Of a stretch of 64,000 bases of DNA, positions 1 to 64,000 are shown in pieces (within the stretch, counting starts at the first letter, position 1; each line of letters begins with the position of its first letter). The notes beneath the pieces are model-generated. The model was not told the DNA's origin. It did no database searches and saw only the letters and a program-made list of their open reading frames with translations. The stretch is taken from the NCBI GenBank assembly GCA_951813535.1, contig OX638345.1, positions 2,823,158-2,887,157 on the forward strand, written 5' to 3'. Both the position numbers and the translations under genes were made by a program. This stretch comes from an uncultured Dehalococcoidia bacterium (GTDB lineage: Bacteria > Chloroflexota > Dehalococcoidia > Lucifugimonadales > UBA3495).

Positions 1-1
1 C

Positions 2-646
2 ACCTATGACGACGCGTATACCCCCGGCATCAACGGTCTCGTGGCCGGACGCCTGACCGAGCTGTTCAACCGTCCCGCCATCGCCTTGGCCCGCGCCGAC
101 GCGGACCACCTGGTCGCCAGCGCCCGCAGTACCGGCGATTTCAGCCTCATCAGCGCCATCTCCCAGTGCGAAGACCTGCTCGTCCGCTACGGTGGGCATC
201 AGGCCGCCGCCGGATTCACCGTGCGCAACGAAGATTACGCCGCTGTCGCCCATCGGTTGACGGGCATTGCCAACTCGGAAATCGGGCTGTTCGGACCCGA
301 ACCGTCCCTGGAAATCCACGCCGAAGGTGCCTTGGACGAACTTCTCGATCCCTCCATGGCCGAACTGTGCGCCCGCCTGGAACCCTTCGGCAAGGATAAC
401 CCGGTACCTCGTTATTTGACCCGAGGCGCCCGGGTGACCAATGCTGGCTACGTCGGTTCCAACGGCCGACACCTCAAATTGCGAGTCAGCAGCGGCGGGA
501 GTTCAATCGACGCCTTGGCCTGGAATTATCCGGGAGATTGGGGCGGTTATGAAACCGTTGACCTCGTCTTCCAACTGGCCGAGGACAGCTATCGCGGCGA
601 GCGTCGACCCTACCTCCGCATCGACGACCTCCGCCCGGCGGTATAA
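2..646 (+). CDS. recJ: single-stranded-DNA-specific exonuclease RecJ, C-terminal part (5' end outside window)
   Basis: Frame 2 is open from the window edge (TYDDAYTPGINGLVAGRLTELFNRP...). The GxxGxVAxRL-like and GGHQAAAGF motifs are typical of the RecJ DHHA1/C-terminal region. Stop TAA at 644-646. Confidence 0.8.
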   Translation, partial: TYDDAYTPGINGLVAGRLTELFNRPAIALARADADHLVASARSTGDFSLISAISQCEDLLVRYGGHQAAAGFTVRNEDYAAVAHRLTGIANSEIGLFGPEPSLEIHAEGALDELLDPSMAELCARLEPFGKDNPVPRYLTRGARVTNAGYVGSNGRHLKLRVSSGGSSIDALAWNYPGDWGGYETVDLVFQLAEDSYRGERRPYLRIDDLRPAV

Positions 647-677
647 TTGGCGGCAGCCGGAAGAAGGAGCGGCCCTA

Positions 678-1265
678 ATGACCCAGCCCGAAGCGAAACC
701 GCGCACCAAATTGACCAACGCCGACTACATGGCGATGACGCCACCGGCTAACTCCGGCCCTCGCTACCAACTCATCAACGGAGTGCTGATTGAAATGTCG
801 GGAGCCAGTGATGCCCATCAAGTGTTCCTGATGTGGTTGTGTTCCGGGTTGCTGTTGCAGGTGGAAGAATTGGGCATCGGCGAAATCCGCATCGCTCCCT
901 ATGACGTTCACATCGACGAGTTCAACACCTACCAGCCCGACTTGCTATTCGTATCTAACGCCCGGCGAAACATTTTCAACCCGGATGGCCGTGGTATCAC
1001 CGGCGCTCCCGACGTGGTTGTCGAAATCCTCTCCGATTCAACCCGCCGCCGCGACCTCAACGAGAAGCTGCCCGTCTACGCCGCCAACGGCGTCCACGAA
1101 ATCTGGATCGTCGACCTCGATGCCGCCACGGTAACCGTCCATTCCGGCGACGGCACCGCTTTCGCACCGGTCCGAACCTTCGCCGCCTCAGACACCCTCA
1201 CCTCCGATGCCATGCCCGGCGTCGCCGTTGATCTCGGCCCGATCTTCAACCGGGCCGTCCGCTGA
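678..1265 (+). CDS. Uma2 family (DUF820) PD-(D/E)xK putative endonuclease
   Basis: ATG at 678 follows GAAGGAG at 663-669. Motifs YQLINGVLIEMSG, QPDLLFV and APDVVVEILSDSTRRRDLNEKLPVYAANGVHEIWIVD match the Uma2 pattern. The longer track ORF from 441 overlaps recJ and is not needed. Confidence 0.8.
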   Translation: MTQPEAKPRTKLTNADYMAMTPPANSGPRYQLINGVLIEMSGASDAHQVFLMWLCSGLLLQVEELGIGEIRIAPYDVHIDEFNTYQPDLLFVSNARRNIFNPDGRGITGAPDVVVEILSDSTRRRDLNEKLPVYAANGVHEIWIVDLDAATVTVHSGDGTAFAPVRTFAASDTLTSDAMPGVAVDLGPIFNRAVR

Positions 1266-1286
1266 CCCGCCGCGCCAGCCCGTCCG

Positions 1287-2204
1287 TCAGTCTTCGTCCG
1301 TCCCCGCCCGAGCCGGAGCCCGCTCTGGCCGCCCGCGCTCCGGCCGCACCAACCGCGCCCGGTAGATCAACAACGGCACCGTCACCAGCATCACCGCCAG
1401 TGCCACCAGCTGCGCCTCGTTGAACCCGAAGATGTACGTGTTCTGTTCCTGCCGCACGAACGATATGAAGAAACGACCCGCCGAATAACCCGCGAAGAAC
1501 AGCGCGAACAGCATCCCCCTCGGTCGCACCCGGTCCTTCAGCCACCACAGTACTCCAGCCCAAATCAGGCAGAATATCAATTCGTAGGCCACCGCCGGAT
1601 GCGATGCCGGCCTGCCGAAACCCAGGCTTTCCGGGTTGGTATACACCCATGCCCAGGGCAGGTCGGAAAAACTCGACCAGTGCTCGCCGTTGATCACATC
1701 GCCAATCCGCCCAATCGCCAGCGCGATCAGCAACGCCGGCGCGGCCACATCTGCCAGATGTGACACCGGCGGCATTTGCGCCACCGCCCGGTGCATTCCC
1801 GTCCAACGCAAACCAGGGTTGTCGCAGAAGCTGGTCAACCACTGCGCGTTCCGAATCGTGATGTAGGCCGCGCCTCCGGCGAACCCGCCCAGATACGCTC
1901 CGAATATCGCAATCCCACCGTTCCAGAAATACAGGATCCGCGCCGGATTGTACTGGTACACGTCATCCCAGAAGTCGATCACGTGCAGTATCCGCGCGCC
2001 GATGATCCCGCCGATGATGCACCACGTCGCCACCGACAGGATCGCGTCGCCGTCAAGCCCGTCTCTCCGCCCCCACAGCCATGTCAGGTACACGGCGACC
2101 GCAACCGCGACAAAGGTGAAAAACCCGTGCCAGGACAGTATGAACCCGGCGGTGTTAATGATGTACGGACTAAAGGGTATGCTGATTACCGCAAGAATAT
2201 CCAT
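1287..2204 (-). CDS. lgt: prolipoprotein diacylglyceryl transferase
   Basis: Multi-pass membrane protein with Lgt motifs (WNGGIAIFGAYLGG, AIGRIGDVINGEHW, YELIFCLIWAGVLWWL). Confidence 0.88.
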   Translation of the reverse strand: MDILAVISIPFSPYIINTAGFILSWHGFFTFVAVAVAVYLTWLWGRRDGLDGDAILSVATWCIIGGIIGARILHVIDFWDDVYQYNPARILYFWNGGIAIFGAYLGGFAGGAAYITIRNAQWLTSFCDNPGLRWTGMHRAVAQMPPVSHLADVAAPALLIALAIGRIGDVINGEHWSSFSDLPWAWVYTNPESLGFGRPASHPAVAYELIFCLIWAGVLWWLKDRVRPRGMLFALFFAGYSAGRFFISFVRQEQNTYIFGFNEAQLVALAVMLVTVPLLIYRARLVRPERGRPERAPARAGTDED

Positions 2205-2268
2205 CGACGATTATCTTCTCCCTGACCTGCTATTTGTTCGGCATCGCTCCGCTCCCGGCCTGAACTCC

Positions 2269-2343
2269 GTCATTCCTGCCCTGACCGTCATTTGTCCTGA
2301 CCGTCATTCTTGTCCTGACCGTCATTCCTGCGAAAGCAGGAAC
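2269..2343. repeat. tandem 16-18 nt 'gtcatt..cctgacc' units (x3) ending in a gtcattcctgc-GAAA-gcaggaac hairpin (stem 2325-2342)
   Basis: Read directly: gtcattcctgccctgacc / gtcatttgtcctgacc / gtcattcttgtcctgacc / gtcattcctgcgaaagcaggaac. It gives the spurious 'PAFAGMTVRT' translation common to REP-like intergenic elements. Confidence 0.6.
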
Positions 2344-2464
2344 CCAGCCGGTCGCGCTCAATGCCTCCCCTACACGATACAGCTTCCTGGATGCCGCGTC
2401 TCCAACTCGGCGGATTTGATTCGGCGGCTGACCCGGAATCCTAAACGTTTTCAGGGGCCGCACT

Positions 2465-3358
2465 TCAATGGTTCTCCGTTTGCGCTGCGTGCCAACTCAT
2501 GGGCGAAAGCGTCCGCACAAGGTACGCCGCCGCGCCGGTGCCCTGCAAGGATTCGGACACCCGGATACGCTCACTTTCCGATGACGGCATGCAGTACACC
2601 GTGGGTCCCGCTCCGGATAGCCGAGGCGGATGCTCAGCAGTTTGCGTCACCGTATCCCATACGTCCGCCAGGCCTGGAAAGATCTCTCGTGCCGCCCTTT
2701 CAAATGCGTTGCAACAATCAGCCGACGTCAACGTCCCGCTGCCCAGGGTTCCCGCGATCGCCCGTGATTTGCCTCCGTCCGAAAAATGCTCAGGCCTCAG
2801 TCCCCGGTACATCGCGGGAGTCTTCGCCTCGATGCTCTCCGGCGGCACTACCAGCAACACATCGGTCGCCGGCAGCAGCGTTAGCGGAGTGATCTCGTCG
2901 CCGCGGCTGGTCCCCAACGCGGTGCCCCCATTCAGCAAAAACGGCACGTCGGAACCCAGGCCGGCGGCCACCCTCGCCAACTCCTCGCCCGACAGGCCAA
3001 GACACCACAACCGGTTCAGTCCTACCAGCGCCGCCGCCGCGTCCGCCGACCCTCCTCCCAGTCCCGCCGCCACGGGAATGCCCTTCTCGATGCGTATGTG
3101 CGCCCGTGGCACAACCCCGGCCCGTTCTGCCAACGCCGCCGCCGCCCGCCACGCCAGGTTGCCATCGCCCGATAGGTCCGGCCGGTCACACTCCACCACC
3201 AGTTCGTCAGCCGGGCCTATCACCAGCGTGTCCGCCAGATCCACCGTTTGCAGGATGGTCGCCACGTTATGGTAACCGTCGTCGCGCTTGCCGATCACCT
3301 CCAGCGTCAGGTTCACCTTGGCATAGGCCTTGAGTGTCAGCCGCTCGCACGCCATCAT
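2465..3358 (-). CDS. ispE: 4-diphosphocytidyl-2-C-methyl-D-erythritol kinase
   Basis: GHMP kinase motifs (KVNLTLEV, IPVAAGLGGGSADAAAAL, GSDVPFLL). Start ATGATG at 3358 lies 17 nt after the rsmA stop. The 108-codon N-terminal extension in the track ORF overlaps rsmA and is low-complexity. Confidence 0.88.
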   Translation of the reverse strand: MMACERLTLKAYAKVNLTLEVIGKRDDGYHNVATILQTVDLADTLVIGPADELVVECDRPDLSGDGNLAWRAAAALAERAGVVPRAHIRIEKGIPVAAGLGGGSADAAAALVGLNRLWCLGLSGEELARVAAGLGSDVPFLLNGGTALGTSRGDEITPLTLLPATDVLLVVPPESIEAKTPAMYRGLRPEHFSDGGKSRAIAGTLGSGTLTSADCCNAFERAAREIFPGLADVWDTVTQTAEHPPRLSGAGPTVYCMPSSESERIRVSESLQGTGAAAYLVRTLSPMSWHAAQTENH

Positions 3359-3375
3359 CGAACCCCGCCCGGATG

Positions 3376-4218
3376 CTACGCCGCCCGCGATCTCGGCGCT
3401 CCCGCCGGCCACGTCGCGTCCAGCGCCGCCCACTCGCCGATCCCCAGCGTCGCCGGCCGCCGCTGCGGATCGATACCGGCATCGTCCAGCGACTCTGCAA
3501 CCGTCTCCGCCGCCGCTCCGGTGCCCTGCATCAGCGAGTTGCGCAACTGCTTGCGCGGCGCGTTGAACCCGGCCCGAACCAGCGCGAAGAATGCCTCCCG
3601 ATCCGCCACCGCCGCTGCCGGTTCCGCGCGCACCGCCAGCTTCAGAACGGTGGAGGACACCTTGGGCGGCGGCCTGAAGCACCGCGCCGGTACCTGCGCT
3701 ACCACCGACGGTTCCGCGTAGAACTGCGTCGCCACCGAAAGCAGCGAGAACTCCCCCGGCTTGGCATTCATCGCATCCGCCACCTCCCGCTGCACCATCA
3801 CCACCAGCAGCGTCGGCGGCCTCACCGTCTCCAGAAACCGGCGCACAATCGGCGCGGCCGCGTAGTACGGCAGGTTCGCAACCACCTTGTACGCCATTCC
3901 CGGACCCACCAGCGCGTCGACGTCTATCTCCCGCCCGTCGCCCTGTACCACTTCCAGGTTCGACGGGAACCCCAGCCTCTCCGGCAATTCCGCGCCCAAC
4001 CGCTGGTCCAATTCCACCGTGACGACTCTGCCCGCCTGCTCCACCATTCGCCGGGTCAACACTCCCGACCCCGGCCCGATCTCCAGCGCCGTGTCCGATC
4101 CGTCCAGCTCGGCAGCCGCAACGATCCGGTTGGCGATCCTGGCGTCCACCAGGAAGTGCTGCCCCAGCGACTTCCGCCGCCGGCGCATGGGATTTTGGGG
4201 CACTGCGGCTCTCGACAT
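3376..4218 (-). CDS. rsmA: 16S rRNA (adenine1518/1519-N6)-dimethyltransferase
   Basis: KSLGQHFLVD, EIGPGSGVLT and ANLPYY motifs of KsgA/RsmA. Confidence 0.92.
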   Translation of the reverse strand: MSRAAVPQNPMRRRRKSLGQHFLVDARIANRIVAAAELDGSDTALEIGPGSGVLTRRMVEQAGRVVTVELDQRLGAELPERLGFPSNLEVVQGDGREIDVDALVGPGMAYKVVANLPYYAAAPIVRRFLETVRPPTLLVVMVQREVADAMNAKPGEFSLLSVATQFYAEPSVVAQVPARCFRPPPKVSSTVLKLAVRAEPAAAVADREAFFALVRAGFNAPRKQLRNSLMQGTGAAAETVAESLDDAGIDPQRRPATLGIGEWAALDATWPAGAPRSRAA

Positions 4219-4270
4219 GCTGATGCGTTAACGCGCGCCCACTATGGGTGGCGCATCAAATTCAGGGCTT

Positions 4271-4362
4271 TCAGGATTGCCGGATTGGCAGGATTGTGAC
4301 CATTTGAGGCAGAGCGCTCCTAATCCTGATAATCCATAAATCCGGTAAATCCTGATTCTGAC
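4271..4362. repeat. heptamer-based inverted-repeat element (copy A)
   Basis: Left arm tcaggattgccggattggcaggatt (4271-4295) is an imperfect reverse complement of right arm aatcctgataatccataaatccggtaaatcctgattctgac (4322-4362). The right arm is 37/41 identical to 6580-6620. Confidence 0.55.
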
Positions 4363-4706
4363 GACGCCACTGAGGCTGACACGGGGTTGCCAAAATCCTG
4401 GCTCGAATGCCTGAGTTAGAATCAAAAAAGTGGCCGAGCACCTCCCGTTGGCTGCAGCCTGGGGGCATATCGTCGGGATTGGCTCAGGCCAGGCACTCCC
4501 ACGGCACTCGCGGGACATCGCTTACCGTTGCTGCCGTCAAGCCCTGGCGGAGTTCGCGAGCCTGCGCCGCGTGGGACCCGGCCGTCAGCGCCATTCCCTG
4601 GGAAATTGGCCCTTGCGCCTTGCCGAGGGGAGGAATTCCACCCCGCTGTGGCGGGTTGCGGGTTCAGGGCACCGCCAGCTCCCCGTGTAGCACGACCACT
4701 CCAAAC

Positions 4707-4735
4707 ATGGTATGCCCACCCCCAAACCCTGTCAA
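4707..4735 (-). promoter_or_regulatory. putative sigma70-type promoter (TTGACA-17 nt-TACCAT) firing toward the 4219-4700 gap and rsmA
   Basis: The minus strand reads TTGACA (4735-4730), a 17-nt spacer, then TACCAT (4712-4707). Sequence match only. Confidence 0.3.
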
Positions 4736-4758
4736 TCCGAGTCGGATCCGCAGGTGTC

Positions 4759-5457
4759 TCACCGGTTGGAGTCACCGGACCCCGACGCGACCAACCTCCT
4801 CACATCGTCGGTCGTCAATTCGAAAGGAGCCCCAGACCCGGCAACCGGCTTGAGATCCATGTCTCTCAAAGCGTTGCGGTAGAACTGGTCAGTCAGAAAT
4901 GAGAACCTGCCCCGCTCGTCTACCAGCGCGACCTCCAATCCGTCCGGCGTTCTCCAGATCCTGGTCTCCGGGTCGTCCGGATGGCGCGATCTCGAGTGCC
5001 GCAGGTTCAGGAACAGGCTATAGATTTCGCCTCGGGCGAGCGGCGCAACCACCCGAGGGATGAACTGTCGCAGTTCGGTCACCGGATCGACCCTGGTATA
5101 CCCGGCACTCCACCCCACGTAAATGCTGTCGCCCGGTTCGAAATCGCCCTTCAAAGACTCCACCACTTCGAACCGCCTGTACACGTCTGTGTGCGACTGT
5201 ACGACAGCGGGGTCCCGCGATGGGTCGGGAATTTCGTAGTCCGCTTCGTCCGCGTACCGAGCCAGGACGATCTGCTCGGAGTGCTCCACCAGGTTTTCGG
5301 CCGTCACATGCACGAACCAGTCCTTGTGCGTACCGCCGAGCCCAATCATGAAGGGATTCACCACGATCCAAATTGCTGCCCCAGTCACCACCAGGACACA
5401 CGCCGTGATCACACCGGACCGCATCCTGCGTCTGCGGAGTTCACGCATTGCCCACAC
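4759..5457 (-). CDS. hypothetical membrane-anchored protein
   Basis: 232-aa ORF with Arg-rich N-terminus followed by one hydrophobic helix (VITACVLVVTGAAIWIVV). No family motif recognised. Confidence 0.55.
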   Translation of the reverse strand: MWAMRELRRRRMRSGVITACVLVVTGAAIWIVVNPFMIGLGGTHKDWFVHVTAENLVEHSEQIVLARYADEADYEIPDPSRDPAVVQSHTDVYRRFEVVESLKGDFEPGDSIYVGWSAGYTRVDPVTELRQFIPRVVAPLARGEIYSLFLNLRHSRSRHPDDPETRIWRTPDGLEVALVDERGRFSFLTDQFYRNALRDMDLKPVAGSGAPFELTTDDVRRLVASGSGDSNR

Positions 5458-5574
5458 CCCGAGCGTCGGCCTTGATCGTCAAGGTGCCTCACGCGGAAAA
5501 AGCAAAATGCCGGGCAGTTTCCCGCCCGGCATCGCCGTTTCTAGCTATTTCGCCGTCTCGCGTCAGGCAAATCC

Positions 5575-6486
5575 CTACGCGCTCGGTGGCGGCGCCGGCG
5601 CCGGATTGTACAGCTCGACCCCAATCGTCGCCGGGAACACCCCCGCCAACTCATCCACCGTCCACCGGCTGTCCTTGCGGATCGTCTTCACCGGCTCCGG
5701 CTCGTTCATCAGGCTGACCAACCCGCCGGTCACGTGGAACACGTGGCCGTTCACGTGTTGCGCCTCGTCCGAAGCCAGCCACGTCACCATCGGAGCAACG
5801 TCCTCAGCCTCGCCGCGCAATCCCCCGCCGGCCGCGATGCCCCGCGCCGACCGCAGCGCCCGCGCCTCGTCCGGCACGCTGGTCGTCATCCGCGTGCTCG
5901 CCGCGGGCGAAATCGCGTTCGCCGTGACGCCGTAGCGTCCCAGGTCCCGCGCGCAAACCCGCGTGAACCCGGCAATGCCGTCCTTGGCCGCGCCATAGTT
6001 AGCCTGCCCGCTGTTGCCGTACAGGCCGGAGGTGCTGCTGAACGTGATGATCCGACCCGACCGCTGCTGCCGGAACAGGATGCTCGCGTGCTTCACCACC
6101 GTGAACGTCCCCTTCAGGTGCACCGCGATCACGTCGTCCCATTCCTCTTCGGTCATGTTGAACACCATGCGGTCGCGCAGGATCCCCGCCACCGTCACCA
6201 CGATGTCCAGCTTGCCGAAGTTGTCCACGGCCGTCTGCACGATCTTCTCGCCGCCGTCCATGGTGGCCACCGATTCCGTGCACGCCACGGCGGTGCCGCC
6301 CGATTCCCCGATCTCGTTGACCACCTGCTGCGCCACCGAGATGTCAGCTCCGGTGCCGTCCACGTTCACGCCCAGATCGCAGACCACGACCCTCGCGCCT
6401 TCCGCCGCCATCAGTTTGGCGACGCCGCGCCCGATGCCGCGCCCGGCTCCCGTTACGATTGCTACCTTGTCTTCCAGTAGGGGCAT
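5575..6486 (-). CDS. SDR family oxidoreductase, MFE-2/Hsd4A-like (3-hydroxyacyl-CoA dehydrogenase type)
   Basis: TGAGRGIGRG cofactor motif and YGAAK catalytic motif. About 78% identical over the first ~200 aa to the adjacent paralog at 6648-7583. Confidence 0.88.
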   Translation of the reverse strand: MPLLEDKVAIVTGAGRGIGRGVAKLMAAEGARVVVCDLGVNVDGTGADISVAQQVVNEIGESGGTAVACTESVATMDGGEKIVQTAVDNFGKLDIVVTVAGILRDRMVFNMTEEEWDDVIAVHLKGTFTVVKHASILFRQQRSGRIITFSSTSGLYGNSGQANYGAAKDGIAGFTRVCARDLGRYGVTANAISPAASTRMTTSVPDEARALRSARGIAAGGGLRGEAEDVAPMVTWLASDEAQHVNGHVFHVTGGLVSLMNEPEPVKTIRKDSRWTVDELAGVFPATIGVELYNPAPAPPPSA

Positions 6487-6540
6487 TGTTCAGTCCTTAT
6501 ATGATATGCGCGATCAGCATCGCGATTTACACCGCTTGGG

Positions 6541-6620
6541 AATTTTCAGGTTTGAATCCCGCCATACCGGACAACAACCAATCCTGAAAATCCTTCAATC
6601 CGGCAAATCCTGATTCTGAC
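6541..6620. repeat. heptamer-based element (copy B)
   Basis: aatcctgaaaatccttcaatccggcaaatcctgattctgac (6580-6620) matches copy A at 37/41 positions. A degenerate inverted arm (ttttcaggtttgaatcc) lies at 6543-6559. Confidence 0.55.
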
Positions 6621-6647
6621 AATCTCGAAAGCTGACGAGCCAGGTCG

Positions 6648-7583
6648 TTACCGTTGCTGCGCCGGCGCCGGATTCGGAATGCCGGCCGTCAGATAGCCGC
6701 GGGCCTGTGCGGAAAGGTCATCCATCTCCCAGTGTCCCGCTTCCGTCCAGATCGCCTTTTCCGGTCGCGGCTGCGACATCAGCGACACTGTGTTGCCATA
6801 CACCAGGAACGTCTGCCCGTTGATGTTGGCCGCATAGTCCGAGCACAGGTAGGCAACGAACGGGGCAATCCCGTCCGGATCCAGGTCCTGCACCGCGCTG
6901 TCGTCTCCCCCGTCACCCGAGAGGGATGCCACTCCGCCCCGCGCCCGGATCTCCGCCGCCGATTCGGGTATCGCTCCGATCATCCGCGTGGTCGCCCGTG
7001 GCGCGATCGAGTTCGCCGTCACGCCGTACCGGCCCATGTCCTTGGCCACCACCTTGGTGAACCCGGCAATGCCGCTCTTGGCCGCCCCGTAGTTGGCCTG
7101 GCCGCTGTTGCCCACCAAACCGGACTGGCTGCTGAATGTGATCACCCGACCCGATCGCTGCTGCCGGAACAGGATGCACGCGTGCTTGACCACCGTGAAC
7201 GTTCCCTTCAGGTGGACCGCGAGCACGTCGTCCCACTCCTGCTCCGTCATGTTGAAGATCATGCGGTCGCGCAAAATCCCGGCGCAGCAGACCACGATGT
7301 CCAGCCGCCCGAAGTTGTCGATGGCCGTCTGCACGATCCGCTCGCCGCCGTCCATGGTCGCCACCGACTCGGTGCAAGCCACGGCGGTTCCGCCGGCGTC
7401 TCGGATCTCGCCGACCACGACCTCCGCGATCGATTGGTCGAACCCGGTGCCGTCAACGTTGACCCCCGGATCGACCACCACCACTTTGGCGCCTTCTTCC
7501 GCCATCAGCTTTGCGATCCCCCGGCCCACGCCGCGGCCCGAGCCGGTGACGATCGCTACCTTTCCTTCCAGATTGTTGGGCAT
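6648..7583 (-). CDS. SDR family oxidoreductase, MFE-2/Hsd4A-like (tandem paralog)
   Basis: TGSGRGVGRG and YGAAK motifs. Tandem duplicate of 5575-6486. Confidence 0.88.
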   Translation of the reverse strand: MPNNLEGKVAIVTGSGRGVGRGIAKLMAEEGAKVVVVDPGVNVDGTGFDQSIAEVVVGEIRDAGGTAVACTESVATMDGGERIVQTAIDNFGRLDIVVCCAGILRDRMIFNMTEQEWDDVLAVHLKGTFTVVKHACILFRQQRSGRVITFSSQSGLVGNSGQANYGAAKSGIAGFTKVVAKDMGRYGVTANSIAPRATTRMIGAIPESAAEIRARGGVASLSGDGGDDSAVQDLDPDGIAPFVAYLCSDYAANINGQTFLVYGNTVSLMSQPRPEKAIWTEAGHWEMDDLSAQARGYLTAGIPNPAPAQQR

Positions 7584-7644
7584 AGTCGATTGATCCTTTC
7601 TATGAATTCGGTTCTTGGCGGCCGCTATACGCGGCGCGCGCCGG

Positions 7645-8079
7645 TTACCTGTTGCGGGCCGGCAGCGCCACCGTCGCTGTCCCCGGCGTGGTCTGCTGAC
7701 CCTGCGGGTTCTCCAGCCAGATGGTGCAGTCGACGAGGTTCTGCTCGCCTTCCTGGTACACCCGGCTAACGTGTCCCTTGGCCGTGATGGGTTCGTTGGG
7801 AAAGTCCATGCCCCGGTACTGGCAGGTCAGCCGCCGCAGCGTGGATCCCGGGCCAGCCCAACCCGTCACGTACGCCCCGAGCATCGCGTTCTTCAGCGCA
7901 CCGTGGATGATGATCCCCGGCAGCCCGATGCTCTCCGCGTAGGGCTTGTCGTAATGGATTTCGTAAAAGTCGCCTGATGCTCCGGCGTATTGCACCAGTT
8001 GTCGCGTGGTGGGTTCCCTCACCTCGACCGGCAACTCCATGCCCTCGCTGACGTCTTCAAAGTAAATCTGCTGGCCCAT
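7645..8079 (-). CDS. MaoC-like (R)-specific enoyl-CoA hydratase, C-terminal-type hotdog subunit
   Basis: YAGASGDFYEIHYD and PGIIIHGAL hotdog/MaoC motifs. ATG at 8079 is preceded by GAGGAG. Confidence 0.85.
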   Translation of the reverse strand: MGQQIYFEDVSEGMELPVEVREPTTRQLVQYAGASGDFYEIHYDKPYAESIGLPGIIIHGALKNAMLGAYVTGWAGPGSTLRRLTCQYRGMDFPNEPITAKGHVSRVYQEGEQNLVDCTIWLENPQGQQTTPGTATVALPARNR

Positions 8080-8163
8080 GTTGCTCCTCTCAATGTCATT
8101 GCGACGCCGTACTCGATGCGGGGGTGGCAATCTCGGCGCCGCGCGGCTGTCACCGGTCGACGA

Positions 8164-8610
8164 TCAGTGCCTTATGGACGTGCTGGTTTGCGTCGCCACG
8201 ACCGCTCCGGTCTGATTCCGGTACGTGACCTTGATCGTCGTGATGATCATCTGCCCTATGCTGCCGGTCCGCTCCCGGATGTCCTCGACCCTGCCCACCG
8301 CCGTGATCACGTCACCGGGCCGCACGTGCTCGAAGTACTCCCAGTCGCTGCCCCCGTCCAACAGCCGTGTGAACGGAATTTCAAAGGGCAACTCTGGTCG
8401 CACCGCCCGCATCGCCCTCAGGAACGTCGGCGGCGCCACAATGCCGCCGGTCTCCGGCGTGCCTTCGGTGTACGCCGGGTTATCGTCCCCGATGGCTTCG
8501 GCAAACCGGGCAATGTGTCCCTTCTCGACGTCGGTCGTGGTGGGCGCACTTTCGACGCCGATCGCCTGCTCGCGCATCTCGTCGGTGAGGGTGAAAGAGT
8601 TGGTGGACAA
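8164..8610 (-). CDS. MaoC N-terminal-type (FAS1-like) hotdog subunit
   Basis: IARFAEAIGDDNPAYT and APPTF motifs. TTG at 8610 lies 6 nt after GGAGG (8617-8621 on plus). The longest ORF would start at ATG 8667. Confidence 0.72.
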   Translation of the reverse strand: MSTNSFTLTDEMREQAIGVESAPTTTDVEKGHIARFAEAIGDDNPAYTEGTPETGGIVAPPTFLRAMRAVRPELPFEIPFTRLLDGGSDWEYFEHVRPGDVITAVGRVEDIRERTGSIGQMIITTIKVTYRNQTGAVVATQTSTSIRH

Positions 8611-8676
8611 TGAAAACCTCCGGCCCGCTCGCTTCTCCGGGACATCGCCTCGGGCAGCGGGTTTCAAGACTCGGAA

Positions 8677-8705
8677 ATTATGGTACGGGCCGGGGCGGGT
8701 GTCAA
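8677..8705 (-). promoter_or_regulatory. putative sigma70-type promoter (TTGACA-17 nt-CATAAT) for the hotdog-hotdog-SDR-SDR operon
   Basis: The minus strand reads TTGACA (8705-8700), spacer cccgccccggcccgtac (17 nt), then CATAAT (8682-8677). It lies about 60-70 nt upstream of the proposed start. Confidence 0.45.
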
Positions 8706-8867
8706 GAATATTCTGCGCCGCAAGCCGGCTCCGTCAATCGCACCCAAAAATCCTTACCGGAACCGCCACTCCGCTTACGACATCTATTCGTATCCTCGTC
8801 CCAACCTGATCATCCGCAAACCATCGCCCCTGATCTCCTTCCTCCCCGTCACGCCGGCCTCCCACTC

Positions 8868-8915
8868 TCCGTCGTCCCTGCGCAAGAACGTCACCCCGTA
8901 CTTGATACGGGGCAG
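8868..8915. repeat. REP-like element related to 2321-2343, with ccccgta-cttga-tacgggg hairpin (8894-8912)
   Basis: ccgtcgtccctgcgcaagaacg resembles ccgtcattcctgcgaaagcagg at 2319-2340, and is followed by a 7-bp stem hairpin. Confidence 0.45.
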
Positions 8916-8997
8916 GCACCCGTGCGCTCCACAATCACCAACCCCCAGGACCTTCTCAAATCCGCTTCCCCGCTCCACCTTGGAAAACATCCCGTTC

Positions 8998-9020
8998 ATC
9001 CTGTCCATCGATGCAACTAG
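8998..9020 (+). repeat. 'atcctgtccatcgATGcaact' motif (copy C)
   Basis: Shares atcctgtccatc...gatg.a.aact with copy E (10266-10299). Confidence 0.5.
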
Positions 9021-9436
9021 AACCCGCGCTCCGAGAACCCCGAAACTCCTGACACGCCCGCTCCACCGTCGCCAGAACACCAGTGCTATCATGGGTTCCA
9101 CAGGCGAATAATCCACACCTTGACCAGGTCCCGGCCAGAACGGCCAACATCAGCACCAAGTCGCTAAAGGCCATGTGGGAGACTGCCGCCGGTCACTCTA
9201 ACCGGTGTAGTCGCCCCGGCCACCGCGCCCGCCACAGCGCGCCATGCTTCGGGCATCGTGCCCCGTAGGCATGGACAATAGGAGCAAAAAACCCCAGCGC
9301 AAATCCCCCGGCCGTGGGGCTGATCAACCCGGGACCTGGTCAACGCCAACCGATCGCCAACCGCCTGTAGCAACCAACACCCAATCGCCTGTGAACATCG
9401 AAACCCTGAGGAGCCACTCCAACCCAATCCAAAGTC

Positions 9437-9468
9437 AATCCTCATCTCGTCTATCCTGTGCATCCATG
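9437..9468 (+). repeat. 'aatcct...atcctgtgcatccATG' motif (copy D)
   Basis: Shares atcctgtgcatc(c/g)atg with copy E. Its ATG is the first in-frame ATG of the 9466-10185 ORF. Confidence 0.45.
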
Positions 9469-10185
9469 CCAAAGGGAGCGTCTTCAACCATGGGCAGTGT
9501 CCAACATCACCAGGCCCAGGCCCGGCGGTTTCTGTCGCTGGCCCGGTCCGACCACGACGCCGGCGACTACCCCCGGGCGGCCAACGCCCTGGCCCGTGCC
9601 GCATCACACGCGGCCACGGCCGCGGTCGTCCACGAGTCCAACTTCCGCCGGCGCACCCGTCGTAGGCTGACCAACCGCCTGTTCGCTCTGGCCTGGGAGG
9701 GCCGCATATCTAACGGCGGAGTCCGCATATTCCGCAACATCTACGAGCTGCCCGACCGGCTCGCCAGGGCGCATCCCCGGGAGGCCCAGCGTCTTAGCCG
9801 TCAGGCCCGCAATCGGGTGGCCATGCTGGTGCGCTCGGTGGAGGGTGCCATATCCGGCCGGCTGGTGACGGGCCGGGGCCGCCGTCCTCCGCGACCTCCG
9901 TGGCGTCCGGCGCCCCGGTCGGTGTCGGCGATCATCGCGCTGCCCGACTATGCGGAGATAGCCCGCGCCCACAACCTGGAGGGATCACCCTTGGCGAGAC
10001 GTCCTGACCCCCATGGTTTCTACGACCGTGGACAGACGCCCCCGGAGTGCCCCTGTCACCGCGTTCCGCTGCCCCGCCGCAACGACAGCGACACCATCGA
10101 ACTGTCGCCTCTGTGGAAACGCGCCCTGGAGCGCACCTTCCGCACCCCCTTCCCCGACACCATCCCCATCAGCCCAACCGCGTGA
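9466..10185 (+). CDS. hypothetical protein, possible HEPN-like helical N-terminal domain
   Basis: Strong G/C bias at codon position 3 across about 240 codons. The N-terminal helices (ARRFLSLARSDHDAGDYPRAANALARAASHAATAAV) and an RLARAH (Rx4H) string resemble HEPN folds. The C-terminus is Arg/Pro-rich. Start uncertain (9466 or 9490). Confidence 0.45.
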   Translation: MPKGASSTMGSVQHHQAQARRFLSLARSDHDAGDYPRAANALARAASHAATAAVVHESNFRRRTRRRLTNRLFALAWEGRISNGGVRIFRNIYELPDRLARAHPREAQRLSRQARNRVAMLVRSVEGAISGRLVTGRGRRPPRPPWRPAPRSVSAIIALPDYAEIARAHNLEGSPLARRPDPHGFYDRGQTPPECPCHRVPLPRRNDSDTIELSPLWKRALERTFRTPFPDTIPISPTA

Positions 10186-10265
10186 ACCCAAACCCATGAC
10201 GCGACCCAACCCGGATGGCCATCATACCTGCCAAAGCAGGCATCCAGACCTCCCAACAATAAACC

Positions 10266-10299
10266 AAATCCTGTCCATCCTGTGCATCGATGTACAACT
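10266..10299 (+). repeat. 'aaatcctgtccatcctgtgcatcgATGtacaact' motif (copy E)
   Basis: Combines the cores of copies C and D. Together with copy C it brackets the 9466-10185 ORF as a direct repeat. Confidence 0.5.
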
Positions 10300-10333
10300 C
10301 GCTCCCGTCCTGCCTCACCGCCACCGTCCCGCG

Positions 10334-11575
10334 TCAGTAAATCACCCCGGCTTCCTCAAGCCGTTCAATCTCGCCGTCCGGCATCCCCAGCAACTGCCCG
10401 AACACGTACGCGTTGTCCTCGCCGATGTTGCTGTACTTGCCGAACGGTATCGGAGTCTCCGACATCTTCGCCGGAATCGACCACGAAACGCTCTCGCCTT
10501 CCGTCCACTCGGTCGCTTTGACTCCGCGTTCCGCTTCCCAGTATTGCGTGTCCTGGTAGAACTCCCGCGACTTCAGGTGCGCGTTTTCGTTCAGGTCCCG
10601 CCCCTGCGACACCATCCCGGCCGGCACCCCCGCCGCTTGCAGCTTTTCCATCAACGCCTGCGGATCATGCTGCCGCGACCACTCGGCGATCCCGGCATCC
10701 AGCGCGTCCTCGTTGCGCCTTCGACCCAATCGGGTTTCGTACTCCGCCGCCACCGCCCACTCCGGATCGCCCATCGCCTTCCGGAGCCTCACCCACTGCT
10801 CGTCGTCTGACACCGCAATCGCAATGTACCGGTCCTCTCCCGCGCACGGATAAACATTGTGCGGCGCCGCCCACTCGTCCCGGTTGCCCCGCCGCTGCGG
10901 ATCCCGTCCGTTCACCTGGTAATCCAGCAACGCCGGCCCGCCGGTGGCCACTCCCGACTTGAAGATCGACGACTCCAGCGTCGCCGTCTTCCCCGTCAAA
11001 TTGCGACGCATCAGCGCCGCGATGATCCCCGCCGGCTGGAATACCCCGGTGTGGTAGTCCGAGTACGAAGTGTTGACCACCCCCGGCGGCTCATCCGGCA
11101 GCCCGGTCATCAGCGACACCCCGGACAGGTGTTGCACCAGTATCCCGAAGGACTTGTACGTGTAGTACGGCCCGTGTCCCCCCAGCCCGGTCTGCCACAT
11201 GATTATCGCGTCCGGCCTCTGCTTCCGGATTTCCGGGAAGTCGATCCTCCAGCGGTCCAGCACGTTCCGCCGGAAGTTGGTCATGAACACATCGCTGATC
11301 CGGACCATCTCCAGCATCAGATCCCGCCCCGCCTCCGTTCGAACGTCCAGCGTGATCCGCCGCTTTCCCCGTTGGTACTCCGGTTGTCCCGCTCCTCTCG
11401 ACCACGCCGGGATGAACGACATTTCGTCCAGCACCTTGTTCGTCTCGACCTTAATGACCTCCGCTCCGAGAGAGCCTAGAATCCTCCCCGTCAGCGGCAG
11501 CGCCACGTAAGGGCCGAATTCCACCACCCGAATGCCCGCCAGCGCCGCCGGCGCCTCGATATTAGCGCTGGTCAT
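10334..11575 (-). CDS. CaiB/BaiF family-III CoA-transferase
   Basis: GIRVVEFGPYVALPLTGRILGSLGAEVIKVE N-terminal motif and typical length. Confidence 0.88.
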   Translation of the reverse strand: MTSANIEAPAALAGIRVVEFGPYVALPLTGRILGSLGAEVIKVETNKVLDEMSFIPAWSRGAGQPEYQRGKRRITLDVRTEAGRDLMLEMVRISDVFMTNFRRNVLDRWRIDFPEIRKQRPDAIIMWQTGLGGHGPYYTYKSFGILVQHLSGVSLMTGLPDEPPGVVNTSYSDYHTGVFQPAGIIAALMRRNLTGKTATLESSIFKSGVATGGPALLDYQVNGRDPQRRGNRDEWAAPHNVYPCAGEDRYIAIAVSDDEQWVRLRKAMGDPEWAVAAEYETRLGRRRNEDALDAGIAEWSRQHDPQALMEKLQAAGVPAGMVSQGRDLNENAHLKSREFYQDTQYWEAERGVKATEWTEGESVSWSIPAKMSETPIPFGKYSNIGEDNAYVFGQLLGMPDGEIERLEEAGVIY

Positions 11576-11580
11576 GATTC

Positions 11581-12261
11581 CTACTCCTCGCTGTGCCGGT
11601 CAAAAATCAAGCGACGCACTTCAAAAATGAAACCCGGCAGCACATCCTCGCCGTAGAGGGTTTCGGGGTTTTCCAATACCTCAGGCCCATCCTGGCCGGC
11701 GCGATAGAGATATGCCAGGTGATTGCTTGGATCGATACCCCAGCCCAGTCGCGTACCCCCGTCCATCCATTCCTGCATCTTGGCCAGAAATGGTGGGAGA
11801 CGGTCGGTGCGAGAACGGATTTCGACCACGAAGTCGGGCGCGCCATTTATAGTTCCCAGCCGCTCATTGGTTGTCAGGTTGTCGTACCGTTCCTGTGCGA
11901 TCCAAGCAGCATCGGGAATGCGCTGTGCCCCGCTGGGCAAATGGAACCCCACGGATGACGGATAACTCATTCCCCCGTTGATGCGCCGCCACACGTACAA
12001 TTCACCAATTGCGTCGGCCTCGTCAGCGCTGCTTTCCGAACCGGGCGGCGGCATAATTATCAACTCTCCTTGCGCAGAATACTCAAACTGCCAAGGCGGG
12101 TTGTCCGTGGCAAACTGGCACAGTCGTTCCCCGAAATCGGGAGCAAGATGATCCACCCCTAGCGCCGCCAGATTGAGGCGAAGTTCTCCGACCAGGGTCC
12201 AGTCTGCTGATTGCTCGGCAGCTTCCTCGACGGACATCTCTGTCGGTTTGGTGGTGACCAT
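11581..12261 (-). CDS. Uma2 family (DUF820) putative endonuclease
   Basis: GELIIMPPPG, IPDAAWI and APDFVVEIRSRTD motifs. Gaps to the flanking CoA-transferase genes are 28 nt and 5 nt. Confidence 0.8.
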   Translation of the reverse strand: MVTTKPTEMSVEEAAEQSADWTLVGELRLNLAALGVDHLAPDFGERLCQFATDNPPWQFEYSAQGELIIMPPPGSESSADEADAIGELYVWRRINGGMSYPSSVGFHLPSGAQRIPDAAWIAQERYDNLTTNERLGTINGAPDFVVEIRSRTDRLPPFLAKMQEWMDGGTRLGWGIDPSNHLAYLYRAGQDGPEVLENPETLYGEDVLPGFIFEVRRLIFDRHSEE

Positions 12262-12289
12262 GACAAATCCTCCCGGAACGGGCAGTGGC

Positions 12290-13537
12290 CTAAATTATCC
12301 CATCGCCTCTCAGGGTCGCCAACTCGTCAGCAGTCATCCCCAACTCTCCCTGGTACACCGCCATGTTGTCCGCCCCCAACGCCGGCGCCGGCCGGCGGCG
12401 TGCCGACACCTCCTCGCTGTGGAATATCCCCAGCGGGTACTTGATGGTCCCGATCGACCCTTCCTCGTGCTCAATGTCGTACCAGAATCCCGACTCCGCC
12501 AGCTGCGGGTCGGCCAGGAGATCCGCCACCTCGTTCACCGGCAGGAAAACCAGGTTCCGGCGTTGCCCCTCGTGAAACATTTCCTGCACGGTGAAGTTCT
12601 CGGCAAACTCCAGAAACAGCGCGGTGATGATGTCGATGTGCTCCGCCCGGTCCTGGTTCCCGCCCCGGTAGGCCTCGTTGAGCACCTCGTCATTACCGGT
12701 CACCTCGTGGATCCATTCCGCCAGGGCGTCCCATTCCCGTGGTGTAATGACCCCGGCAGCAATCCAGCCGTCCTTGCACGGGTACGCCCCCAGCGGGATG
12801 ACCAGCGTCGAGTTGGTGCCCACCCGCGTCACGTTCTGCCCCAGCTTCCGCCACAGCAGCGCCGGATGCGCGTCCGTGTAGTAGGTGATCAGCGCTTCCT
12901 GCGAGGACACGTCGATGTGCTGCCCCACGCCGCCGTCGGCAAAATCCCGGTAATAGAGCGCTGCCAATATCCCCACCGCGGCGTACTGCGCCCCCGGGTA
13001 GTGGCTGTGCTCGTTGCCCTGCCGAACCGGTGGCTCATCCGGTTCCCCGGTGATCTGCATGTACCCGCTGGCCGCCATCACCACCAGGTCGTCGCCCGAG
13101 TAATCCGCCCACTCGCCCGTGGACCCGAACGGCGTAACCGAAGCCATCACCAACCCCGGGTTGTCGCCGCGCAGGTCGTCGTATCCGATTCCTCTGTCGC
13201 CCAGGAAATGCCGATCGTAGCTCTCAATGATCACGTCGGCGTCCGCGGCCAAACGTCGGAACACCCCACGCCCCGCCTCGGTTTCCAGGTCCAGCGTGAT
13301 GGACCGCTTGTTGGTGTTGTAGAACAGGAAATCCAGACTCCGCTCGGCGTCAGCCACGTCCCCGGGATACGGCCCCAACCCCCGCGAAGGGTCTCCAGAA
13401 GGCGGTTCCACCTTCACCACGTCCGCCCCGTAATCGGCCAACAGTCGGCCGCAGAATGCCGCTCGTCGGTCGGTCAAATCCAGGACCCGATACGGCGGTA
13501 TCAGGTGCTCGCCGGTGTATTCGTCGAACCGAGGCAT
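12290..13537 (-). CDS. CaiB/BaiF family-III CoA-transferase
   Basis: YRVLDLTDRRAAFCGRLLADYGADVVKVEPP motif. ATG at 13537 follows GGAGGC. The track ORF has 27 extra codons. Confidence 0.86.
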   Translation of the reverse strand: MPRFDEYTGEHLIPPYRVLDLTDRRAAFCGRLLADYGADVVKVEPPSGDPSRGLGPYPGDVADAERSLDFLFYNTNKRSITLDLETEAGRGVFRRLAADADVIIESYDRHFLGDRGIGYDDLRGDNPGLVMASVTPFGSTGEWADYSGDDLVVMAASGYMQITGEPDEPPVRQGNEHSHYPGAQYAAVGILAALYYRDFADGGVGQHIDVSSQEALITYYTDAHPALLWRKLGQNVTRVGTNSTLVIPLGAYPCKDGWIAAGVITPREWDALAEWIHEVTGNDEVLNEAYRGGNQDRAEHIDIITALFLEFAENFTVQEMFHEGQRRNLVFLPVNEVADLLADPQLAESGFWYDIEHEEGSIGTIKYPLGIFHSEEVSARRRPAPALGADNMAVYQGELGMTADELATLRGDGII

Positions 13538-13686
13538 GGGCTGTAAGCCTCCGTCTCCGTGCTGTCTGACCCTTGGGGCCGTGTTCGCCAATTTATCCCC
13601 GCCTGATCGTGGTGTCAAAACCGCGACGGCAAATCCACCCCCGCTATAATGTTGTCAGCCCACATCCCGCATCCCTGAGAGCGTTC

Positions 13687-15429
13687 ATGAGCACAATGCA
13701 CCCCACTGATATCAACGCCGCGCTGGTTAACCTTGTTCGCAAACGCAGCCCGGAGCGATGGCAAACCGTTCCCATCGGTTTGACGCCCATGTCGCGCCCG
13801 ATGCTGGCCCTGATCGACACCCGTTCCCTGCCTTCCTCCGCAGAAGACCACCGTCCGACCGTTTTGCTCGTCGCCGGACTGCGGGGCGAGACCATGGACA
13901 CCCCGCGCATTCTCGTCACCCTGGATCTCTTTGCCCGGTCGGCAGCCGCCGGCGCTTCCGGAGTGGCCCTCAGCGCCCTCGCCGCCAGCAATCCCGATGC
14001 CCTGGCCGGCGGCGATTGGGAGCCCACTGCGGGAAACCCTGCTGATCTGACCCAGGGGTTCCCCCCGGACGGCGGATTCTACTCCGACGAGACCGGGCCC
14101 GAGAGCCGTTACCTGTGGCGGTGGGTTTGCTATCAGGCGCCGGATTTGCTTGTCGAGGTGGCGCTGTCCGACGACCCCAACCTGCAGCCCCTTTGGGAGG
14201 CGAATTCAGCGGCAACCGATAGCGCGGTGGCCTCGGCCCTCGGTGCCTCCCCCGCCGCCGCTGACGACTCGCTCGTCGCCGCTCTGGGGCACCCATCTGG
14301 GGATGCCCCGGGTACCATCCCTGCCCTGCGCTTGACCACCCATTGGACCGGTCTCGCCGACTCCTTGCGGTCCCTCTGGCGTCTGACCAACCGGGATGCG
14401 GATGTGCCGCCCTCTTCGGCCCGCCTCGCCCTCGACGCCCGACGTCGCCGCACTCCCATCGAGCTCGCCCGTATTTTGGCCGGCCGTTACGGCCACGCCC
14501 TCGACCCAGTCAACTACACCCAGGGCGTCGGAATCAGTGGCCGTCTCCGCCTTGCTGCCCTCGACGATGGGTTGCCCAATCCCACCGACGACATCGCCCG
14601 CCTGATTGACCATGTCGCCAACGATCCGCCCGCCCATCTCGCTGATGCCGGCGGCGCTGCTCTCACCGGCGTCGTGTGGGCCGCCCGTTTGGCCGACTAC
14701 ACCGGTGACGAAAAGTACCGACGTCTCTTCTTCTACGCCGCGGATCGCTTCATGGCCCGTGGCCCGGGAGAAGCTCCGGCCCCGTGCGATCCCGATTTCC
14801 GTGTCGAGGATATGTTCATGGCCGGCGCCATGCTCGGCCGGGCCTACCGTATCTCCGGGGACGCCAAATACGCCGACCTCTTGGCGAGCTTCCTGCTGGA
14901 TGGTGGAGATGTCCAGGAGGCAAACGGCCTGTTCCGCCACGCCCGGTCCGCCCCGTTCTACTGGAGCCGTGGCAACGGGTTCGCCGCTCTCGGATACGCC
15001 GAGGCCTTGACCTATCTGCCGGAAAACCATCCCGCCCGGGATACGCTCCTGCAGCGGCATCGCCGCCACCTGGACGCCTTGATGCGCGTTCAGCAGCCAT
15101 GGGGCACTTTCGGAGAACTCGTCGACCTGCCCGGGGCGTGGGGCGAACTGACCTCGACATCCATGATCGGGTACGCGCTGGCCAGGGGTCTCCGTCTCGG
15201 CTGGCTTCCTGCCGGTAGCGACGCCGGCTACACCGCCGGCCTGCAAGCCTGCTGGCGGGCCCTGTCAGAACGGATCGATGCAGACGGCGGCGTTGTCGAC
15301 GGCTGCATCAGCACCGGCGTCATGCCCGATACCCGCGCCTACCTGAACCGTACCGCCGTCAACGGACATGACGACCGCACCGGCAGCCTCGCCCTGTGGT
15401 TCGCCTGCGAGATGGCCCAGCAGCCCTAG
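13687..15429 (+). CDS. two-domain protein: N-terminal M14-carboxypeptidase-like region fused to a GH88/GH105-type unsaturated glycosyl hydrolase domain
   Basis: The C-terminal half has the YWSRGNGFAALGYAEAL motif (WxRGNGW of YteR/UGL families) and (alpha/alpha)6-like repeats. The N-terminus has TVLLVAGLRGETMDTP. Start ATG at 13687. Confidence 0.65.
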   Translation: MSTMHPTDINAALVNLVRKRSPERWQTVPIGLTPMSRPMLALIDTRSLPSSAEDHRPTVLLVAGLRGETMDTPRILVTLDLFARSAAAGASGVALSALAASNPDALAGGDWEPTAGNPADLTQGFPPDGGFYSDETGPESRYLWRWVCYQAPDLLVEVALSDDPNLQPLWEANSAATDSAVASALGASPAAADDSLVAALGHPSGDAPGTIPALRLTTHWTGLADSLRSLWRLTNRDADVPPSSARLALDARRRRTPIELARILAGRYGHALDPVNYTQGVGISGRLRLAALDDGLPNPTDDIARLIDHVANDPPAHLADAGGAALTGVVWAARLADYTGDEKYRRLFFYAADRFMARGPGEAPAPCDPDFRVEDMFMAGAMLGRAYRISGDAKYADLLASFLLDGGDVQEANGLFRHARSAPFYWSRGNGFAALGYAEALTYLPENHPARDTLLQRHRRHLDALMRVQQPWGTFGELVDLPGAWGELTSTSMIGYALARGLRLGWLPAGSDAGYTAGLQACWRALSERIDADGGVVDGCISTGVMPDTRAYLNRTAVNGHDDRTGSLALWFACEMAQQP

Positions 15430-15487
15430 CGAAAATCCGTGCTAAAATCGCCCAAAGGTGGTCCGGCTGCCACCGAGGGAGCCAATC

Positions 15488-16948
15488 ATGCTGACCAGGC
15501 TGGAAGTCAACGGATTCAAAAACCTTGTCGATTTCTCCGTTGATTTCGGGCCGTTTACGTGCATCACCGGACCCGGCGGAGTGGGCAAGTCCAACCTGTT
15601 CGACGCCATTCAATTCCTGTCGTTGCTCACCGAGTTCCCGATCAATGAGGCCGCATCCCGCATCCGTAACCCGGGCCGCGAAACCGCCGATGTGGCCGAG
15701 CTGTTCTTCTTCGACGGCAGTCAAAGAACCGACCGGATTGAAATCGCCGCAGAGATGGTAATTCGGGGCAAGGTCACGGATGACTTTGGCCGAGCGTCCG
15801 AAGCTTCGTCCTCGTTCCTGCGTTACGAGGTTTCCTTTCGCTATGCCCCGCCCTCCTCGGTCGATGGATCGATCGGCGGGATCATCCTGGAACGGGAGGA
15901 GCTCCGCCCCATCATAGAGGCGCGCGCGTCTCACCATTTGAAGTTTCCCCACAGCAAGAGGAGATTTCGAGATGGCGCCGTCTACAACAACCGGCACGCC
16001 CGCAGCGGGTTCATATCCACCAGCGACGATCCTGAAACGGGACAACCGGTTGTCATGGTTCACCAGGATGGCGGCTACCCGGCGCGCGGCCGCCCATCAC
16101 CCGCGCACGCTGCCCGGCGCATTGCGGTCGCCACCGAGAACACCGCCGCGACCCCAACCGTCCTGGCCGCTAAACGGGAGATGCAAGGCTGGCAGGTTCT
16201 GGACCTGGATCCCGTGGCCATGCGCCGGCCCGACCGGTATAGCCAACCGCCCGGCGTAGCCAACGACGGAGCCCACATTCCAGCAACATTGCACAATTGG
16301 ATCAGTACCGCCCAAGAAAACGGGTTTGATCCAGAGTCCGCGCTGGACCGGCTGACCGCGTCGATTTCTGATGTGGTTCCATTGGGCAAGACCAGTGTCT
16401 CGCGCGAGGATGTGTTGGGTTTGCTTTCGCTCGTATTGGAAGAGCCGTCCGGGATAACATTTGGCGCTTCAACGGTGTCGGATAGTACATTGCGTTTCCT
16501 AGCGTTCGCGGTCTTGGCCCAAACTCCCGGTCCTCCGTCACTCCTTTGCATCGAATCGCCGGAAACCGGATTGGCACTGGACAGCCTGGATGCGCTGAAT
16601 TCGATCCTGCACCAAATGGCGACTAACCCCAACGCGGAAATTGGCCCGGATAACCCGCTGCGACAAGTGATCGCGATTAGCCAGTCGCCTTACCTGTTGC
16701 AGTTACAGGAAATGCAGGATTTGCTTTTGGGTCAGCCTCTGCGGCCTAGCGTTACCGGATCGGACCCAAACCAACACATTCTGCGATTTCGCCCTCATGC
16801 TGGTACTTGGCGGTGCGTGGACCCAGAAGATGGAATTGACCTGACCTCCATGTTGTCCTATCCGTTGCCAGCGCAGAAACTGCAAATCGGCTTTCCCTCC
16901 CAGTTCTGGAACGACGCGTATCGGCTACGACCCGGTGCTGGATTCTGA
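15488..16948 (+). CDS. ABC/SMC-type AAA family ATPase (AAA_15/AAA_21-like), orphan
   Basis: LEVNGFKNL...ITGPGGVGKSNLFDAIQFL (Walker A), VSDSTLRFLAFAVL (signature-like), LLCIESPETGLALD (Walker B region), QVIAISQSPYLL. ATG at 15488 follows GAGGGA. Confidence 0.8.
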   Translation: MLTRLEVNGFKNLVDFSVDFGPFTCITGPGGVGKSNLFDAIQFLSLLTEFPINEAASRIRNPGRETADVAELFFFDGSQRTDRIEIAAEMVIRGKVTDDFGRASEASSSFLRYEVSFRYAPPSSVDGSIGGIILEREELRPIIEARASHHLKFPHSKRRFRDGAVYNNRHARSGFISTSDDPETGQPVVMVHQDGGYPARGRPSPAHAARRIAVATENTAATPTVLAAKREMQGWQVLDLDPVAMRRPDRYSQPPGVANDGAHIPATLHNWISTAQENGFDPESALDRLTASISDVVPLGKTSVSREDVLGLLSLVLEEPSGITFGASTVSDSTLRFLAFAVLAQTPGPPSLLCIESPETGLALDSLDALNSILHQMATNPNAEIGPDNPLRQVIAISQSPYLLQLQEMQDLLLGQPLRPSVTGSDPNQHILRFRPHAGTWRCVDPEDGIDLTSMLSYPLPAQKLQIGFPSQFWNDAYRLRPGAGF

Positions 16949-17009
16949 CACTGGCCAGATCCGTCGATGATCTATAATCGCCCGATCATTAACTGCGGCT
17001 AATAGCTAA

Positions 17010-18323
17010 GTGCACGTCCTGATCGCCTACATATCCCAGCGGACCCCGTTTTTCTACGGGTGGATCGTGCTTGGCACCGCCGGCAGCAGCATGTTCGTCC
17101 GCAACGCGGCCGGCAGTCTGACCTTCGCCGTTTTTGTGCCCCTGATCGCCGACGAAACGGGATGGAGTCGTGCGGTCATCGGAGGCGCCGCCGCTGTCGG
17201 CGGCTTGCTGGCCACCGGGGCGTCCCCACCCGTCGGCTGGGCCATCGACCGTTACGGAGCGCGGGCCGTGCTCGTCTCTTCGTTAATCATCATCGGCCTC
17301 AGCACAATGGCCATGGCGTGGCTGTCGGTCCATATCGCCATCTTCTACTCCGCCTTGGCTGTCGGTCGCATCATGTTCAGCAGTCCGCTCAACGTGGGCG
17401 CGGCCACGGTAGTAGGTCGTTGGTTTGTTCGTCAGCGCGGACGCGCCACCGGACTGCTGTTCCTGTCCCACTCTGGAGGCATGGTGGCTTTCCCGCTGGT
17501 TGCCACGTGGGTCAGCGTGGCTTACGGGTGGCAAGTCGCCTGGATAGTCCTGGGGCTGATGGTGTACGCCATTGCGTTGGCTCCCGCGGCGCTTCTGGTC
17601 GCCCAACGCCCGGAGGATGTCGGGCTGCTCCCCGACGGCGACGCTCCGGACGCAACCGGTGAGGCCGACACATCCATCGCGCCGGCCACCGACACTGAGT
17701 CCGCGCTGGAGTGGACGACGCGGCAGGCTATGCGTACGCCGGCCCTCTGGGTCCTGGCCATCGGAACGGGTTTTCTCTTCCTGTTGCAGTCCGGCACCAA
17801 CGTGTACCAGGCCGACTTGCTGCGTTCCCGCGGCATCGACCTTTCCCTGTCCCAGCTGAGCATCGTCGTCAACGCCGCCGGCACGGGATTTGGCAGCCTG
17901 CTGTGGGGACGGGTCGTGGAAAAAACGCGGGTTTCGTACACCTACGCGATCGTCGCTCTGGTCATGGCAATAGCCTGCGCGTTGTTCGTCGTCGCAGACA
18001 CCGTCGCGCTGGCATTCTGTGCCGCCGGTCTGTTCGGCGTCGCGGTCGCCGGCATCCTGGTGGTGCCCGCTGTCGCCTACGCTAACTTTTTCGGGCGTCA
18101 GTCGCTCGGCACCATCCGCGGCGTCACCGAACCCTTTACCTCCCTGGGTCAGGCCATCGGCGCCGTCGCGTCAGGGTTGGTGTACCAGTTTGCTGGCGGC
18201 TACGGCATCGCCTTCATCATTTACACCGTCTTGGGGGCTGTCACCGCGCTTGCTCTGCTTCTCGCCAGGCCGCCGGTACACCCGCAGGGCCACCCGGCAC
18301 TGTCTGCTGAAACCGCTGACTAG
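17010..18323 (+). CDS. MFS transporter (OFA-like)
   Basis: 12 predicted hydrophobic segments, FYGWIVLG N-terminus, and the GWAIDRYGAR loop motif shared with 29780-31129. GTG start. Confidence 0.85.
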   Translation: MHVLIAYISQRTPFFYGWIVLGTAGSSMFVRNAAGSLTFAVFVPLIADETGWSRAVIGGAAAVGGLLATGASPPVGWAIDRYGARAVLVSSLIIIGLSTMAMAWLSVHIAIFYSALAVGRIMFSSPLNVGAATVVGRWFVRQRGRATGLLFLSHSGGMVAFPLVATWVSVAYGWQVAWIVLGLMVYAIALAPAALLVAQRPEDVGLLPDGDAPDATGEADTSIAPATDTESALEWTTRQAMRTPALWVLAIGTGFLFLLQSGTNVYQADLLRSRGIDLSLSQLSIVVNAAGTGFGSLLWGRVVEKTRVSYTYAIVALVMAIACALFVVADTVALAFCAAGLFGVAVAGILVVPAVAYANFFGRQSLGTIRGVTEPFTSLGQAIGAVASGLVYQFAGGYGIAFIIYTVLGAVTALALLLARPPVHPQGHPALSAETAD

Positions 18324-19159
18324 CCGTTCAGGTCCACCCGCCTCAGCAGCAACGCGTCGGACGACATGATCTCGTCCACCCGCGCCGGGATATCCTCAAA
18401 AATGTCCAGCGCGGCGCGGATGAGCCTGCCGGATAGCGCACCGCAATCGTCGCTGCCCAGCAGCACCGCCAGTTCCGCCGCCCGTTCAATGGAGGCGCCT
18501 CCTCCCGATGTGACCTGCACTCCTTTTTCGTACATTTCCATGTCCCCGGCAGCCAGGGCCATGTCGCGCACCTCCTCCCACATCCGCGTGTGAATGGAAC
18601 CGGGACTGATGGCGTTCACCGTGACTCCAGTGCCCGCCAGTTCCACGCTGAGGTTCTCCGTCATGTTGACGATGGCGGTTTTCGCCGCATCGTAGGAGGT
18701 GTCGTTCGGGCCTCCCACGCCGGCCATGTTGACAATCCGCCCGCTCCCTCGTTCCATCATTCCCGGTATAACCGCCCGGCAGCCGTAATACGTTCCCAGT
18801 ACGTGTACCGAGATGACGTTGGCCCATCGGTCCGGATCAAGTTGCCACAGAGGGCCGATCTCGCCCGTGTTGCCCGCGTTGTTCACCATCACGTCAATCG
18901 TCCCGAACCGGTCCAGCGCGTGGCAAACTGCGCTCTCCACCTGGGCTCGGTCACGAACATCCGTGACGACGCTGGTGACCTCGGCGCCGAACTCCGATCG
19001 GATCGCTTCGGCCGTCTCCCGCAGTTCGGTGTCGGTACGCGCCGCCAGCGCCAGCTTTGCGCCTTCCGCAGCGTACGCCCTGGCGATCGCCTGTCCGATG
19101 CCCCGGCCTCCTCCGGTGATCAAAGCCACTTGGCCGTGCAGTCGGCCCTCGTCTGCCAT
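18320..19159 (-). CDS. SDR family oxidoreductase
   Basis: TGGGRGIGQA, NNAG and YDAAK motifs. ATG at 19159. 4-nt convergent overlap with the MFS gene. Confidence 0.86.
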   Translation of the reverse strand: MADEGRLHGQVALITGGGRGIGQAIARAYAAEGAKLALAARTDTELRETAEAIRSEFGAEVTSVVTDVRDRAQVESAVCHALDRFGTIDVMVNNAGNTGEIGPLWQLDPDRWANVISVHVLGTYYGCRAVIPGMMERGSGRIVNMAGVGGPNDTSYDAAKTAIVNMTENLSVELAGTGVTVNAISPGSIHTRMWEEVRDMALAAGDMEMYEKGVQVTSGGGASIERAAELAVLLGSDDCGALSGRLIRAALDIFEDIPARVDEIMSSDALLLRRVDLNG

Positions 19160-19239
19160 TTGCCGCTCTCCTCGCAACTCCGAACGCCGCCGTGGCGATG
19201 GTACAATTCGGCAACATACTACACGATGGGAGAACACTC

Positions 19240-19827
19240 ATGAGCGACGCGTCCCAAGCGACCGTCCCAACCGTCTCGTTCACCAGCATGGCCGCCGGGA
19301 CCCGGGAAGATTACGAACTCTTGGAACGCCTGGAAGCCGAATTCGCGTCCGGCACAGCAGACCGGGCGTTGGATCAATTGCGCGGCCTTGCCGGATCCCT
19401 GGGCGGCTACAAGGTGGACCGTCTCGAGCACTCGTTGCAGTCCGCGACTCGCGCGTACCGCGACGGCGCCGACGAGGAAATGGTAGTTGCCGCCCTCTTG
19501 CACGACATCGGGGATCTCCTCGCTCCGCACAATCATAGCGAGATGGCTGCGGCCGTACTCAGACCATACGTGTCCGAACGGACCTACTGGGTGGTCAGGC
19601 AGCACGGCCTGTTCCAGAGCTATTACTATGCCCACCACATGGGCGGCGACCGTAACGCCCGTGACCGCTATATCGACCACCCGTGGTACCAGGACGCGGT
19701 GGATTTCTGCCACCGCTGGGATCAATCGTCCTTCGACCCCGAGTACGACACCCTCTCCCTGGAATTTTTCGAGCCCCTGGTTCGACGGGTGTTCGCTCGG
19801 GAACCGTTCAGCGCCGGTAAGGAGTAA
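19240..19827 (+). CDS. HD-domain protein, COG4341/PhnZ-like
   Basis: LEHSLQSATRAYRDGADEEMVVAALLHDIGD and WDQSSFDPEY resemble the PhnZ/TmpB-type HD diiron oxygenase family. ATG at 19240 follows GGGAGA. Confidence 0.7.
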   Translation: MSDASQATVPTVSFTSMAAGTREDYELLERLEAEFASGTADRALDQLRGLAGSLGGYKVDRLEHSLQSATRAYRDGADEEMVVAALLHDIGDLLAPHNHSEMAAAVLRPYVSERTYWVVRQHGLFQSYYYAHHMGGDRNARDRYIDHPWYQDAVDFCHRWDQSSFDPEYDTLSLEFFEPLVRRVFAREPFSAGKE

Positions 19828-19829
19828 CC

Positions 19830-20678
19830 ATGAGCTTGGAAGGCAAAGTCGCCCTGATCACTGGCGCCGGCGGCATGCGTGGCGTGGGCCGCGCCACTGC
19901 GCTCAAATTGGCGTCCCAGGGTGCCCAGGTAGCTATCACCGACGTCCGCCGACCCGCTGGGGACCTGCCACCCGGCGAAGTCCGGGCCGAGTGGCAGTCC
20001 ATCGACAGCGTGGCCGAAGAGGTCCGCAACCTCGGCGGCCAGGCCCTGCCCATCTACGCCGACCTATCTAACGCCGATGAGATCGAAGGCCTGGTGGCCG
20101 AAACCGTCAACCACTATGGGCGACTGGATATCCTCGTCAACAATGCTCGGGCCATCATCGGGCGGGACAAGGTGCCAGTCACTGAACTGGACGAGGATGT
20201 CTGGCAGCATTTCCTCGCTATCAACACCACCGCGGTGTTCTTGTGCACCAAGTACGCCGGCCGGGAGATGGTGCGCCTGGGCAACGGCGGGCGCGTGGTA
20301 AACATCGCCAGCAACGCCGGCAAGCAGGCCAGCGCCGACGGCGCCGCCTATTCCGCCAGTAAATTCGCCGTAATCGGCCTGACCCAGGCATCAGCAATGG
20401 ATCTCGCTCCGCACGGAATCACCGTCAACGCCGTCTGCCCGGGCCCGATCAACACCGACCGCATGAGCTACTGGGAACGCGACCAGGCCGCTCAGAGAGG
20501 GCTCACCCAGGAGGATTTCCGCGCCCAGGTGGTCGCGGCATCCGCCGATCGAACGCCGCTCGGACGTATCGCCGAACCCGAGGATGTGGCCAACTTGGTG
20601 GCGTTTTTCGCTGGTCCCGATTCCAGCCTGATCACCGGCCAATCCTATAACGTCAACGGCGGCATTCTTTTCCACTGA
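19830..20678 (+). CDS. SDR family oxidoreductase
   Basis: TGAGGMRGVGRA, NNA and YSASK motifs. The AAGGAG RBS lies inside the last codons of the HD gene. Confidence 0.88.
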   Translation: MSLEGKVALITGAGGMRGVGRATALKLASQGAQVAITDVRRPAGDLPPGEVRAEWQSIDSVAEEVRNLGGQALPIYADLSNADEIEGLVAETVNHYGRLDILVNNARAIIGRDKVPVTELDEDVWQHFLAINTTAVFLCTKYAGREMVRLGNGGRVVNIASNAGKQASADGAAYSASKFAVIGLTQASAMDLAPHGITVNAVCPGPINTDRMSYWERDQAAQRGLTQEDFRAQVVAASADRTPLGRIAEPEDVANLVAFFAGPDSSLITGQSYNVNGGILFH

Positions 20679-20711
20679 TTTCCGTTCGCACTACAATCGA
20701 GGTGTCACCTG

Positions 20712-21671
20712 ATGCAGTACGGTATTACGCTCCCCGGCCGGGGTCCGCTGTCCACCCCCGATAATCTGGCAGCCATCGCCCAGCGTGCCGAATCCTTGGG
20801 CTTCGACTCCGTCGCCCTGGGCGACCACATTCTGGTGCCTAGGAGTATCGATTCTGATTACCCGTACACCGAGACCGGAGAATTTCCGGGTTCGGCCTCG
20901 GGTCAGGCGATGGAGCAGATCACCGCGCTCGCCTACATGGCCGGATGCACCAGCACCATTCGCCTGGCGACCTCCGTGCTCATCGTGCCCCATCGCAACC
21001 CTTTGGTGGCTGCCAAAGCGCTGGCGACATTGGACGTCCTGTCGGGCGGCAGGCTCATCGTGGGCGTCGGCGTCGGCTGGTGTCGGGAGGAGTTCGACGC
21101 TGTGGGATGCGAGCCTTTCGACGAACGCGGCGCGGTGACCGACGAGTACATCCGCGCTTTCAAGGAACTGTGGACGTCCGACGATCCGACGTTTGAAGGA
21201 GAGTACGTCAGTTTTTCCGACATCTGGTTCCTCCCGAAACCTGTCCAGAAGCCCCATCCGCCCTTCTGGGTAGGCGGCGAGAGCCGTCCCGCGATCCGCC
21301 GTGCCGCTACCCTTTGCGACGGTTGGTACCCAATAGGCAACAACCCAGCCTTCCCCGTGGGCACTCCCGAAGCGTTGCAGAACAGCATGGCCCGCTTGCG
21401 TAGCACTGCCGAGCGTGCCGGACGCGATCCCGACGAAATCCAGATCATATATCGCTCTCACGACTACCGGATCACCGGCACCGACACCAGCCCCGACCGC
21501 ACGCTCTTCACCGGCAGCGGCCAACAGATCGCCGGCGATATTCAACAGTACGAAGAGATGGGTGTCAGCTATCTGGTTCTGGACATTGCCCGCCTGAGCG
21601 CCGACGGCAATTTGGAAGAAACCCTGGGACACCTGGAAGACTTCACCACCCAGGTCGTTGCGCGGGTCTGA
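20712..21671 (+). CDS. LLM-class (luciferase-like) F420-dependent-type oxidoreductase
   Basis: GFDSVALGDHILVP, LDVLSGGRLIVGVGVGW and HPPFWVGGES motifs of the Rv2161c-like LLM family. Confidence 0.88.
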   Translation: MQYGITLPGRGPLSTPDNLAAIAQRAESLGFDSVALGDHILVPRSIDSDYPYTETGEFPGSASGQAMEQITALAYMAGCTSTIRLATSVLIVPHRNPLVAAKALATLDVLSGGRLIVGVGVGWCREEFDAVGCEPFDERGAVTDEYIRAFKELWTSDDPTFEGEYVSFSDIWFLPKPVQKPHPPFWVGGESRPAIRRAATLCDGWYPIGNNPAFPVGTPEALQNSMARLRSTAERAGRDPDEIQIIYRSHDYRITGTDTSPDRTLFTGSGQQIAGDIQQYEEMGVSYLVLDIARLSADGNLEETLGHLEDFTTQVVARV

Positions 21672-21727
21672 GGTGCCGACGGCATACCCCGTCTCCCACC
21701 TGCCCGACAGACCACCGGAACGCTCCT

Positions 21728-22768
21728 ATGGCGTTCACACTATCGGAAGCCAACGCCGTCCAGTACTTGTCGGATGTAGGGCTGATTGCCTCCGACCAGG
21801 CCGGTTCGGTATCCGCTCGGGAGCTTGGCGGTGGGGTTTCCAATATCGTCGTCAGGGTGGATTTTCATGACCAACCTGAGGGCCTCGTCGTAAAGCAGTC
21901 CCTCCCGCGTTTGCGCGTCGAGCAGGAATGGTTGGCCGACCAGGCGCGCATTCATCGCGAAGCCGCCAGCCTCCGATTTCTGCAGGATGCGTTGCCTTCA
22001 TCTGCGCTCCCGCAGGTGGTTCACGAAGATCCCGGAAATTTCTTGTTCGCGATGACTGCCGCACCGGAACCGGCGCGTACGTGGAAGGACGACCTGCTCG
22101 CAGGTAACATCGACCCGGTGGTTGCGGCGAGGGTGGGTCACCTGTTGAGTGCGATGCACCAGTGCTCCGCAGTCTCCTGCGGCGCCATTCCGCCTGCGCT
22201 ACAGGAATTTGCCGACCAACGTTGCTTCGTTCAACTGCGTATCGACCCCTATCATCGCGCAACGGCGCTTGCCCATCCCGATCTGGCCGACCCCATCGAA
22301 GCTACGGCGCAGGCCATGCTGGACCACCGTCTCTGCCTCGTGCACGGCGACTATAGTCCCAAGAACGTGATCGTCTCCGGCACCCGCGAGCAACCGTCCG
22401 CATACTTGCTGGACTTCGAAGTGGTCCACCTTGGGAACCCGGTTTTTGACCTCGCTTTCATGCTGAATCACCTCACCTTGAAGGCTATCCACCGTCCCGA
22501 TCTGGCGGGACAGTACAACGCGGCCGGAACCGCTTTTTGGTCGGCCTACTGCTCCAATGCCCCGGCATTTGTAGCCGACGCCATCCAACTCCAGGTCGAT
22601 GCGGTGCGCCAGATGGGCGTGCTCCTGCTGGCTCGCGTCGACGGGAAGTCGCCGGCCGAATACATCACAACTGATGCAGAGAAGTCCGTTGCCCGCCGCG
22701 TCGCCAGGAAGATCCTGACCAACGATGTACACACGTTGCCGGATCTGCATCGGGAGTTGTTGGCCTGA
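21728..22768 (+). CDS. phosphotransferase (APH/MtnK-like kinase) family protein
   Basis: GGGVSNIVVRV P-loop-like, LVHGDYSPKNVIV catalytic loop and LLDFEVVHLGNPVFDLAFML motifs. Confidence 0.72.
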   Translation: MAFTLSEANAVQYLSDVGLIASDQAGSVSARELGGGVSNIVVRVDFHDQPEGLVVKQSLPRLRVEQEWLADQARIHREAASLRFLQDALPSSALPQVVHEDPGNFLFAMTAAPEPARTWKDDLLAGNIDPVVAARVGHLLSAMHQCSAVSCGAIPPALQEFADQRCFVQLRIDPYHRATALAHPDLADPIEATAQAMLDHRLCLVHGDYSPKNVIVSGTREQPSAYLLDFEVVHLGNPVFDLAFMLNHLTLKAIHRPDLAGQYNAAGTAFWSAYCSNAPAFVADAIQLQVDAVRQMGVLLLARVDGKSPAEYITTDAEKSVARRVARKILTNDVHTLPDLHRELLA

Positions 22769-22892
22769 GCGCCCTATGGCGGTTCGGGTGCAAGAATCTG
22801 GTGACACTGTCGCCGGCTACGTAGTACACTTGCCGCGCGGGTATCCGGCCCACGGCCCGGGCGCCTAGCTCCCGATCAGAGGAGATGAGAGC

Positions 22893-23366
22893 TTGCCGCA
22901 GGAACTGAACGCCGGGTTGGACGGAACCGGCCTTCGCATCGCAGTGGTCGCCGCTCGGTTCAATTACGTAATCACCAAGAACCTGATGGAGGGTGCTGTC
23001 TCAACGCTGGGTCTATACGGCGTGCGGGACGGTGACATCACGACCTCTTGGGTCCCAGGTTCGTTTGAACTGCCAGTGGTCGCCAAAACACTGGCTCAAT
23101 CCGGCCGCTATGACGCCGTGATTTGCCTGGGCGCCGTAATACGCGGAGAGACCAGCCATTACGACATGGTGTGCAACCAGGCCGCCTCCGGCATCGCGGC
23201 GGTGGGTCGCGAAACCGGCATTCCGACGATGTTTGGTGTATTGACCACCGAGAACATGGAGCAGGCCATCAACCGCTCCGGAGGCAAGGTCGGCAACCTT
23301 GGCTCCGACTGCGCAGTGGGCGCAATTGACTGTGCCCGCCTGTTGCAGGCGATCAAGACCGGCTGA
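22893..23366 (+). CDS. ribH: 6,7-dimethyl-8-ribityllumazine synthase
   Basis: RIAVVAARFN, WVPGSFELP and GAVIRGETSHYDMV motifs. TTG start. Confidence 0.92.
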   Translation: MPQELNAGLDGTGLRIAVVAARFNYVITKNLMEGAVSTLGLYGVRDGDITTSWVPGSFELPVVAKTLAQSGRYDAVICLGAVIRGETSHYDMVCNQAASGIAAVGRETGIPTMFGVLTTENMEQAINRSGGKVGNLGSDCAVGAIDCARLLQAIKTG

Positions 23367-23390
23367 CCCGGCCGCGAAATGTGAACAGCG

Positions 23391-24080
23391 ATGCAGACGA
23401 CCGTAGAATTCGACCCCAGTTATTCCCTGCTCACCATCGACCTCGCATCCGGCGAATCCATCAAGGCAGAGCCGGGGGCCATGGTCGCCCAGCAGGGAGT
23501 TGCAATGACCACCGGCATGAGCGGCTCCGGTGGTCTCTTTGGCGGAATCCGCCGCATGATGGGCGGCGAATCCTTTTTCGTAAACACCTTTACCGCTGAA
23601 GGCGCTGGTGGTTGGGTCAGTCTGGCCCCGCCGGCGCCCGGAGACGTCGGTTCGTTCACCCTGGAGCCGGGCACCAACCTTTTCTTGCAGTCCAGTTCGT
23701 TTCTGGCCAGCACCGGCAACGTGCAGATCGACAGCCAGTTCCAGGGATTTCGCGGGTTTTTCAGCGGAGAGAGCCTGTTCTTCATCCGCGCCTACACACA
23801 ACAGGGCCCGGGCACCGTTTATTACAACTCCTACGGCGCCATCAAAAAGGTGGCGGTGAATCCAGGCCAGGAGTTAGTGGTCGATACCGGGCACCTCGTG
23901 GCCTTCAGCGATGACGTCGAATACTCCATTGGGAAAGTCGGCGGCATCCGCTCATTGATCGCCGGCGGTGAAGGGCTCGTGATGAAGTTCCAGGGCAGCG
24001 GAACCGTGTGGATCCAGACCCGCAACCTCGCTTCCCTGGCCGAAAAGCTGAACCCGTTCCTGCCAAAACGGGGCCAGTAA
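23391..24080 (+). CDS. TIGR00266/AIM24 (DUF124) family protein
   Basis: GESFFVNTF, GESLFFIRA, VVDTGHLVAF and GEGLVMKFQGSGTVWIQTRN pattern. Confidence 0.8.
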   Translation: MQTTVEFDPSYSLLTIDLASGESIKAEPGAMVAQQGVAMTTGMSGSGGLFGGIRRMMGGESFFVNTFTAEGAGGWVSLAPPAPGDVGSFTLEPGTNLFLQSSSFLASTGNVQIDSQFQGFRGFFSGESLFFIRAYTQQGPGTVYYNSYGAIKKVAVNPGQELVVDTGHLVAFSDDVEYSIGKVGGIRSLIAGGEGLVMKFQGSGTVWIQTRNLASLAEKLNPFLPKRGQ

Positions 24081-24196
24081 CCGTTCGTTGGGCTACCCGA
24101 GCCTGATGGCGACGGGGAACGTCGCGGACGGCTAGCCAGCCTATTATCGTTCGGCGCCTGTCGCCTGACCGCCCAGTCCAATCAAGGAGATCCGGC

Positions 24197-25111
24197 ATGG
24201 AATTCGGCGTGACTGTTCCAAATAACTGGGGTGTCGAGGACCCACAGGCAGTGGTCAATTTCGGGCCATTGGCCGAAGAACTGGGATTCGATTCCGTTTG
24301 GGTAATGGATCACCTGTTTAACAACGGCTATATACGAGAACGACTGGACGACAAGCCGTATTACCATCCCATGGCGACCCTGTCCCACATTTCTGCCCTG
24401 ACTGGGCGAGTGAAGCTGGGCACGTCGGTGCTCGTCCTGCCGTATCACAACCCCGTGGAGTTGGCTAAGTACGCTGCCACGCTGGATCAAATGTCCGGCG
24501 GCCGCGTGATCCTGGGCGTGGGGGCTGGCGCCATGACCCCTGAATTCGAGGCGTTGGGCATACCGCTGAGCCAGCGAGGGTCCTTAACCAACGAGTCAAT
24601 GGACGTCATGCGCGAGCTATGGGCCAACGAAGACCCTCGGTACAGCAGCGACCGCTGGGAATTCGGCGACCTCAAGTTCTCTCCCAAGCCAGTTCAATCT
24701 GTAGCTGATTCGCCCCACGTTCCCTTGTGGGTTGGCGGCGGCAGTACCGCCGCGTTACGTAGAGCCGCTCGGAGAGGCAACGGTTGGCACCCGTCCGGTG
24801 TGAGCGCCGAGGAATTCGCCATCGGTCGTCAGCGCGTCCGGGAGTTGGCCGAGTCCGCCGGCCGCGATCCCGATGATCTGGCGATGTCCGCCCGCGTGGA
24901 AGTGGAAGCCCATGGCGGCCCGTCCAGCCAGCGCGCTGCCGACCGATCACGGCTCCCGGGGCATGATGCGGCGGGAATGGTCGCCGGAATTGCCGCCTTC
25001 CAGGAGGCCGGTGTGCAGCACATCGTGTTGGCCCTCAATACCGGAGATGTGGGACGACTCCGTGAGTTGATGCATTCCATAGCGGAAGACGTCATCTCGC
25101 AGTTCGATTAG
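24197..25111 (+). CDS. LLM-class F420-dependent-type oxidoreductase
   Basis: GFDSVWVMDH, LDQMSGGRVILGVGAG and PLWVGGGS motifs. AAGGAG RBS. Confidence 0.88.
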   Translation: MEFGVTVPNNWGVEDPQAVVNFGPLAEELGFDSVWVMDHLFNNGYIRERLDDKPYYHPMATLSHISALTGRVKLGTSVLVLPYHNPVELAKYAATLDQMSGGRVILGVGAGAMTPEFEALGIPLSQRGSLTNESMDVMRELWANEDPRYSSDRWEFGDLKFSPKPVQSVADSPHVPLWVGGGSTAALRRAARRGNGWHPSGVSAEEFAIGRQRVRELAESAGRDPDDLAMSARVEVEAHGGPSSQRAADRSRLPGHDAAGMVAGIAAFQEAGVQHIVLALNTGDVGRLRELMHSIAEDVISQFD

Positions 25112-25177
25112 CCGCCCTTCAACCCGTCGGCCGGGCTCGATCTGGGCCGATGGCGCCGCCGCCGTCGCCAAACCAAT

Positions 25178-25200
25178 GGGGGCGATGCAAAATCGCCCCC
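25178..25200. terminator. hairpin between convergent genes (gggggcgat-gcaaa-atcgccccc)
   Basis: Perfect 9-bp stem read directly. No clear U-tract on either strand. Confidence 0.4.
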
Positions 25201-25237
25201 ACTCCGTTATGGCTGCTATTTGAGACGGCTCAATCAG

Positions 25238-27505
25238 CTACAGAGTTGCCTCCAGCACGCTCCCGGGGGTGATGGGCAGGCTGGTCAACCGCTGGTTCGT
25301 GGCGTGACCCACCGCGTTGGCGACAGCCGCCAACGGAGGAACAATAGGCACCTCGCCCACGCCACGCACACCGTACGGGTGACCCGGATTCGCCACTTCC
25401 ACGATTACCGTATCTATCATGGGCAGGTCCAAAGACGTCGGCATGCGGTAGTCCAGGAAACTCGAGTTCATCATCTGCCCGTTGTCACCGAAATAATACT
25501 CCTCGTTCAGCGCCCAGCCGATGCCCTGGACCGCCCCGCCCTGGATCTGGCCTTCCACGTAGCTCGGGTGCACCGCCTTGCCGGCGTCCTGAATAGCGGT
25601 GTAACGCAGAACTTCGGTCTTGCCGGTTTCCGGGTCAACCTCGACGTCGACCAGGTGCACGCCGAAAGAATTGCCCTCGCCGGTGGGATCGAGGCTCGCG
25701 GTTCCGGTAATGCCTCCCCCGGTGGTGTAGAGCTGGCGTGCCAGGTCCTTGAAGGTGAAACTCAGCTCTTCGGACTTATGCCGGATCTCGCCGCCGTCGT
25801 ACTCAACATCCTCCACCGGAACATCCCATATTGAGGCAGCGCGTTGGACCATCTGCTGTTTGACGTCTTCCGCCGCGAGAATGGCCGCCCAACCCGTGGC
25901 AAACGTTGTGCGGCTTCCCCCGGTGACCATGGTGAACCCGATAGAGTCCGTATCCACCACCTGCGGCTTGATTTCATCGTACGCTATACCCAGGGTTTCA
26001 GCAGCTTGCTGCGCTATGGAGGCGCGGGAACCGCCGATGTCCACCGAACCTTCGATCAGGTTCACGGTCCCATCCGGGTTTACCGTCATGTTCACGCTGG
26101 AATGGAACCCGCGGTTCATCCAAAAGCCGGCGGCGATACCGCGTCCTCGATTCGACCCTTCCAGAGGCGACCGGTAGTGCTCGTGGTTGCGTGCGGCTTC
26201 CAGACATTCAACCAGGCCAATCTTCTGAAAAACCGGACCTTCAACCTTGCGTGAGCCCTCGGTTACTGTGTTGTTCAGGCGGAATTCCACCGGGTCAACG
26301 CCCAGCTTTTGGCAGAGCTCGTCCACGACTTGCTCCACGCCGAACGCCGCCTGCGGTGAGCCGGGCGCTCGATATGCGGCCGTCTTCGGCTTGTTGACGA
26401 CTACGTCGTATCCCTCGACAGTCCCGTTTTCCAGTTCGTAGCAGGCGAAGGCGCAGGTGGCGCCCTGCATTACCGGCGATCCCGGATACGCCCCGGCCTC
26501 GAAGGCCAACTCGATTTCTGCGGCGGTGATCTTGCCGGCTGAATCGGCGCCCATCTTGACCCGCATCCAACTGCCGGGCGCTGGTCCGCTTCCCTCGAAT
26601 ACTTCGGTGCGGCTCATCAACACTTTGACCGGAGCTCCCGCCTTGCGAGACAGCAGCGCGGCGACCGGCTCCAGGTAGAATGTCACCTTGCCGCCGAACC
26701 CGCCCCCGATCTCCATGGGCGTCACCCGAACGCTGGATACGTCGATCCGCAATACGTCTGCGGTGTTGGCGCGTACCACAAACGCGCCCTGAGTACTGCA
26801 CCAGATATTGATCTGTCCGTCGGCGCGCCAATGGGCGGTCGCGTTATGCGGTTCAATGTAACCCTGGTGCACGGAGGCCGTGGTGAATTCCCGTTCGACT
26901 ATCACGTCGGAGTTGGCGAATCCGGCAGCAGTGTCCCCCTTGTCAAATTTCATGTAGGACGCGACGTTGCTGGGCTTGTCCGAGATCTCGCCCATGGCGG
27001 AAGTGTGGACCAGATCATCATGCAGGAGCGGAGCGCCGTCTTGCATCGCAGCTCGAACATCGATCACGGGCTCCAACACCTCGTAGTCGACGTCGATCAG
27101 ATCCAGCGCGGCTTCCGCGATGTGGGCATTTTCAGCCGCCACCGCAGCGACGGCGTGTCCACGATATAGCGCCTTGTCACTGGCGAGAAAGTTGTCGCTC
27201 AGGAACTTGAACCGGTTGTAGTCGTTGCTCAGGTCTTCTCTGCTGAGTGCCGCGAAGGGCAGGTCGGCCGCGGTAACCACGGCTCGGACTCCGGCAAGGG
27301 CTTCTGCCCTGCTCGTGTCGATGGAATTGATCCGGGCGTGCGCGTGCGGGCTTCGCAAAACTCGGGCGTGCAACAGTCCCGTCAGCTCAAGGTCCGCCCC
27401 ATATTGGGCGCGGCCGGTTACCTTATCCACTCCATCGGGGCGCACTGGGCGCTTCCCCACAACCTCGTATTCCACTTCCGATAGGACTTGGTTGGCCGTG
27501 GTCAT
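25238..27505 (-). CDS. xanthine dehydrogenase family molybdopterin-binding large subunit (CoxL/aldehyde oxidase-like)
   Basis: 755 aa. Motifs GGGFGGK, AAYRAPGSPQAAFGVE and PYGVRGVGE. Confidence 0.9.
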   Translation of the reverse strand: MTTANQVLSEVEYEVVGKRPVRPDGVDKVTGRAQYGADLELTGLLHARVLRSPHAHARINSIDTSRAEALAGVRAVVTAADLPFAALSREDLSNDYNRFKFLSDNFLASDKALYRGHAVAAVAAENAHIAEAALDLIDVDYEVLEPVIDVRAAMQDGAPLLHDDLVHTSAMGEISDKPSNVASYMKFDKGDTAAGFANSDVIVEREFTTASVHQGYIEPHNATAHWRADGQINIWCSTQGAFVVRANTADVLRIDVSSVRVTPMEIGGGFGGKVTFYLEPVAALLSRKAGAPVKVLMSRTEVFEGSGPAPGSWMRVKMGADSAGKITAAEIELAFEAGAYPGSPVMQGATCAFACYELENGTVEGYDVVVNKPKTAAYRAPGSPQAAFGVEQVVDELCQKLGVDPVEFRLNNTVTEGSRKVEGPVFQKIGLVECLEAARNHEHYRSPLEGSNRGRGIAAGFWMNRGFHSSVNMTVNPDGTVNLIEGSVDIGGSRASIAQQAAETLGIAYDEIKPQVVDTDSIGFTMVTGGSRTTFATGWAAILAAEDVKQQMVQRAASIWDVPVEDVEYDGGEIRHKSEELSFTFKDLARQLYTTGGGITGTASLDPTGEGNSFGVHLVDVEVDPETGKTEVLRYTAIQDAGKAVHPSYVEGQIQGGAVQGIGWALNEEYYFGDNGQMMNSSFLDYRMPTSLDLPMIDTVIVEVANPGHPYGVRGVGEVPIVPPLAAVANAVGHATNQRLTSLPITPGSVLEATL

Positions 27506-27529
27506 TTTGGTTCACCTCCTAAAAGTGTA

Positions 27530-27551
27530 GGGGCGAATGGTCATTCGCCCC
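27530..27551. repeat. palindromic element ggggcgaatgg/tcattcgcccc in the small-to-large subunit spacer
   Basis: 10 of 11 arm positions are complementary, giving a 9-bp stem with a 4-nt loop. Confidence 0.5.
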
Positions 27552-27610
27552 CACCACTGAGAACATCGAAACGGCCGCCGGCTCCTCACCGGTCGGCAAC
27601 AAACGGGAGC

Positions 27611-28087
27611 CTATGCTCGCATTCGTTCTCCGGCGTCGATTACCGCTCGGACGATCTTATCGTAACCGGTGCAACGGCACAGATTACCGGCCAACCAGTG
27701 GCGTATGCGTGCTTCGTCTGCATCCGGCTCGGCTTCTAGCAGGGCCTTGGCGGCTACGATGAAGCCAGGGGTGCAGATGCCGCACTGGAGAGCAGCATTT
27801 TCAAGGAAAGACTGCTGAATCGGATGCAACCCCTCAGCGGAGGCCACGCCCTCGATCGTGTTGACCTCTGCTCCCTGTGCCTCCACTCCGAGGACCAGGC
27901 AGGAAGTAACGATGCGGCCATCCAGGTTGACGGTGCAGGCTCCGCAGTTGCCGTCGTTGCAGCCTTCCTTGGAGCCAGTCATACCCACGACGTCGCGCAG
28001 GCATTCCAGCAGGCTTTGCCGCGGCTCGCACAGGAAGTCGGTCTGGTTGCCATTGATGGTGGTAGTTACGTGGACAAGTCCGGGCAT
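27611..28087 (-). CDS. (2Fe-2S)-binding small subunit (CoxS-like)
   Basis: CNDGNCGACTV and CGICTPG...CRCTGY cluster motifs. Confidence 0.92.
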   Translation of the reverse strand: MPGLVHVTTTINGNQTDFLCEPRQSLLECLRDVVGMTGSKEGCNDGNCGACTVNLDGRIVTSCLVLGVEAQGAEVNTIEGVASAEGLHPIQQSFLENAALQCGICTPGFIVAAKALLEAEPDADEARIRHWLAGNLCRCTGYDKIVRAVIDAGERMRA

Positions 28088-28089
28088 TG

Positions 28090-28971
28090 TTACTCCTCCC
28101 CTCGGGCGCGCCGGATGGCGATGTTCAGGGTGCGGCGGGTCAGCACGTCCACCAGGTGGTGACGCTGGCGGATCGTGCCGCGCATGTCGGTAATGGGGCT
28201 GGCCGCTTCGCTGGCCAGTCGTCCGGCTTCTGCGATGGCGTCGTCAGAGACCGCCTTGCCGGCCAGGCTGTCGCCCGCCGCAGTAGCCAGAATCGGGGTT
28301 GGTCCCACTGAGGCCAGGGCGATGCGTGCGGATTGGACCGTCTGTCCGGAAGCGTCCAGAACCACCGAGGAGGAAACGCCGGCGACAGCGATGTCCATCT
28401 CATTCCGCGGGATGAAGCGAAGGTACGCAGTGCCCGAGTTGGCAACCGGCGCCGGGATTTGAATCCCTACCAAAATTTCGCCGGCTTCCAGGACACTCCT
28501 GCCGGGTCCGGTGCAGAAGTCCTCCGCCGCGACGGCACGCCAACCGTTAGGTCCGTTGATGTGCGCTTCGCCACCGAGAGTGATGATCGGGGGAATACTG
28601 TCCCCGGACGGCGCAGCGTTGCACAGGTTCCCGCCGATCGAAGCTCTGCCCTGGATCTGAATGCTTCCAATGAGGCCGGCGGCGTCGATCAGGCCAGGGT
28701 AAGCAGCGGCAACGGCCTGATTCTGATAGATCTCATAACAGGGGACAGCAGCGCCCAGGCGCAACCCGCTGTCGGTCAATTCGATCTGGTTCAACTCTGG
28801 GATCGTCTTGGCGTCCAACAGAACGTCCAGTTCTCGCCGGCCACCGCGGAGTTGGACAATAATGTCCGTTCCACCGGCCAACGGGCGGGCGCGATCGCCG
28901 TGTGCGGACAACACCGAAACGGCTTCGCTGAGAGATGTAGGGGCAACGTAGTCAATAGCTCGCATGGGCAC
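28090..28971 (-). CDS. FAD-binding medium subunit (CoxM-like)
   Basis: LAGGTDIIVQLR and ASIGGNLCNAAP motifs. 2-nt gap to the small subunit. Confidence 0.9.
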   Translation of the reverse strand: MPMRAIDYVAPTSLSEAVSVLSAHGDRARPLAGGTDIIVQLRGGRRELDVLLDAKTIPELNQIELTDSGLRLGAAVPCYEIYQNQAVAAAYPGLIDAAGLIGSIQIQGRASIGGNLCNAAPSGDSIPPIITLGGEAHINGPNGWRAVAAEDFCTGPGRSVLEAGEILVGIQIPAPVANSGTAYLRFIPRNEMDIAVAGVSSSVVLDASGQTVQSARIALASVGPTPILATAAGDSLAGKAVSDDAIAEAGRLASEAASPITDMRGTIRQRHHLVDVLTRRTLNIAIRRARGEE

Positions 28972-29127
28972 CTCCTCCGGCGCAGATTATAGCACGAACA
29001 ACGGGCTCGTCAGCGGTTGGGACACCCCGCCGGCGCTTGCACACGCGGTGCGCCGGCCGACGCAGCCACGCATCGGGGGACGGGCGCCATCATACCGTAT
29101 GCGGCCATGTTGCGCTACTGACGAACG

Positions 29128-29715
29128 CTATGGCGTAAGTATCGCCTGCAACCGGTCACGCACTGCCGGCCATTCGCTGTCGACGATGCCGTAGTAAACC
29201 GAATGTCGGTTCGCGCCGTCCCGGGCGATCCGGTGGTTACGCAACATGCCTTCCCGGACGGCGCCAATCCGTTCGATTGCGCGCCGCGACCGCACATTGC
29301 GATGGTCGGCTTTGAGGCAAACTCGCAAAGCTCCCAACTCTTCGAATGCGTGGCGCAGCAGCATGAATTTGCATTCGGTATTGACCGCGGTTCGCTGGTA
29401 CTCCGTGCCGTACCAAGTCATGCCGATCTCAAGCGCTCGGTTTGGGCGATCGATATCCAGGTAACCGGTGGAACCGATGGCGCGACCTTCAGCCTGATGG
29501 ACCACGGCGAATTGGACACGCTCCTCGCGCTCGTTCCGCGCCATACACGATTCAATCCACCCTTTCGCGTCATCGAGGCTGGTGAAGGCTGGCCTCGCGA
29601 GATAACGCCATATCGCTTCGTCAGTTCCGACCCGAAACAGGTCCTCCGCATGCTGAGGTCCGATGGGTTCCAAACGCACATGTTGTCCATTGAGGGTGAT
29701 CTGTTGCGGACTCAT
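29128..29715 (-). CDS. GNAT family N-acetyltransferase (RimJ/RimL-like)
   Basis: LRHAFEELGALRVCLKADHRNVRSRRAIERIGAVREG motif. ATG at 29715 follows AGAGGA. Confidence 0.82.
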   Translation of the reverse strand: MSPQQITLNGQHVRLEPIGPQHAEDLFRVGTDEAIWRYLARPAFTSLDDAKGWIESCMARNEREERVQFAVVHQAEGRAIGSTGYLDIDRPNRALEIGMTWYGTEYQRTAVNTECKFMLLRHAFEELGALRVCLKADHRNVRSRRAIERIGAVREGMLRNHRIARDGANRHSVYYGIVDSEWPAVRDRLQAILTP

Positions 29716-29779
29716 AGGGTTTCCTCTGCGGCGAGATTTTTGCAATTCGTGAGGGCAAATATTCAAACCACGTCCGCGG

Positions 29780-31129
29780 TCAGTTGCCGTCACCGCCTGA
29801 CGGTGATGTCAGGGGAGCGCGTGCTTCCGTGCCGATCCAGCGGCGGCGCGTACTGGCCGGCGGATTCGGCCGCGTGGCAAACAGAAAAGCAACCGCACTC
29901 ACGAGGTACAACGGCGTGAACACCGCCAGGACGTAATAGTAGCTACCCGTTCGGTCAAAAACCAACCCCGAAGCGTATGGGGAAATGAACATTCCCACGT
30001 TCATGAACAGGCTCATGAAGCCCATCAACGTCGCGAACCGCGCGCGGCCGTAATAGTCGGACAGCATCAGCCAGTTCACCGATGTAATTCCTTCAACTAT
30101 AGCGATGCCCACCACGAACAGCAAAAGCCCGGTCAGCCCCGGGCCAATCCACAAGCCTCCCATGCCGACGGCTCCGATTACCATACCGATGGCGAGGAGG
30201 ACGTTGCCGCGGAACTTTCCTGACGTGACTCCCATGATGAACCGCAGGGGGATACCCAGGAAGAACATGGCCGCCACCCAAGCCGCCGCTTCATTCTCGG
30301 ACATGCCGCGCAGCGTCATGATCGGAAAAACATGCACCAGCATTCCGTTGGTCACGGATACGCGCAGGATAGCGCCCACCATGATCAGCCAGTAAGTGCG
30401 CGTAGCGATCGCCTCGCGAAACGAAAAACTGGTGTCGCCTGCTCCCCGGCTATTGCGCCGCGCAGAGCCCGATCCGTTTCCTGAGCCAGCCGGGGGATCG
30501 CCGTCAGGCAAAAGGCCCATGTCCTCGGGACGACTGCGGATGAAAAACGCAGCCGGCAACGTCATCGCTACGATGAAAACCCCGATCCAGAACAGCGTGT
30601 CCCTCCATCCGATCTGCTGAATTCCAAGGTTCAGGAGGAGCACTACGAAGGCGCCGCCGCCCGCGAATGCCGTCATGAGCGTCGACATCGCCACTGAACG
30701 ACGCCGAATAAACCATTGATTGACCGCCGCCATCAGGGTCTGGCCGAACCCCGCGCTTTTCCCCAGCGAAATGATGCCAGAGAACAAGATCACGAGTTCC
30801 CAATAACTGTCCGCCCTTGACAGGAAGATCGTCCCGACGCCGGCCATCAGTCCGCCGGCCAAAATCATTGGCCGGGCTCCATAACGGTCGACTGCCCAAC
30901 CTACCAGGGGCCCCCCAGCGCTGCCTTCAGCCCGCGCGAGGCTGAAAACCAGCGACATCTGCGCGGAGGTTAAGCCCAGTTCGGTCCTGATAGGTACAAA
31001 AAATCTCGGGAACCCCTGGGATATCGACCCGTTCCCGAACATACCCAATAGCGAGGAAACGACGACGACCCACCAGCCATAGAAAATGCGGGGCCGCCGC
31101 CGCTGCATGTCACCTTCTGTATCTGTCAC
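29780..31129 (-). CDS. MFS transporter (OFA-like)
   Basis: FYGWWVVV and GWAVDRYGARP motifs with 12 hydrophobic segments. Alternative start at 31108. Confidence 0.85.
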   Translation of the reverse strand: MTDTEGDMQRRRPRIFYGWWVVVVSSLLGMFGNGSISQGFPRFFVPIRTELGLTSAQMSLVFSLARAEGSAGGPLVGWAVDRYGARPMILAGGLMAGVGTIFLSRADSYWELVILFSGIISLGKSAGFGQTLMAAVNQWFIRRRSVAMSTLMTAFAGGGAFVVLLLNLGIQQIGWRDTLFWIGVFIVAMTLPAAFFIRSRPEDMGLLPDGDPPAGSGNGSGSARRNSRGAGDTSFSFREAIATRTYWLIMVGAILRVSVTNGMLVHVFPIMTLRGMSENEAAAWVAAMFFLGIPLRFIMGVTSGKFRGNVLLAIGMVIGAVGMGGLWIGPGLTGLLLFVVGIAIVEGITSVNWLMLSDYYGRARFATLMGFMSLFMNVGMFISPYASGLVFDRTGSYYYVLAVFTPLYLVSAVAFLFATRPNPPASTRRRWIGTEARAPLTSPSGGDGN

Positions 31130-31207
31130 GGCAAAAGTTATGAGTGGACACCTGCATTACGGAGGGACGCGTGCCTTTTGCAAGGCACTGTGTGATGGAT
31201 TCCCGTG

Positions 31208-31561
31208 TCACTTCTCGGGTAGGAACCACGGTTGCGCAGCCGCTTCGTCGGGCCAAAGGAATTCGAAGCCGGACCGCAAAGCATTCTGGCGGTCCAGGTC
31301 CTCGCGGTCACCGATATGGTAGTAAGCGTCTGCATTGAAATCGGATTTGACACCTGCCAGCAGGTGTTTCGCGACGGCAAAATCCACGTTGATCTGGTGT
31401 TCTTCCCACAGAGACCGCTGGCTGCTGGGCGGGCGGTCCGAGCAACTCCCGATGAGGAACCCTTTGTCCTGTACGATCCTCACCATTTCCATGGTCAGTG
31501 GGCCCGGAGGATCGCCTACCTCCAGCGTGCCGTCGATGTCAAAACTGATGAGAATAGCCAT
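31208..31561 (-). CDS. small HAD-like hydrolase
   Basis: ISFDIDGTLE (DxDGT motif I) and a GD..D-type motif near the C-terminus. 117 aa. Confidence 0.55.
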   Translation of the reverse strand: MAILISFDIDGTLEVGDPPGPLTMEMVRIVQDKGFLIGSCSDRPPSSQRSLWEEHQINVDFAVAKHLLAGVKSDFNADAYYHIGDREDLDRQNALRSGFEFLWPDEAAAQPWFLPEK

Positions 31562-31660
31562 TTGTCTCCTCTTGTGATTTGTCGGGCGCCTAAACCCGAA
31601 AATTGGGCGACCCCGTAAGGCCGCCCAAAGCGACGATGTGTTCCGAGCCCGTACCGGTAA

Positions 31661-32992
31661 TTAGTCCGGTGTCGCGCTCCAAACCGTGAAATTGCCACCC
31701 ATGGGCATCGGTCCACCGGAAACCGCAATCTCCGGCTTGACTCCGGTTAAAGACCGTGCGCCGGCTCGTCCCTGGATTTGCTGCATGCAATCGGTGTGCA
31801 TCCAGAACCGACTCCTTCCGCTGCCGATGTTGCCACCGCTGGAAAGGATCGGGTTGGGCCCCTCAATGCTGATGTCCGTCTGGTAAAAGTCCAGGGCGTC
31901 GCCGGGCTGCATCCCCCGGTAACGTAGCCCCTCGATGTGGAACTGATGGAACTGGGCGAACCCGTCGTACATGTTCTCGAAGGAGAGGTCGTCGGCGGTG
32001 ATGCCCGCGCCCTCGTAGATCTTTCGACCGGTTGCCGCGGTTTCCGCCTCCACTTCCTCCAGCGTCGGCGTTATGCTGCGCGCAACACCGCGACTGGAGG
32101 CATGGTTGAGGATGTACACCGGTTTCTGCGCCATGTCTTGGGCTCTATCCGCGGTCGTGAACAGGTAGGCTGCGGCAACCATGATCGGTATGTCGTTGTC
32201 GAAGAGGTTGGCCGGCTTGGCGATCCAACGGGAGGACAGATAATCCTCGGGCGTCAACTGTTCGGGACGATGCTGCGCCCAATATCCTTCGGGGAACAAA
32301 AGGCCGTTTCGCCTCGAGTTCTGCATGAACGGCGCCATCATGTCGTGGTTCTTGCCGTACTTGGTGCAATATTGCGCAAATTGCAGCGCCGTACCAAAGC
32401 AGCCGGGAGCTCCCCACAGCGTACGGCCCGGGCTGATCGCGAAACTGCCGGGAACCTCGTCGGACGCGCTGATGCCGCCGTGATTGTAACGACCCTCGAG
32501 GTTGTGCCAGCCCTTGAGCACGAGGCAGTTGCTCGCGAGACCGTCACCCACGGCTTGCGCTGCCACCACGATGGCGGCAGACATACATCCCGGCGCGTAC
32601 ATGGTGAACTTCACGTTTGTCAGCTCGGGCATGTTTTTGATAATCCATTCCGCGCTTAACTGCCCTACGCCATCCAGGGGGTCATCAGTCGGATTAAACG
32701 CGTTTACCACATCCATCGGCACCGGCTGGTCCTCGGGCCAGTGAGCGCCGGTGGTCGTGACTGGAACCAGGACAAGACCATCCACCTGGTCCGGGGATAC
32801 TCCAGCGTCGGCTATCGCCGTGCGCAGGGCCTGGATGCTGAGCGCCCCCACCGATGTTTCAGCTCGGCCATCCCAGCGACGCGCTGTTGGCGAGTGCCCA
32901 ATACCTACCGATGCGACCTTTCCCCGGTGTTCCCATACTCCCAGACCTTCGGTGGAACGATACATCGATTCCGGAGCCATTTGGGTCGTCAT
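31661..32992 (-). CDS. thiolase-like (SCP-x/Ltp-type) protein
   Basis: Thiolase-fold length and motifs (YAPGCMSAAIVVAAQAV, GGNIGSGR). AAGGAG RBS before ATG 32992. Paired with DUF35. Confidence 0.82.
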   Translation of the reverse strand: MTTQMAPESMYRSTEGLGVWEHRGKVASVGIGHSPTARRWDGRAETSVGALSIQALRTAIADAGVSPDQVDGLVLVPVTTTGAHWPEDQPVPMDVVNAFNPTDDPLDGVGQLSAEWIIKNMPELTNVKFTMYAPGCMSAAIVVAAQAVGDGLASNCLVLKGWHNLEGRYNHGGISASDEVPGSFAISPGRTLWGAPGCFGTALQFAQYCTKYGKNHDMMAPFMQNSRRNGLLFPEGYWAQHRPEQLTPEDYLSSRWIAKPANLFDNDIPIMVAAAYLFTTADRAQDMAQKPVYILNHASSRGVARSITPTLEEVEAETAATGRKIYEGAGITADDLSFENMYDGFAQFHQFHIEGLRYRGMQPGDALDFYQTDISIEGPNPILSSGGNIGSGRSRFWMHTDCMQQIQGRAGARSLTGVKPEIAVSGGPMPMGGNFTVWSATPD

Positions 32993-33070
32993 ATCTAACT
33001 CCTTGCGTTTGCGATCACGGTACCGCCGGTGGCGGGCTTACCAGCGCGCCCAGGGAGGGCGCGGTCGCTG

Positions 33071-33481
33071 TCAGGTTACAACCTGCCACTCGGGGACCTT
33101 TTGGCCGTTTGCGGTGGCCTCGAAAATCACCTGCACGGCGCCTCCCACTGGCACTTCATCGGCGGGGACTCCTGGCAAATGGGAATACATGAGAATGCCC
33201 GGATCCTCGTCCAACATGATCGCAGCCAGGTTGAAGGGTAGATCTTCCTTGAGGGAAGCTACTGGGCAGTCATACACGACGCCATAGTTATAGATCTTGC
33301 CCCTGCCGCTCATCTGCTTCCATTCCATGTTGTCTCCGGACCCGCACCGGTCGCAAGCTGCGCGCGGCGGGAAATGCAACCGGTCACAGGCGGAGCAATT
33401 CTGGATGACCAGTCGCCCTTCATTGGCGGCTTCGAAAAACGGCCTGTTCAAATCTTCGGGCACCACACCCTGCTTAACCAT
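33071..33481 (-). CDS. Zn-ribbon/OB-fold protein (DUF35)
   Basis: CSACDRLHFPPRAACDRCGS zinc-ribbon followed by an OB-fold region. ATG at 33481 follows AGGAG. Confidence 0.85.
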   Translation of the reverse strand: MVKQGVVPEDLNRPFFEAANEGRLVIQNCSACDRLHFPPRAACDRCGSGDNMEWKQMSGRGKIYNYGVVYDCPVASLKEDLPFNLAAIMLDEDPGILMYSHLPGVPADEVPVGGAVQVIFEATANGQKVPEWQVVT

Positions 33482-33716
33482 GTGTCTCCTCGCACGATGC
33501 GAATTTCCCGGCAATCGTGCCGGGAAAGCGATCAGAAAGATGGAATTTTGGGTACGGGAAAGAATATGCGTCAAACGAGCCCGATGTCAAGCACGGTCGT
33601 TCGCCCGCCACACGGGTGCCGAGAGCGCCGACAATCGTTTGATTCGATCCACCGGCCGCGGCATCGGATTGGCCTTGGTGTCGGCTTGATTCCCTCCGGG
33701 TGTGACAGATCCCAAA

Positions 33717-35561
33717 TCACGGTCGCACTGTGGTAGTGACCAGACCCGGGTTGGGGGGGATCACCACCCCAGATGGGACAACGACCGCAAACTCCACGGG
33801 GAAACTGATAACCCCTCGCTCGGTTTTGGCATCCGGCGATATTTCCCGCACTTCGGCTTCCAACATCAATTCGGGCAGCGCCGCCACCGTCACTGATCCG
33901 GGCGTGCCGACTTTGATCCGTTCCACGTTGTTAGCTTCTACCAGACCCCTAATCGAAATGTTTGTCGGATCGACCAGTTGCATGACGCGAGCATCCACGG
34001 TGATTACATCGCCCTTCTTAACCGTCACCAGACGAACCATGCCCGAGAAAGGCGCGCGCAAAACGGAGCGTTCCAGATCTTCCGAAATCTCATCGTAGTC
34101 GGATTTGGTATTGTCGAGATTGGCTTGCGCCAAAGCAACGGCCGCGGCGTCAGGACCCGCCGCTAGTTCGTCCCTGGCCTCGCTGGCGGTGACGATTTGC
34201 TGATTCAGATCCGTCAGCACCGCCTGGTCGATGCCTTCGTCGAGTCGAGCCAGCCTGGATTCAGCAGCCTCCAGTGCGAGACGGGCACTTTCCACGCCGG
34301 CTTCAAGACTCGCCAGTTTCAACTGGTCGATACCTCGCTCCAATTCAGCTAGGTCCCGCTCCGCTCGTTCCAGCGTTTCTTCTGCGACCAGGACGTTGGC
34401 TTCAAGGCGATCCAGCTCAGTCTGATCCGGTCCCACCAGCTCATCCCTCAATTGGCGATTCAGCCTCTCCAGCTCGGACTGCAGTCTGGAAACGGTGGCT
34501 TGGGCTCCGGTACGGTCAACTTCCTTGGGACCCGCTTCCAAATCAGACAGTTCCGTCTCCCATTGCTCAACATCACGTTTGGCTGAATCGACCGCCGCCT
34601 GCAACGCCTCGAATTTAACCACGTCGAAATTCCGCCCATCCTCCAGGCTGTGGAATTGTCCTTCAATCACCATGACGTGGAACTCGGCGAACGCATCCTC
34701 GGCCTTTTCGAGATTGGCTTCCGCTGCAGCCAACTGCACTCGGGCCAACGCCAGCTGTTGAGCGTGATCCAGGTCAAAATCCCGGACCATGTCGCGCGCC
34801 TGGTCCAGAGCGTTTTCCGTCTCGGCAATCTGAGACTCGAGTGCCGCAACCGCTTCGTTGTGCAGCGGCAGGAAGTCGGTGACCGCGTCTCGAGCGGCGT
34901 TTAGATTGGACCGTGCTTCGGAACGCCGGGCCAATGCCGCCGCGAAGCTCTCCCCATGGGTGTCGGCAAAATCCTCCACTGCATCCTCCGCTTGATCCAA
35001 AGCGAATTTGGCGTCAGCCACCGCTTTGCGCTCAGCGCCGAGCGCCACTTCATATTCGAGAACGTAATCCTCCAGATTGTCACGAGAATTTTGCAACCTC
35101 AATTCCGCTTTGGCCAAATCGCTTTCCGCCCGGGCCCGAACCAGCGGGTCCTGCGATTCCAGGCCCAACACGCGATCCAACTCCTCCTGGGATTTTTCTA
35201 TTTGGTAGAGGCTCTGCGCTCCAGCGTATCGCAAATTCCTGATGGTCTCGGAGTCAACGGTTGCCAGAACGTCGCCCGCCGACACCGTGTCTCCGGCGAT
35301 CACGTTCACCGCTCCAACCTCGCCCGATATTTCGAATGCGAGGTCCGCACTTTCGGCAAACACCAACTGGCTGGGCACATCGAATCCGCGGGACTCCACG
35401 GGGGCCGCCGCGCGGGCCGCCGCACGTTGCGTTGGTTCGGCAGTCTCATCTGCGAACCGCCCACATGCGGACGCGATCAGTGCGCACGCACTAATCAGCA
35501 TTACAAACGTGATTGCCGAGCGACGGGATGCAAACCCGCAACAGGTTCTACTCAGACGCAA
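33717..35561 (-). CDS. HlyD-family efflux periplasmic adaptor, lipoprotein-type, with extended coiled coil
   Basis: Lipobox-like LIASAC, a lipoyl-like motif (ISGEVGAVNVIAGDTVSAGDVLATVD), about 350 aa of coiled coil, and a beta-barrel C-terminus (LRAPFSGMV). Confidence 0.8.
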   Translation of the reverse strand: MRLSRTCCGFASRRSAITFVMLISACALIASACGRFADETAEPTQRAAARAAAPVESRGFDVPSQLVFAESADLAFEISGEVGAVNVIAGDTVSAGDVLATVDSETIRNLRYAGAQSLYQIEKSQEELDRVLGLESQDPLVRARAESDLAKAELRLQNSRDNLEDYVLEYEVALGAERKAVADAKFALDQAEDAVEDFADTHGESFAAALARRSEARSNLNAARDAVTDFLPLHNEAVAALESQIAETENALDQARDMVRDFDLDHAQQLALARVQLAAAEANLEKAEDAFAEFHVMVIEGQFHSLEDGRNFDVVKFEALQAAVDSAKRDVEQWETELSDLEAGPKEVDRTGAQATVSRLQSELERLNRQLRDELVGPDQTELDRLEANVLVAEETLERAERDLAELERGIDQLKLASLEAGVESARLALEAAESRLARLDEGIDQAVLTDLNQQIVTASEARDELAAGPDAAAVALAQANLDNTKSDYDEISEDLERSVLRAPFSGMVRLVTVKKGDVITVDARVMQLVDPTNISIRGLVEANNVERIKVGTPGSVTVAALPELMLEAEVREISPDAKTERGVISFPVEFAVVVPSGVVIPPNPGLVTTTVRP

Positions 35562-35609
35562 AGGATCACCTCGACGAGGGTCAACGGAATGTTCTGGACG
35601 GAGTTTTGA

Positions 35610-38600
35610 TTACGATGGATCATGCTGCGCAACCGGCCGGCGTGTTATTCGGCGGAACACGGATATCCAGGCTTTCGGAATCGCGTCGTGCAACAGCATA
35701 TAGGTCACCGGCACTGCGACCAACGTGAGGAACGTCGAGCTGATCAGTCCGCCGATAACCACCGTGGCCAGTTCTGCGCCGACCAACCCGCTGGTATCGC
35801 TAAACGCCAGCGGAAATAGCGCAAGTATGGTGGTGAACGCGGTCATCAGGATTGGACGCAGCCGCGTGCGGCCTGAAAGAATCATGGCATCAAGCGCGCC
35901 GAGGCCCTGGGACCGCAGTTGCGAGACAAAAGTAATCAGGACTATCGCATTGGTCACGACGATCCCGATCAGGAACAGGAAGCCCATCAGGGACGGCAGG
36001 CTCAGAGCGCGTCCGGTAATCGTCAAAGCAATCAATGCACCGACCACCGCCATCGGCATGCTCAGGACCACGATGAAAGGATCTCGCAGGGACCCCAAGG
36101 TAGCCACCATCACCAGATACACAAGCGCGAGCCCGATCAACATGGCCAGGTACACATTGTTGAACTGCTCCTGGATGTCGCTCGCAAAACCTCCCTGCCG
36201 AATCTCGACTCCTGCCGGCAGATCGGTATTCTCGACTATTCGATCGATGCGCGCGCTGATGGCCTGTGGATCGTTCCCAAGGAACTCACCAGTGATCGTG
36301 ACGGACCGATCGCTGTCGTAATGGGTGACCAGCGATGGACCCACGGTCCTCTTGGCTTCAGTAATTGAGCCCAGCGTGGCTGTTCCTAATGGTCCGCCGA
36401 TGGACAGGTTCTGCAGTTCTGAAACGTCGTCCACGCGTTCCGCTGGGCCACGCACCACCACATCATAGGTTTCCCCCAGGAGGTTGACGTTGGCTGCGTC
36501 GACACCGTACACCCAGGTTCGGACCTGCGCAGCGACTGCCGAGGCAGTCAATCCGTAGCGTCTGGCTTCTGACGCGTCAACCTCAAACGTCAACTCTTCG
36601 CTATTGTCGCTCAAGTTGGTCTTCAAGTTGACCACGCCTTCCAATGGTTCAATTCGGTCCACCAAACCTTGGGACACACGTCGCACCTGACTATAGTCGC
36701 TGCCGATCACCGCCATCTCGATGCCCGCCTGAGGAGGTCCCGCGGAGTCAACGAACAATTGGACGTCTACGCCGTCTTTGGTGGGAAAGTCCGCACGCAG
36801 TTGCGAATCGAAGTCGGTTGGAGCGGTTTCGGACAGGGCGATAAAGAACCCGGCGACGTCGTATCCAGACTCGCCCACCGCGGGTCCGAAGTCCTGGCTC
36901 GTTGAACCAAGGGTGGCCTGGTACGAGGCGATATAGCCGGTGTCGACGTAGCCATCCAGTATCGTTTCGATCTCCCGAACTTCACGGTGGATCGCCGTTG
37001 CTCCAGTGTTTTCAGGCATGGTGACATCTATGCGCATCGACTGCGCTTCGCCTGACGAAAACAACGTGATCGGCAGCACGAAAATCAGGGGCAGAGTGGC
37101 TCCCACCGCAGCGATACAGCCGAGGACGGTAATGAGCGGATGATTCAGAGCCCAGGTCAAGACGGGCGTGTAAATGCGCTGCAACCAGGTGTCTTGCGAG
37201 ACGGAGTCGTCCTCGTCCGCCATGTCGCCGGCGCGCAGCAGCAACGAGGCCAGCACGGGAACCGCCGTCAGCGCAATGAAGGTAGACGCCAACAGCGAAA
37301 CGCAAACGGTTTGCGCAAACGGCAGGAAGAATTCTCCAACGATCCCGGGGATGAAACCCAGCGGCAGGAACACGGCCACCGTGGTCAACGTGGAGGCCAG
37401 GATAGCGGGGCCCACTTCGCGAGTGCCGCGAATGGCCGCGGTCAGCCCGGGATCATCCCCCAACGGCGCCATGCGATAGGCCGTGAATTCGGGCCCCTGC
37501 ATGAGATGCCGCGCGGCTCCTGCCTGCACGTGGCGATAGATGTTTTCCAGAACGACGATGCTGTCATCGACGATCCGGCCGACGGCTATCGCCAACCCGG
37601 CGAGACTCATGAAGTTAAGCGTCCAATCCATGACCGCCATTACCAGGATGGTGATCATGATGCTCAACGGAATAGAAATCGCGATTATCACCGTGGGTCG
37701 GAGGGTTTGCAGTATTCCCCGTATCGCCGTAGGGCGGAGTTGCAGCAGGAACAAGAAAATCGCGATCACAGCGATAACGAAGCCCAACCCGCCCTGGCCC
37801 ACCACGCTGGTGAGCTGCTCTTCCAACTCCGGCCCGTCGTTGTAAAGCACATCTACCCGCACGTCAGGCGGAAGTTGCAACCCTTCGATGACGCCCGCCA
37901 ACTCCCTCGTAACCTCAATGGTGTTCCCGTCCGGGAGCTGCAACACTTGAAGTGAGATGCTGGGCTGCCCGTTGGTGCGCGACACGGTGGCCGCATTCGG
38001 AGTGTCCACTCGCACCGTGGCGACGTCGTCCAAGATGATCGGTGTGCCGCCATCGTCCGTCGATGGCGCGCCGACTGTACTGAGCGTAGCCCGCCGATAA
38101 TCGACCGGCAAATCGCGAATGGAATCCAGATCGCCGTACCCACGATAGGTCCGCAAACCGAGGGAGCGGTCGCCGTTATCCAATGAGCCGGCGTTGAGGT
38201 CAACCGAGTTTCCGGATACCGCGTTGACCACGTCTTGTATGCTGAGCCCGTGCTCATCGCTGCGAACCGGGTCTACGACTACCGAAACGCGCTCTTCAAC
38301 TCCGCCTTCCACGTTCACGTCGTAGACGCCGTCTACCGCTTCCAGGCGGGGCAGGATTTCATCGTCCACGATGCGTTGCAGGTCCGGGATATCCCGTTCC
38401 CCGCTGACGCTCAACCACATGATGGGGAAAATGTCGGAGGTCAACCGCAGGACATACGGATCCCCCGCCTCTTCCCGAAGCTGGAGACCGTTCACCCGAC
38501 TGCGGATTTCCTCCTCTGCCGACTCGACATCCGCGCCGGGAGTAAAGTTCGCCGTTACAAGCGACATAGTCGGCGTCGAAATCGACGTGGTTTTTTCCAG

Positions 38601-38858
38601 ATCGGGCAGTCCGGAAATCGCTTCCTCAACTTTTGTGGTCACATCTATGGCGACGGTGTTGGGATCGCCCTGCTGATAGTTTGTAGCCACGTAGATGATC
38701 GAGAAACTGATTTCGGGGAAGAGTTCCTGCTGGACCTGACTGTACGAAAACACGCCGGCCGCCAGCAGCAATACCATCGCCATGATAGTTACCGGCTTGC
38801 GCCGGAGAGCCAACGAAGTCAGGAAAGTCAAAGCCGCACCGCGAAGAAATACGTGCAA
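35610..38858 (-). CDS. RND efflux permease (AcrB/HAE family)
   Basis: 1082 aa with ALRRKPVT N-terminus, two large extracytoplasmic domains and 12 TM segments. TTG start. Confidence 0.92.
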   Translation of the reverse strand: MHVFLRGAALTFLTSLALRRKPVTIMAMVLLLAAGVFSYSQVQQELFPEISFSIIYVATNYQQGDPNTVAIDVTTKVEEAISGLPDLEKTTSISTPTMSLVTANFTPGADVESAEEEIRSRVNGLQLREEAGDPYVLRLTSDIFPIMWLSVSGERDIPDLQRIVDDEILPRLEAVDGVYDVNVEGGVEERVSVVVDPVRSDEHGLSIQDVVNAVSGNSVDLNAGSLDNGDRSLGLRTYRGYGDLDSIRDLPVDYRRATLSTVGAPSTDDGGTPIILDDVATVRVDTPNAATVSRTNGQPSISLQVLQLPDGNTIEVTRELAGVIEGLQLPPDVRVDVLYNDGPELEEQLTSVVGQGGLGFVIAVIAIFLFLLQLRPTAIRGILQTLRPTVIIAISIPLSIMITILVMAVMDWTLNFMSLAGLAIAVGRIVDDSIVVLENIYRHVQAGAARHLMQGPEFTAYRMAPLGDDPGLTAAIRGTREVGPAILASTLTTVAVFLPLGFIPGIVGEFFLPFAQTVCVSLLASTFIALTAVPVLASLLLRAGDMADEDDSVSQDTWLQRIYTPVLTWALNHPLITVLGCIAAVGATLPLIFVLPITLFSSGEAQSMRIDVTMPENTGATAIHREVREIETILDGYVDTGYIASYQATLGSTSQDFGPAVGESGYDVAGFFIALSETAPTDFDSQLRADFPTKDGVDVQLFVDSAGPPQAGIEMAVIGSDYSQVRRVSQGLVDRIEPLEGVVNLKTNLSDNSEELTFEVDASEARRYGLTASAVAAQVRTWVYGVDAANVNLLGETYDVVVRGPAERVDDVSELQNLSIGGPLGTATLGSITEAKRTVGPSLVTHYDSDRSVTITGEFLGNDPQAISARIDRIVENTDLPAGVEIRQGGFASDIQEQFNNVYLAMLIGLALVYLVMVATLGSLRDPFIVVLSMPMAVVGALIALTITGRALSLPSLMGFLFLIGIVVTNAIVLITFVSQLRSQGLGALDAMILSGRTRLRPILMTAFTTILALFPLAFSDTSGLVGAELATVVIGGLISSTFLTLVAVPVTYMLLHDAIPKAWISVFRRITRRPVAQHDPS

Positions 38859-39020
38859 TCGAGCCCCGTCTGCTTCATCGAGTCAGACGGTAAGCGCTGG
38901 ACGCCGATTAAGAATCATACCAGACCTGCAATTGTCGATCGGTAGGTGGACGACCGGCGCGTTGCCCACGGTCCGATCCGTGTGTACACTGCCGGAAGTT
39001 TTTGCGTTGAGGAGCACAAT

Positions 39021-40067
39021 ATGGATTTCGCCTTGTTTTCCCATATACCCTGGCCGGAAGAACATACGCCGCGAGCGCTCTTTTCGGATTTGTTAGAGCA
39101 GGCCGTGGCCGGCGAGGAAATGGGTTTCAAGGCTATCTGGTTGGCCGAGCATCATTTCACCCGCTACGGCTTGGGGGCCTCCTCGCTGGTGATCGCCAGC
39201 AATATCGCGGCCCGGACCGATAGAATACGGCTCGGGACTGCGGTTCTGATACCGCCCCTGCATCACCCGGTACGGCTGGCGGAAGACACCGCTACGCTGG
39301 ATATCCTGAGCGATGGCCGGCTGGACGTCGGGTTCGGGCGAGGCGCCTCGAGTTCAGAGTACGGCAACTTTGGCGTAGACCACGCCGAGAGCCAGGCTCG
39401 CTACCGCGAGACTATCGAGATGGTGGAAACCCTCTGGACGACTCGCGACTGCACTTTCGAGGGCGAGTACTACGCTACGGAGCGCCTCAACCTGGTGCCC
39501 ACGCCCTTGCAACGACCGCACCCGCCGGTCTATGTGGCGGCAACACGCAGCGCCGAGTCGCTGGAATTCGTATCTTCCACCGGAAGACGGCTGATTATTG
39601 GCGTCGTCCTCAACACAGACGACGCCATGGAATTGCTGCAGCGTTTCCTGACGCAGGCTCAGGCCAGCGGCCACGCTGCGACAGCTTCAGACGTCCCATT
39701 CTTTCGCTATTTTTACGTGGCTGAAACTGAAGAACAGGCCCACCGCGACGCCCGCGACGCCCTGAACTGGACGTTGGACATCAATACGTGGAGGCGCGAG
39801 TTTTCGGTTGGGAGCGAGGTATACGACAGCATCCAGGATTACCGTGAACGCAGGACAGAATTGCCGCCTTCCTACGAGTATCTGGCCGAGCACCGGGCAT
39901 TCATCGGCACCCCGGATCAGTGCGCCGCCAAGATACAGGCCCTTCATGACGCCGGGGTTCGCTACTTCGGCTGCAATTTCGCTTTCGGAGGCTTGGATCA
40001 GAAAAAGCAGTTGCGCTCGATGGAACTTTTCGCGCGGGAAGTGATGCCTAGATTCGTCGACCAGTAG
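39021..40067 (+). CDS. LLM-class flavin-dependent oxidoreductase
   Basis: GFKAIWLAEHHF and LDILSDGRLDVGFGRG motifs. ATG at 39021 follows GAGGAG. Confidence 0.88.
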   Translation: MDFALFSHIPWPEEHTPRALFSDLLEQAVAGEEMGFKAIWLAEHHFTRYGLGASSLVIASNIAARTDRIRLGTAVLIPPLHHPVRLAEDTATLDILSDGRLDVGFGRGASSSEYGNFGVDHAESQARYRETIEMVETLWTTRDCTFEGEYYATERLNLVPTPLQRPHPPVYVAATRSAESLEFVSSTGRRLIIGVVLNTDDAMELLQRFLTQAQASGHAATASDVPFFRYFYVAETEEQAHRDARDALNWTLDINTWRREFSVGSEVYDSIQDYRERRTELPPSYEYLAEHRAFIGTPDQCAAKIQALHDAGVRYFGCNFAFGGLDQKKQLRSMELFAREVMPRFVDQ

Positions 40068-40077
40068 ACTGTGCGGG

Positions 40078-41748
40078 TTAGTCGTTGCCGGCCGGTCTGG
40101 GTTGCGGCTCGGCGGCGACCGGGGATTTCGGCAGGCCGGCGCGATTGCTGATCGCTCTGTACAGGGAGATCGCGGCTCCCGTTGCAAGCGCTGCGCCCAA
40201 CATGAGAAACGCCCAACGCAGTCCGGCGACAAAGGCAGTGGCCACCTCGGGATTGACCGCGTCCAGCTTGGGCTCCACGCCGTAGGTAGCCATCGTGGAC
40301 ACCACGATGGTGGTCGAAACGGCCACGCTCACCACGTTCGCCGAATTCCTCACGAGTTGAGTCAGGGCAGAAACCACCCCGTAGCGGCTGCGTTCCACCA
40401 CGCTCAGAATACTGCTGCTGTTGGGTGAGTTGAATATCCCATTGCCGGAACTCTGCATCATCATGGTCGCGATCACCAGCCAAACCGGGGAACGCTCCTG
40501 CAAAGCGAGCGCTAGCACGAAGGCTCCGGCCGCGGTCAACGCCATCCCGCATACCGTCGGAATTCGCCATCCAAAACGATCGGCCAACCGTCCACTGAAC
40601 GGCCCGATGAGTACCATGCAAATCGCTGGCGGGATCATCATTAATCCCACTTCCTCCGGGGAGTACTCCAACACGCGTTGCAGGTAGAAGGGCATCATGA
40701 AACGGGCTGCTGACGATCCGAAAAAGGAAAGCCATGCCGCCGCGACGCCCAGGCCAAATATCTGGTTGGCGAAGAGACGCAAGTCCAGCATGGGCGTCCG
40801 AATCCGCAATTCCCACCAAATGAATGCAGCCGTCAGGACGGCCACGCCGACTCCACCTACGATCACCGGTGTGGATAGCCAACCCAGTCCGTTTCCGTTG
40901 CCTACCACCAGCAAGAGAACCAGGAGTATTACTCCGGAAACAGCGGCGCCGGCCCAGTCGAAAGAGGAAGCGCTTTGTCCTTGGCGATACTGACCTGCTC
41001 CCGGGCCTCGCTCCAGCAAGAACCATGAAAGCACCAGCACCAGGCTTCCCGCCGGCACGTTGATCAAGAACACCGATTGCCACCCCAGCCACGCCACCAG
41101 GAAACCACCCACCGCCGGCCCGACGATAGCGCCCATTCCGACCACGCTGAGGTGTGTGCCTAGAGCTTTTCCTCGCTCGGAATCGGGAAATGCCGCGATC
41201 ATCATGCCCATGCCGCAGCCCTGCACCATTCCGGCCCCAACGCCCTTCAGGACACGCATCGCAATCAGGACCTCGAGGCTCGTGGAAAGCGCCGCGCCCA
41301 ACGAGGCCAATACGAAAATGGCCGTCCCGGTCAGGTACACCCTGCGCCGCCCAATCACATCGCCCAGTCGTCCCATGGGCAGCAGCAGCACGCTGATCAC
41401 CAGGGCGTATGCGACGACCACCCATTGCACCGACTCCAACGAGGCGTCGAAATGGGATTCGATTCCGGGCAGGGCAACAAGCACGCTGCCATGGTCGACC
41501 ACCGAGAAAAATGTGCCGGTGGCTATGGTCCAGAATGCCCACCACTTGTAGGACTGACCGGACGTAATGCGTTGGATCAAATTTGTGACCGCCTGCCGCG
41601 GGTCGTGCCGGAGAATAACCTGTCTATCATACTCCTTTTCGAAAGTTGACGCGGTAATACCATCAAGGACACCGATATTAGTCCAGGCGGCGCACGCGAC
41701 CCAGGAAAGCCCAGCATATCCCCGACGCGCCCAGACCCAGCGCGGCAA
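40078..41748 (-). CDS. MFS transporter, DHA2/EmrB-like (14-TMS type)
   Basis: GRLGDVIGRRRVYL loop motif and about 14 hydrophobic segments. Start uncertain: the longest ORF (41748) overlaps the upstream gene by 71 nt, and TTG at 41580 (LIQRITSGQSYKWW...) is an alternative. Confidence 0.82.
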   Translation of the reverse strand: MPRWVWARRGYAGLSWVACAAWTNIGVLDGITASTFEKEYDRQVILRHDPRQAVTNLIQRITSGQSYKWWAFWTIATGTFFSVVDHGSVLVALPGIESHFDASLESVQWVVVAYALVISVLLLPMGRLGDVIGRRRVYLTGTAIFVLASLGAALSTSLEVLIAMRVLKGVGAGMVQGCGMGMMIAAFPDSERGKALGTHLSVVGMGAIVGPAVGGFLVAWLGWQSVFLINVPAGSLVLVLSWFLLERGPGAGQYRQGQSASSFDWAGAAVSGVILLVLLLVVGNGNGLGWLSTPVIVGGVGVAVLTAAFIWWELRIRTPMLDLRLFANQIFGLGVAAAWLSFFGSSAARFMMPFYLQRVLEYSPEEVGLMMIPPAICMVLIGPFSGRLADRFGWRIPTVCGMALTAAGAFVLALALQERSPVWLVIATMMMQSSGNGIFNSPNSSSILSVVERSRYGVVSALTQLVRNSANVVSVAVSTTIVVSTMATYGVEPKLDAVNPEVATAFVAGLRWAFLMLGAALATGAAISLYRAISNRAGLPKSPVAAEPQPRPAGND

Positions 41749-42928
41749 TTATCGCCATGGCCGTGGACGGCGACGTCACGTCGGAGAGTATGCCCACGCC
41801 GAGGCTGGCCAGGACCAGGAACCCCCGATCGAAGCTTTGCAAGCTGGTCATCCGCCCGCGCAGGCTGTCGGGCGCCAGCGTCTGGATCAACGTGCCCCGC
41901 GCAGTTCGGAAAACCGCCTGGCTGAACGCCATCGCCGCAATGAACACGAATGCCAGCGCCATCCACTTGGCAAACGCGAAAAACAGCAACGTGACCGAAC
42001 TGGCGACTGCTGCGCCCAGGACAACTTTCCCTTCGGGGAAAATAAATCCGAACGACGCCATGATCAGCGCGGCCAGCAGGCCGCCGACTCCGGTCACCGC
42101 CAGCAGATAACCGCCCACGTCCGCGTCCCGCTTCAACACTTCGGTGGTAAACACAGGAAACAGGAACCATGCGGGGTGCAGGATGATATTGGGGATGATC
42201 GACAATATCATCATTTGGAAAAAGGCTCGCTCTCCGCTCCAAACATAGCGCAACCCCTCGATCATGTTGGAAAACGCGGAACCCCGCTGGCGAGCATCTC
42301 CTAGTCGATGAAAAGGAGTGCGCACTCGGAAGATCATCGCGACATTCACCAGGTAGAGGCAGGCCTCAATGGTGAAGTTCCAGAAGAACCCCAGTGTGAA
42401 GATCAGGATCCCTCCGACGAACGGACCAACGATGCGCGTGCCGGTGATGGTCAACACATTGGTCGCCAGAGCGTTGCCCAGCATGTTCCTCGGCACGGTT
42501 CCGGCGATCAACGCCTGGCGCATTGGCTGCACCGTGGAATGACAGCATCCCGCGAGGATCACATACAGGTAGGCGTGCCACACCTGCACCTTTCCGGACA
42601 AGATCAATAAGGCAAAGGAAAGGGCCAGCGCCGCCATCACGGTTTGGAGGACAATCACCAGCCTGCGCCGGTCGAACCTGTCGCTCAGCACACCACCCCA
42701 GGGTCCGACAATCAGCCCGGGCAGCGTGTTGATCCCGCCTACCGTCACGACCAATAGACCAGCGATGTTTGAGCCTTCGGATAACTCGCGCACCAGCCAG
42801 CCCACGCTCAGAAGCTGAAGCCACTGCGCGTTGTTGGCAAAGAAATTACCGAACCATAGATAGCGGAAGTCCCGGTAGGCCAACCAGGCGTCCAGAGTGT
42901 GCAGCCGGGGCAGCCGCGCAGATCGCAA
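41678..42928 (-). CDS. MFS transporter (MFS_3/EntS-like)
   Basis: YRDFRYLWFGNFF and GVLSDRFDRRRL motifs. TTG start follows GAGGGA. Confidence 0.84.
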   Translation of the reverse strand: MRSARLPRLHTLDAWLAYRDFRYLWFGNFFANNAQWLQLLSVGWLVRELSEGSNIAGLLVVTVGGINTLPGLIVGPWGGVLSDRFDRRRLVIVLQTVMAALALSFALLILSGKVQVWHAYLYVILAGCCHSTVQPMRQALIAGTVPRNMLGNALATNVLTITGTRIVGPFVGGILIFTLGFFWNFTIEACLYLVNVAMIFRVRTPFHRLGDARQRGSAFSNMIEGLRYVWSGERAFFQMMILSIIPNIILHPAWFLFPVFTTEVLKRDADVGGYLLAVTGVGGLLAALIMASFGFIFPEGKVVLGAAVASSVTLLFFAFAKWMALAFVFIAAMAFSQAVFRTARGTLIQTLAPDSLRGRMTSLQSFDRGFLVLASLGVGILSDVTSPSTAMAIIAALGLGASGICWAFLGRVRRLD

Positions 42929-42949
42929 AACGTGTCCCTCTGTGGCCGC

Positions 42950-44206
42950 CTATCGCAGCGCCCGTACTCGCCGCAGCGTCGCAAAACATCCAAGGGTGAC
43001 TGTAAGACCCAGACAGCCCAGGGCTAATATCGCCATCGAGGCGGATGTGAAGTCGGCGAAAATGCCCACGAGCACGCTCACACCGACCAGGAAAGAGCGC
43101 TCGTAGGCCAACAGGGCCATGGTGCGCGCGCGGAACCGGTCGGGCACTATGGTCAGGACCAACGTCCCCTGAGTGGTTCGGAAGTAAGCCTGGAAAAACG
43201 ACTGGGCAGCCAGCACGGTGAAAGCCGCCGGAAGCCATGACGAGAAGGCGAACAGCATAGTGGCGATTGAAGAGAGCGCCGCCGCTCCAAACAGGATGTA
43301 ACCGCGCCGGAAGGGGAGGCCCCAAGTGGCGATGGTCAGGGTTGACAGCAAGCCACCCAGTCCGGTTATTGCCAGCAGGTAACCGCCCATGTTGACGTGG
43401 GCCTGCAGCACTTCCACTGTGAACAACGGAAGCAGAAACCAAACAGGGTGCAGGATGGTATTCGGAATTACGGACAGCACGGCTATTTCCAAAACTTCGC
43501 GCTGGTTCCGCCATAGGTGGACGAGGCCGTCCTTGATGTCTCCCAGCGGGGTGAAACGCCGTTGATCCTCCGCGGGTTCAGTCCCGGTGTGCGGTGTCCG
43601 CATGGGCAGTAACATCAAAACGACACCCAGGTACAGCGCCGCTTCCAAGGCAAAGTTCCAGAAATACCCCAGGGTGAATATGAGGAGTCCGCCGACGAAG
43701 GGACCGAAAATCCGAGTTCCGGTGACGGTAAGCGTGTTGATCGCGTAGGCGTTGACCAGCGCATCCCGAGGTACGGTGTTAGAAATCAGCACCTGCTGCA
43801 ACGGTTGGGTGATGGCGAGGCAAGAACCGGAAATCAGAACGTAAGCGTAGGCGTGCCAGGCACGCACGTAATCGGTGGCGACCAGGAAAGCGAAGCCTAA
43901 AGCCAACACGGCGCTGACAGATTGCAGTGCGATCGCCAGCTTGCGACGGTCCAGGCGGTCGCCCAGCACTCCGGTTATGGGGTTGATCAGCAGTCCGGGT
44001 AGCGTGTTGATCGCGCTGACCGACAGTACCAACAAACCGCCAATCCCGGAGCCGACAGATAGATCCTTGACCAGCCATCCGATGCTCAGGAGTTGCAGCC
44101 ATTGGCCCGTGAACCCACAAAAATTGGCCAGCCACAACAGCCGGAAGTCCCGGTAGGCCAGCCAAGCGTCCAGGGTATGCAGACGCGGAAGTCTTAGCGA
44201 CGGAAT
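42950..44206 (-). CDS. MFS transporter (MFS_3/EntS-like), tandem paralog, probable non-canonical ATT start
   Basis: The track ORF starts at TTG 44137. The 23 upstream in-frame codons (IPSLRLPRLHTLDAWLAYRDFRL) align with the paralog N-terminus (MRSARLPRLHTLDAWLAYRDFRY). GAGAGAG lies 7 nt before ATT 44206. Confidence 0.75.
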   Translation of the reverse strand: MPSLRLPRLHTLDAWLAYRDFRLLWLANFCGFTGQWLQLLSIGWLVKDLSVGSGIGGLLVLSVSAINTLPGLLINPITGVLGDRLDRRKLAIALQSVSAVLALGFAFLVATDYVRAWHAYAYVLISGSCLAITQPLQQVLISNTVPRDALVNAYAINTLTVTGTRIFGPFVGGLLIFTLGYFWNFALEAALYLGVVLMLLPMRTPHTGTEPAEDQRRFTPLGDIKDGLVHLWRNQREVLEIAVLSVIPNTILHPVWFLLPLFTVEVLQAHVNMGGYLLAITGLGGLLSTLTIATWGLPFRRGYILFGAAALSSIATMLFAFSSWLPAAFTVLAAQSFFQAYFRTTQGTLVLTIVPDRFRARTMALLAYERSFLVGVSVLVGIFADFTSASMAILALGCLGLTVTLGCFATLRRVRALR

Positions 44207-44488
44207 GATCAGGCTCTCTCGGTATCTACAATTGGGTCGCGCCTACACAATGCCGTCAGGCGGGGCGGGCCAAAACATGGTGCGCCCCGCCCGAATGGTT
44301 GTCAATACAACTGCTCCCAAGCTGCGATTTTGAGCATGTAACTGGCCAGGATGCCGTTCCGGTCGCCGCCCGCCGCTATGATATGATGGCGTGCGATCTG
44401 CCAAATTTGGGCTTGACCGGCGATTGTCTCGTCATTCGCAAATCGGAAAGCCTATCCAAATCAGATGCGAAACCTCCCAGGTAAAGAA

Positions 44489-45898
44489 ATGCAAATCGAA
44501 TCCGAGCGCGCTTTGATGGCCCACCTACTCCGTCGAGCCGGTTTCGGCGCCACGCCGGCGGAACTCGATACCTATTGTGAATGGGGTTACGAGGGGACGG
44601 TTGAGTGGCTGTTGTATCCGGAGGCCCAGCCCGCACTCGAAGAAGACATCATCGAGCGGTATTACATCGACTGGAAGGAAAGCCGCAACATTGAGGGTGC
44701 GCTGACCGAAACGGTTTACCGCATGAACGGTAACGCCGGCGTCAGGCCCCTCCAGGAGAAAATCGCCCTTTTTTGGCACGGAGTATTCGCAACCGGTCTG
44801 GCGAAAGTGCTGCACGAAAAAACGATGCTCAACCAGATCGACCTGTTTCGTCAATACGGTCTGGGCAGCTTCCAGGAACTGTTGCGCCAACTGGCCCGCG
44901 ATCCGGCGATGATTTTCTGGCTGGACAACAATTTCAACCACAAAAGCGCGATTAACGAAAACTGGGGCCGGGAACTGCTGGAGTTGTTCTCAATGGGCGT
45001 GGGCATGAACGGACATGCCAACTACACCGAAGACGACGTACAGGAGGCCGCCCGAGCATTCACAGGGTGGACGATTGACGACGACAACGTGGCCAGCATC
45101 CCGTACGGCAAAACGCCGTGGCGTTTCCGATATGATCCAGAAGATCATGACGACGGAACGAAAACGTTCCTCGGAGAAACGGGTAATTTTGACGGCGACG
45201 ACATCGTCAAGATCGTTTGTCGACAACCCTCGACCGCGAGGTTCGTCAGTCGACACCTTTACAACTTCTTCGTAGCGGACGACGTGCAGGTGCCGGCCTG
45301 GCAGGACACGCCCCCGGCAGATCCTCGGGCTATAGCCCTCCTTGAAGAGGAGTATTTCCGATCAGGCTACGACATCCGATCCATGCTCCGCCTGATGTTC
45401 TATTCAGATTTCTTCAAGTCGGAGGGAGTACGATTTGCCAGGGTCAAGAGCCCTGCCGAGGTGGTCGTGGGGACGTTGCACCTTGTAGGCGATTTCAAAT
45501 TTCCCAGGGTAGGCTTCATGGATACGGCGCTGGAGTGTCGTTATATGAACCAGGACCTGCTGAATCCGCCGTCGGTGGAAGGTTGGCATACCGGCAAAGA
45601 GTGGATCGACAGCGGCAGCATGGTGGAGCGTATCAATTTCGTGGCAGACAATTTGGGCGATTCGGACCACCCCGGAGTACGATCGATTGTCGAGACGCTC
45701 ATGTCCCGGCGCCCGGACGCCACAAAAATCGTCGATGGGTGCCTGGAGTTGCTGGGCAGCGTCGCGCTCAGGGAAGACAACCGGAGCGCATTGGTCGCTC
45801 AAGCGGAGCAAGCGCTGGACGCAGGCGCCGGCACAGAGGCGGTCATCTTGAACGCCCTGCGAATGATCGGATCGACGCGAGAATACCAATTTGCGTAG
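44489..45898 (+). CDS. DUF1800 domain-containing protein
   Basis: HLLRRAGFGATPAEL, FWHGVF, MIFWLDN and NENWGRELLELFSMG motifs. Confidence 0.84.
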   Translation: MQIESERALMAHLLRRAGFGATPAELDTYCEWGYEGTVEWLLYPEAQPALEEDIIERYYIDWKESRNIEGALTETVYRMNGNAGVRPLQEKIALFWHGVFATGLAKVLHEKTMLNQIDLFRQYGLGSFQELLRQLARDPAMIFWLDNNFNHKSAINENWGRELLELFSMGVGMNGHANYTEDDVQEAARAFTGWTIDDDNVASIPYGKTPWRFRYDPEDHDDGTKTFLGETGNFDGDDIVKIVCRQPSTARFVSRHLYNFFVADDVQVPAWQDTPPADPRAIALLEEEYFRSGYDIRSMLRLMFYSDFFKSEGVRFARVKSPAEVVVGTLHLVGDFKFPRVGFMDTALECRYMNQDLLNPPSVEGWHTGKEWIDSGSMVERINFVADNLGDSDHPGVRSIVETLMSRRPDATKIVDGCLELLGSVALREDNRSALVAQAEQALDAGAGTEAVILNALRMIGSTREYQFA

Positions 45899-46043
45899 TT
45901 GGTGTCGTTGAAACGCCGCGCGGGTTTGCCGAGCTGGAAATCTACAGATCAGCGGATGGGCGGCGCGAGCGAATTCACCAGATCGGGAATGGGTTCCTTT
46001 GAGTATCAGATTAGAACCAGTGCCCACTGCCGCTCGGCGTTGC

Positions 46044-47207
46044 ATGTCTGATGGCCAACTGGCGTTGGTCGACGCGGCCGACCAACTGGCGCGGGAACGC
46101 TTTGCCACGCGTGCCGCACACTATGATGCCGAGGCAGAGTTCCCCATCGAGAACTTTGTCGACCTGCGCGAAGCTGGTTTACTGACCCTGCGCGTTCCCA
46201 CCGCGTACGGCGGCAGCGGTGTTGACCCGCTGACTTTCGCGATGTGCATCCTGACGGTGGCTCGCGGCTGCCCTTCGACGGCGCTGACCCTGACCATGCA
46301 TACCAATGTGCTGGGGTCGTTTGTCGCGGGGTTGGGCACCCTCGAGCAGCGGCGGCGGTACTTCGCCGAAGCGGTTGAATCGGGCAAGCTGTTCGCGTCG
46401 CTCACCAGCGAGCCGGGAGTGTCCGCGCGCGAAAGGTTCGTGCTATCCACGACTTTCGTACCACAAGACGGCGGCGGTTACCGAGTTTCCGGCACCAAGC
46501 ATTTCTGCTCTCTCGCTGATGCGGCCGACTATTTCTTCGTTTCCGGCGTGACGGAAGGGAGCGGGGGCGGCGCCGACAACATCCTGTCCGCAATGATCCG
46601 GAGCGACATGAGTGGCGTTCGAGTGACCGGAGAGTGGGATGCGGTTGGCATGAGGGCCACGGCTAGCCATTCGGTCAGCTTCGACACCGTGGCTCCACAT
46701 GATGCAGTATTCGGGCCAGCCGGTCGATTGCTCAGCGCCGACTGGGGCAGTTTTTCGTTAGGCTACGCCGCGGTTTACCTGGGCATTGCGGAGGCAGCGT
46801 ACAACCATATCCGGGAGTACGTCACAACGCGAGCGTGGACGCCCGGCGGAGAGCCGATGATCGGCCATCCGTCTACCCAGCAAACTGTTGGGCAGATGAG
46901 TGTATCCATCCAGTCAGGTCGGCTTTTGCTGATCGATGCCGCGCTGACGGACCGCGATACAGATCCAACGGGTGCCGTTCTGGCAGTGAATCGTGCCAAG
47001 CAGTACTGCGCCGAGGTAGGGACCTCGGTAACCGACGCAGCCATGCGGTTGGCCGGAGGCAGTGGGCTGCTCAAGTCCTCGCCGCTGGAGCGGTTGCGTC
47101 GGGATGCGTTGTCGGGGCCGGTGATGCCTCCAGCCAACGAACGCTGCCTTGAAACCATTGGCAAATTGGAATGCGGGTTGCCCGCGGTGACGATCGAACT
47201 GGGCTAG
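46044..47207 (+). CDS. acyl-CoA dehydrogenase family protein
   Basis: ACAD layout (FPIENFVDLREAGLL, SEPG, GTKHFCS, RLAGGSG). ATG 46044 is preferred over TTG 45999. Confidence 0.86.
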   Translation: MSDGQLALVDAADQLARERFATRAAHYDAEAEFPIENFVDLREAGLLTLRVPTAYGGSGVDPLTFAMCILTVARGCPSTALTLTMHTNVLGSFVAGLGTLEQRRRYFAEAVESGKLFASLTSEPGVSARERFVLSTTFVPQDGGGYRVSGTKHFCSLADAADYFFVSGVTEGSGGGADNILSAMIRSDMSGVRVTGEWDAVGMRATASHSVSFDTVAPHDAVFGPAGRLLSADWGSFSLGYAAVYLGIAEAAYNHIREYVTTRAWTPGGEPMIGHPSTQQTVGQMSVSIQSGRLLLIDAALTDRDTDPTGAVLAVNRAKQYCAEVGTSVTDAAMRLAGGSGLLKSSPLERLRRDALSGPVMPPANERCLETIGKLECGLPAVTIELG

Positions 47208-47216
47208 GCAACAGAG

Positions 47217-48203
47217 ATGACCACAGTCGTCGAATATCCGAATTCCGTGGCGGGCCTGTACCAGTACCACGACGTCATTGGCCTATTGTCGGCCGGCGGA
47301 CCGGGATTCAGCGGGCCGGTTTCGGTGGCGCTGGGACCGGATGGACTGCTGCACGTGGCCAGCCGGGCCAACCCAAACCAACCGGAAGCGGTTCGAGTTA
47401 CCAGGTGCAGTATTGAAGGCGACTACGTCGGGGAGTTTTGCGGGTGGGGCGATGCGCCTGGCCAGTTTATCTGGGTGACCGCCATCGCTTTTGGTCCGGA
47501 CGGCAGCCTTTACCTGGCGGACGAAAACACCCACCGGATTTCAAGGTTCACATCGGAGGGCGAGTTCCTGGGTTGTTGGGGCGAGTTCGGTGACGGCTTT
47601 GGCCAGATGAACCGGCCGTCCGGTATGGCGTTCGCTTCGGACGGTACGCTGGTGGTCGCAGATGCGCTCAACCATAGGATCCAAAGGTTCACCGCTGACG
47701 GGATCCCATTGGCCACCTGGGGAGAATACGGAGACGGACCTGGTCAGTTTAACATGCCCTGGGGCGTCTCTGTGGACTCTGGTGGAGCAGTGTACGTTTC
47801 CGACTGGCGCAACAATCGAGTCCAAAAATTCGAGGCTGATGGTCGGTTGATGGCCGAATTTGACGGTCGGGACGGAGGGGACGGATTTGCACGACCGAAC
47901 GGCATTGCGGTGGACGGCGAAGGCCGGATCTACGTTTGCGACTGGTGGAATGATCGAGTCCAGGTTTTGGACGCAGACGGACGAGTGATCGACACGCTGA
48001 TCGGCCACTCTGGAACCTCCAAGTGGGCCCGAACGTTCCTCGATGCCAATCCGGACATCGAGGAAAAGCTCAACAAAGCGACGCAAAACATTGAACTGAA
48101 GCGCCGATTCTACCGGCCCAGCGCCGTTGCCGTGAGCAAGGACGGGTTCGTGTTCGTCGCAGACTGCTATCGGCACCGAGTTCAGATCTATAGAGGGCTT
48201 TGA
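47217..48203 (+). CDS. NHL-repeat beta-propeller protein
   Basis: Six repeats ending in NHRISRF / NHRIQRF / NNRVQKF / NDRVQVL / RHRVQIY. Confidence 0.85.
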   Translation: MTTVVEYPNSVAGLYQYHDVIGLLSAGGPGFSGPVSVALGPDGLLHVASRANPNQPEAVRVTRCSIEGDYVGEFCGWGDAPGQFIWVTAIAFGPDGSLYLADENTHRISRFTSEGEFLGCWGEFGDGFGQMNRPSGMAFASDGTLVVADALNHRIQRFTADGIPLATWGEYGDGPGQFNMPWGVSVDSGGAVYVSDWRNNRVQKFEADGRLMAEFDGRDGGDGFARPNGIAVDGEGRIYVCDWWNDRVQVLDADGRVIDTLIGHSGTSKWARTFLDANPDIEEKLNKATQNIELKRRFYRPSAVAVSKDGFVFVADCYRHRVQIYRGL

Positions 48204-48262
48204 GAAGTGGTGGGACGATCAATTCCCCATCTTGACCTGCCCATTCGAACCCAGGAGGCACC

Positions 48263-48685
48263 ATGACCAGCAGTAACGGCTTGAGGGCGAACCAGGAAAT
48301 CGGTACGACGGTACTCGTCGTCATGATGGAGGTGGACGAGGCGGACGACGCAGTGTTCAACAAATGGTACAACGAGGAGCATCTGCCGGAGCGAATGTCC
48401 ATCCCCGGTTACGTCAGTGCCCGGAGGTTCATGCTGGACCCGGAGGACGGACAGGCGAACGGGGTGATGCGCTACCTGTGCATCTGGGAGTTGGGAAACG
48501 ACAGTCCCCTGCAATCGCAGTTCTACAAGGACCAAAACGCCAAACCCACGCCAACGAAAGAAGCGGCTAACGGAGTTATAAAACAGCGGGCGCGAGGCCT
48601 TTACCGGCAAATTTTCCCGGCCTCCGGCGGATACAACGACCGGATCGGCTACACCTACCCGGACGGTTCGCGAATCGGCGCATGA
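48263..48685 (+). CDS. hypothetical protein (possibly DUF4286/EthD-like alpha/beta barrel)
   Basis: AGGAGG RBS. The FNKWYNEEHLPERMSIPG motif is suggestive only. Confidence 0.55.
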   Translation: MTSSNGLRANQEIGTTVLVVMMEVDEADDAVFNKWYNEEHLPERMSIPGYVSARRFMLDPEDGQANGVMRYLCIWELGNDSPLQSQFYKDQNAKPTPTKEAANGVIKQRARGLYRQIFPASGGYNDRIGYTYPDGSRIGA

Positions 48686-48710
48686 GCCGGGGGGCCGGAG
48701 TTCGCAGGAA

Positions 48711-48738
48711 GAAGGGGCTGTCGTTAGGCAGCCCCTTC
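48711..48738. terminator. hairpin between convergent genes (gaaggggctg-tcgttagg-cagccccttc)
   Basis: Perfect 10-bp stem read directly. Confidence 0.45.
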
Positions 48739-48751
48739 GATTCGCTCATTT

Positions 48752-50125
48752 TCAGATGCGGGTGAGACGTATCAGGTCGCCGATATCTGTCTCGTCTTCG
48801 AGGCGCCACAGGCGAGCCAGCAACTCCTCCGCCTGTTCAGGCGAAAGCAATTTTTCGCAAAGGCCACGGAACTTCGCCTCGACTTCGGCGTCCGTCATCG
48901 GATTGAGATGATGACCCCGAAAGTGGGCTACCTCCGAGCTGTAGGTTTGCCCGTTTTTCATCCGCAGATCGAGGTTGCACAGCATGGCTTCGGGTACGCG
49001 TCGGTTAGCCTCATCCGACGGCTCGATGCGCGTGCGACTGATCAGCGCGGCGATTTCCGGATCGTTGATGTGATCATCCGAAAAGTGGCTTTGGTTCAGG
49101 GTGTTGTGCGTTAGAGCAATCGCCGTGGCGTAGGGCATGCTGTGGTCGGCGGACTCTCGGGTTTTGGGATGATACTTTTCCTCATCGCCCGCCATGATGT
49201 CGATGGCTTTCTGCAGGGTACGGATGTGAACGTCCTCGACGTCATTGACGTTGAAGCCCGTCACTTGACGCCGGGCGTCCAGGGCGGCCTCAACCACCGT
49301 CTGTGAGTACAAACCCAAAGCAAACTGCTTGATGTTGCATTCGTGGACTTTGAAACGCTGGCCCTGGTCACCGCCGAAGGGTTGCAGTTGGTACGGCTCC
49401 TTGGTTACCGCAGAGAAGAAGCCCAACTCTCCCTCGAACACCGGGGTCGGGCCAGTCAACCCACGCTCGGCCAACAGAGCCGCGAATACCGCATTGCGGC
49501 TGGCGTTGGCATAAGCGCAACCTTTCCAGTGGGAGAGTTCTCCGACCCGGGTTTGCCCCAGCGCCAGGTTGGGCGTGATCCCGAGGCTCAATGCCTGCTC
49601 GGTTTGCGCCGCAGTGAGACCCATCGCACGCGCCGCGCCGACCGCACTGGCGATCGCACCATTCGTGACGTGGTCGAAACCAAGGGATCTGATATTGCAG
49701 GCGTCACCGAAACGGCAAAACGCTTCGTACGCAACGGCAGTCGCGGTGATCAGGCGGCGACCGCCGGCACCTGCCATCTCGGCGCCGGCGAGTGTGGCGG
49801 CGATGCTATCGCTGGGATGTCCTGATTCCTGAGTAGTATAGCCATCGTTGAAATCCAGATATCGGATCATCACCCCGTTGGCGAAGGTGGCCAATTCGGG
49901 GCTGCTGGTCAACCCGCTACCGATGATGGTAACGGGCCGGCGATGTCCGGTCACGTCGCCAGCCAAGTCACGGGCGATCTTGCTCGGTTCTGACGAATAA
50001 CCCCCGATGGCGCATCCCACAGTATCGATGATCATCCTTTTGAGCAGATGGACGGTCTCGGTCGGGATGTCGCCAAAGTGCAGTCGGGCAGAGTAATCGG
50101 AGACATACTCGGCTATGGTGGTCAT
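48752..50125 (-). CDS. MmgE/PrpD family protein
   Basis: 457 aa with the typical PrpD N-terminal (DTVGCAIGG) and C-terminal domain layout. Confidence 0.88.
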   Translation of the reverse strand: MTTIAEYVSDYSARLHFGDIPTETVHLLKRMIIDTVGCAIGGYSSEPSKIARDLAGDVTGHRRPVTIIGSGLTSSPELATFANGVMIRYLDFNDGYTTQESGHPSDSIAATLAGAEMAGAGGRRLITATAVAYEAFCRFGDACNIRSLGFDHVTNGAIASAVGAARAMGLTAAQTEQALSLGITPNLALGQTRVGELSHWKGCAYANASRNAVFAALLAERGLTGPTPVFEGELGFFSAVTKEPYQLQPFGGDQGQRFKVHECNIKQFALGLYSQTVVEAALDARRQVTGFNVNDVEDVHIRTLQKAIDIMAGDEEKYHPKTRESADHSMPYATAIALTHNTLNQSHFSDDHINDPEIAALISRTRIEPSDEANRRVPEAMLCNLDLRMKNGQTYSSEVAHFRGHHLNPMTDAEVEAKFRGLCEKLLSPEQAEELLARLWRLEDETDIGDLIRLTRI

Positions 50126-50385
50126 GAAAATCCTTCCTGATCTGGTCCGGGCCGCATGGGTCAGCGGCTGACGATGTCACGGCGAGCGTTTGCCGAAGAT
50201 TGCCATTTTTCTGGCCGTGTGACAAGCGACCGCCGACGCCGATGGATCACATCGTCAGATTGCAAAAGTCGAAGTCCATTGGCCACGATTCCACCAATGA
50301 ACGGATGCACCATCGATCCGCTATTGCCGTCGAATATGGCAACGGGCGCTGCACCACCGGCGGACGCGCTATGTCAGCGATACAC

Positions 50386-50411
50386 AAAAGGGGCAAGCCA
50401 TGGCTCGCCCC
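50386..50411 (-). terminator. intrinsic terminator after the nuoEFG-like/FNR gene string
   Basis: The minus strand reads ggggcgagccatggcttgcccc followed by tttt. It lies 28 nt downstream of the FNR stop. Confidence 0.55.
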
Positions 50412-50438
50412 GATACCATAACGAACGGTGCGCGGAAG

Positions 50439-51194
50439 TTACTCCTTCCAAAACCTCTCTTCTGTCCAGCGCCACCCGTCTGTCGTGACGATTTCTCTGC
50501 TGGCCTCGATCATCCCGGGATGTCCGCAGGCATAGATGAGGGTCTGGGAACGATCCAGTTCGAACTTTTCGAGTTGGGCGGCCACGATGTTGTTCAGGCG
50601 CCCGGCTGCGCCTTCCCATCCAGCGTTTCGCTCTTCAGCCGGCCTGCTGATTGCCGGTACGAACGTCACGACATCGGGATGAGCGGCGGCTAGCCCGGCC
50701 AGTTCGGCATCGTAGACGAATTCGTCGCGATACGAAGCTCCTTCGATCACGTAAAAGTGGTGCCCTTCACGACCGTAGTGCAGGTGATCCCGAACGATAC
50801 TGACGAACGGGGCAACTCCGGTGACGGTTCCCAACATCAGGTGCTGGGTCGCCGAAGGGTCCATCAGGAAGATGCCTTTGGGCCGGGGACGGATCGACAT
50901 GGTGTCGCCGATTTCCATATTCCACATTTTCGGGGTGAGTTCCCCTTCGGGAACCAGTTCCACGAAGATTTCCAAGAACGGTTCGTGGGGTGCGGAAACA
51001 ATGGAATAAGCTCGCTCGATGCCATCCAAGCCCAGAGTGCAATATTGGCCGGGCTTGAAGCCGAATTCGAAACCCAACGGCTCCATTTTGATCACCATCA
51101 GGTCTTCCGTGTAATCAATTCGTTCCGCCAGGCGGGCGCGTGGCAAATTGACGGTTCGGTCACGAATCACGGCGGTGGATGGCGAAGTGGTCAT
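50439..51194 (-). CDS. ferredoxin-NADP(+) reductase-type FAD/NAD(P)-binding oxidoreductase
   Basis: RAYSIVSAP (RxYS), GTVTGVAPF and YACGHPGM motifs. Confidence 0.84.
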   Translation of the reverse strand: MTTSPSTAVIRDRTVNLPRARLAERIDYTEDLMVIKMEPLGFEFGFKPGQYCTLGLDGIERAYSIVSAPHEPFLEIFVELVPEGELTPKMWNMEIGDTMSIRPRPKGIFLMDPSATQHLMLGTVTGVAPFVSIVRDHLHYGREGHHFYVIEGASYRDEFVYDAELAGLAAAHPDVVTFVPAISRPAEERNAGWEGAAGRLNNIVAAQLEKFELDRSQTLIYACGHPGMIEASREIVTTDGWRWTEERFWKE

Positions 51195-51318
51195 TCTGGC
51201 TCCAGTTCCTAGCATCGATTGAAGTTCATGCGCTGGCCAAAAAATGGATTGCAGCAGCGAACGGTCGGCCGTTTAAGTATGTTTCTCGTCGAGGGTTAGC
51301 TCGCACACAGTGGTCCCT

Positions 51319-54153
51319 TCACGCCGCCAATTCAACCCGACACGGCTCGAGGTGTAAACCCGGAACGCGGGCCATGGGATTGATATCCTCGGAGGCCTGA
51401 AGTTCGACGGCTAACTGACCGAACAAGGTGGTGATCGACACTACACCCGGCGGGACGGCCGGGTCCAGGTACGCGAGACCGGTGATCCGATTGCTTGCGG
51501 TCACGACGGCCACAGCCGCTTCATTGGAGATGCCCCAAGCGGTTGCATCCGCCGGATTGACACTCACCTGCTCGTCGCGCACGATGCGATTCAGCTGCCC
51601 CGATTCGACCGTGATATCTCTTTCACTCTGCAAAAGGACCCGGCCTGGAGCGAAGACGGCAGGCAGGTCAGGTTCGGTAACCATCGAAACTGCGCGGAAC
51701 AGAGGGGCGCCTGGTTCGGCTTTTCCGTTGGGGAACCCGTTGGCGTACAGAACCGAGGTTGAGGGGCTTGCAGCGGTAGGGCAGGGCCACTGTATGCCAC
51801 GTTCTTCGCGCGTCGTGTACAGCAATTGGGTGGGCCTGGGAGCATCCACGCCCGTCTGCATCACCAATGCCGTTTCCTGTGCCAACCGTTGATAGCTGAT
51901 ACCCCCGTAGTTCGGAGCTATCGAAGCTATTTCGTCCATGACCCGGGCGGGTTCGTCGTAGTTCATGCCATCCATATCCAACCGGCGGGACAGCTCGGCA
52001 AATATCCATCCTTCCGGCATGGCGTCGTTGTTGCGGACGGTGATCGCGGGCCGGACGCGCTGGACACGGCGCTCCAAGTTAGTGAGCGTGCCTTCTTTTT
52101 CTGCGATTGTGGCCCGCGGCAGAACAACATCGGCGACCTGAGCCACCGGGGACAGGAAAGTGTCCACAACCGCGAGAAATTCCAGCTGTTCGAATGCCGC
52201 CAAATCGCTGCCGAGAAGGCCGTTGGAATAGTTCGGGCTATCGCCGATCACCAGCATGGCGTTGACGCTGCCGCCTGCCGATGCGAGCATGGCCGCAGCG
52301 CCCTTGCCGGCCGAGGACGGCAGCGACGTTCCCCAAGCGGCCTCCACGCGCACCCGGTGGGCGTCGTCAAACGTGGGGGCTCCACCAGGGAGGCGATCAG
52401 GCAGGCAACCCACATCGATGGCTCCCTGTCCATTGGCGCCCTGTCGCATCGGGATTATCCCGCCCGACGGCTGGTCCACGTTGCGGGTGAGCAACGCCAA
52501 GTCGGCCAGAGCGACCACGCATTCACGGGTGATTTCGTTGGGCAGATTGTCAAGGCCGTAGACGATGGCCGCAGTGTCCGCCGCGCCATACATCCTGGCA
52601 GCGCGGGCGATGTCTTCAAGGGGAACCCCCGTCGCAGCAATGGTGTCGTCGTCCAAGCGTTCCAATTCGTAAACCAGGGTGTCGTAACTGTCCGCGTGTT
52701 CAGCGAGCCATGCGCCGTCGATGTAGTCTTCCTGAAACACCTGTTTCAGAATCGCTCCCAAAAGCAGCAACTCTGTGCCAGGCACTGGCCGTAGCCACAG
52801 ATCGGCGTACCGAGTTAGCTCCACCTCGCGCGTATCGATGACGATCAGCGGCGTACCGTTGCGGGCGGCGCGCTTGATCGGAACGCCCACCACATTGTGG
52901 CTTTCGGTCAGGTTCGTGTTGAACACCAGGATGCAGCCGGCCTTTTCCAAATCCCAAATGGAGTTGGTGGCCCCGGGGTAGCCGAGGACATCTTCCAGGG
53001 CCCCGGTGAGGGCGGGCTGCGTGTTGCCAGAATGATCGATATTGTTCGTGCTCATCCCGACGCGGGCGAATTTTTGGGCCAGGTAGAGCTCCTCGTTGGT
53101 GCTGTCCGGCGCGGTGATCAGACCGAAACCCTCTCCCGTCTGATGGGGCCGGAGCCGTTCGGCAACCAGATCCAGAGCCTCTTCCCAAGTGGCATTTTCC
53201 AGACGGCCGTTGCGACGTATCATGGGGCGGCGCATGCGCTGTCCGCTGGTCAGATGGCCCAGGCCGAACTTCCCCTTGTAGCAAGCCTGGCCGCGGTTGG
53301 CGGGAGAGTTGAGTTCAGGAATGGCACGGATCACCCGGCCTTGCTCGTTGATTTCCAGGTTCATCTGACAGCCGACGGGGCAGTGCGTGCAGACGGTGCG
53401 CTCCACCCGGGCGGCCTTTTCCCATTTGCCCTCTCGCTCGGTCAGGGCGCCGACGGGGCAAACGTCAATGCACGCGCCGCAGAACTCGCAGCCCGACTCC
53501 AGTAGAGACGTACCGAATGAGGTGCCTACCAACGCATTGCCGGACCGCTCGGTGAAGCAGATGGCGTTGTCACCGCGCACTTCTTCGCAGGCTCGGACAC
53601 AGCGCCCGCAAGTGATACACAGATTGTAGTCGCGATCATAGAATGGGTCGCTGACCTCCAAGGGGATATCGCGGTACATATAGGTCATGGGCGATTCGAG
53701 CTCCATCCCTAAGTACCGTACGGTGTCCTTGAATTCGCAACGCTCGTTCTTGGGACAGGTGATGCAACGATCGTTCACCGAGACGTGCCGCAGGCAGACG
53801 TCTGATGGTCCGCAGATGTCGACTCGGTGGCAAGTGAGGCAGCCGTTGGGGTGCTCGGCGATGAGCATCTGCATGACGGAGCGGCGTAGCTCTATGACAT
53901 CGGGCGTTTCGCTCCACACGGTCATGCCGTCGGTGGCTGCCAGGGTGCAGGCGGCCGGGAACCCCGGTACGCGTCCTCGCTCGTTTTCCGCGACCACCAC
54001 GCACATCCGGCACGCGGCATAGGGCTTCATACCCGAGTGGTAGCACAGGTACGGCACGTAGACGCCGGCATCGATGGCGGCTTCGAGCACCATCTTCCCG
54101 GGCTGGGTCTTGATTTCCACCCCGTCGATTGAGATGGTGATATCGTCAGGCAT
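51319..54153 (-). CDS. NuoG/Nqo3-like Fe-S plus molybdopterin-oxidoreductase-fold subunit
   Basis: N-terminal 2Fe-2S (CYHSGMKPYAACRMC) and several 4Fe-4S motifs, then an MopB-type domain. ATG at 54153 (the track ORF has 31 extra codons). Confidence 0.86.
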   Translation of the reverse strand: MPDDITISIDGVEIKTQPGKMVLEAAIDAGVYVPYLCYHSGMKPYAACRMCVVVAENERGRVPGFPAACTLAATDGMTVWSETPDVIELRRSVMQMLIAEHPNGCLTCHRVDICGPSDVCLRHVSVNDRCITCPKNERCEFKDTVRYLGMELESPMTYMYRDIPLEVSDPFYDRDYNLCITCGRCVRACEEVRGDNAICFTERSGNALVGTSFGTSLLESGCEFCGACIDVCPVGALTEREGKWEKAARVERTVCTHCPVGCQMNLEINEQGRVIRAIPELNSPANRGQACYKGKFGLGHLTSGQRMRRPMIRRNGRLENATWEEALDLVAERLRPHQTGEGFGLITAPDSTNEELYLAQKFARVGMSTNNIDHSGNTQPALTGALEDVLGYPGATNSIWDLEKAGCILVFNTNLTESHNVVGVPIKRAARNGTPLIVIDTREVELTRYADLWLRPVPGTELLLLGAILKQVFQEDYIDGAWLAEHADSYDTLVYELERLDDDTIAATGVPLEDIARAARMYGAADTAAIVYGLDNLPNEITRECVVALADLALLTRNVDQPSGGIIPMRQGANGQGAIDVGCLPDRLPGGAPTFDDAHRVRVEAAWGTSLPSSAGKGAAAMLASAGGSVNAMLVIGDSPNYSNGLLGSDLAAFEQLEFLAVVDTFLSPVAQVADVVLPRATIAEKEGTLTNLERRVQRVRPAITVRNNDAMPEGWIFAELSRRLDMDGMNYDEPARVMDEIASIAPNYGGISYQRLAQETALVMQTGVDAPRPTQLLYTTREERGIQWPCPTAASPSTSVLYANGFPNGKAEPGAPLFRAVSMVTEPDLPAVFAPGRVLLQSERDITVESGQLNRIVRDEQVSVNPADATAWGISNEAAVAVVTASNRITGLAYLDPAVPPGVVSITTLFGQLAVELQASEDINPMARVPGLHLEPCRVELAA

Positions 54154-54203
54154 GGCGATTCCTAGTCGAAAATAGAGCAGCGGCGAGATCAGGCGGCGGC
54201 TGA

Positions 54204-55961
54204 TCAGCGGCGAGTGAGGCGCGGCGAGAACACCTGGTCGGGACAATCACCGGTGTGCCGCTTTTCGCGAATGTGAGCGTCGAATTCGTGGCCAAAATAC
54301 CGGAGAGCGGACGACACCGGGTTGAACCCCAGCTGCCCGTGTCCGCACAGGGAACCGGCCTGCATGTTTTCGCCGATGTTGCGCATCAGCGCCAAGTCTT
54401 CCTCGGTGCCCTCGAGATTGCTGATGCGTTCCAAAACTTCGAGCAGGTGGCTCATACCCATGCGGCAGGGGAAGCACTTCCCGCAGGATTCGTACTGGCA
54501 AAAAGCGATGAGATTGCGCGTCAGGTCCACCACGCACGTATCCTCGTCAGCAACGATTATCCCGCCCGAGCCCAGAATGGCGCCGGCGGCGCGGAAGACG
54601 TCGAAATCGAGCACCAAGTCCAGGTTGGCGTCGCTGGCGGAAAGGACGCCTCCCAGCGGGCCGCCCGTCTGGAGCACTTTCATGGTCTTGCCGTTGGGAA
54701 CGCCACCGGCCATATCGAAGAGCACCTGGCGCAGGGTCATTCCCAGCGGAACTTCAATCAAGCCGGTGTAGGTGATATCTCCGGACAAGCACAGGATCGC
54801 GGTGCCGCTGCTTCCGTTGATCCTATTGTCCGGGTCGGGCTGGGTTCCGATACCGGCGAACCACTCCCCACCACGCGCCACGATCTCGGGCACGTACGCG
54901 AGCGTCTTGACGTTGTTGATGTTCGACGGCTTGCCGAAAACTCCCACCTGGGCGGGGAAAGGAGGTCGGTAACGGGGCATCGAGCGCTTGCCCTCGATGG
55001 CCTCCATCAAGGCCGTCTCTTCGCCGGAAACGTACGAGTCCCCGGTCAAGGCGACCTCGACGTCGAAGGAAAAATCGGTCCCCAGGATATTCTGGCCCAG
55101 GAGACCGAGATCGTAGGCCTGCTGGATGACGGCGCGAGTACGGTCGATAGGTTGGTTGTGGCCGTGCCGAATAAAGATGTAGCCGCGGTTGGCGTTGCAG
55201 GCGTATCCCGCAATGGTGATGCCTTCCACCACGGTTGCCGGATCGCTCTCCAGGATGCCCCTATCATTGAAAGCGCCCGGATCACCTTCCTCGCAGTTGC
55301 ACAGGATGTACTTGTTGGGATCAGGGTTGCCGGCCAGAAATCCCCATTTGATGCCGGCCGGGAAGGCCGCGCCGCCGCGACCACGGAGCCCGGAGGTCCG
55401 AACCTCGCCGAGCGTGGCTTCCGGGGTTATCTCGGTGAGCGCCTTGTTCAAGGCAGCATATCCGCCGTTGGCGATGTACTGGTGGAGGTCCGAGGGATCG
55501 ATGTTGCCGGCATTGCGCAGGGCGATGCGCTGCTGCAGGGCCATCATCGGGTGGTCTGCAAGGTTCGGAATTCCCGGAGGCGCCTGCGCCTGGGTGCCGA
55601 GGTAACCGATGGCGTGTTCCGCCAGCGGGTCGCCGCCGGCCACATGCTCACGCACGATGCGCTCGGCAAGTTCGGGCGTGACCTGGCTGTAGAACACCCG
55701 TGGCCCGCCTGGAGTCTGGACGTCCAGCAACGGCTCCGCGAAGCACAGGCCCAACGTACCGACCTCGGACACGTTGGCTGCCACCTGATGCTGTTCCAAG
55801 GCTGCTTTTACAGCGGCGACGACCTCGAACCCGCCAGCAGCTTCGCCGGCCAACCCGGTACCGACACGAATCCACGGCCGATCACCCGCGGTCAGGTTAT
55901 CCCAGCGGCGCCTCGCCTCTTCGAGGATGGCGTTGAAGGAGGATTCCGTCTGCACAGTCAC
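54204..55961 (-). CDS. NuoF-like NADH-binding flavoprotein subunit with N-terminal thioredoxin-like extension
   Basis: GLRGRGGAAFP, CNCEEGDPGAF and ESCGKCFPCR...LCGHGQ motifs. Confidence 0.9.
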   Translation of the reverse strand: MTVQTESSFNAILEEARRRWDNLTAGDRPWIRVGTGLAGEAAGGFEVVAAVKAALEQHQVAANVSEVGTLGLCFAEPLLDVQTPGGPRVFYSQVTPELAERIVREHVAGGDPLAEHAIGYLGTQAQAPPGIPNLADHPMMALQQRIALRNAGNIDPSDLHQYIANGGYAALNKALTEITPEATLGEVRTSGLRGRGGAAFPAGIKWGFLAGNPDPNKYILCNCEEGDPGAFNDRGILESDPATVVEGITIAGYACNANRGYIFIRHGHNQPIDRTRAVIQQAYDLGLLGQNILGTDFSFDVEVALTGDSYVSGEETALMEAIEGKRSMPRYRPPFPAQVGVFGKPSNINNVKTLAYVPEIVARGGEWFAGIGTQPDPDNRINGSSGTAILCLSGDITYTGLIEVPLGMTLRQVLFDMAGGVPNGKTMKVLQTGGPLGGVLSASDANLDLVLDFDVFRAAGAILGSGGIIVADEDTCVVDLTRNLIAFCQYESCGKCFPCRMGMSHLLEVLERISNLEGTEEDLALMRNIGENMQAGSLCGHGQLGFNPVSSALRYFGHEFDAHIREKRHTGDCPDQVFSPRLTRR

Positions 55962-55976
55962 GAGGCGGTCTGCCTT

Positions 55977-56456
55977 TCAGTGCGCGGGGTTGGAGGATAG
56001 CGCCGCCGCGATTCGTGACCGCGCGACGTCCGGGGTGATACGGCCGGCGAGATGATGGTTGATTGCCATCACCGGAGCGTGAGCGCAGGCTCCCAGGCAC
56101 GTGTTGTAGTGGAGGGTTGCTTTCCCGTCGGGCGTATCGCCTTCGTCAGAAAGTCCCAACGACTCCTGAGCCGCCGCGATCACTGCGGTCGCGCCCATCA
56201 CATGGCAAGACGGCCCCCAGCAGACCTCGACCCGGATGTCGGTGGGCGGCTCAAACCGGAAGTTCGGATAGAAGGTGGCTACCGCCCAAACATCGTTGAC
56301 GGTAGCGTCCATCCGGGCGGCAACTGCTTCCACCGCTTCGGTCGGGATGTAACCGATGGCGTCCTCGATTGCCAGCAGGGACGAAAGGACGGTGACCGTG
56401 CTCTGTGGCTGGTCGTTTACCGCCCGATCAATGAGCTGAAGAGTGCCATCATCCAT
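55977..56456 (-). CDS. NuoE-like thioredoxin-fold [2Fe-2S] subunit
   Basis: VCWGPSCH and CLGACAHAP motifs. Confidence 0.9.
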   Translation of the reverse strand: MDDGTLQLIDRAVNDQPQSTVTVLSSLLAIEDAIGYIPTEAVEAVAARMDATVNDVWAVATFYPNFRFEPPTDIRVEVCWGPSCHVMGATAVIAAAQESLGLSDEGDTPDGKATLHYNTCLGACAHAPVMAINHHLAGRITPDVARSRIAAALSSNPAH

Positions 56457-56559
56457 TTGTGAAATCCGTTACAAATCCCGATTTGAACGGCGCGAGTTTA
56501 GCACAATGGCCGGAACACCGGCAACGCAAAGATAACCCATCCGCCGGGAGAAACGGTGT

Positions 56560-57216
56560 TCAGTTTTCGCCGGCCTCGCGATTTTCCAAAGCCTTGTCCA
56601 TCACACGCTGGAAAACCTCGTAAGGTTGGGCGCCACTGAAAAGCAGGTTGTCGAAAACGAAGGTCGGTATCCCACGGATGCCGTAGCCCAAGGCTTCGTG
56701 ATACTGGTCAACCACTTTCTGCGCATAGTGGCCCGATTCCACGCGTTCGCGCAGCTCGCCGCCATCAAGGCCGACGCGGGAGCCGATGTCAGCCAGAACC
56801 GACGGATCTCCGAGATCGGCCCCGTTGTCCCAATACGCCTCGTAAGCGGCGTGGTGGTACTCGAGGAATTTGCCCTGTTCCTGGGCGTACTCGGTCGCCT
56901 GGAGGGAGTACAGGCTGTTTGGAGTGTGCTTCGGCGGCCGCATCACCAGGTTGGCCTCCCGCGCATAGGTCCGGAGGGGGTCGGCCAGCTCGTCATCGGA
57001 TTCCCCGGAGCGGGCCTCGCGTACGCGGCCCTCCTGCGGCGTGTCGGGGCGCAAAAGATAGGCTCGGCCCTCGACGGTGATGTCGTATTCTTCCGCAAGT
57101 TTGTCGACGCGCTCAAGGCCGACATAGCACCAGGGTCAAATATAGTCGTACCACACGATCACATGAACGGGATTGGGGTCGTCCGGATGGCTGTGGGCCG
57201 GCGGCTGGGTGGTCAT
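56560..57216 (-). CDS. DsbA/FrnE-family thiol oxidoreductase, candidate selenoprotein (TGA 57136-57138 read as Sec, U-P-W-C motif)
   Basis: ATG 57216 lies 4 nt after AGGAGA. The translation runs MTTQPPAHSHPDDPNPVHVIVWYDYI-[TGA]-PWCYVGLERVDKLAEEYDITVEG... and ends ...GIRGIPTFVFDNLLFSGAQPYEVF. The two track ORFs (57136..57582 and 56560..57054) share a frame and are separated only by this TGA. Confidence 0.72.
57102..57124 (-). promoter_or_regulatory. SECIS-like hairpin 11 nt downstream of the TGA
   Basis: mRNA UGUCGGC-CUUGAGCGC-GUCGACA: a 7-bp stem (one G-U pair) with a 9-nt loop. Confidence 0.4.
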
Positions 57217-57280
57217 GACATCTCCTGTATGGGTAGCACGGTCCGAGGTCGGCGCGGATTTCGCGGCGAGAGGCTGTCGG

Positions 57281-57991
57281 CTAGCAGGACACCAAACGGT
57301 CCAGCAGGGGGTACAGGCCTTCCAGGCTGTCGATATGGTCGCAATCCACCACGTCGGCATGAAAGCCGCCGCGGTCGATAAGGACAGGGAGGAGGCCAGC
57401 ATCTCGTGCGCCCTGGACATCAGATTTCGGTTGGTCGCCGACGTGTATGGCTTGTTCGGGGCGCAACGCCATACGCTGGAGAGCCGCCTCAAAAATAGCG
57501 GTGGCAGGTTTTTCGCCAGCCTCGCGACTGGTGATGCAGAACTCCAGGTATTGGCGAATCCCCAGCCGCTCGGTGAGTTCATTCATATCCCGACGCAGGT
57601 TGGTCAGGACAGCCAACCTGTAGCCGCGACTGTTCAGCTCTTTCAATACCGAACGGGTTTCTTCGAACTCCACCAGTTCTTTGGGCACGGATATCGCCAT
57701 ATCCCAGATCTGCTTGGCCATGCGCAGAGACACGGCAACCCCCGATTCCTCGAGGATGATCTGTTCGTAGCGGGCGAAGAATTCGTCGCGGGCGGCGGTG
57801 TCGCGTTCACCCAGTGGCCAACGATGATTTTCCTCGTTGAAATAGAGATCGGCGACGGCATAACCGCCGGCCAGCCGGTCGGCGGGTACGCGTATGCCCA
57901 GGTTCTGGCAGGCGGCGTGCTGGATCTGCGGCAACGGCGGCCAGAAACGCACCAGGGTGTTGTAAAAGTCGAAAAAGACGGCCTCAATCAT
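57281..57991 (-). CDS. HAD family hydrolase (subfamily IA-like)
   Basis: FFDFYNTLV (a DxYxT motif I variant, as seen in haloacid-dehalogenase-type members), LTN, a K-P motif and VGDQPKSDVQGA. Confidence 0.82.
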   Translation of the reverse strand: MIEAVFFDFYNTLVRFWPPLPQIQHAACQNLGIRVPADRLAGGYAVADLYFNEENHRWPLGERDTAARDEFFARYEQIILEESGVAVSLRMAKQIWDMAISVPKELVEFEETRSVLKELNSRGYRLAVLTNLRRDMNELTERLGIRQYLEFCITSREAGEKPATAIFEAALQRMALRPEQAIHVGDQPKSDVQGARDAGLLPVLIDRGGFHADVVDCDHIDSLEGLYPLLDRLVSC

Positions 57992-58145
57992 CTGTAGGAA
58001 GCGCAGAAAGGGCGTTCATTTTCGCCGGGCGGCCCAACGCTGCGCAGGCCAATGATAGCACAACGCATGAGGCGTGGCCCGGGGGAGGCCGGTGTCTGAC
58101 CGGACAACAATCGCGATTGTCGGGCGGTCGGGCACAGGTTGATGT

Positions 58146-58922
58146 CTACAACGTTACCAGTTCGACGAGAGCGGCGGAGACCTCTGCCGGAGAGGCTAAT
58201 CGCCAGGTCGCGCAGGTACTGACCCCGGGCGCCCCCACGTATACTCCAATACCCCCAGCGGACCGGACTGCGCCGAAAGCATCTTCGTCGGTTGCGTCGT
58301 CGCCCATGTAGATGGGGAAAGACTTTGGGGACAACCGAGATCGGATCAACGTGAGGGCTCTGCCCTTGTTCCAGTCGATCGACGGGCGAAGTTCCAAAGC
58401 CATCTTGGCTTCGGTGACATGGCAAAATCCAGACTGGACCAATGGATGGGCAATATCGTCAAACGTGGACACGACCCGGTCGTGATAGTAAGGCGGAGTT
58501 TGCCGGAAATGCGTAGTGAGGGTGTAGGTCTTGTTTTCGACGAAAGCGCCGGGCACACCTGCCAAACGGAGTTCCAGATCGTGGGACGCCTCGCTGATGG
58601 TTCGGGACGCAGCCTCAGCATCGGGGTGGCGGTAATCCATTCCGAGGCCGCGTATCTCCAGGCCATGGTTGCCGGCGTACACCAGGCCCGGAACGTTCAC
58701 CCGCGCCTCGACGTCCTGCAGAGACCGTCCGCTGATCACTCCGACCACGAACTCGGGACGCTCGACGAGTTGGCAGAGCAGTGACTGATTCCCAGGGCAC
58801 AGGGTGGCCTGTTCAGGCCGGGGAGCGATTTCTGATAGGGTCCCGTCGAAATCGAGAAGGAGCAGGATGGGGTCCCGCCCGATGACCAGGTCTTTCAGTT
58901 CGTCGAGGTTGAGATCGAGCAT
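58146..58922 (-). CDS. otsB: trehalose-phosphatase
   Basis: LLLDFDGTLSEI and YMGDDATDEDAF motifs. ATG at 58922 lies 11 nt after the otsA stop. Confidence 0.84.
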   Translation of the reverse strand: MLDLNLDELKDLVIGRDPILLLLDFDGTLSEIAPRPEQATLCPGNQSLLCQLVERPEFVVGVISGRSLQDVEARVNVPGLVYAGNHGLEIRGLGMDYRHPDAEAASRTISEASHDLELRLAGVPGAFVENKTYTLTTHFRQTPPYYHDRVVSTFDDIAHPLVQSGFCHVTEAKMALELRPSIDWNKGRALTLIRSRLSPKSFPIYMGDDATDEDAFGAVRSAGGIGVYVGAPGVSTCATWRLASPAEVSAALVELVTL

Positions 58923-58933
58923 GGGGATGGGCT

Positions 58934-60442
58934 CTATGCCGTGGTCGCAATAGTGAGGCGGGAGTGGTCGGGGGTGCTCGCCTGCATGAGGTGCATCATG
59001 ATGCGGCCGGCCCATTTGTAAATGTTGTTTTCGCGGACCGTGTTGCGCATCTGGCGCATCCGGATGCGGCGCTCCGCGCCACTCATGGTGAGGGCCTGGT
59101 GAATGGCTTCGGCGAACTGCTCGGTGGCGTAGGGGTTGATTATGAGCGAGCCGGTGAGTTCCTGGGCGGCCCCGGCGAAAGCGCTGAGGATGAGCACGCC
59201 ATCCTCATCGACACGGGAAGCCACGTACTCCTTGGCCACGAGGTTCATGCCGTCGTGGAGGCTGCTCTCGGCGCAGAAACTGGCGAGACGGCGCAGCGCC
59301 GAAAAAGTCACCGAGGGCAGGGAAGTAGGCCAATAGAGTACCGGCTGCCAGCCGTCGTGGCCGAAACGCTCGTTGATGCGGTTGACGGTGGCCTCGATGT
59401 CTATGGTCAGCTGCATGTACGAGTCGATGTTGGTGCGACTGGTGGCTCCGGCTTGGAGGAACACCAACTGCCCGCGGTACTGGGGCCATTTCTCAAACAG
59501 ACGCTCGACGGCTCGGAGGCGATGGGGGATGCCCTTGGTGTAGTCCTGCCGGTCGATGCCCAGGCCAAGGATGCGACCGCGGTTCAATCCCAATTGCCGG
59601 GAAAGGCGGGCCATTTCGGCTTCAACTTCATCGGATCTGGCCTCGGCGTCGAGACTGTCGAAATCGATGCTGATGGGGAATGGACGCACCAGGGTGGTCT
59701 CGTCCCTGTAGTCGATGAGGCCGTATTCGGAATCGACGTGAGCATCCAGGTTCGCATCAACGCAGTTGAGGAAGTTCTGACAGTCTCCGGAGAGGTGGAA
59801 GCCCAGGAGATCGTTGCCCAGCATGCCGTCAAGAATTTCGTCCTGCCAAGGGCAAATCCGCAAGATGTCTGGATTGGGCCACGGAATATGCCAGAACTGC
59901 CCGATTATGGCATCCGGATTGACCTCACGGATGTATCTGGGGAGGAGGGCCAGATGATAGTCCTGGATCAGAACGATGGCCGGCTCGTCGTTGATTTCGT
60001 CGAGCACCAGGTCCGCGAAGCGCCGGTTCACCGACTGATAGAAGCCGTAGTGCTCCGCGTCGAAAACCGGCTCTGTGTAGGCGATGTGGCACAGCGGCCA
60101 CAGGCCCTCGTTGGCGAAGCCATAGTAAAAGCCCTGGTTCTCTTCTTTGCTCAAGCTGAGCAGCCGCATGGAGTAAGCGGGATCGTCGGTAGGCACGTGG
60201 ATACGGCCCGACGCATCCATGGCGGCACGATCATCATCACCGTCACTCTGGGCGATCCAGGTACCGCCGCAGGCGCGCATCAGCGGATCGATAGCCGCAG
60301 TCAGCCCGCCCGGGGGCATTACCCCGTGGGGCACACCGTCCAGCATCGTAAACACGTACGGCTGCCGATTTGACACCACGACCAGCCGATAGTCGCTCAA
60401 TTCCCGGCCTACCAAGCGCTGTAAATCATCGCCGGTCCACAT
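58934..60442 (-). CDS. otsA: alpha,alpha-trehalose-phosphate synthase (GT20)
   Basis: VVVSNRQPY, GFYYGFANEGLWPLCH, IQDYHLALLP and DGMNLVAKEY motifs. GGAGG RBS. Confidence 0.92.
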   Translation of the reverse strand: MWTGDDLQRLVGRELSDYRLVVVSNRQPYVFTMLDGVPHGVMPPGGLTAAIDPLMRACGGTWIAQSDGDDDRAAMDASGRIHVPTDDPAYSMRLLSLSKEENQGFYYGFANEGLWPLCHIAYTEPVFDAEHYGFYQSVNRRFADLVLDEINDEPAIVLIQDYHLALLPRYIREVNPDAIIGQFWHIPWPNPDILRICPWQDEILDGMLGNDLLGFHLSGDCQNFLNCVDANLDAHVDSEYGLIDYRDETTLVRPFPISIDFDSLDAEARSDEVEAEMARLSRQLGLNRGRILGLGIDRQDYTKGIPHRLRAVERLFEKWPQYRGQLVFLQAGATSRTNIDSYMQLTIDIEATVNRINERFGHDGWQPVLYWPTSLPSVTFSALRRLASFCAESSLHDGMNLVAKEYVASRVDEDGVLILSAFAGAAQELTGSLIINPYATEQFAEAIHQALTMSGAERRIRMRQMRNTVRENNIYKWAGRIMMHLMQASTPDHSRLTIATTA

Positions 60443-60808
60443 AACGGGCCACCTCCGTCTTCGGGTGCGCCTCGCAGTATGAAGAAATTATGCACTGCAA
60501 AAACTATAATTATTATTATCAGGCATGAATTGTGCCACAGGAGAACCATCCGGTCAATGACCAAAACCGCTCACGCGCACCCATTTGCTCACCAGGAGGA
60601 GCGTAGCGATTTGTTGACCCTGATGGCTGAGGGGTGTTCGCCCCACAATGAGATTGCCTCGCTGAGTTCGCAATGACGGCGGTTTGTTTTCACGGTCCGG
60701 ACGGATATAGGCCGCGATGATGGTTTCTTGGACAGACTGGCTGCGCATAGATGCGGCCCCGCAGGATTTACGGGGCCGGGGAACGGGGACGGGTCACCGC
60801 GCGAGCGA

Positions 60809-61636
60809 TTATTCGTCGCGGATGCGGTTGTACATGGCGAGGGGAGTGGCGGCGAGGAGGCCGGCGTCTACGGGCAGGACGACCCCGGACACCCAGCGCG
60901 CCTCGTCGCTGGCGAGGAACAGGGCGGCGTAGGCGATGTCCCAGGCGTTGCCCTCGACTCCCAGGGGGCCGGCCTTGCGGCGATTTTCGCGGGTTTCTTC
61001 GGCCATGGCGCCGGCGACCATGGGAGTGTAGATGTGGCCCGGGGCAATTACATTCACGCGGATGTTGTCGCGGCCCAGGTGGACCGCCATCGTCTCCGAC
61101 ATGCCGATGACGCCGGACTTGGATGCAGAATAGGGGATACTGGCAAGACCGCTTCCGGCGCGGACGCCGGCAATGGACGACATGTTGATGATGCTGCCGC
61201 CGCCGGCGTCGATCATCTTGGGCGCAGCGTACTTGGTGGTGAGCATCATGCTCTTGAGGTTCACATCGAGGACGTTGTCCCAGACACTCTCCTCCACATC
61301 GGTGGGCGTGCCGGGGCCGGTGATGCCGACGTTATTGAAGAGCACGTGCAGGCCACCGTAACGGTCTACGGCGGCGGCGACTATGGCCTCACAGTCGGCG
61401 CCGGAGGTGACGTCGGCAGCGATTACGGACGCCTCTCCGCCCTCCTCATGGATGACGGCAAGGGTCTCTTCGGCGGCCTGAAGGTTGCGATCGACCAGCA
61501 GCACGCGAGCGCCCTCTCGGGCGAACAGAATTGATGCAGCCTTGCCGGTGCCAACACCGGGGCCACTGGAGCCGGCGCCGGTAACAATGGCGACTTTATC
61601 CTGCAGACGGGGTCGTCCGGATGGAAGGAGTGTCAT
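60809..61636 (-). CDS. SDR family oxidoreductase
   Basis: TGAGSSGPGVGTG, NNVG and YSASK motifs. Confidence 0.88.
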   Translation of the reverse strand: MTLLPSGRPRLQDKVAIVTGAGSSGPGVGTGKAASILFAREGARVLLVDRNLQAAEETLAVIHEEGGEASVIAADVTSGADCEAIVAAAVDRYGGLHVLFNNVGITGPGTPTDVEESVWDNVLDVNLKSMMLTTKYAAPKMIDAGGGSIINMSSIAGVRAGSGLASIPYSASKSGVIGMSETMAVHLGRDNIRVNVIAPGHIYTPMVAGAMAEETRENRRKAGPLGVEGNAWDIAYAALFLASDEARWVSGVVLPVDAGLLAATPLAMYNRIRDE

Positions 61637-61667
61637 GGGAACCTCCGATAATTTGTCGGGCGAATGA

Positions 61668-62234
61668 TCAGGAGGCGAGCGCAGGCTGTGGAGTGAGGAG
61701 CCAGTCCTGGGCCTGCTTGGCGGCGTCCGAGAGCCACTGGCCCATGATCGCCTCGCGCCCCTCGGGGATTTCGACTCCCAGGCCGTCAGCCAGGCGGTTC
61801 ATGAAGTTGAACACACAGGTGATGGCGACGGTGGACAGCACCTGCTGATCGGTGAGGCCCGTGGCACGCAGGCCGTCAATATCGGACTCCCGCATTAGAG
61901 CCGGGGTCAGGGTGAGTTTGACCGCGTAGTCGAGGATGGCGCGGGTCTGCGGGTCTAGGTCAGCCTGGGTGTAATCGTGGATGATGTGGCTGGAGTACTC
62001 GGGATCGTCAGAGTGTTGACGGAGGAACCCTCCGTGGGCCACGGCTCAATAACGGCAGCGGTTGACGAGGGACACCACCGTGGCGATGGCCTCTTCCTGG
62101 GTGCGGGTGAGCACTGAGGAACCGAAAGTGGCATTGGCGTTGAGGTTCTGCACAGCCGCCATCAGGTCCGGATTGATGGACATGCATTTGATAACCGCAG
62201 GCACCGCGGCGTCGGTTTCGCGGATCCAGGACAT
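61668..62234 (-). CDS. AhpD/carboxymuconolactone-decarboxylase-family peroxidase-related protein, candidate selenoprotein (TGA 62046-62048 read as Sec, C-R-Y-U motif)
   Basis: ATG 62234 lies 5 nt after AGGAGG. The translation reads ...EEAIATVVSLVNRCRY-[TGA]-AVAHGGFLRQ..., which matches the VSxxNxCxYCxxxH core of the family with the second Cys replaced by TGA. The track ORFs 62046..62234 and 61668..62042 share a frame. Confidence 0.78.
62019..62035 (-). promoter_or_regulatory. SECIS-like hairpin 10 nt downstream of the TGA
   Basis: mRNA ACGGAGG-GUU-CCUCCGU: a perfect 7-bp stem with a GUU loop. Confidence 0.5.
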
Positions 62235-62276
62235 GAGGACCTCCTATAGGGATGCGCAGGGCTAATGCCCCAGCCA

Positions 62277-62675
62277 TCAGCTGCCGGTTGGGGTCTGGGT
62301 TACGATGGCCATCTTATGTTCAGCAGTCCCGAGCAACAGACCGCCGTGGTGAACCTCCACCTCGAAACGGAGCTTGTTGCCGGACACGTCGGTGAGAACG
62401 GAGCGCGCGGTGGCGACCGCACCGGCATCCGCCGGGGCCAAATGTTTGACGTTGACCTCGTAGCCGACGACCGTTTGATCCGGATGGAGCAGAGACAGGA
62501 CAGCTTGGTACGAGGCCTGCTCCATGAGCATGACCATTGCCGGGGTGCTGAACTTGGGAGTATGGGGAGCCAGGTGTTCAGCGGCGACGGTCAATTGAGT
62601 TTCGCCTGCCAGACCGGGCCGGATGGCCGGGTCTATGGGCAGGCGAGACGGTTGCGAGGTACCCGGAGTCGCCAT
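62277..62675 (-). CDS. hotdog-fold thioesterase (FlK-like)
   Basis: FSTPAMVMLMEQASYQAV and VGYEVNVKHLAPA motifs. ATG at 62675 lies 25 nt after the upstream stop. Confidence 0.72.
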   Translation of the reverse strand: MATPGTSQPSRLPIDPAIRPGLAGETQLTVAAEHLAPHTPKFSTPAMVMLMEQASYQAVLSLLHPDQTVVGYEVNVKHLAPADAGAVATARSVLTDVSGNKLRFEVEVHHGGLLLGTAEHKMAIVTQTPTGS

Positions 62676-62700
62676 GGCGGCGGCCCGGAAACGCGGTTGT

Positions 62701-63261
62701 TTAGGCGGCCACGGGCTGGCCGACCAGGATGGACTCCACCTCGTCGGCGATCTCGGCGGCGCGGGCCTTGACCTCATCGTCGTTGAGGCTGGACAGGGGA
62801 TGCTGCGCGACCACATAACGATAGTCGGGCACACCCATCATGCGGGTCATGGCCTGGGCAGTGTTGAGGAAAACGTGGGTGATGATGGCCGCGGTTGGGA
62901 CGCCGCGCTTCTCGAAATCGATGCCGTCGTGCACACTGCACGAGCTGCAGGACCCTCAATCCCCGACCCCGGTGATGAGGTAGTCGACCTCACCGAGGAT
63001 GGAGTCGATGGTGTCCTGCTTGGCCGGCAGGCTGGCGTGACCCTTGTCGTAGTACTTGATCTCGGAGAAACCGTGGCGTTCGTTGAGGATGTTGCCGAGT
63101 TCATGAAGGAGCTTGTCCGCGTTGGCCTTGGAGTTTTCCATGAGGCCGAGGCGCTTCCCGGCGAGGCCGGCAGAGCGGTCGTTCATGTGGAACTCGGACT
63201 GGGGCAACTCGGTGCCCCTGGGGTTGACGAGCCTGAGGCGGCTCGATTCGGCGGTTGTCAT
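62701..63261 (-). CDS. UGSC-motif protein, candidate selenoprotein (TGA 62956-62958 read as Sec, U-G-S-C-S-S-C)
   Basis: ATG 63261 lies 6 nt after GGAGG. The translation reads ...EVDYLITGVGD-[TGA]-GSCSSCSVHDGIDFEKRGVPTAAIITHVF.... The track ORFs 62956..63261 and 62701..62934 share a frame. UxxCxxC resembles the GrdB-type redox motif (from memory). Confidence 0.7.
62927..62943 (-). promoter_or_regulatory. SECIS-like hairpin 12 nt downstream of the TGA
   Basis: mRNA UCGUGCA-GUG-UGCACGA: a perfect 7-bp stem with a GUG loop. Confidence 0.5.
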
Positions 63262-63384
63262 GGGTGACCTCCGTAGATTCTGGCGTGTCGGCGGGATGAG
63301 CTATGTGAGCGGATTGTACCGTCAAATGACGGCTTTGCGTAACCCCTGGTGAGAGAACGGTTGACGTATCCGATCTCTTGGTTC

Positions 63385-64000
63385 CTAGTTGGCGGAGATT
63401 TTGCGGGTGCGAATGCGGTAGCCGGTGGTGTCGATGATGGCGCTGTAGCGGCCGCCGGTTCCGCCGCCGTGCATGATGAGGATGTCGTCGGGGTCGTTGG
63501 CGCAGCGCATGATCAGTTCCTCGTCCCCGGGGCGTTCGGGTCCCTGCTTGGAGCCGAGGCGGACGAGTTCGGCGCGGGAGCGGCCGCTGTTCTCGATGAG
63601 GAAATCCTGCATATCGCGGCGGGTCCAGCCGCCATCCTGCAGGGTGAGAGCGTGCTCAGGCCCGATGACGATGACCCACTGGGCCGGATAACGGTGGGCC
63701 AAGGCGGCGGATCGCAGGGCGTCGCAGATGGAGAGCAGAATGGCTCGTCCGTCGTGGGCGTAGCTGTTGGGAACGCTGACGGGGTTGTAGGCGACGGCGA
63801 CGGTTACCACGCTGTCGGAGGCATCGAAGCCGCGACTGACGTGGAGTGGTTCCCAGGGGGACGTCTCCTCGTTTTCGGCGATGCAAAAGGTGTACTTGGC
63901 CGGGGTGCCCAAGGTGCCGCGGTCCAACTGGCCGGGCCAGGCGTCGAAGCCGTTCATGAAGCAGAGGCGAACGGCGCGGCCGATGCTGGCGTTGGCACGG
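63385..64000 (-). CDS. hypothetical protein, N-terminus outside window
   Basis: The frame stays open from 63957 to the window edge (RANASIGRAVRLCF precedes the first Met). No family recognised. First gene of the string that contains two TGA-recoded genes. Confidence 0.55.
   Translation of the reverse strand, partial: RANASIGRAVRLCFMNGFDAWPGQLDRGTLGTPAKYTFCIAENEETSPWEPLHVSRGFDASDSVVTVAVAYNPVSVPNSYAHDGRAILLSICDALRSAALAHRYPAQWVIVIGPEHALTLQDGGWTRRDMQDFLIENSGRSRAELVRLGSKQGPERPGDEELIMRCANDPDDILIMHGGGTGGRYSAIIDTTGYRIRTRKISAN

Follow-up and report, generated by a model that had tools for sequence, protein, structure and literature searches.

Probable selenoprotein genes with SECIS-like hairpins in a SAR202-like Dehalococcoidia genome

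In the fdhF gene of E. coli, the minimal SECIS element, as reportedly delimited by Liu et al. in 1998, is a 17-nt upper stem-loop located ~11 nt after the UGA. The glycine and proline reductase selenoproteins B (GrdB/PrdB) carry a UxxCxxC-type motif and pair with a second protein encoded alongside. The AhpD-like (TIGR01926, CxxU), DsbA-like form 1 (PF01323, UxxC) and UGSC-containing (NF041046) proteins are catalogued selenoproteins (PMC2398784 Table 2; PMC13188914), of which the UGSC-containing family was first catalogued from the Sargasso Sea/GOS metagenomes and is among the most abundant GOS selenoprotein families (PMC2398784). The published model of bacterial SECIS elements (bSECIS) comprises a loop of 3-9 nt with G in loop positions 1-2, a stem of 4-16 bp, a spacing of 16-37 nt and an MFE of <= -7.5 (PMC13188914 Fig. 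2). Since all three families have already been published, the genes described here are new members only and do not constitute a new selenoprotein family.

Reading frames across the TGA codons

The DNA analysed (the window, 64 kb) belongs to an uncultured marine/sponge Dehalococcoidia bacterium of a SAR202-like lineage. All 80 related genome loci are from Dehalococcoidia/SAR202/Chloroflexota MAGs, bearing out the SAR202-like Chloroflexota host that an earlier note on this DNA had considered conditionally. A sponge origin is common among the relatives of this lineage. Three genes of the window are each interrupted by one in-frame TGA:

56560..57216, minus strand: probable DsbA/FrnE-like selenoprotein gene of 218 codons (Sec counted), with U-P-W-C as its active-site motif
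57136..57138, minus strand: its proposed Sec-UGA, context ...WYDYI-U-PWCYVG
61668..62234, minus strand: probable AhpD-like (peroxidase-related enzyme, TIGR01926) selenoprotein gene, motif C-R-Y-U
62046..62048, minus strand: its proposed Sec-UGA, context ...NRCRY-U-AVAHG
62701..63261, minus strand: probable UGSC-family selenoprotein gene, motif U-G-S-C-S-S-C
62956..62958, minus strand: its proposed Sec-UGA, context ...GVGD-U-GSCSSC

It is very likely that the three split genes are intact selenoprotein genes in which UGA is read as Sec by means of SECIS-like hairpins. Family HMMs match the read-through proteins across each TGA, above the curated cut-offs: for the DsbA-like protein, PF01323 (DSBA) scores 122.7 bits (cut-off 25.6; residues 19-205); for the AhpD-like protein, TIGR01926 scores 129.8 bits (cut-off 81.8; residues 7-154); and for the UGSC protein, NF041046 scores 155.7 bits (cut-off 125) and PF24696 192.8 bits. 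The alignments place U in a redox Cys column for all three proteins. For the DsbA-like protein the matching residue in FrnE (structures 5cnw/5cp1) is the first CPWC Cys, and for the AhpD-like one it is the second CxxC Cys in structures 2pfx and 6k40; full-length UGSC homologs have Cys in this column. Where homologs have solved structures, as in two of the families, the replaced residue is a CxxC active-site Cys, presumably the attacking one. The upstream fragments begin with ATG, 5-6 nt after AGGAG, AGGAGG or GGAGG; the downstream fragments of the ORF track have TTG/GTG starts 27, 1 and 7 codons past the TGA, and no Shine-Dalgarno sequence comparable to the upstream ones precedes any of the three. 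Both the single TGA per gene at a redox Cys and the arrangement of start signals had been described in the earlier note, and coordinates and motifs agree with it.

The TGA is retained in all relatives examined, that is, in 71/71 (DsbA-like), 42/42 (AhpD-like) and 79/79 (UGSC) distinct orthologous sequences, none of which has TGC or TGT at this site. The sequences range over roughly 50-98% protein identity and come from independent assemblies, including long-read chromosomes; the UGSC set represents 88 of 89 loci plus the window, with L057 unresolved. Past the TGA the encoded protein remains conserved (50-99% identity), and the frame has no further stops. This conservation bears on the possibility that the genes are pseudogenes, or that TGA is a sequencing or assembly error for TGC/TGT, so that the split ORF fragments are real. 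Such a reading would agree with the public records examined, in which the calls for these genes are split or truncated: many UGSC homologs in the database (50-92% identity) are fragments of about 102 aa, and all 120 DsbA-like homologs among the matches listed are C-terminal fragments starting past the TGA. The 9/9 UGSC fragments placed in the alignment end exactly after GVGD. True decay of the AhpD-like gene in two relatives, by an insertion in L047 and a deletion in L031, would likewise fit. However, the identical TGA across independent assemblies, with no TGC/TGT variant and a conserved downstream frame, refutes the reading in practice, leaving it extremely unlikely.

Reassignment of TGA to a sense codon throughout the genome (as in code 4 or 25), with nothing special at the three sites, would account for the in-frame TGAs themselves and for nothing beyond them. 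TGA is nevertheless the ordinary stop of many coding-like ORFs within the window, for example at 1263-1265, 21669-21671 and 33071-33073, and is the terminal stop of the DsbA-like, AhpD-like and thioesterase genes, whereas in-frame TGAs with flanking coding sequence are confined to the three Cys-equivalent positions. Because TGA terminates many window genes, including two of the three selenoprotein genes, the genetic code is one without TGA reassignment, as had been noted before; reassignment is already refuted by this stop-codon usage and retains practically no probability.

Hairpins downstream of the TGA codons

Each of the three TGAs is followed, after 10-12 nt, by a hairpin:

57102..57124, minus strand: SECIS-like hairpin of the DsbA-like gene, UGUCGGC, 9-nt loop CUUGAGCGC, GUCGACA, starting 11 nt after UGA
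62019..62035, minus strand: 17-nt SECIS-like hairpin of the AhpD-like gene, ACGGAGG-GUU-CCUCCGU, starting 10 nt after UGA
62927..62943, minus strand: 17-nt SECIS-like hairpin of the UGSC gene, UCGUGCA-GUG-UGCACGA, starting 12 nt after UGA

The AhpD-like and UGSC hairpins (-10.4 and -8.9 kcal/mol) consist of a 7-bp stem and a triloop, and satisfy all constraints of the published bSECIS model. The DsbA-like hairpin (-8.1 to -8.9 kcal/mol) is weaker than these two, with a 5-7-bp stem and a larger loop of 7-9 nt; its core, UCGGC/GUCGA, is conserved in the family. In the window CUU replaces the CUG of 69/71 relatives, and the G at loop position 2 demanded by the model is therefore lost. Thus, the single geometry formerly ascribed to all three sites holds for the spacing and for two of the hairpins, but not for the DsbA-like one. 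Like the E. coli fdhF element, the hairpins are part of the coding sequence and directly follow the UGA, and two of them are exactly 17 nt long, located 10 and 12 nt past the UGA, with G-U opening the apical loop; they differ from it in having no sequence similarity and no bulged U, and binding by SelB is putative.

A 7-bp stem with a loop of 3-4 nt starting 9-13 nt downstream is found at 1.4% of arbitrary window positions, or at 3.2% if loops up to 8 nt are allowed. The positional coincidence of hairpins and TGAs is not due to chance. A scan of the whole window for in-frame TGAs with coding-like sequence on both sides and a hairpin of at least 7 bp at 10-12 nt returned the three sites and one other, 16099-16097, which has a 10-nt loop and lacks protein-level support. 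Owing to the high GC content of the DNA, whole segments gave folding energies no better than those of their shuffled versions (z = +0.4 to +1.0).

Synonymous codon entropy averages 0.08 within the hairpins and 0.99 in the conserved codons that flank them (p=5e-9 in a pooled Mann-Whitney test); per gene the values are 0.02, 0.10 and 0.14 versus 0.92, 0.91 and 1.26. Across 42 sequences the AhpD-like codons CAC GGA GGG TTC CTC CGT show almost no synonymous variation, with a single CTC>CTT change, and across 79 sequences the UGSC codons TCG TGC AGT GTG CAC GAC do not vary apart from one CAC>CAT. The DsbA-like gene shows 97-100% fixation at the synonymous sites of four codons, GTC, GGC, CTG and the second GTC. 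All three types of stem substitution (CAC>CAT, CTC>CTT and GTC>GTT) preserve a G.U pair. The stems are otherwise invariant and give no true compensatory covariation, so the argument for an RNA element rests on synonymous-site constraint. The hairpins could instead be by-products of the peptides SSCSVHD, HGGFLR and VGLERVD, conserved through protein-level or codon-usage constraint, and their position within the most conserved peptide motifs, like the missing compensatory double changes, would fit. This is very unlikely, given that the constraint falls on synonymous third positions, GGA and GGG are never swapped in 42 sequences, nor Ser TCG and AGT in 79, and codon choice for the same amino acids is free a few codons away; moreover, a same-register hairpin was not found in two Cys-type UGSC genes.

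Under the Sec reading, UGA would take the place of a redox Cys codon in each gene and be decoded as Sec by the bacterial SelB/tRNA-Sec route, with the in-gene hairpin, whose apical loop starts 17-20 nt after the UGA, serving as the SECIS element. The same mRNAs would end at ordinary stops, two of the three being UGA without a hairpin. Actual Sec insertion and SelB binding presumably take place. Alternatively, a near-cognate tRNA might read UGA as Cys or Trp without selenium, the hairpins being generic stimulators of read-through or pausing rather than SelB-binding elements. No selA, selB, selD or tRNA-Sec was found in the annotated parts of the window (tRNA and Rfam scans of the 64 kb; Pfam on ORFs at 0.4-11.6 and 29.8-64 kb), none of the three hairpins matches an Rfam family even at E<=10, and the window's DsbA-like hairpin breaks the loop-G rule, all of which would suit selenium-free read-through. 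Against it stand the cataloguing of all three families as selenoproteins, the agreement of hairpin position and G-U-opened small loop, 17-19 nt from the UGA, with the bSECIS model, and UGA exactly at the redox Cys, the signature of Sec. Furthermore, SAR202 bin87 (MPNC01, locus L037), which carries the whole cassette described below at 90-97% protein identity, has SelA and SelB COG matches (Slaby et al. 2017, Table S4). Read-through without selenium is accordingly improbable, and the earlier proposal of three Sec-UGA genes is supported by Cys/Sec pairs, TGA conservation and hairpin constraint.

The UGSC cassette, its neighbour and the DsbA-like gene

The UGSC and AhpD-like genes are accompanied by three others:

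60809..61636, minus strand: short-chain dehydrogenase/reductase (SDR) gene, last in the cassette (PF13561, PF00106)
62277..62675, minus strand: FlK-type hotdog thioesterase gene, 25 nt after the UGSC stop (PF22636 FlK, 85.3 bits; PF03061)
63385..64000, minus strand: UNK, C-terminal 204 codons of a 342-aa unannotated protein, N-terminus beyond the window end

About 45 species-level genomes share the conserved UGSC-thioesterase-AhpD-SDR cassette. In most close relatives the thioesterase gene lies between UGSC and AhpD/SDR, and the SDR gene is syntenic in about 55 relatives. The four genes are spaced by 25-42 nt, and no consensus promoter or terminator was matched within the cassette, suggesting that they are most likely co-transcribed; the two-selenoprotein operon proposed earlier is thereby supported. 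The AhpD-like gene resembles 'AhpD-like 1' of the GOS selenoproteome in its TIGR01926 score and in having Sec second in CxxC, but differs in being embedded in this cassette, of which it is a dispensable accessory: about 10 related species lack it or carry it in decayed form.

The UGSC protein agrees with its family (NF041046, PF24696) in HMM score, in the U-G-S-C column and in the existence of Cys homologs, without essential difference; the third Cys (UGSCSSC) marks a clade specific to Dehalococcoidia/SAR202. The label 'GrdB-type' given to it earlier finds no support: beyond its own family, nothing in Pfam matches it even at E<=10, GrdB's family included, nor does any PDB sequence, and UGSC is a family of its own. 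The likeness to GrdB/PrdB appears limited to the analogy of U-x-x-C-x-x-C and a larger partner next door, with no detectable sequence relationship. Its predicted structure resembles flavodoxin in its alpha/beta fold, with MsuE as the best match in the PDB (TM 0.48), and the model has no clear thioredoxin fold.

UNK is located upstream of UGSC in 77/89 loci, overlaps neighbouring Cys-type UGSC genes by 4 nt, whichever of the two comes first, and is fused with UGSC into a single chain in other organisms. The conserved core consists of UNK and UGSC. UGSC may work with UNK, whether in the role of its selenol redox partner or in that of a catalytic subunit, and a UNK-UGSC redox relay can be envisaged. 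UNK matches nothing in Pfam, NCBIfam or PDB sequences, nor any known family or fold; as UGSC's partner it is a fresh lead and the less ordinary part of the locus.

The DsbA-like gene lies 3.6 kb from the UGSC-SDR gene string, behind trehalose-synthesis genes, and is within reach of UGSC in only 1/89 loci examined (L013). Its inclusion in one selenoprotein cluster, as previously assumed, thus reflects incidental linkage, and it would be unrelated to the cassette transcript. With a DSBA domain and Sec for the first Cys of CPWC, the protein corresponds to DsbA-like selenoprotein form 1 (PF01323, UxxC). As read from the sequence, it has a short N-terminus without an obvious signal peptide, like cytoplasmic FrnE, and is best explained as a cytoplasmic FrnE/DsbA-like thiol-disulfide oxidoreductase. 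Its closest structural counterpart is the Deinococcus radiodurans protein FrnE (PDB 5cnw).

Probable selenocysteine codons in three split genes

Translation through stops of the minus strand at 56400-64000 confirmed the claim of the earlier note that three genes in this region each contain exactly one in-frame TGA. The read-through genes are:

57216..56560, minus strand: DsbA-like protein, MTTQ...VWYDYI-TGA-PWCYVG, sole in-frame TGA at 57138-57136
62234..61668, minus strand: AhpD-like protein, SLVNRCRY-TGA-AVAHGG, sole in-frame TGA at 62048-62046
63261..62701, minus strand: UGSC protein, ITGVGD-TGA-GSCSSCSVHDG, sole in-frame TGA at 62958-62956

As also proposed earlier, all three read-through genes have an ATG start with an AGGAG/GGAGG box upstream, and the downstream fragments in the ORF list start with TTG or GTG, 27, 1 and 7 codons past the TGA (DsbA-like, AhpD-like and UGSC, respectively), without such a box. 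Here ORF calling has plainly cut selenoprotein genes in two. A reassigned genetic code, in which TGA would be a sense codon throughout, is made unlikely by the finding, again in line with the first reading, that TGA is also an ordinary stop in the window, at which many coding-like ORFs end, the thioesterase, DsbA-like and AhpD-like genes among them. Both strands of the window were scanned for an in-frame TGA with coding-like sequence on either side, followed by a hairpin of at least 7 bp at 10-12 nt, and no fourth selenoprotein gene was found. The output consisted of the three TGA sites and one extra match (16099-16097), where the loop is 10 nt long and nothing at the protein level supports the site.

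For family searches, Cys was put in place of the TGA in each read-through protein. The DsbA-like protein matches PF01323 DSBA (122.7 bits, cut-off 25.6) over residues 19-205, and its motif is U-P-W-C. The AhpD-like protein, with the motif C-R-Y-U, matches the peroxidase-related enzyme family TIGR01926 (129.8 bits, cut-off 81.8) and the core domain TIGR00778 (35.1, cut-off 27.8), while the UGSC protein matches NF041046, 'UGSC family (seleno)protein' (155.7 bits, cut-off 125), and PF24696 (192.8 bits, cut-off 25), with U-G-S-C at residues 102-105. The PF01323, TIGR01926, NF041046 and PF24696 matches all span the recoded site. The suggestion that the TGA replaces a redox-active Cys was borne out in all three families when the TGA columns were compared with Cys homologs: the AhpD-like U occupies the position of the second CxxC Cys in structures 2pfx and 6k40, the DsbA-like U that of the first CPWC Cys in FrnE from Deinococcus (5cnw), and 12 full-length UGSC homologs (about 185 aa, 35-45% identity) read GVGD-C-GSCS. 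A search of 5.8 billion proteins also returned many 102-aa UGSC entries with 50-92% identity, and the nine of them that were aligned all terminate exactly at ...GVGD; these stubs and the GVGD-C-GSCS homologs form the classical Cys/Sec pair. The best 120 matches of the DsbA-like protein are all C-terminal fragments with starts past the TGA. Gene callers thus split or truncate these genes in the public data examined, as the UGSC stubs and the N-terminally truncated DsbA-like matches illustrate. Inventories of redox genes in SAR202/Dehalococcoidia and in sponge symbionts are therefore systematically in error, with these genes overlooked or given a wrong size.

The predicted model of the UGSC protein (pLDDT 89) has a flavodoxin-like three-layer alpha/beta fold, in which the Sec/Cys opens a helix that comes after a strand; a profile search of the PDB returned nothing significant. 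The assignment of this protein to the GrdB type did not hold: no GRDB membership was found, and Pfam matches at E<=10 comprise PF24696 and noise only, which sets it apart in sequence from GrdB/PrdB selenoprotein B.

One genome per GTDB species was scanned with the N-terminal half of UGSC, yielding 80 loci, all of them from Dehalococcoidia/SAR202/Chloroflexota MAGs and several from sponges. Together with metagenome-assembly loci the UGSC set comprises 89 loci, of which the 88 resolved at this site (all but L057) carry TGA after GVGD, as do 79/79 distinct sequences when the window is included. Within the UGSC loci, TGA follows CRY in 42/42 distinct AhpD-like sequences, and 80 further loci from a metagenome scan with the C-terminal part of the DsbA-like protein gave TGA before PWC in 71/71 distinct sequences. 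Neither TGC nor TGT occurs at the Sec position in any of these 79 + 42 + 71 sequences. The reading frame is kept on both sides of the TGA, and the tblastn match resumes 3 nt beyond the N-terminal match. Pseudogenes or sequencing errors could likewise leave a stop within an otherwise intact gene, but the uniform presence of TGA in three sets of distinct sequences excludes them or makes them unlikely.

The codon preceding the Sec-UGA (57139-57141, 62049-62051 and 62959-62961, minus strand) is also conserved among the relatives, being GAT in 79/79 UGSC, TAT in 42/42 AhpD-like and ATT in 62/69 DsbA-like sequences. The T before the UGA runs against the GC3 preference, the same amino acids elsewhere favouring C-ending codons, and this fixed T is a possible context rule, which may be needed for Sec decoding or may act against termination.

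Hairpins downstream of the UGA codons

The hairpins reported at 10, 11 and 12 nt past the TGA were recovered at all three sites:

AhpD-like gene, minus strand: ACGGAGG-GUU-CCUCCGU, 10 nt after the UGA, 7 bp, loop GUU, UGA-to-loop distance 17 nt, -10.4 kcal/mol
DsbA-like gene, minus strand: UGUCGGC-CUUGAGCGC-GUCGACA, 11 nt after the UGA, -8.1 to -8.9 kcal/mol
UGSC gene, minus strand: UCGUGCA-GUG-UGCACGA, 12 nt after the UGA, 7 bp, loop GUG, UGA-to-loop distance 19 nt, -8.9 kcal/mol

The single geometry attributed to them by the earlier note applies to spacing and only partly to shape, because the DsbA-like element differs in its conserved core, limited to UCGGC/GUCGA, in its larger loop (7-9 nt) and in the CUU of the window copy. 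The minimal fdhF SECIS element is 17 nt long, and the UGSC and AhpD-like hairpins resemble it in being exactly 17 nt.

The model of the bacterial SECIS (bSECIS), the RNA hairpin just 3' of the Sec-UGA, specifies a loop of 3-9 nt, a stem of 4-16 bp, G within the first two loop positions, a UGA-to-loop distance of 16-37 nt and a minimum free energy of at most -7.5 kcal/mol (PMC13188914 Fig. 2). The UGSC and AhpD-like hairpins lie within all of these limits, as does the DsbA-like family consensus (loop UGGAGCG, -10.8 kcal/mol). The window DsbA-like loop contains the Leu codon CTT (57115-57117, minus strand), which is CTG in 69/71 family sequences; this substitution, shared by the window and one close relative, abolishes the G at loop position 2. 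No match to a SECIS family in Rfam was found, either at the gathering threshold or at E<=10. An alternative DsbA-like structure from RNAalifold, which pairs the UGA itself, was rejected as the main model since it leaves the third position of the first GTC unexplained and is slightly less stable, averaging -5.0 kcal/mol versus -5.8 kcal/mol for the main hairpin.

Whole-segment folding energies were not better than those of shuffled sequence, the z-scores being uninformative in this GC-rich DNA (61.5% GC), and were replaced by a positional background rate and an analysis of synonymous sites. A 7-bp stem with a loop of 3-4 nt lies 9-13 nt after 1.4% of window positions. The hairpin codons of UGSC (TCG TGC AGT GTG CAC GAC) are identical in the 79 sequences apart from one CAC>CAT, which turns a G-C pair into G.U, and those of the AhpD-like gene (CAC GGA GGG TTC CTC CGT) are equally frozen, with one CTC>CTT that again gives G.U. 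In the DsbA-like family, variation falls on the Glu and Arg codons of the loop, with 97-100% fixation of GTC GGC CTG and of the second GTC. If conservation of the protein motif had been mistaken for RNA structure, silent sites would be expected to vary within the hairpin as they do around it; however, the codons just beyond the UGSC hairpin vary freely (GGG/GGC, TCC/TCT/TCG/AGT, AGC/AGT, GGA/GGC, ATC/ATT), and the entropy of synonymous codons averages 0.08 within the hairpins and 0.99 in the conserved codons that flank them (Mann-Whitney test, p = 5e-9 for the pooled families and p <= 0.0015 in each family), which makes that explanation unlikely. No compensatory covariation was detected in the hairpin stems because they are invariant, and the case at the RNA level is one of purifying selection on silent sites rather than covariation. 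The frozen silent sites thereby provide two clean examples of a minimal 17-nt SECIS element. Two Cys-type UGSC genes, which have a Cys codon instead of TGA, lack a hairpin in the same register (-2.8 and -2.2 kcal/mol).

Host lineage and selenocysteine machinery

The nearest relative loci are 84-88% identical to the window at the DNA level, indicating that the window represents a distinct species of its clade. This species is thus not among the retrieved loci, and an exact-sequence look-up of the 101-aa UGSC fragment of the window gave no match. Members of this clade carry the labels Dehalococcoidia bacterium, SAR202 cluster bacterium or Chloroflexota and originate from sea water, from lakes and from metagenomes of Aplysina, Ircinia and other sponges.

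ARAGORN found no tRNA, tRNA-Sec included, in all 64 kb of the window, and no tRNA-Sec in 169 related loci (1.7 Mb), which, as small genome pieces, are uninformative on this point. Pfam searches of the ORFs at 0.4-11.6 kb and 29.8-64 kb identified no SelA, SelB or SelD domains. One relative, the 'SAR202 cluster bacterium bin87' contig MPNC01000001 (L037), carries the entire cassette described below with 90-97% protein identity. MPNC00000000 is bin87 of the SAR202 clade (Slaby et al. 2017, PMC5649159), for which three SelA (COG1921) matches and one SelB (COG3276) match are listed in Table S4 of that study, as indirect evidence that the genome of the window may encode Sec machinery. Use of Sec also fits the enrichment of SelA and SelB in sponge symbiont bins observed there (PMC5649159). 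Reading of these UGA codons by a selenium-independent mechanism is considered improbable.

All three selenoprotein families are already known. Table 2 of the GOS selenoproteome lists AhpD-like 1 CxxU with 299 sequences, UGSC-containing UxxC with 255 and DsbA 1 UxxC with 63 (PMC2398784), and a 2026 review gives the three families with TIGR01926, NF041046 and PF01323, the same models that match here (PMC13188914). The window genes are therefore further members of known families, in a lineage where such genes have received little attention so far; the text of the 2026 selenoproteome review makes no mention of SAR202-like Chloroflexota (PMC13188914). At the gene level, they add direct evidence of selenocysteine use by SAR202-like Chloroflexota, both marine and sponge-associated. 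Three features are additional to the published catalogues, namely the T fixed before the Sec-UGA, the conserved cassette and the partnership of UGSC with its upstream neighbour, UNK.

The UNK-UGSC cassette

Two of the selenoprotein genes lie in a compact minus-strand cassette, which, in addition to UGSC and the AhpD-like gene, includes:

63385..64000, minus strand: UNK, an unannotated protein, C-terminal part
62277..62675, minus strand: FlK thioesterase
60809..61636, minus strand: SDR

Adjacent selenoprotein genes have been described earlier for other family pairs. The gaps are 25 nt between UGSC and the thioesterase, 42 nt between the thioesterase and the AhpD-like gene, and 31 nt between the latter and SDR, and a simple scan of the minus strand within 60809-63385 found no promoter-like or terminator-like site. 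Comparison of the window proteins with all loci by tblastn showed the order UNK, UGSC, FlK thioesterase, AhpD-like (Sec) and SDR in about 45 species-level genomes. The AhpD-like gene is the variable member. It is missing in L007-9, L020, L024 and L039, where the thioesterase abuts SDR, and in L022 and L041, which have additional sequence in the gap. It is a pseudogene in L047 (9137-10629), where there is a 1.5-kb insertion with a 453-aa ORF, probably encoding a transposase, and the CRYU segment is lost, and in L031 (9059-9250), where there is an internal deletion. In a distant Sec-type clade (53-65% identity), UNK and UGSC alone stay together. The DsbA-like gene, located behind genes for a HAD-hydrolase, a trehalose-phosphatase and a trehalose-6-phosphate synthase, is syntenic in one locus only (L013), so its closeness to the cassette is incidental.

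The window holds the C-terminal 204 residues of UNK, the constant neighbour of UGSC, the full-length protein of 342 aa being encoded in two related loci (L010:6092-7120 and L011:6849-7877). No sequence match to UNK was found in Pfam, NCBIfam or the PDB, and its AlphaFold model (pLDDT 74) gave no significant PDB fold match by Foldseek; the best match (E=0.017, TM 0.24) shows a faint resemblance to Toblerone-fold/RidA-like repeats. The family is very large: a word-indexed search gave more than 7,600 matches, and an exhaustive HMMER search yielded 4,377 clusters at 50% identity. It has one invariant Cys, located in the N-terminal motif EEC[YF]RLGW[ST]DGLPVVPP. Database proteins of the family include fusions to the UGSC domain (P0345, P0351, P0372, P0379 and P0322), to an AhpC/TSA domain (P0364) and to a pyridine-nucleotide disulfide oxidoreductase (P0401). 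Next to two Cys-type UGSC genes, a UNK homolog (39-42% identity) adjoins with a 4-nt overlap, on the upstream side in one case and on the downstream side in the other. The evidence from gene order, fusions and translational coupling argues for a joint function of UNK and UGSC, and the pairing gives UGSC, a family catalogued without a function and with none assigned since, a partner that is open to experiment. The chances appear about even that the two proteins make up an undescribed redox enzyme, with selenol/thiol chemistry and two components, that is widespread among marine Chloroflexota and other bacteria. A passage of the GOS 2008 paper mentions a 'UGSC/Unknown_1' fusion (PMC2398784), and UNK may correspond to this Unknown_1 domain.

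At the Cys-type UGSC-UNK loci (L170 and L171), the neighbouring genes encode a CoA-transferase (PF01144) and an acyl-CoA dehydrogenase, together with a zinc-ADH, an aldehyde dehydrogenase and a luciferase-like monooxygenase. The CoA-ester context that recurs in the FlK thioesterase and SDR of the window and in the CoA-transferases and acyl-CoA dehydrogenase of these loci is a hint of a reductive step in the catabolism of organic acids or thioesters.

The UNK-UGSC gap of the window is 123 nt and lacks the DUF4058 (PF13267) genes that separate UNK from UGSC in relatives; their tandem copy number varies, with one copy in L010 (7122-7940) and two to six in L001-L006 (about 4800-9900), where PaREP1-domain genes precede them. 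Elsewhere in the window, a minus-strand trio at 51319-56456 encodes NuoE-like (2Fe-2S), NuoF-like (FMN) and NuoG/FdhA-like molybdopterin proteins and resembles an NAD-linked formate dehydrogenase. Its FdhA-like catalytic subunit (51319-54246, 975 aa) is an uninterrupted ORF and thus contains no Sec; because the ORF listed from a TTG shares 43 nt with the end of the NuoF-like gene, translation probably begins at a position further downstream. The only Rfam RNA across all 64 kb is a bacterial large SRP RNA (4434-4695, minus strand, 138.7 bits). A Uma2-family putative endonuclease is encoded at 441-1265 (plus strand), and the region 29780-44137 contains four MFS transporters in a run, an AcrB/HlyD efflux pair and a luciferase-like monooxygenase, a gene set that we take to be typical of SAR202 content.

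Follow-up and report, generated by a model that had tools for sequence, protein, structure and literature searches.

The window, the whole stretch of 64,000 nucleotides of DNA that was analysed, carries on its minus strand a complete gene for a DsbA/FrnE-like oxidoreductase, the frame of which contains a TGA codon close to its 5' end. The parts of the gene are the following.

56560..57216, minus strand: complete coding sequence of the predicted selenocysteine (Sec)-containing DsbA/FrnE-like oxidoreductase, 218 codons including U27, terminal stop TGA at 56562-56560
57214..57226, minus strand: Shine-Dalgarno motif AGGAG (57226-57222), 5-nt spacer and start codon ATG (57216-57214), read from the sequence
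57136..57138, minus strand: in-frame UGA, predicted U27, the N-terminal attacking residue of the U-P-W-C redox motif, placed by the conservation of the TGA, the alignment with FrnE Cys22 and the Cys of the homolog P0121
57127..57129, minus strand: TGC codon of Cys30, predicted resolving cysteine of UxxC, read from the translation and invariant in all loci
57102..57124, minus strand: bacterial SECIS-like hairpin inside the coding sequence, 5' arm UGUCGGC (57124-57118), loop region 57117-57109, 3' arm GUCGACA (57108-57102)
56665..56667, minus strand: codon of Pro184 in G-I-P-T-F, predicted cis-Pro loop of the thioredoxin fold facing the redox motif, aligned with 'GVPFF' of FrnE

Translation of the frame yields MTTQPPAHSHPDDPNPVHVIVWYDYI-TGA-PWCYVGLERVDKLAEEY..., with a single internal stop at codon 27 (TGA, 57138-57136). 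A preliminary description of this DNA had reported one in-frame TGA followed by no other stop, and the translation from 57216 to 56560 agrees with it. Cys30 is the sole cysteine of the translated protein. The N-terminus is hydrophilic (MTTQPPAHSHPDD) and shows by inspection no hydrophobic signal segment. Therefore, the protein, which has no evident signal peptide, is predicted to be cytoplasmic. Downstream on the same strand lie the genes of a NuoE-like [2Fe-2S] protein, a NuoF-like FMN protein and a 975-residue FdhA-like protein, the last without the Mo-ligand Cys/Sec-His. The ATG of the NuoE-like gene is found at 56456, in keeping with the spacing of 103 nt from the dsbA stop given before. 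Upstream, a HAD-family hydrolase gene (57281-57991) is separated from dsbA by 64 nt.

Family assignment and the catalytic cysteine column

With U written as C, the read-through protein was searched against the Pfam profiles. The DSBA profile (PF01323) matched residues 19-205 over profile positions 2-189 of 191, scoring 122.7 bits (E 2e-35) where the cutoff is 25.6. The TGA codon falls inside this match, which bears out the previous assignment to the DsbA/FrnE family. In a sequence search the best PDB matches were the Deinococcus radiodurans FrnE structures 5CNW and 5CP1 (E 3e-15, residues 11-202), followed by Streptomyces SCO1869 and HCCA isomerases; periplasmic DsbA structures match weakly and partially (E about 1e-5). 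In the alignment with FrnE, the stretch 'VWYDYI[U]PWCYVG' lies on 'IWSDIACPWCYIG', and U27 corresponds to Cys22 of C22-P-W-C25, numbered according to the 22-CxxC-25 site of FrnE (PMC8945050).

Cys-type relatives were collected by an exhaustive search of representative proteins with the part after the TGA as query, and many full-length CPWC relatives with the same motif were found. The TGA aligns with the first Cys of 'SDYICPWCYVGL' in these homologs. One of them, P0121 ('FSDYICPWCYVGLARVDKL'), shares 43% identity (E 3e-59), and the pairwise alignment puts its Cys on the TGA; P0162 ('VWYDYICPWCYVGL') is another full-length Cys-type relative. Together, the alignment with FrnE and the Cys-type homologs place the TGA exactly at the column of the nucleophilic Cys, inside the CxxC motif, where the preliminary description had located it. 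The residues G182-I183-P184 align with G-V-P of FrnE and are invariant in alignment A2. Judged by the features of PF01323, U-P-W-C is a CxxC-type redox motif and is accompanied by the predicted cis-Pro loop. U-P-W-C in a protein predicted to be cytoplasmic also agrees with the CP(W/F)C active site that defines the FrnE subfamily (cd03024). The C-terminal CxxxxC tail of the FrnE type is absent, as the protein ends at residue 218 and has no Cys besides Cys30. A separate set of proteins of 600-1160 residues, which contain 3-5 DsbA-like stretches with DFQCPFC motifs and are probably secreted multi-domain proteins of the DsbA/Thioredoxin_4 type, was left out of the comparison.

Conservation of the TGA codon and the hairpin behind it

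Reading the DNA directly, we found TGA at the position of codon 27 in 54/54 species-representative genomes, which are SAR202/Dehalococcoidia/Chloroflexota MAGs at the GTDB species level with 42-96% identity. A metagenome scan of marine, freshwater, soil and sediment samples added 80 more loci. Genomes and metagenomes together gave 133 loci with the motif; the codon is TGA in 118 of them, TGT in 9 and TGC in 6. Wherever the codon is not TGA in these DNA-verified loci (15/133), the residue is Cys, never Trp or Gly. The comparison with Cys-type orthologs that had been suggested as a check thus gives one and the same column for Cys and TGA, in the 15 loci as well as in P0121. Near-identical twins of the two forms also occur: the peptide 'VVYYDYL[U]PWCYIGQVVAERLQK' is shared by L119 and L123, and in L112 it is encoded with TGC in place of the TGA.

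The coding sequence is constrained on both sides of the TGA. In most of the 54 orthologous loci an ATG precedes the TGA by 26 codons (by 24-28 in a few others), as a rule with a motif of the GAGG/GGAG type in front of it, and in most of them the product is 217-220 residues long. The normalised synonymous entropy of the 26 upstream codons is 0.58-0.63, compared with a gene mean of 0.625, while their residues are conserved. It reaches the minimum of the gene directly after the TGA, with 0.40 for codons 25-32 and 0.32, roughly half of the mean, for codons 33-40. In this region Val32 is GTC in 52/52, Gly33 GGC in 54/55, Val37 GTC in 55/55 and Asp38 GAC in 55/55 sequences; other Val columns use all four codons.

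These data bear on two other readings of the locus. A decaying pseudogene, or a TGA created by a sequencing or assembly error, would account for the internal stop and for nothing more. The identical TGA is present in 54 independent species-level assemblies and in 64 further metagenome loci, the frame has one stop and no frameshifts, the length is kept at 217-220 residues in most orthologs, and purifying selection acts throughout the gene, so that this reading has a negligible probability. The decay among orthologs that the preliminary description had named as a counter-argument is not what they display, since they retain the TGA and are under coding constraint before and after it.

Alternatively, the TGA could be a genuine stop. 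The product would then be an N-terminally shortened protein of about 164-186 residues, made from an internal start and devoid of the redox motif, and the 26 upstream codons would either form a small ORF of their own or stay untranslated. The public databases are annotated in this way: 120/120 of the closest proteins are 127-186 residues long and start at query residue 32 or later (at least 32 in every case), and this genome uses TGA as a normal stop. However, the shortened product would lack strand beta1 and the entire CxxC site, 118 loci keep the peptide before the TGA in frame, its ATG and Shine-Dalgarno motif are conserved as well, and the Cys homologs run continuously through the TGA point. 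Among orthologs the earliest codon at which translation could restart lies between +21 and +65 codons behind the TGA, so that no restart codon is conserved; the codon of Val48, for example, is GTC, GTG, GTT or GTA. A genuine stop is accordingly highly improbable, and the common start of the 120 database proteins at residue 32 or later is the signature of gene callers halting at the conserved TGA.

A hairpin UGUCGGC/GUCGACA starting 11 nt after the TGA had been drawn in the preliminary description. It is present and is essentially the conserved SECIS stem; its location holds, whereas the core shared by the family sits one to two pairs further in, with 57122-57116 paired with 57110-57104. In the clade of the window this helix includes a C.C mismatch (57117/57109), which belongs to an Arg codon CGC. 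The loop nucleotide G57114 (column 25, counted from the U of the UGA) is an invariant G over 75 aligned sequences.

In the near clade the stem pairs in 98.3% of cells, and covariation among the 54 close genomes is zero, because the stem is invariant there; the variation had to come from the metagenome scan. The covariation set consisted of 75 distinct sequences from all Sec-type groups. In this set, 92.6% of the cells are paired for helix columns 17-23 with 29-35, compared with 25-50% when the partners are slid by one to three columns. Changes on both sides occur at 3 pairs (21 cells), such as U-G to A-U at 23/29 in 18 sequences and C-G to U-A at 21/31 and 22/30. None of 500 shuffles matched the observed covariation score (0/500), and the same holds for the observed percentage paired. 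Since some of the covarying positions change the amino acid across subfamilies, the covariation is not purely synonymous.

The stem follows the TGA form of the gene. Sec forms make on average 6.5 of the 7 pairs and Cys forms 4.1 of 7. The Cys forms L098, L109, L110 and L126 encode a peptide of the PWCYVGQG(V/A/P) type with codons incompatible with the stem; among the Cys forms, it is kept by L112 alone, the twin of L119. Folding of the single sequence was no better than chance against shuffled sequences (z -0.91 for 66 nt, +0.43 for 50 nt), so the significance of the hairpin comes from the comparative data, namely the conservation of the TGA, the synonymous dip and the covariation, and not from folding alone. 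A long-range pairing in the minimum free energy structure of the 66 nt (GGUG..AUGUCG with CGACAU..CACC) was rejected, as its 3' arm varies without compensation in orthologs. An Rfam scan returned SRP RNA only and no SECIS family; bacterial SECIS elements may not be covered by it. The predicted geometry, with a spacer of 11-13 nt, a stem of about 7 bp and a small loop containing G, matches the criteria for bacterial SECIS elements (PMC1088965).

Probable selenocysteine decoding and the proposed mechanism

Pfam annotation of about 45 ORFs revealed no selA, selB or selD in the 64-kb window, and a tRNA scan of the same window found no tRNA whatever, hence no tRNA-Sec. Among the ordinary stops of the window TGA is the most frequent, ending 21/49 long ORFs, including the dsbA-like gene itself, which indicates the standard genetic code without reassignment. 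Two other genes in the window have an in-frame TGA.

61668-62234, same strand as dsbA: AhpD-like 'peroxidase-related enzyme', TGA at 62046-62048, motif C-R-Y-U-AVAH, TIGR01926 129.8 bits (cutoff 81.8)
62701-63261, same strand as dsbA: UGSC family (seleno)protein, TGA at 62956-62958, motif GVGD-U-GSC, NF041046 155.7 bits (cutoff 125), PF24696 E 6.8e-57

Both lie 4.5-6 kb from dsbA, and both have the TGA exactly at the Sec position of curated families. Among the related loci, L003 alone extends to this region, and it retains both TGAs. In addition, a 7-bp hairpin with a G-containing triloop follows the UGA by 10-12 nt in the UGSC and AhpD-like genes (-8.9 and -10.4 kcal/mol). The scan of the window for in-frame TGA codons was filtered by GC3 and by overlap with Pfam-supported genes; the unfiltered scan for TGA with redox context gave hundreds of matches in this window of 61.5% GC and was uninformative. 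One candidate (7645-8667, minus strand) was discarded, since it joins two neighbouring genes of the hot-dog fold (FAS1_DH_region and MaoC) that share a frame, with a true stop between them. Dehalococcoidia MAGs with 46 and 49 selenoproteins have been reported in the BSepDB paper (PMC13326102). Given two further selenoprotein genes with hairpins and such selenoprotein-rich relatives, Sec decoding in the source organism is very likely.

The UGA might also be read through as Trp, Cys or Gly, by near-cognate suppression or under a reassigned code, the hairpin then merely stimulating the event. The absence of the Sec machinery from the 64-kb window would fit such an explanation, as would the database entries P0168, P0156 and P0232, which translate the codon as W. 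These W entries are, however, best explained as code-4 gene calls, and a code in which TGA ends 21/49 long ORFs is not reassigned. Moreover, the DNA-verified homologs have Cys and never Trp or Gly at the TGA column, two genes of the window have UGA at the Sec position of curated selenoprotein families, and Dehalococcoidia are rich in selenoproteins (PMC13326102). We therefore regard read-through by an amino acid other than Sec as very unlikely.

Taken together, the gene in all probability encodes a 218-residue cytoplasmic DsbA oxidoreductase of the FrnE subfamily with a U27-P-W-C30 site and a bacterial SECIS element. In the proposed mechanism, the ribosome would meet the UGA at codon 27, and the 7-bp hairpin 11-13 nt downstream, with its small G-containing loop, would serve as the SECIS. 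The hairpin would recruit SelB-GTP-Sec-tRNA(Sec), so that the UGA would be read as Sec and not as a stop. The selenolate of U27 may then attack the disulfide of a substrate, and Cys30 would resolve the mixed selenenyl-sulfide. Regeneration would proceed via an external reductant, such as the thioredoxin system, which the protein is expected to need because it has no C-terminal CxxxxC tail. From the analogy with known systems we infer that Sec is actually inserted in dependence on SelB, and that the protein may act as a disulfide reductase or isomerase like FrnE. FrnE isomerises disulfides as well as reducing insulin and DTNB, and it confers protection against cadmium, diamide and oxidative stress (PMC8945050).

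Known relatives, gene neighbourhood and significance

Bacterial SECIS/SelB recoding, as in the E. coli fdhF gene, is a known mechanism. Similar to the fdhF SECIS, the hairpin described here is a stem-loop within the coding sequence about 11 nt after the UGA, with a small apical loop and a conserved G. In contrast, its sequence is unrelated to that of the fdhF element and has a C.C mismatch or bulge in this clade; a role of SelB at this hairpin would be expected by analogy.

Selenoproteins of this kind have been described before. Nine sequences from the Sargasso Sea first defined the 'DsbA-like protein' (COG2761, UxxC) as a selenoprotein family, for which SECIS elements were predicted and Cys homologs proved to be widespread (Zhang, Fomenko & Gladyshev 2005, PMC1088965). 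Sequenced genomes yielded DsbA-like selenoproteins in the following year (Zhang et al. 2006, PMC1794560), and a later count arrived at 45 such proteins from 41 organisms (Peng et al. 2016, PMC5029168). A 2026 review lists 'DsbA-like protein form 1, PF01323, UxxC' and a form 2 with DxxUP in a crotonase-fused protein (PMC13188914). The protein described here has the features of form 1, that is, PF01323, U-P-W-C and no crotonase domain. It likewise has the marks by which selenoproteins were recognised in 2005 (PMC1088965): a conserved TGA with conservation on both sides, Cys homologs and a SECIS-like stem-loop with an apical G. The gene and the family have in common the PF01323 domain, a UxxC motif with Sec first, a SECIS-like stem-loop directly after the UGA, widespread Cys homologs and an origin in marine metagenomes. 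No difference in kind was found, the comparison with published examples such as AACY01178397 and NIP15863.1 being made at the level of the family features. Therefore, since it agrees with the known DsbA-like UxxC family in every sequence-level criterion, the gene belongs to that family. Particular to this instance are the sponge- and ocean-associated SAR202/Dehalococcoidia, the apparent fixation of the Sec form (54/54 species) and the conserved order otsA-otsB-HAD-dsbA.

The closest solved structure by sequence is that of D. radiodurans FrnE (DR_0659; cd03024), a cytoplasmic disulfide reductase/isomerase. The two proteins share the xPWC motif, the cis-Pro loop, the helical insertion and the lack of an evident signal peptide. 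FrnE has Cys22 where this protein has Sec27, and its C-terminal C239xxxxC244 tail, which is proposed to regenerate the active site, has no counterpart here. The tail is found in many but not all FrnE members, and the FrnE proteins of S. roseofulvus and D. maricopensis are without it (PMC8945050). The periplasmic DsbA of E. coli (CPHC) also shares the thioredoxin fold, the helical insertion, a CxxC-type site and the cis-Pro loop. DsbA of the E. coli type is an exported disulfide oxidant coupled to DsbB, whereas this protein has a hydrophilic N-terminus and no DsbB partner nearby.

Co-transcription with the NuoE-like module had been suggested from the short spacing of the genes. The 103-nt spacer between dsbA and the NuoE-like gene shows no terminator-like site on the minus strand, so co-transcription is possible at this locus. 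The adjacency is, however, unstable in relatives, which leaves the suggestion weakly supported. Among the 54 genomes the gap between the two genes ranges from about 100 nt to 5.7 kb, and in the two genomes examined (L007 and L018) it contains 2-4 tandem genes of the Uma2 family (PF05685). L044, L049, L052 and L054, like most marine relatives of 58-65% identity, have no NuoE module downstream. In comparison, the HAD-family hydrolase gene upstream is retained in 53/54 genomes and the order otsA-otsB-HAD-dsbA can be followed to about 58% identity; past about 55% identity, none of the neighbours is conserved. The stable linkage is thus with the upstream genes, and the link to the flavoprotein genes is lineage-specific. 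It is quite unlikely that the Sec-containing DsbA is not a free-standing stress protein but a dedicated redox partner of the adjoining NuoE/NuoF/FdhA-like module, or of the HAD phosphatase and trehalose genes. If the module were its partner, it would be an NADH-driven flavoprotein complex reducing, or regulated by, a selenoprotein disulfide carrier; a partnership with either set of genes would mean a new electron route into a FrnE-type selenoprotein without a CxxxxC tail.

The gene does not change what is known of how selenoproteins work; it is an ordinary, well-preserved member of a family known since 2005 from marine bacteria. Modestly new are the fixation of the Sec form, apparent across at least 54 species of SAR202-type Dehalococcoidia, an abundant lineage of ocean and sponges, the Sec-specific covariation of the SECIS with Cys controls of the same peptide, the cluster of three selenoprotein genes and the systematic mis-annotation. 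The covarying hairpin, specific to the Sec form, provides a clean comparative example of a bacterial SECIS, for which the stem-less Cys paralogs are a natural control. The three selenoprotein genes (UGSC, AhpD-like and DsbA-like) within about 6 kb fit the reports of very large selenoproteomes in Dehalococcoidia. The main value of the finding lies in annotation, as the 120 closest public proteins are shortened at the TGA and are without the active site, and a few others carry a spurious Trp. Consequently, redox inventories of SAR202/Dehalococcoidia undercount active thiol/selenol oxidoreductases.

Two further selenoprotein genes in the window

Besides dsbA(Sec), the gene of the DsbA/FrnE-like selenoprotein, the window encodes a second and a third selenoprotein gene.

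62701-63261 (-): UGSC family (seleno)protein gene, TGA at 62956-62958
61668-62234 (-): AhpD-like / peroxidase-related enzyme gene, TGA at 62046-62048

Profile searches of the UGSC product revealed matches to NCBIfam NF041046 (155.7 bits, cutoff 125) and Pfam PF24696 (E 6.8e-57), with the TGA lying in the Sec motif GVGD-U-GSC. The AhpD-like product matched TIGR01926 with 129.8 bits (cutoff 81.8), and its TGA lies in the CxxU site C-R-Y-U-AVAH. In the UGSC gene, a hairpin of 7 bp closed by a GUG loop begins 12 nt past the UGA; in the AhpD-like gene, the hairpin begins 10 nt past the UGA and is perfectly paired over 7 bp (ACGGAGG/CCUCCGU, GUU loop). The TGA codons of both genes are kept in L003, the only related dsbA locus extending to them.

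In addition, 7645-8667 (-) was considered as a TGA read-through gene and rejected, as it comprises two adjacent hot-dog-fold genes in one frame with a TGA and a short spacer between them. This TGA is a true stop separating two subunits.

7645-8130 (-): FAS1_DH_region gene
8164-8667 (-): MaoC dehydratase gene

Gene order around dsbA and other window content

The order otsA (trehalose-6-P synthase), otsB (trehalose-6-P phosphatase), HAD-IA hydrolase and dsbA(Sec) persists to about 58% DsbA identity, and was also found in the dsbA loci L056, L059, L063-L066 and L070-L076. The linkage of dsbA to this stretch is far stabler than that to the NuoEF/Fdh-like module on its 3' side. In the two related genomes examined (loci L007 and L018), 2-4 tandem Uma2-family genes were found between dsbA and the nuoE-like genes, and their insertion accounts for the longer dsbA-nuoE spacing there. 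The products are putative endonucleases (PF05685) of about 197 aa, 'RRRFTVAEYYAMADAGIL...'; the window has two more such genes, at other positions.

57281-60442 (-): otsA-otsB-HAD-IA hydrolase stretch
L007 6671-7873 and L018 6667-9088: tandem Uma2-family copies, PF05685
441-1265 (+) and 11581-12261 (-): Uma2-family genes in the window, PF05685
51319-54246 (-): FdhA-like molybdopterin subunit, 975 aa, gene located 3' of those for the NuoE-like and NuoF-like proteins
50439-51215: FNR-like NAD_binding_1 gene, next after the FdhA-like gene

Alignment of the FdhA-like protein to 9WXB_B revealed 'hsgntQPaltg' versus 'tcarvCHsptg' at the Mo-ligand column. NAD-dependent formate dehydrogenases have Cys/Sec-His at this position, whereas the window protein has Gln-Pro; judged from its sequence, the FdhA-like protein is unlikely to be a canonical formate dehydrogenase.

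The window also encodes six SDRs, five MFS transporters, two family-III CoA-transferases and an AcrB/HlyD efflux pair, as well as the following features.

4434-4695 (-): large-type bacterial SRP RNA, RF01854, 138.7 bits
20712-21671, 24197-25111 and 38946-40067: luciferase-like monooxygenases
25238-28971: xanthine-dehydrogenase/CO-dehydrogenase-type molybdenum hydroxylase, three subunits

The protein-coding genes of this set are similar to catabolic families that have been reported for SAR202. The closest genomes include several MAGs derived from sponges.

Sec/Cys twins and database entries of DsbA-like proteins

A Sec/Cys twin pair of dsbA forms encodes an identical peptide, with TGA in L119 (3036) and L123 (1402) on the one side and TGC in L112 (60) on the other, and the hairpin 3' of the Sec/Cys codon is identical among them. 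Since the Cys form L112 retains a complete 'SECIS' (7/7 pairs), comparison of these sequences suggests a very recent switch, either Sec-to-Cys or Cys-to-Sec, between L112 and L119/L123.

Among the database proteins found with the post-TGA part of Sec-DsbA, P0122, P0129, P0133, P0135 and others are 600-1160 aa long. In these proteins 3-5 DsbA-like domains follow one another in tandem, every one of them bearing a DFQCPFC motif, and hydrophobic segments are present at the N-terminus of some. These appear to be a separate, secreted multi-domain DsbA type.

Five other entries (P0168, P0156, P0232, P0257 and P0269) show Trp at the Sec column, reading 'DYIWPWC' or 'DYIWPYC', the likeliest explanation being a gene caller that translated TGA under genetic code 4. 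Such entries represent a second type of mis-annotation of DsbA selenoproteins, beside N-terminal truncation.

Follow-up and report, generated by a model that had tools for sequence, protein, structure and literature searches.

We analyzed a window of 64,000 nucleotides from the genome of an uncultured bacterium (GCA_951813535.1 OX638345.1:2823158-2887157), the source organism being a SAR202-type Dehalococcoidia bacterium. The minus strand of this window carries a cluster of four genes (60809-63261), which encode, in order of transcription, a UGSC-family protein, a small thioesterase-like protein, an AhpD-like protein, and an SDR-family oxidoreductase (Table 1). The AhpD-like gene is continuous; its translation (MSWIRETD...VVSLVNRCRY*AVAHGGFLRQHSDD...PALAS*) contains one internal TGA in addition to the terminal TGA. 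Its N-terminus follows the pattern M-S/P/A-W-I that is common to the orthologues, in agreement with the chosen ATG. The spacer between the internal TGA and the downstream hairpin, ACGGAGG-GUU-CCUCCGU, is 10 nt long, and this hairpin, with its perfect 7-bp stem and 3-nt loop, is the minimum-free-energy structure of the region. A sequence-only reading of the same DNA had described a TGA within VVSLVNRCRY-TGA-AVAHGGFLR, an AGGAGG ahead of the ATG, and a perfect 17-nt hairpin starting 10 nt after the TGA; every element that it described is present in the sequence, on the minus strand, which it had left unstated, and its observation is thereby confirmed.

Table 1. Positions of the AhpD-like gene, its sequence elements, and the neighboring genes of the cluster, counted from the first letter of the window.
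Feature	Position	Strand	Details and evidence
AhpD-like (TIGR01926 / COG2128) predicted selenoprotein CDS, complete	61668..62234	-	188 residues including predicted Sec63, plus stop; translation, TIGR01926 score, PDB alignments
Start ATG of AhpD-like gene	62234..62232	-	Sequence reading
Shine-Dalgarno AGGAGG	62240..62245	-	5 nt 5' of ATG; sequence reading
TGC, Cys60, first residue of the C-x-x-U redox motif	62055..62057	-	Cys in this column in 82/82 orthologues
In-frame TGA, predicted Sec63, aligned to second Cys of C-x-x-C homologues	62046..62048	-	Conservation and homologue alignment
SECIS-type hairpin ACGGAGG/CCUCCGU, 7-bp stem, GUU loop	62019..62035	-	Overlaps codons His67-Gly-Gly-Phe-Leu-Arg72; folding, consensus structure, covariation, synonymous freeze, Gly-clade decay
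Terminal stop TGA of AhpD-like gene	61670..61668	-	Sequence reading
UGSC-family selenoprotein gene	62701..63261	-	~0.9 kb upstream of AhpD-like gene; NF041046 UGSC_fam 155.7 bits (cutoff 125)
In-frame TGA of UGSC gene (...ITGVGD-U-GSCSSC...)	62958..62956	-	Translation
Hairpin of UGSC gene UCGUGCA-GUG-UGCACGA, 7-bp stem, GUG loop	62943..62927	-	12 nt after UGA; folding and hairpin scan
Gene for a small thioesterase-like protein with a hot-dog fold (4HBT/FlK type), flanked by the two selenoprotein genes	62277..62663	-	Start inferred from 128-aa orthologue
SDR-family oxidoreductase gene, last in the cluster	60809..61636	-	31 nt downstream of AhpD-like gene; NCBIfam and Pfam SDR matches

The joined product, encoded by one continuous gene, is a member of the AhpD/CMD family. 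In profile searches, run with Cys substituted at the TGA, it scored 129.8 bits against TIGR01926 ('peroxidase-related enzyme'; cutoff 81.8), with residues 7-154 of 188 covering profile positions 24-173 of 178, a match that crosses the TGA junction at residue 63. The AhpD core domain TIGR00778 (ahpD_dom) matched residues 41-79 (35.1 bits; cutoff 27.8), and PF02627 (CMD) matched residues 22-101 (37.1 bits; cutoff 23). Five homologues in the PDB (2PFX, 6K40, 2OYO, 3C1L, and 2PRR) aligned over approximately 145 residues without a break at the junction (E = 1e-22 to 2e-25). All five share N-x-C-x-Y-C-x-x-x-H-G, in which the second Cys falls on the window TGA, and most wider family representatives also have Cys in this column. 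The AhpD signature can be read directly from the window protein as E48-x11-C60-x-x-U63-x-x-x-H67. The earlier placement of the TGA at the second Cys of the CxxC motif in an AhpD/CMD-family protein, together with the profile check that it had proposed for the joined product, is thus borne out by the structural homologues and by TIGR01926 and PF02627, both above cutoff and aligned across residue 63.

We investigated how widely the TGA is conserved. When one genome per GTDB species was scanned, 80 loci were recovered, all of them in metagenome-assembled genomes (MAGs) named Dehalococcoidia, SAR202, or Chloroflexota, several of which came from sponges. Identity of these loci to the window protein was 59-92% in the full alignment and 61-93% for the best segment in the scan. 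TGA occupied the predicted Sec codon in all 80 loci and in a further locus on a 2.4-Mb contig (L004), and none of the 82 genome-derived sequences lacks it. Scanning of metagenome contigs yielded 50 further sites with the TGA, at identities down to approximately 45%.

This conservation bears on the possibility that the TGA is a true stop, so that the locus would be a pseudogene, the product of a sequencing error, or two small genes of 62 and 124 aa. Gene callers do split the locus in this manner: public database homologues (P0001-P0120 and P0122-P0133) are mostly C-terminal fragments of 119-124 aa that start just after the TGA and are labelled hypothetical, as in MCH7712898.1, 'hypothetical protein [Chloroflexi bacterium]'. 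However, the TGA, the frame, and the flanking protein on both sides are conserved in approximately 130 independent assemblies, to approximately 45% identity, and a nonsense mutation would not last across 80 species. Moreover, both halves form one domain that aligns continuously to solved structures, and the downstream piece would have to begin 3 nt after the TGA without its own ribosome-binding site. We therefore consider a true stop scarcely credible.

The hairpin was examined both as a single fold and in comparison across orthologues. Taken alone, the 17-mer folds at −9.8 kcal/mol (z = −3.07), and 1 of 200 shuffled sequences was equally good; this energy is modestly unusual and only suggestive. 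Within contexts of 34-67 nt around the hairpin, the folding energy was not unusual. Rfam scans of the window, at the gathering threshold and at E ≤ 10, returned no SECIS family, the matches otherwise being chance matches and a large SRP RNA. The latter, a bacterial large SRP RNA (RF01854) at positions 4434-4695 on the minus strand (138.7 bits), was the sole Rfam match in the window at the gathering threshold.

Comparative data were more informative. RNAalifold returned the hairpin as the only consensus structure in the alignment. In the codon alignment of 82 sequences, the six hairpin codons were nearly frozen: His67 was CAC in 82 of 82, Gly68 was GGA in 70 and GGG in 12, Gly69 was GGG and Phe70 was TTC in all 82, Leu71 was CTC in 78 and CTT in 4, and Arg72 was CGT in 78, CGC in 2, and CGG in 2. 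Conserved codons flanking the hairpin each used two to four synonymous forms. Mean normalized synonymous entropy was 0.089 in the six hairpin codons versus 0.673 in 74 other conserved codons, and none of 100,000 random six-codon sets had an entropy as low as that of the hairpin. The choice of codons also runs against the rest of the gene, which prefers GGC and CGC/CGG over the GGA, GGG, and CGT found in the hairpin.

Base pairing was retained in 99.0% of cells (125 sequences, 115 of them distinct), compared with 45-59% in slid controls. The six inner pairs had no broken cells, their sole changes being to G-U (25 cells). At the loop-closing pair, the 115 distinct sequences had G-C in 102, A-U in 8, and C-G in 5, amounting to 13 double-sided compensatory changes. 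Covariation was confined to this pair, the other six being invariant or changed only to G-U. The swaps were achieved through coupled codon changes, from GGG..TTC (Gly..Phe) to GAG..TTT (Glu..Phe) or GCG..TTG (Ala..Leu). Since GGF, GEF, and GAL all retain the pair, RNA pairing is kept at the expense of changes in the protein. On this comparative evidence, which goes beyond chance, the hairpin is shown to be under selection as an RNA structure.

A natural contrast is provided by the nearest full-length relatives without the TGA, which have Gly, not Cys, at the Sec column. We found this Gly clade at 11 metagenome loci (in place of the Sec codon, ten have GGA/GGG and one has AGG) and at three others, the full set being L001-L003, L086-L094, L147, and L155. 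True GGA/GGG in the DNA rules out, for this one clade, that Gly at the Sec column is purely an artefact of gene calling with an alternative code. The clade retains the first Cys and nearly the same peptide, H(G/A)GFLR, but its codons vary (CAC/CAT, GGA/GGG/GGC/GGT/GCC/GCG, CTG/TTA/CTC, and CGT/CGC/CGG), and the stem has 1-3 mismatches, so that the hairpin is lost. Because a near-identical peptide is encoded there with a broken stem, the hairpin goes with the UGA rather than with the peptide. The sequence-only reading had proposed that the hairpin should be conserved wherever the TGA is, and this pattern holds, with pairing maintained alongside the TGA and decayed in the clade that lacks it.

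These observations also weigh on a different explanation, namely that the hairpin is a by-product of the peptide HGGFLR and codon bias, with UGA reassigned genome-wide as in genetic code 4 or 25. In its favor, conservation extends to the peptide H-G-G-F-L-R, and some database entries translate the Sec site as G or W. On the other hand, free codon choice and a broken stem accompany nearly the same peptide in the Gly clade, the hairpin codons oppose the preference of the gene, and the coupled amino-acid changes preserve the closing pair. As for reassignment, the terminal stops of the 82 orthologues were TGA in 46, TAG in 23, and TAA in 13, and the window gene also ends in TGA; UGA therefore still works as a stop and has not been reassigned. 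The database entries with G or W resemble alternative-code gene calls. Specifically, a second group of entries comprises products of excessive length (238-486 aa) that show G in the Sec column; judging by this length, they are probably translations under genetic code 25 in which the terminal TGA was read through as well. A by-product of peptide and code is thus most improbable.

The second selenoprotein gene of the cluster lies upstream and belongs to the UGSC family. Its hairpin has the same build as that of the AhpD-like gene. In each of the 40 related loci where the UGSC gene occurs, the in-frame TGA is retained together with the hairpin; across 41 sequences, the stem shows a single change, from G-C to G-U. 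In a window-wide scan for TGAs flanked by coding-like sequence, only two sites were credible, those of the AhpD-like and UGSC genes; likewise, only these two TGAs in the window have a 7-bp hairpin with a GUN loop 8-15 nt downstream. A third TGA-hairpin candidate, at 23597, was a weak 6-bp match and was judged to be due to chance. The order UGSC, thioesterase, AhpD-like, SDR is kept in 39 of the 40 closest loci (L004 and L006-L044); the 40th lacks the thioesterase match only, and the position of the SDR gene is kept in all 40. The thioesterase orthologue in L004 and L005 matches PF22636 and PF03061. An exact look-up of the SDR protein from the window gave no record in the contig collection. Gaps around the AhpD-like gene in the cluster are 31-42 nt. 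The four-gene cluster is absent in the group of loci at 61-66% identity.

Another explanation accepts that the UGA is read through but assigns it a residue other than Sec: the hairpin would stimulate near-cognate insertion of, for example, Trp, Cys, or Arg via a standard tRNA. It draws on the search for Sec machinery, in which none was seen in the window or the fetched loci. ARAGORN identified no tRNA-Sec in the 64-kb window or in 165 fetched related loci (1.35 Mb), and a regular expression for the SelD active-site motif had no match over the same 1.35 Mb. For selA and selB, the check in the window covered the two candidate ORFs only, adjacent ORFs of 457 and 618 aa at 12-15 kb; both were rejected, the first having no Pfam match and the second a glycosyl hydrolase 88 domain. 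The hairpin is, in addition, very short and without an Rfam match, and Gly is tolerated at the Sec position in the sister clade. Yet the position of the UGA coincides exactly with that of the redox Cys in the solved structures, the classic Sec/Cys relationship. A stem-loop directly after the UGA, within the ORF, and with a small apical loop containing G is the wording used for bacterial selenoprotein genes (PMC1088965), and the position and loop of the hairpin fit this description. Furthermore, the adjoining UGSC gene, whose family has been described solely as (seleno)proteins, has the same hairpin design. In the literature, Dehalococcoidia MAGs appear among the bacteria rich in selenoproteins: BSepDB credits the related Dehalococcoidia bacterium UBA1141 (our locus L085) with 49 selenoprotein genes (PMC13326102). 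SelA and SelB are also reported as frequent in bins of sponge symbionts (PMC5649159). Sec decoding is thereby supported indirectly, by the adjoining selenoprotein gene, by the repertoire of UBA1141, and by the sponge-symbiont bins. We regard recoding to a residue other than Sec as quite improbable, if less so than the two explanations considered above.

We thus favor the reading that the gene encodes an AhpD-like TIGR01926 oxidoreductase whose UGA is read as Sec63 through a downstream hairpin that recruits SelB, and we assign it a probability of about 0.92. The earlier interpretation of the locus as an AhpD-like selenoprotein gene is accordingly supported. As we infer the mechanism, the UGA at codon 63 would not be read as a stop during translation; instead, the hairpin, with its 7-bp stem and small loop starting with G-U, would recruit SelB carrying Sec-tRNA(Sec), the Sec-decoding machinery of the source genome being assumed. 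Selenocysteine would then be inserted at codon 63, in place of the second Cys of CxxC. The resulting C-x-x-U pair is predicted to cycle between a selenenylsulfide and the reduced selenol/thiol, and the protein would reduce peroxides or the oxidized cysteines of a partner protein. By analogy with its homologues, the protein most likely acts as a selenol/thiol oxidoreductase that detoxifies peroxides or disulfides. In AhpD of Mycobacterium tuberculosis, the second Cys is the attacking nucleophile and the first is the resolving residue. For Deinococcus radiodurans DR1765 (6K40), the closest solved homologue and a Cys protein, the knockout is described as sensitive to H2O2 and as poorly complemented by versions in which the CxxC cysteines are mutated (PMC8945050, citing Zhao et al. 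2020). Full H2O2 tolerance requires DR1765 and depends on its CxxC (PMC8945050).

The family to which the gene belongs is well described. AhpD-like proteins (COG2128, CxxU) entered the literature in 2005, when 27 sequences from the Sargasso Sea were presented as a new family of selenoproteins (PMC1088965); in the GOS data they were the fourth most abundant selenoproteins with 299 sequences, followed in fifth place by UGSC-containing proteins with 255 (PMC2398784). The AhpD-like family is listed in a 2022 review (PMC9312934), and 'AhpD-like protein, TIGR01926, CxxU' appears explicitly in a 2026 review (PMC13188914). The statement of the sequence-only reading that AhpD-like proteins are a recognized selenoprotein family in metagenomic surveys is confirmed (PMC1088965, PMC2398784, PMC13188914). 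The window gene shares with the AhpD-like 1 (COG2128/TIGR01926) family its HMM family, CxxU with Sec in the second position, a hairpin with a small G-containing loop after the UGA, and marine uncultured hosts, and we found no substantive difference. It is an ordinary member of the family in every feature that could be examined. In the literature on the family, we found no discussion of the operon partners seen here (UGSC, thioesterase, and SDR) or of the Dehalococcoidia host clade.

Comparison with other known systems is consistent with this placement. DR1765 and the other solved proteins of TIGR01926 type (2PFX, 2OYO, 3C1L, and 2PRR) have N-x-C-x-Y-[C/U]-x-x-x-H-G in common with the window protein, but they have Cys instead of Sec, G-A-A-(V/L)-R after the His instead of G-G-F-L-R, and no hairpin. 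M. tuberculosis AhpD, the founding member, shares the signature E-x11-C-x-x-C-x-x-x-H but is only distantly related; DR1765 has 12% identity to it (PMC8945050). Its partners, AhpC and the lipoamide system, are known, whereas that of the window protein is only hypothesized. The 'hypothetical protein 1' of the Sargasso Sea (NF041238, AhpD_rel_CFYUT), an alkylhydroperoxidase-related selenoprotein, likewise has a CMD/AhpD-type domain and CxxU, but proteins of that family comprise approximately 357 residues compared with 188 here; membership of the window protein in it was ruled out (57.2 bits; cutoff 175). With regard to the RNA element, Liu and colleagues are said to have delimited, in 1998, a minimal SECIS of Escherichia coli fdhF, whose upper stem-loop measures 17 nt and lies at a distance of 11 nt from the UGA. 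The window hairpin resembles it in size, location within the coding sequence, spacing from the UGA, and the G-U of the apical loop, and differs in having a perfect 7-bp stem and a 3-nt loop without a bulged U; binding by SelB is predicted.

The gene leaves knowledge of selenoprotein families unchanged; its contribution is to correct an annotation and to provide a SECIS case study. Public gene callers routinely cut this gene in two or place G or W at the Sec site. Because AhpD-like genes are mis-called in this way, the antioxidant and selenium use of the abundant ocean- and sponge-associated Chloroflexota is under-reported. The locus is also a clean worked example of a minimal SECIS inside a conserved peptide, where RNA pairing and protein sequence co-evolve, with a natural control in the Gly clade, which lacks both the UGA and the hairpin.

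The origin of the Gly clade was investigated with a neighbor-joining tree rooted on Cys-type family members (500 bootstraps), a tree with few outgroups and with saturated distances in some replicates. The clade grouped with the main Sec clade, leaving the Sec-bearing L149 and L158 outside, in 477 of 500 bootstraps, and a split uniting all Sec sequences apart from the Gly clade was found in 0 of 500. Gly codons elsewhere in the clade of the window gene are mostly GGC, compared with GGA/GGG only at the Gly-clade site. Its placement among Sec lineages and this restricted codon usage lead us to suggest, tentatively, that the clade arose by TGA-to-GGA (Sec-to-Gly) conversion. If so, a working one-Cys version of the enzyme, with C-x-x-G, is implied. 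Since Gly, not Cys, is found in the closest relatives without Sec, the second redox residue may be dispensable for some functions of the fold. A small gene lies directly 5' of the C-x-x-G gene in Gly-clade loci: the annotation of L001 (2634-2939) gives a CMD-family protein of 101 aa (PF02627), and in L089 (3484-3681) there is a 65-aa ORF that is CMD-like by eye only. Such a small CMD-type protein might supply the missing redox residue in trans to the C-x-x-G protein.

A more ambitious reading is that in SAR202-type Dehalococcoidia the four genes form a dedicated redox module with two selenoproteins, in which the Trx-fold UxxC UGSC protein would specifically reduce the CxxU AhpD-like protein, and that, separately, the Gly clade converted its Sec codon to Gly (not Cys) under purifying selection. 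We consider this unlikely as it stands. As leads, the cluster with its two selenoproteins and the clade with its Sec-to-Gly change are nevertheless of modest interest.

Two minor features of the related loci were also recorded. The codon immediately 5' of the UGA (Tyr62, TAT, window 62049-62051) is TAT in 79 of 79 genome-derived orthologues that have Tyr there, the other three having Phe (TTT). TAC is favored at other Tyr positions of the AhpD-like gene, and TAC, TTT, and TTC precede the UGA in more distant metagenome sequences. The preference for TAT before the UGA may reflect an influence of codon context on whether Sec is inserted or translation terminates. Finally, two metagenome contigs, L130 (positions 2588 and 3278) and L153 (150 and 829), each carry two AhpD-like paralogues approximately 690 nt apart, and both paralogues in each contig have an in-frame TGA and a compensated variant of the hairpin (GAG..TTT, or a GTA loop).

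Follow-up and report, generated by a model that had tools for sequence, protein, structure and literature searches.

Selenoproteins with a U-G-S-C motif were named 'UGSC-containing protein' by Zhang and Gladyshev, and the family has been in print since 2007 (PMC1976440, PMC2398784). The second of these papers, from 2008, already recorded UGSC fused to a domain called 'Unknown_1', and guessed at a thioredoxin (Trx)-like fold and Trx-like redox role. In metagenomes from oceans and fresh water, about 8% of the selenoprotein genes belong to this family (PMC9402790), and its function is given as unknown in two reviews (PMC9312934 and PMC13188914).

We analysed a UGSC gene on a 64-kb stretch of DNA, referred to below as the window. 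An initial annotation had implied that this gene was novel. The family is already published and is curated in HMM libraries, so the novelty is low, and the gene is an ordinary member of a known family and no new kind of element. The family itself is of interest for its abundance and for three testable leads described here, which are a partner protein, a hint as to electron supply and a local likeness to the selenium centre of D-proline reductase PrdB and glycine reductase selenoprotein B (GrdB).

A UGSC gene with one in-frame UGA

The gene lies on the minus strand and has the following features.

62701..63261, minus strand: UGSC-family selenoprotein gene of 186 codons, with its ATG at 63261..63259, the Sec codon as codon 102 and a TAA stop at 62703..62701
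63268..63272, minus strand: Shine-Dalgarno-like GGAGG, 6 nt 5' of the UGSC ATG, by direct reading of the sequence
62956..62958, minus strand: in-frame UGA, inferred selenocysteine codon U102
62947..62958, minus strand: U-G-S-C redox motif (U102, C105), part of the family-invariant G-D-[U/C]-G-S-C-S and placed at the strand b3/helix a3 N-terminus in the structural model
62927..62943, minus strand: predicted bacterial SECIS hairpin, with a 7-bp stem (UCGUGCA/UGCACGA) and the apical loop G-U-G at +20..+22 after the UGA

Translation of the frame gives 101 aa, the TGA (62958..62956), 84 aa and TAA, or 187 codons including the terminal stop. This TGA is the only one in frame, and its decoding would yield a product of 186 residues; the text at this point reads ...VDYLITGVGD-TGA-GSCSSCSVHDGIDFEKRGVPTAAI..., in agreement with the sequence quoted in the initial annotation, a frame with a single TGA and the motif D-U-G-S-C at codon 102. 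The joined protein scores above the cut-offs of both curated models. With U written as C it reaches 155.7 bits against NF041046 of NCBIfam, where the cut-off is 125, over model positions 2-146 of 147; against PF24696, the UGSC model of Pfam, it reaches 192.8 bits (cut-off 25; model positions 2-171 of 172). This confirms the proposed assignment to the NCBI 'UGSC family (seleno)protein'.

Two observations had been named in advance as grounds for rejecting the gene, namely a lack of homology across the TGA and orthologs that were disrupted or had no Cys, and the data show the opposite of both. The UGSC profile matches each of the halves that flank the TGA separately (N-terminal half, 62959..63300, E 1.2e-28; C-terminal half, 62704..62955, E 7.5e-36), and Cys occupies the TGA position in 18 of 18 full-length homologues. 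The residues G100, D101, U102, G103, S104, C105 and S106 are invariant among 19 aligned sequences. The closest relatives, from a search of 5.8 billion proteins, are fragments of about 102 aa that represent gene calls ending at the same TGA, and on the contigs of close relatives the second UGSC half is annotated as a PF24696 piece of its own. Among 1.84 billion cluster representatives, a profile search gave a family size of 4,156 at E <= 0.001. Close relatives of the window proteins carry the annotation of Chloroflexota MAGs, and the hosts of the family include aerobic Actinomycetota and Chloroflexota.

Bacterial SECIS elements of the E. coli fdhF type are stem-loops that lie inside the coding sequence, about 11-13 nt past the UGA, and present an apical-loop G-U about 20 nt downstream. 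The perfect hairpin UCGUGCA GUG UGCACGA, reported earlier to begin 12 nt past the TGA, was placed at 62943..62927. Its folding as a single sequence is not evidence in itself, because the MFE of the lone 66-nt stretch is no better than that of shuffles (z 0.92), and comparative evidence is needed; a scan of the window at Rfam gathering thresholds returned SRP RNA only and no SECIS family. Sec-type loci were collected from metagenome contigs by a DNA-pattern scan for [G/A]-V-G-D-TGA-G-S-C (at least 120 loci), and together with ten close-relative loci and the window these make up at least 133 pattern hits. Among the matches listed, about 121 of 133 are UGSC domains with a frame that stays open beyond the TGA. 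As a control we used 80 Cys-type loci obtained from a genome scan with a Cys-containing peptide pattern.

A stem in a fixed register, with 5 or more contiguous bp, is present in 94 of the 113 unique Sec-type genes among the matches listed (83%), compared with 8 of 78 Cys-type loci (10%). In the Sec-type genes the stem is closed by a 3-nt loop, G-U-N, at +20..+22 past the UGA; among the matches listed the loop G is found in 92% of Sec-type genes and the loop U in 87%, against 4% and 0% of Cys-type loci. In an ungapped alignment of the matches listed, 89.3% of stem cells are paired, compared with 73.7% in shuffles, none of which (0/500) reach the observed value, and with 17-54% in slid controls. 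Double-sided stem changes are seen in 85 cells of the matches listed where 25.5 are expected (0/500 shuffles), and 5 of the 7 stem pairs show compensatory changes in these matches. On this comparative evidence the hairpin is a predicted bacterial SECIS that covaries and is specific to UGA forms; with its fixed-register conservation and covariation in Sec-type genes, it looks functional. The surroundings are consistent with Sec decoding, in that two more redox genes nearby (AhpD-like, CxxU; DsbA-like, UxxC) are interrupted by TGA and have motifs known from selenoproteins, and actual insertion of Sec at UGA-102 would be predicted from the sequence.

These comparisons also bear on whether the TGA is instead a real stop, left by a pseudogene or a sequencing error or dividing two genes, so that no selenoprotein is made. 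TGA is an ordinary stop in the source genome, where 18 of the 43 longest ORFs terminate with it; every copy in the databases was divided in two by gene callers, and the 64-kb window has neither visible Sec-insertion genes nor a tRNA-Sec (it contains no tRNA at all). The same TGA followed by an intact downstream frame nevertheless recurs in more than 110 distinct environmental sequences, the covarying hairpin is found in TGA forms only, Cys stands in place of the TGA in homologues, and the sole candidate for a second start in this frame, when start codons and ribosome-binding sites were checked, is a GTG within the hairpin itself. A real stop is hardly credible given these data, and the window gene is almost certainly a genuine UGSC selenoprotein gene.

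The initial annotation had extended the motif to U-G-S-C-S-S-C and read it as a UxxCxxC of the GrdB type. The window gene has a Cys at +6, as do 40 of the 113 Sec-type genes among the matches listed but 0 of 78 Cys-type loci; of the 18 full-length Cys homologues 16 lack it, and the two that have it are Cys-type Nfu fusions. The third Cys is thus not conserved in the UGSC family, and the longer motif does not hold. In all 40 genes with the +6 Cys the residue at +9 is His, whose CAC or CAT codon pairs with UGC in the stem; other complementary codons at +6 and +9 are Gly-GGC with Leu-CUC, Ala-GCC with Ala-GCC, Tyr-UAC with Tyr-UAC and Trp-UGG with His-CAC. Because the +6 Cys of Sec-type genes occurs only with a complementary +9 His codon, it is best accounted for by the SECIS RNA stem, of which it would be a by-product.

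Predicted fold, partner protein and neighbouring genes

A 42%-identical Cys homologue, modelled with AlphaFold2, stands in here for the window protein. The model (pLDDT 88.3, pTM 0.83) has an alternating strand-helix topology (b-a x5), with the U/C-G-S-C motif between strand 3 (E86-92) and helix 3 (H95-110). Foldseek against the PDB gave only weak flavodoxin-like matches, to MsuE (the best, TM 0.48), WrbA and the flavodoxin domains of flavodiiron proteins, and a sequence search of the PDB with the UGSC profile likewise gave only weak flavodoxin-like matches. No Trx-fold protein is among the top PDB fold matches, and there is no sequence similarity to Trx-fold proteins in Pfam or the PDB. The predicted fold is probably flavodoxin-like and not thioredoxin-like; the Trx-like fold guessed in 2008 finds no support in the homologue model or its Foldseek matches.

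Upstream of the UGSC gene lies a second gene, which is cut by the window edge.

63385..64000, minus strand: partner gene, 3' two-thirds (204 codons), from an uncurated family of about 346 aa; open to the window edge

The stop of this gene (TAG, 63387..63385) lies 123 nt 5' of the UGSC start. Its ORF matches the C-terminal domain of a UGSC fusion (P0179) with E 1e-30 over 189 aa, and several UGSC members are fusions of 540-660 aa in which the C-terminal ~370 residues have no Pfam match. Stand-alone partners are about 346 aa long, and the named ones belong to Dehalococcoidia, SAR202 and other Chloroflexi. Long Sec-containing UGSC-partner fusions are common in metagenomes, some of them with signal-peptide-like N-termini.

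We counted co-occurrence with an HMM built from stand-alone partners only, honouring all stops and using domain coordinates. The partner is adjacent to UGSC on the same strand, or fused to it, in 96 of 101 loci, where the Sec-type loci are those among the matches listed. By class, a same-strand partner accompanies 18 of 19 Sec-type small-form loci among the matches listed (15 upstream, as in the window, plus 3) and 71 of 75 Cys-type loci as a neighbour (68 downstream, plus 3), and it shares an ORF with UGSC in all 7 long forms among the matches listed. The median gap between the two genes is 35-44 nt. No partner lies close by in five of the 101 loci, and in one SAR202 genome a partner gene was found with no UGSC within 3 kb. 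This near-universal linkage is new relative to the published description of the family, and it improves on the initial annotation, which had left the partners as unknown: the upstream gene is a near-universal one.

The partner family has no Pfam or NCBIfam model and no sequence relative in the PDB, and nothing significant emerged when a structural model of the partner (pLDDT 78.9) was compared with PDB folds (best E 0.035, TM 0.21). Across 162 sequences, down to 26% identity, the conserved residues are D28, N73, S107, T108, N118, N128, R139, N141, R146, N154 and E180, and Cys79 and Cys177 are kept in 88% and 78%. With neither a family nor a fold recognised in these searches, the partner is at most a putative enzyme.

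Downstream of UGSC the window has three further genes.

62277..62675, minus strand: FlK-type hotdog thioesterase gene (PF22636), a lineage-specific neighbour
61668..62234, minus strand: AhpD-like gene (CMD, PF02627) with an in-frame UGA at 62046..62048 and the motif C-R-Y-U, a lineage-specific neighbour
62019..62035, minus strand: hairpin of the AhpD-like gene, ACGGAGG-GUU-CCUCCGU
60809..61636, minus strand: SDR gene, 275 aa, an occasional third component of UGSC-partner clusters

A co-occurrence analysis with these genes had been proposed, and it shows them to be accessories. The thioesterase, AhpD-like and SDR genes trail UGSC only in close relatives, and we rejected them as a core functional context because they are lineage-specific. 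The window SDR is 43% identical to an SDR beside a Streptomyces UGSC-partner pair, and an SDR of this kind was seen in just 8 of 86 surveyed loci.

A link to the thioredoxin system was found in one operon of Nocardioidaceae, seen on two contigs, in which the overlapping genes are ordered TrxR-Trx-partner-UGSC::Nfu, and in one protein that is a UGSC::TrxR-like fusion. Both suggest a thioredoxin-type electron supply for UGSC; the linkage is anecdotal, since TrxR or Trx is beside UGSC in 0 of 86 surveyed loci.

The same operon and fusion would suit a UGSC protein that acts as a free-standing, general thiol/selenol-disulfide oxidoreductase, serving antioxidant defence together with the AhpD-like and DsbA-like selenoproteins and having the partner merely as a preferred client. 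A UxxC at a helix N-terminus is the classic redox arrangement, a Trx-like redox role was the guess of PMC2398784, and three redox selenoprotein genes (UGSC, AhpD-like and DsbA-like) are clustered within 7 kb in the window. Against this, the predicted fold is not a thioredoxin fold, and adjacency to an AhpD-like gene is seen in just 1 of 19 Sec-type loci among the matches listed and in 0 of 75 Cys-type loci. Because the partner is so regularly present, and often fused, a dedicated role is favoured over a general one, which we consider unlikely.

Many Cys-type loci have Nfu-like CxxC domains fused to UGSC or adjoining it. Fusion to or adjacency with NifU/Nfu-like CxxC domains was found for P0028, P0053, P0086 and P0092, and by sequence inspection for P0115 and P0213, and a stand-alone Nfu-like gene of 101 aa occurs in 26 of 69 Cys-type loci. 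This recurrence would fit a U/C-x-x-C that is no redox couple but holds a ligand, be it a metal, an Fe-S cluster or selenium/sulfur, with UGSC, the Nfu-like protein and the partner assembling or delivering a cofactor. However, the Nfu-like matches are weak (26-32 bits, cut-off 27), the domain is not in the window cluster and is found in only 1 of 17 Sec-type loci among the matches listed, just two ligand residues are conserved in UGSC, and Sec is more typical of catalytic redox sites. We regard a ligand site as improbable.

A local likeness to PrdB at the predicted selenium centre

The initial annotation had called the motif GrdB-like and had proposed an HMM search of the joined 186-aa product. 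That search matched the UGSC families, as described above, and the product has no match to PF07355 (GRDB) at E <= 1. An HMM built from 120 real PrdB proteins has no match anywhere in the window at E <= 1; only database proteins annotated at source as PF07355/PrdB went into this set. The PDB likewise has no chain that matches a GrdB-like bait fragment, so that the missing GrdB/PrdB fold match says little. UGSC was rejected as a member of the GrdB/PrdB family, having no PF07355 match and a similarity limited to about 58 columns.

Within those columns PrdB reads ...VDxVLLTAG-[U/C]-GTCHRSAVIVQRAIExxGIPTIII... and UGSC reads ...CDVVITGVGD-[U/C]-GSCSASAVADGIxFExxGVPTAVIC..., with identical spacing after the Sec to the E-x-x-G-[IV]-P-T block (U+15 to U+21). 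In an hhalign comparison of UGSC with PrdB the two Sec positions coincide; the alignment covers 49-58 columns and has E 6e-4 to 1.1e-3 and a probability of just 20-28%. The score of 29.2 compares with maxima of 23.4 in 150 column shuffles and 26.5 in 150 block shuffles and with 19.4 for a reversed profile. When the five proteins of a real prd operon were compared with UGSC, PrdB alone scored (26.7, E 0.002), the others reaching 16.6 at most. By these sequence comparisons the likeness at the predicted selenium centre appears real and specific but local, with common descent or convergence as its possible origins, and of the term 'GrdB-like' this local PrdB-like Sec centre is the part that stands, family membership the part that falls.

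The likeness raises the question of whether UGSC is a true, divergent GrdB/PrdB homologue that carries out a Stickland-type reductive cleavage, in which the Sec attacks a carbonyl-bound substrate on the partner; here the partner would replace PrdA/GrdE and bear a pyruvoyl or other carbonyl group. The Sec-centred similarity with its identical spacing, which beats all shuffles and, of the prd proteins, singles out PrdB, speaks for this reading, and the two-subunit logic and the thioredoxin-system operon parallel glycine reductase (PMC13188914). It must be set against the lack of a PF07355 match, the low hhalign probability over so few columns and a partner that has no Pfam match and shows no similarity to PrdA, PrdB, PrdC, PrdD or PrdE (E >= 0.3 for PrdA, PrdD and PrdE). 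As noted in the initial annotation, grd/prd-type genes are also missing nearby: none was found in the window, apart from a match of PrdC to a NuoF-like protein through the shared Complex1_51K domain. With a third Cys that is not conserved and hosts that include aerobic Actinomycetota and Chloroflexota, this reading of UGSC as a true homologue with Stickland-type chemistry appears very improbable.

Proposed mechanism and comparison with known systems

The best overall explanation, to which we give a probability of roughly 0.6, is a UGSC selenoprotein decoded at the UGA that acts as a redox subunit together with its partner. For the two-component mechanism that follows we put the odds at about even. 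A bacterial SECIS-type hairpin recruits SelB with Sec-tRNA(Sec), and the UGSC mRNA would fold into such a hairpin 13-29 nt past UGA-102, with a 7-bp stem and a G-U-N apical loop; the proposal is that through this hairpin SelB would be recruited and UGA-102 be read as selenocysteine. The product would be a small, five-stranded alpha/beta domain of flavodoxin-like form. The motif lies where strand 3 gives way to helix 3, so that Sec102 and Cys105, at the N-terminus of that helix, could cycle between the selenol/thiol and selenenylsulfide states. UGSC would be the redox-active small subunit and the ~346-aa partner, with its invariant polar residues and two mostly conserved Cys, the other component of the unit, presumably binding and transforming the substrate. 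UGSC may either donate or take up reducing equivalents, and thioredoxin-type donors may recycle UGSC. The structure of the gene, the covarying hairpin and the linkage to the partner are shown by the data above; Sec insertion itself, the selenenylsulfide chemistry, physical contact between UGSC and its partner, the donor and the way in which electrons flow are inferred.

More tentatively, and with less than even likelihood, UGSC and its partner might represent a widespread, previously unrecognised two-component reductase, Sec- or Cys-dependent, with a Sec module related to that of PrdB/GrdB. Such a reductase would exist in cytoplasmic, exported and fused versions in Chloroflexota, Actinomycetota, Proteobacteria and many uncultured lineages, and the fold and reaction of its catalytic subunit would so far be absent from Pfam, NCBIfam and the PDB. 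If true, this would explain the purpose of one of the most abundant environmental selenoprotein families. Cys-type UGSC proteins occur in cultivable Streptomyces such as S. mexicanus, in Microbacterium and in Citricoccus, so that the function of UGSC is open to genetics. A neighbourhood of PaaX, CoA-ligase and Rieske-oxygenase genes hints at a link to aromatic acids. Two assumptions are corrected by the present analysis, in that the fold is probably not thioredoxin-like and the GrdB-like extra Cys is best seen as a side effect of the SECIS stem.

Compared with PrdB and GrdB, UGSC has the same strand-[U]-G-[ST]-C-helix unit, with a motif of class UxxC, and in both cases the Sec protein is, or for UGSC would be, a small redox subunit beside a larger substrate-handling subunit. 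The N-terminal 130 residues and the C-terminal tail of PrdB, however, have no counterpart in UGSC, and the UGSC partner is unrelated to the pyruvoyl proproteins PrdA/GrdE. Genes of the grdA/C/D or prdC/D/E kinds are also missing from the window, UGSC does not conserve GrdB's third Cys, and the UGSC hosts are largely aerobic Chloroflexota and Actinomycetota and not Stickland fermenters.

With the Trx, Grx and DsbA oxidoreductases, including their Sec forms, UGSC shares a U/CxxC at a helix N-terminus, a probable dithiol (selenol-thiol)/disulfide cycling and an occasional linkage to thioredoxin reductase; it differs in its predicted b-a x5 topology and in the flavodoxin-like PDB matches of the homologue model. 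The window hairpin resembles the bacterial SECIS of the E. coli fdhF type in its location within the coding sequence, its distance from the UGA and its apical G-U, and it differs in that the apical loop of the UGSC type is very small (3 nt, G-U-N) on a stem of 5-10 bp.

Within the UGSC family (NF041046/PF24696) the window gene shares the motif, the alternation of Sec and Cys, the SECIS hairpin and the size of about 185 aa, and no feature sets it apart. What differs is the description of the family: the fold predicted here is flavodoxin-like where the published guess was Trx-like, and the protein published as an occasional fusion is a near-universal partner.

The partner family and its linkage to UGSC

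The protein of about 346 aa encoded upstream of the UGSC selenoprotein gene is a near-universal UGSC neighbour or fusion partner; in this DNA its gene runs off the edge of the window.

63385 to 64000, minus strand: partner gene (~346-aa family), truncated by the window edge

The family has no model in Pfam or NCBIfam, and comparison with the PDB gave neither a sequence nor a fold match. In the ~3.8-Mb relatives (L081-L084, 3425 to 8588, and L211), inserted arrays of two to six DUF4058 genes separate the partner gene from the UGSC gene, and PaREP1 genes lie on the upstream side of the partner; partner-UGSC linkage is kept in these relatives despite the inserted genes.

Fused, duplicated and Cys-type forms

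Four metagenome contigs (L108, L116, L144 and L162) encode Sec-containing UGSC-partner fusions of ~600-650 aa, whose hydrophobic, signal-peptide-like N-termini suggest exported versions of the system. Two further contigs, L129 and L185, carry two Sec-type UGSC genes apiece.

A Nocardioidaceae MAG (L219, 4698 to 7831, and L220) has an operon of four overlapping genes encoding thioredoxin reductase, thioredoxin, the 355-aa partner and a fusion of UGSC with an Nfu-like domain. The gene order in Streptomyces mexicanus (L216-L218, 4376 to 12354) is UGSC, partner, Nfu-like (101 aa) and SDR, flanked on one side by a PaaX regulator and an AMP-dependent ligase and on the other by a Rieske/VanA-type oxygenase and its reductase, flanks that hint at aromatic-acid or CoA-thioester metabolism. 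In a Clostridium sporogenes-type prd operon (L215, 7001 to 7726), the gene for PrdB, the selenium-centre protein of D-proline reductase, encodes Cys instead of carrying a TGA where the Sec would be, and its translation runs without a stop.

Other genes and RNAs in the window

4434 to 4695, minus strand: bacterial large SRP RNA (RF01854; Rfam, 138.7 bits)
51319 to 56456, minus strand: cluster of NuoE-like, NuoF-like and NuoG/formate-dehydrogenase-alpha-like genes
58146 to 60442, minus strand: trehalose-6-phosphate synthase (OtsA, GT20) and trehalose phosphatase (OtsB) genes

The Rfam scan of the window returned nothing besides the SRP RNA, and a search of the 64 kb for tRNA genes gave none. The NuoG/formate-dehydrogenase-alpha-like large subunit (975 aa) has no in-frame stop and so seems to be a Cys-type enzyme, provided that it is a formate dehydrogenase in the first place. 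The OtsA and OtsB genes overlap by ~80 nt, and the SDR gene lies directly upstream of the pair.

In-frame TGA codons in neighbouring genes

56560 to 57216, minus strand: DsbA/FrnE-like gene (PF01323), broken by an in-frame TGA at 57136 to 57138
61668 to 62234, minus strand: AhpD-like gene (CMD, PF02627)

The AhpD-like gene has its own in-frame TGA (62046 to 62048), followed 3' by a 7-bp hairpin, ACGGAGG-GUU-CCUCCGU (62019 to 62035), with a G-U loop at +18 to +20. The DsbA/FrnE-like gene, the third selenoprotein candidate within 7 kb, reads ...VWYDYI-U-PWC-YVG... around its TGA, 3' of which no convincing hairpin was found. Its UxxC falls at the position of the DsbA active-site CPWC, and the C-R-Y-U motif containing the AhpD-like TGA is the CxxU of known AhpD-like selenoproteins.
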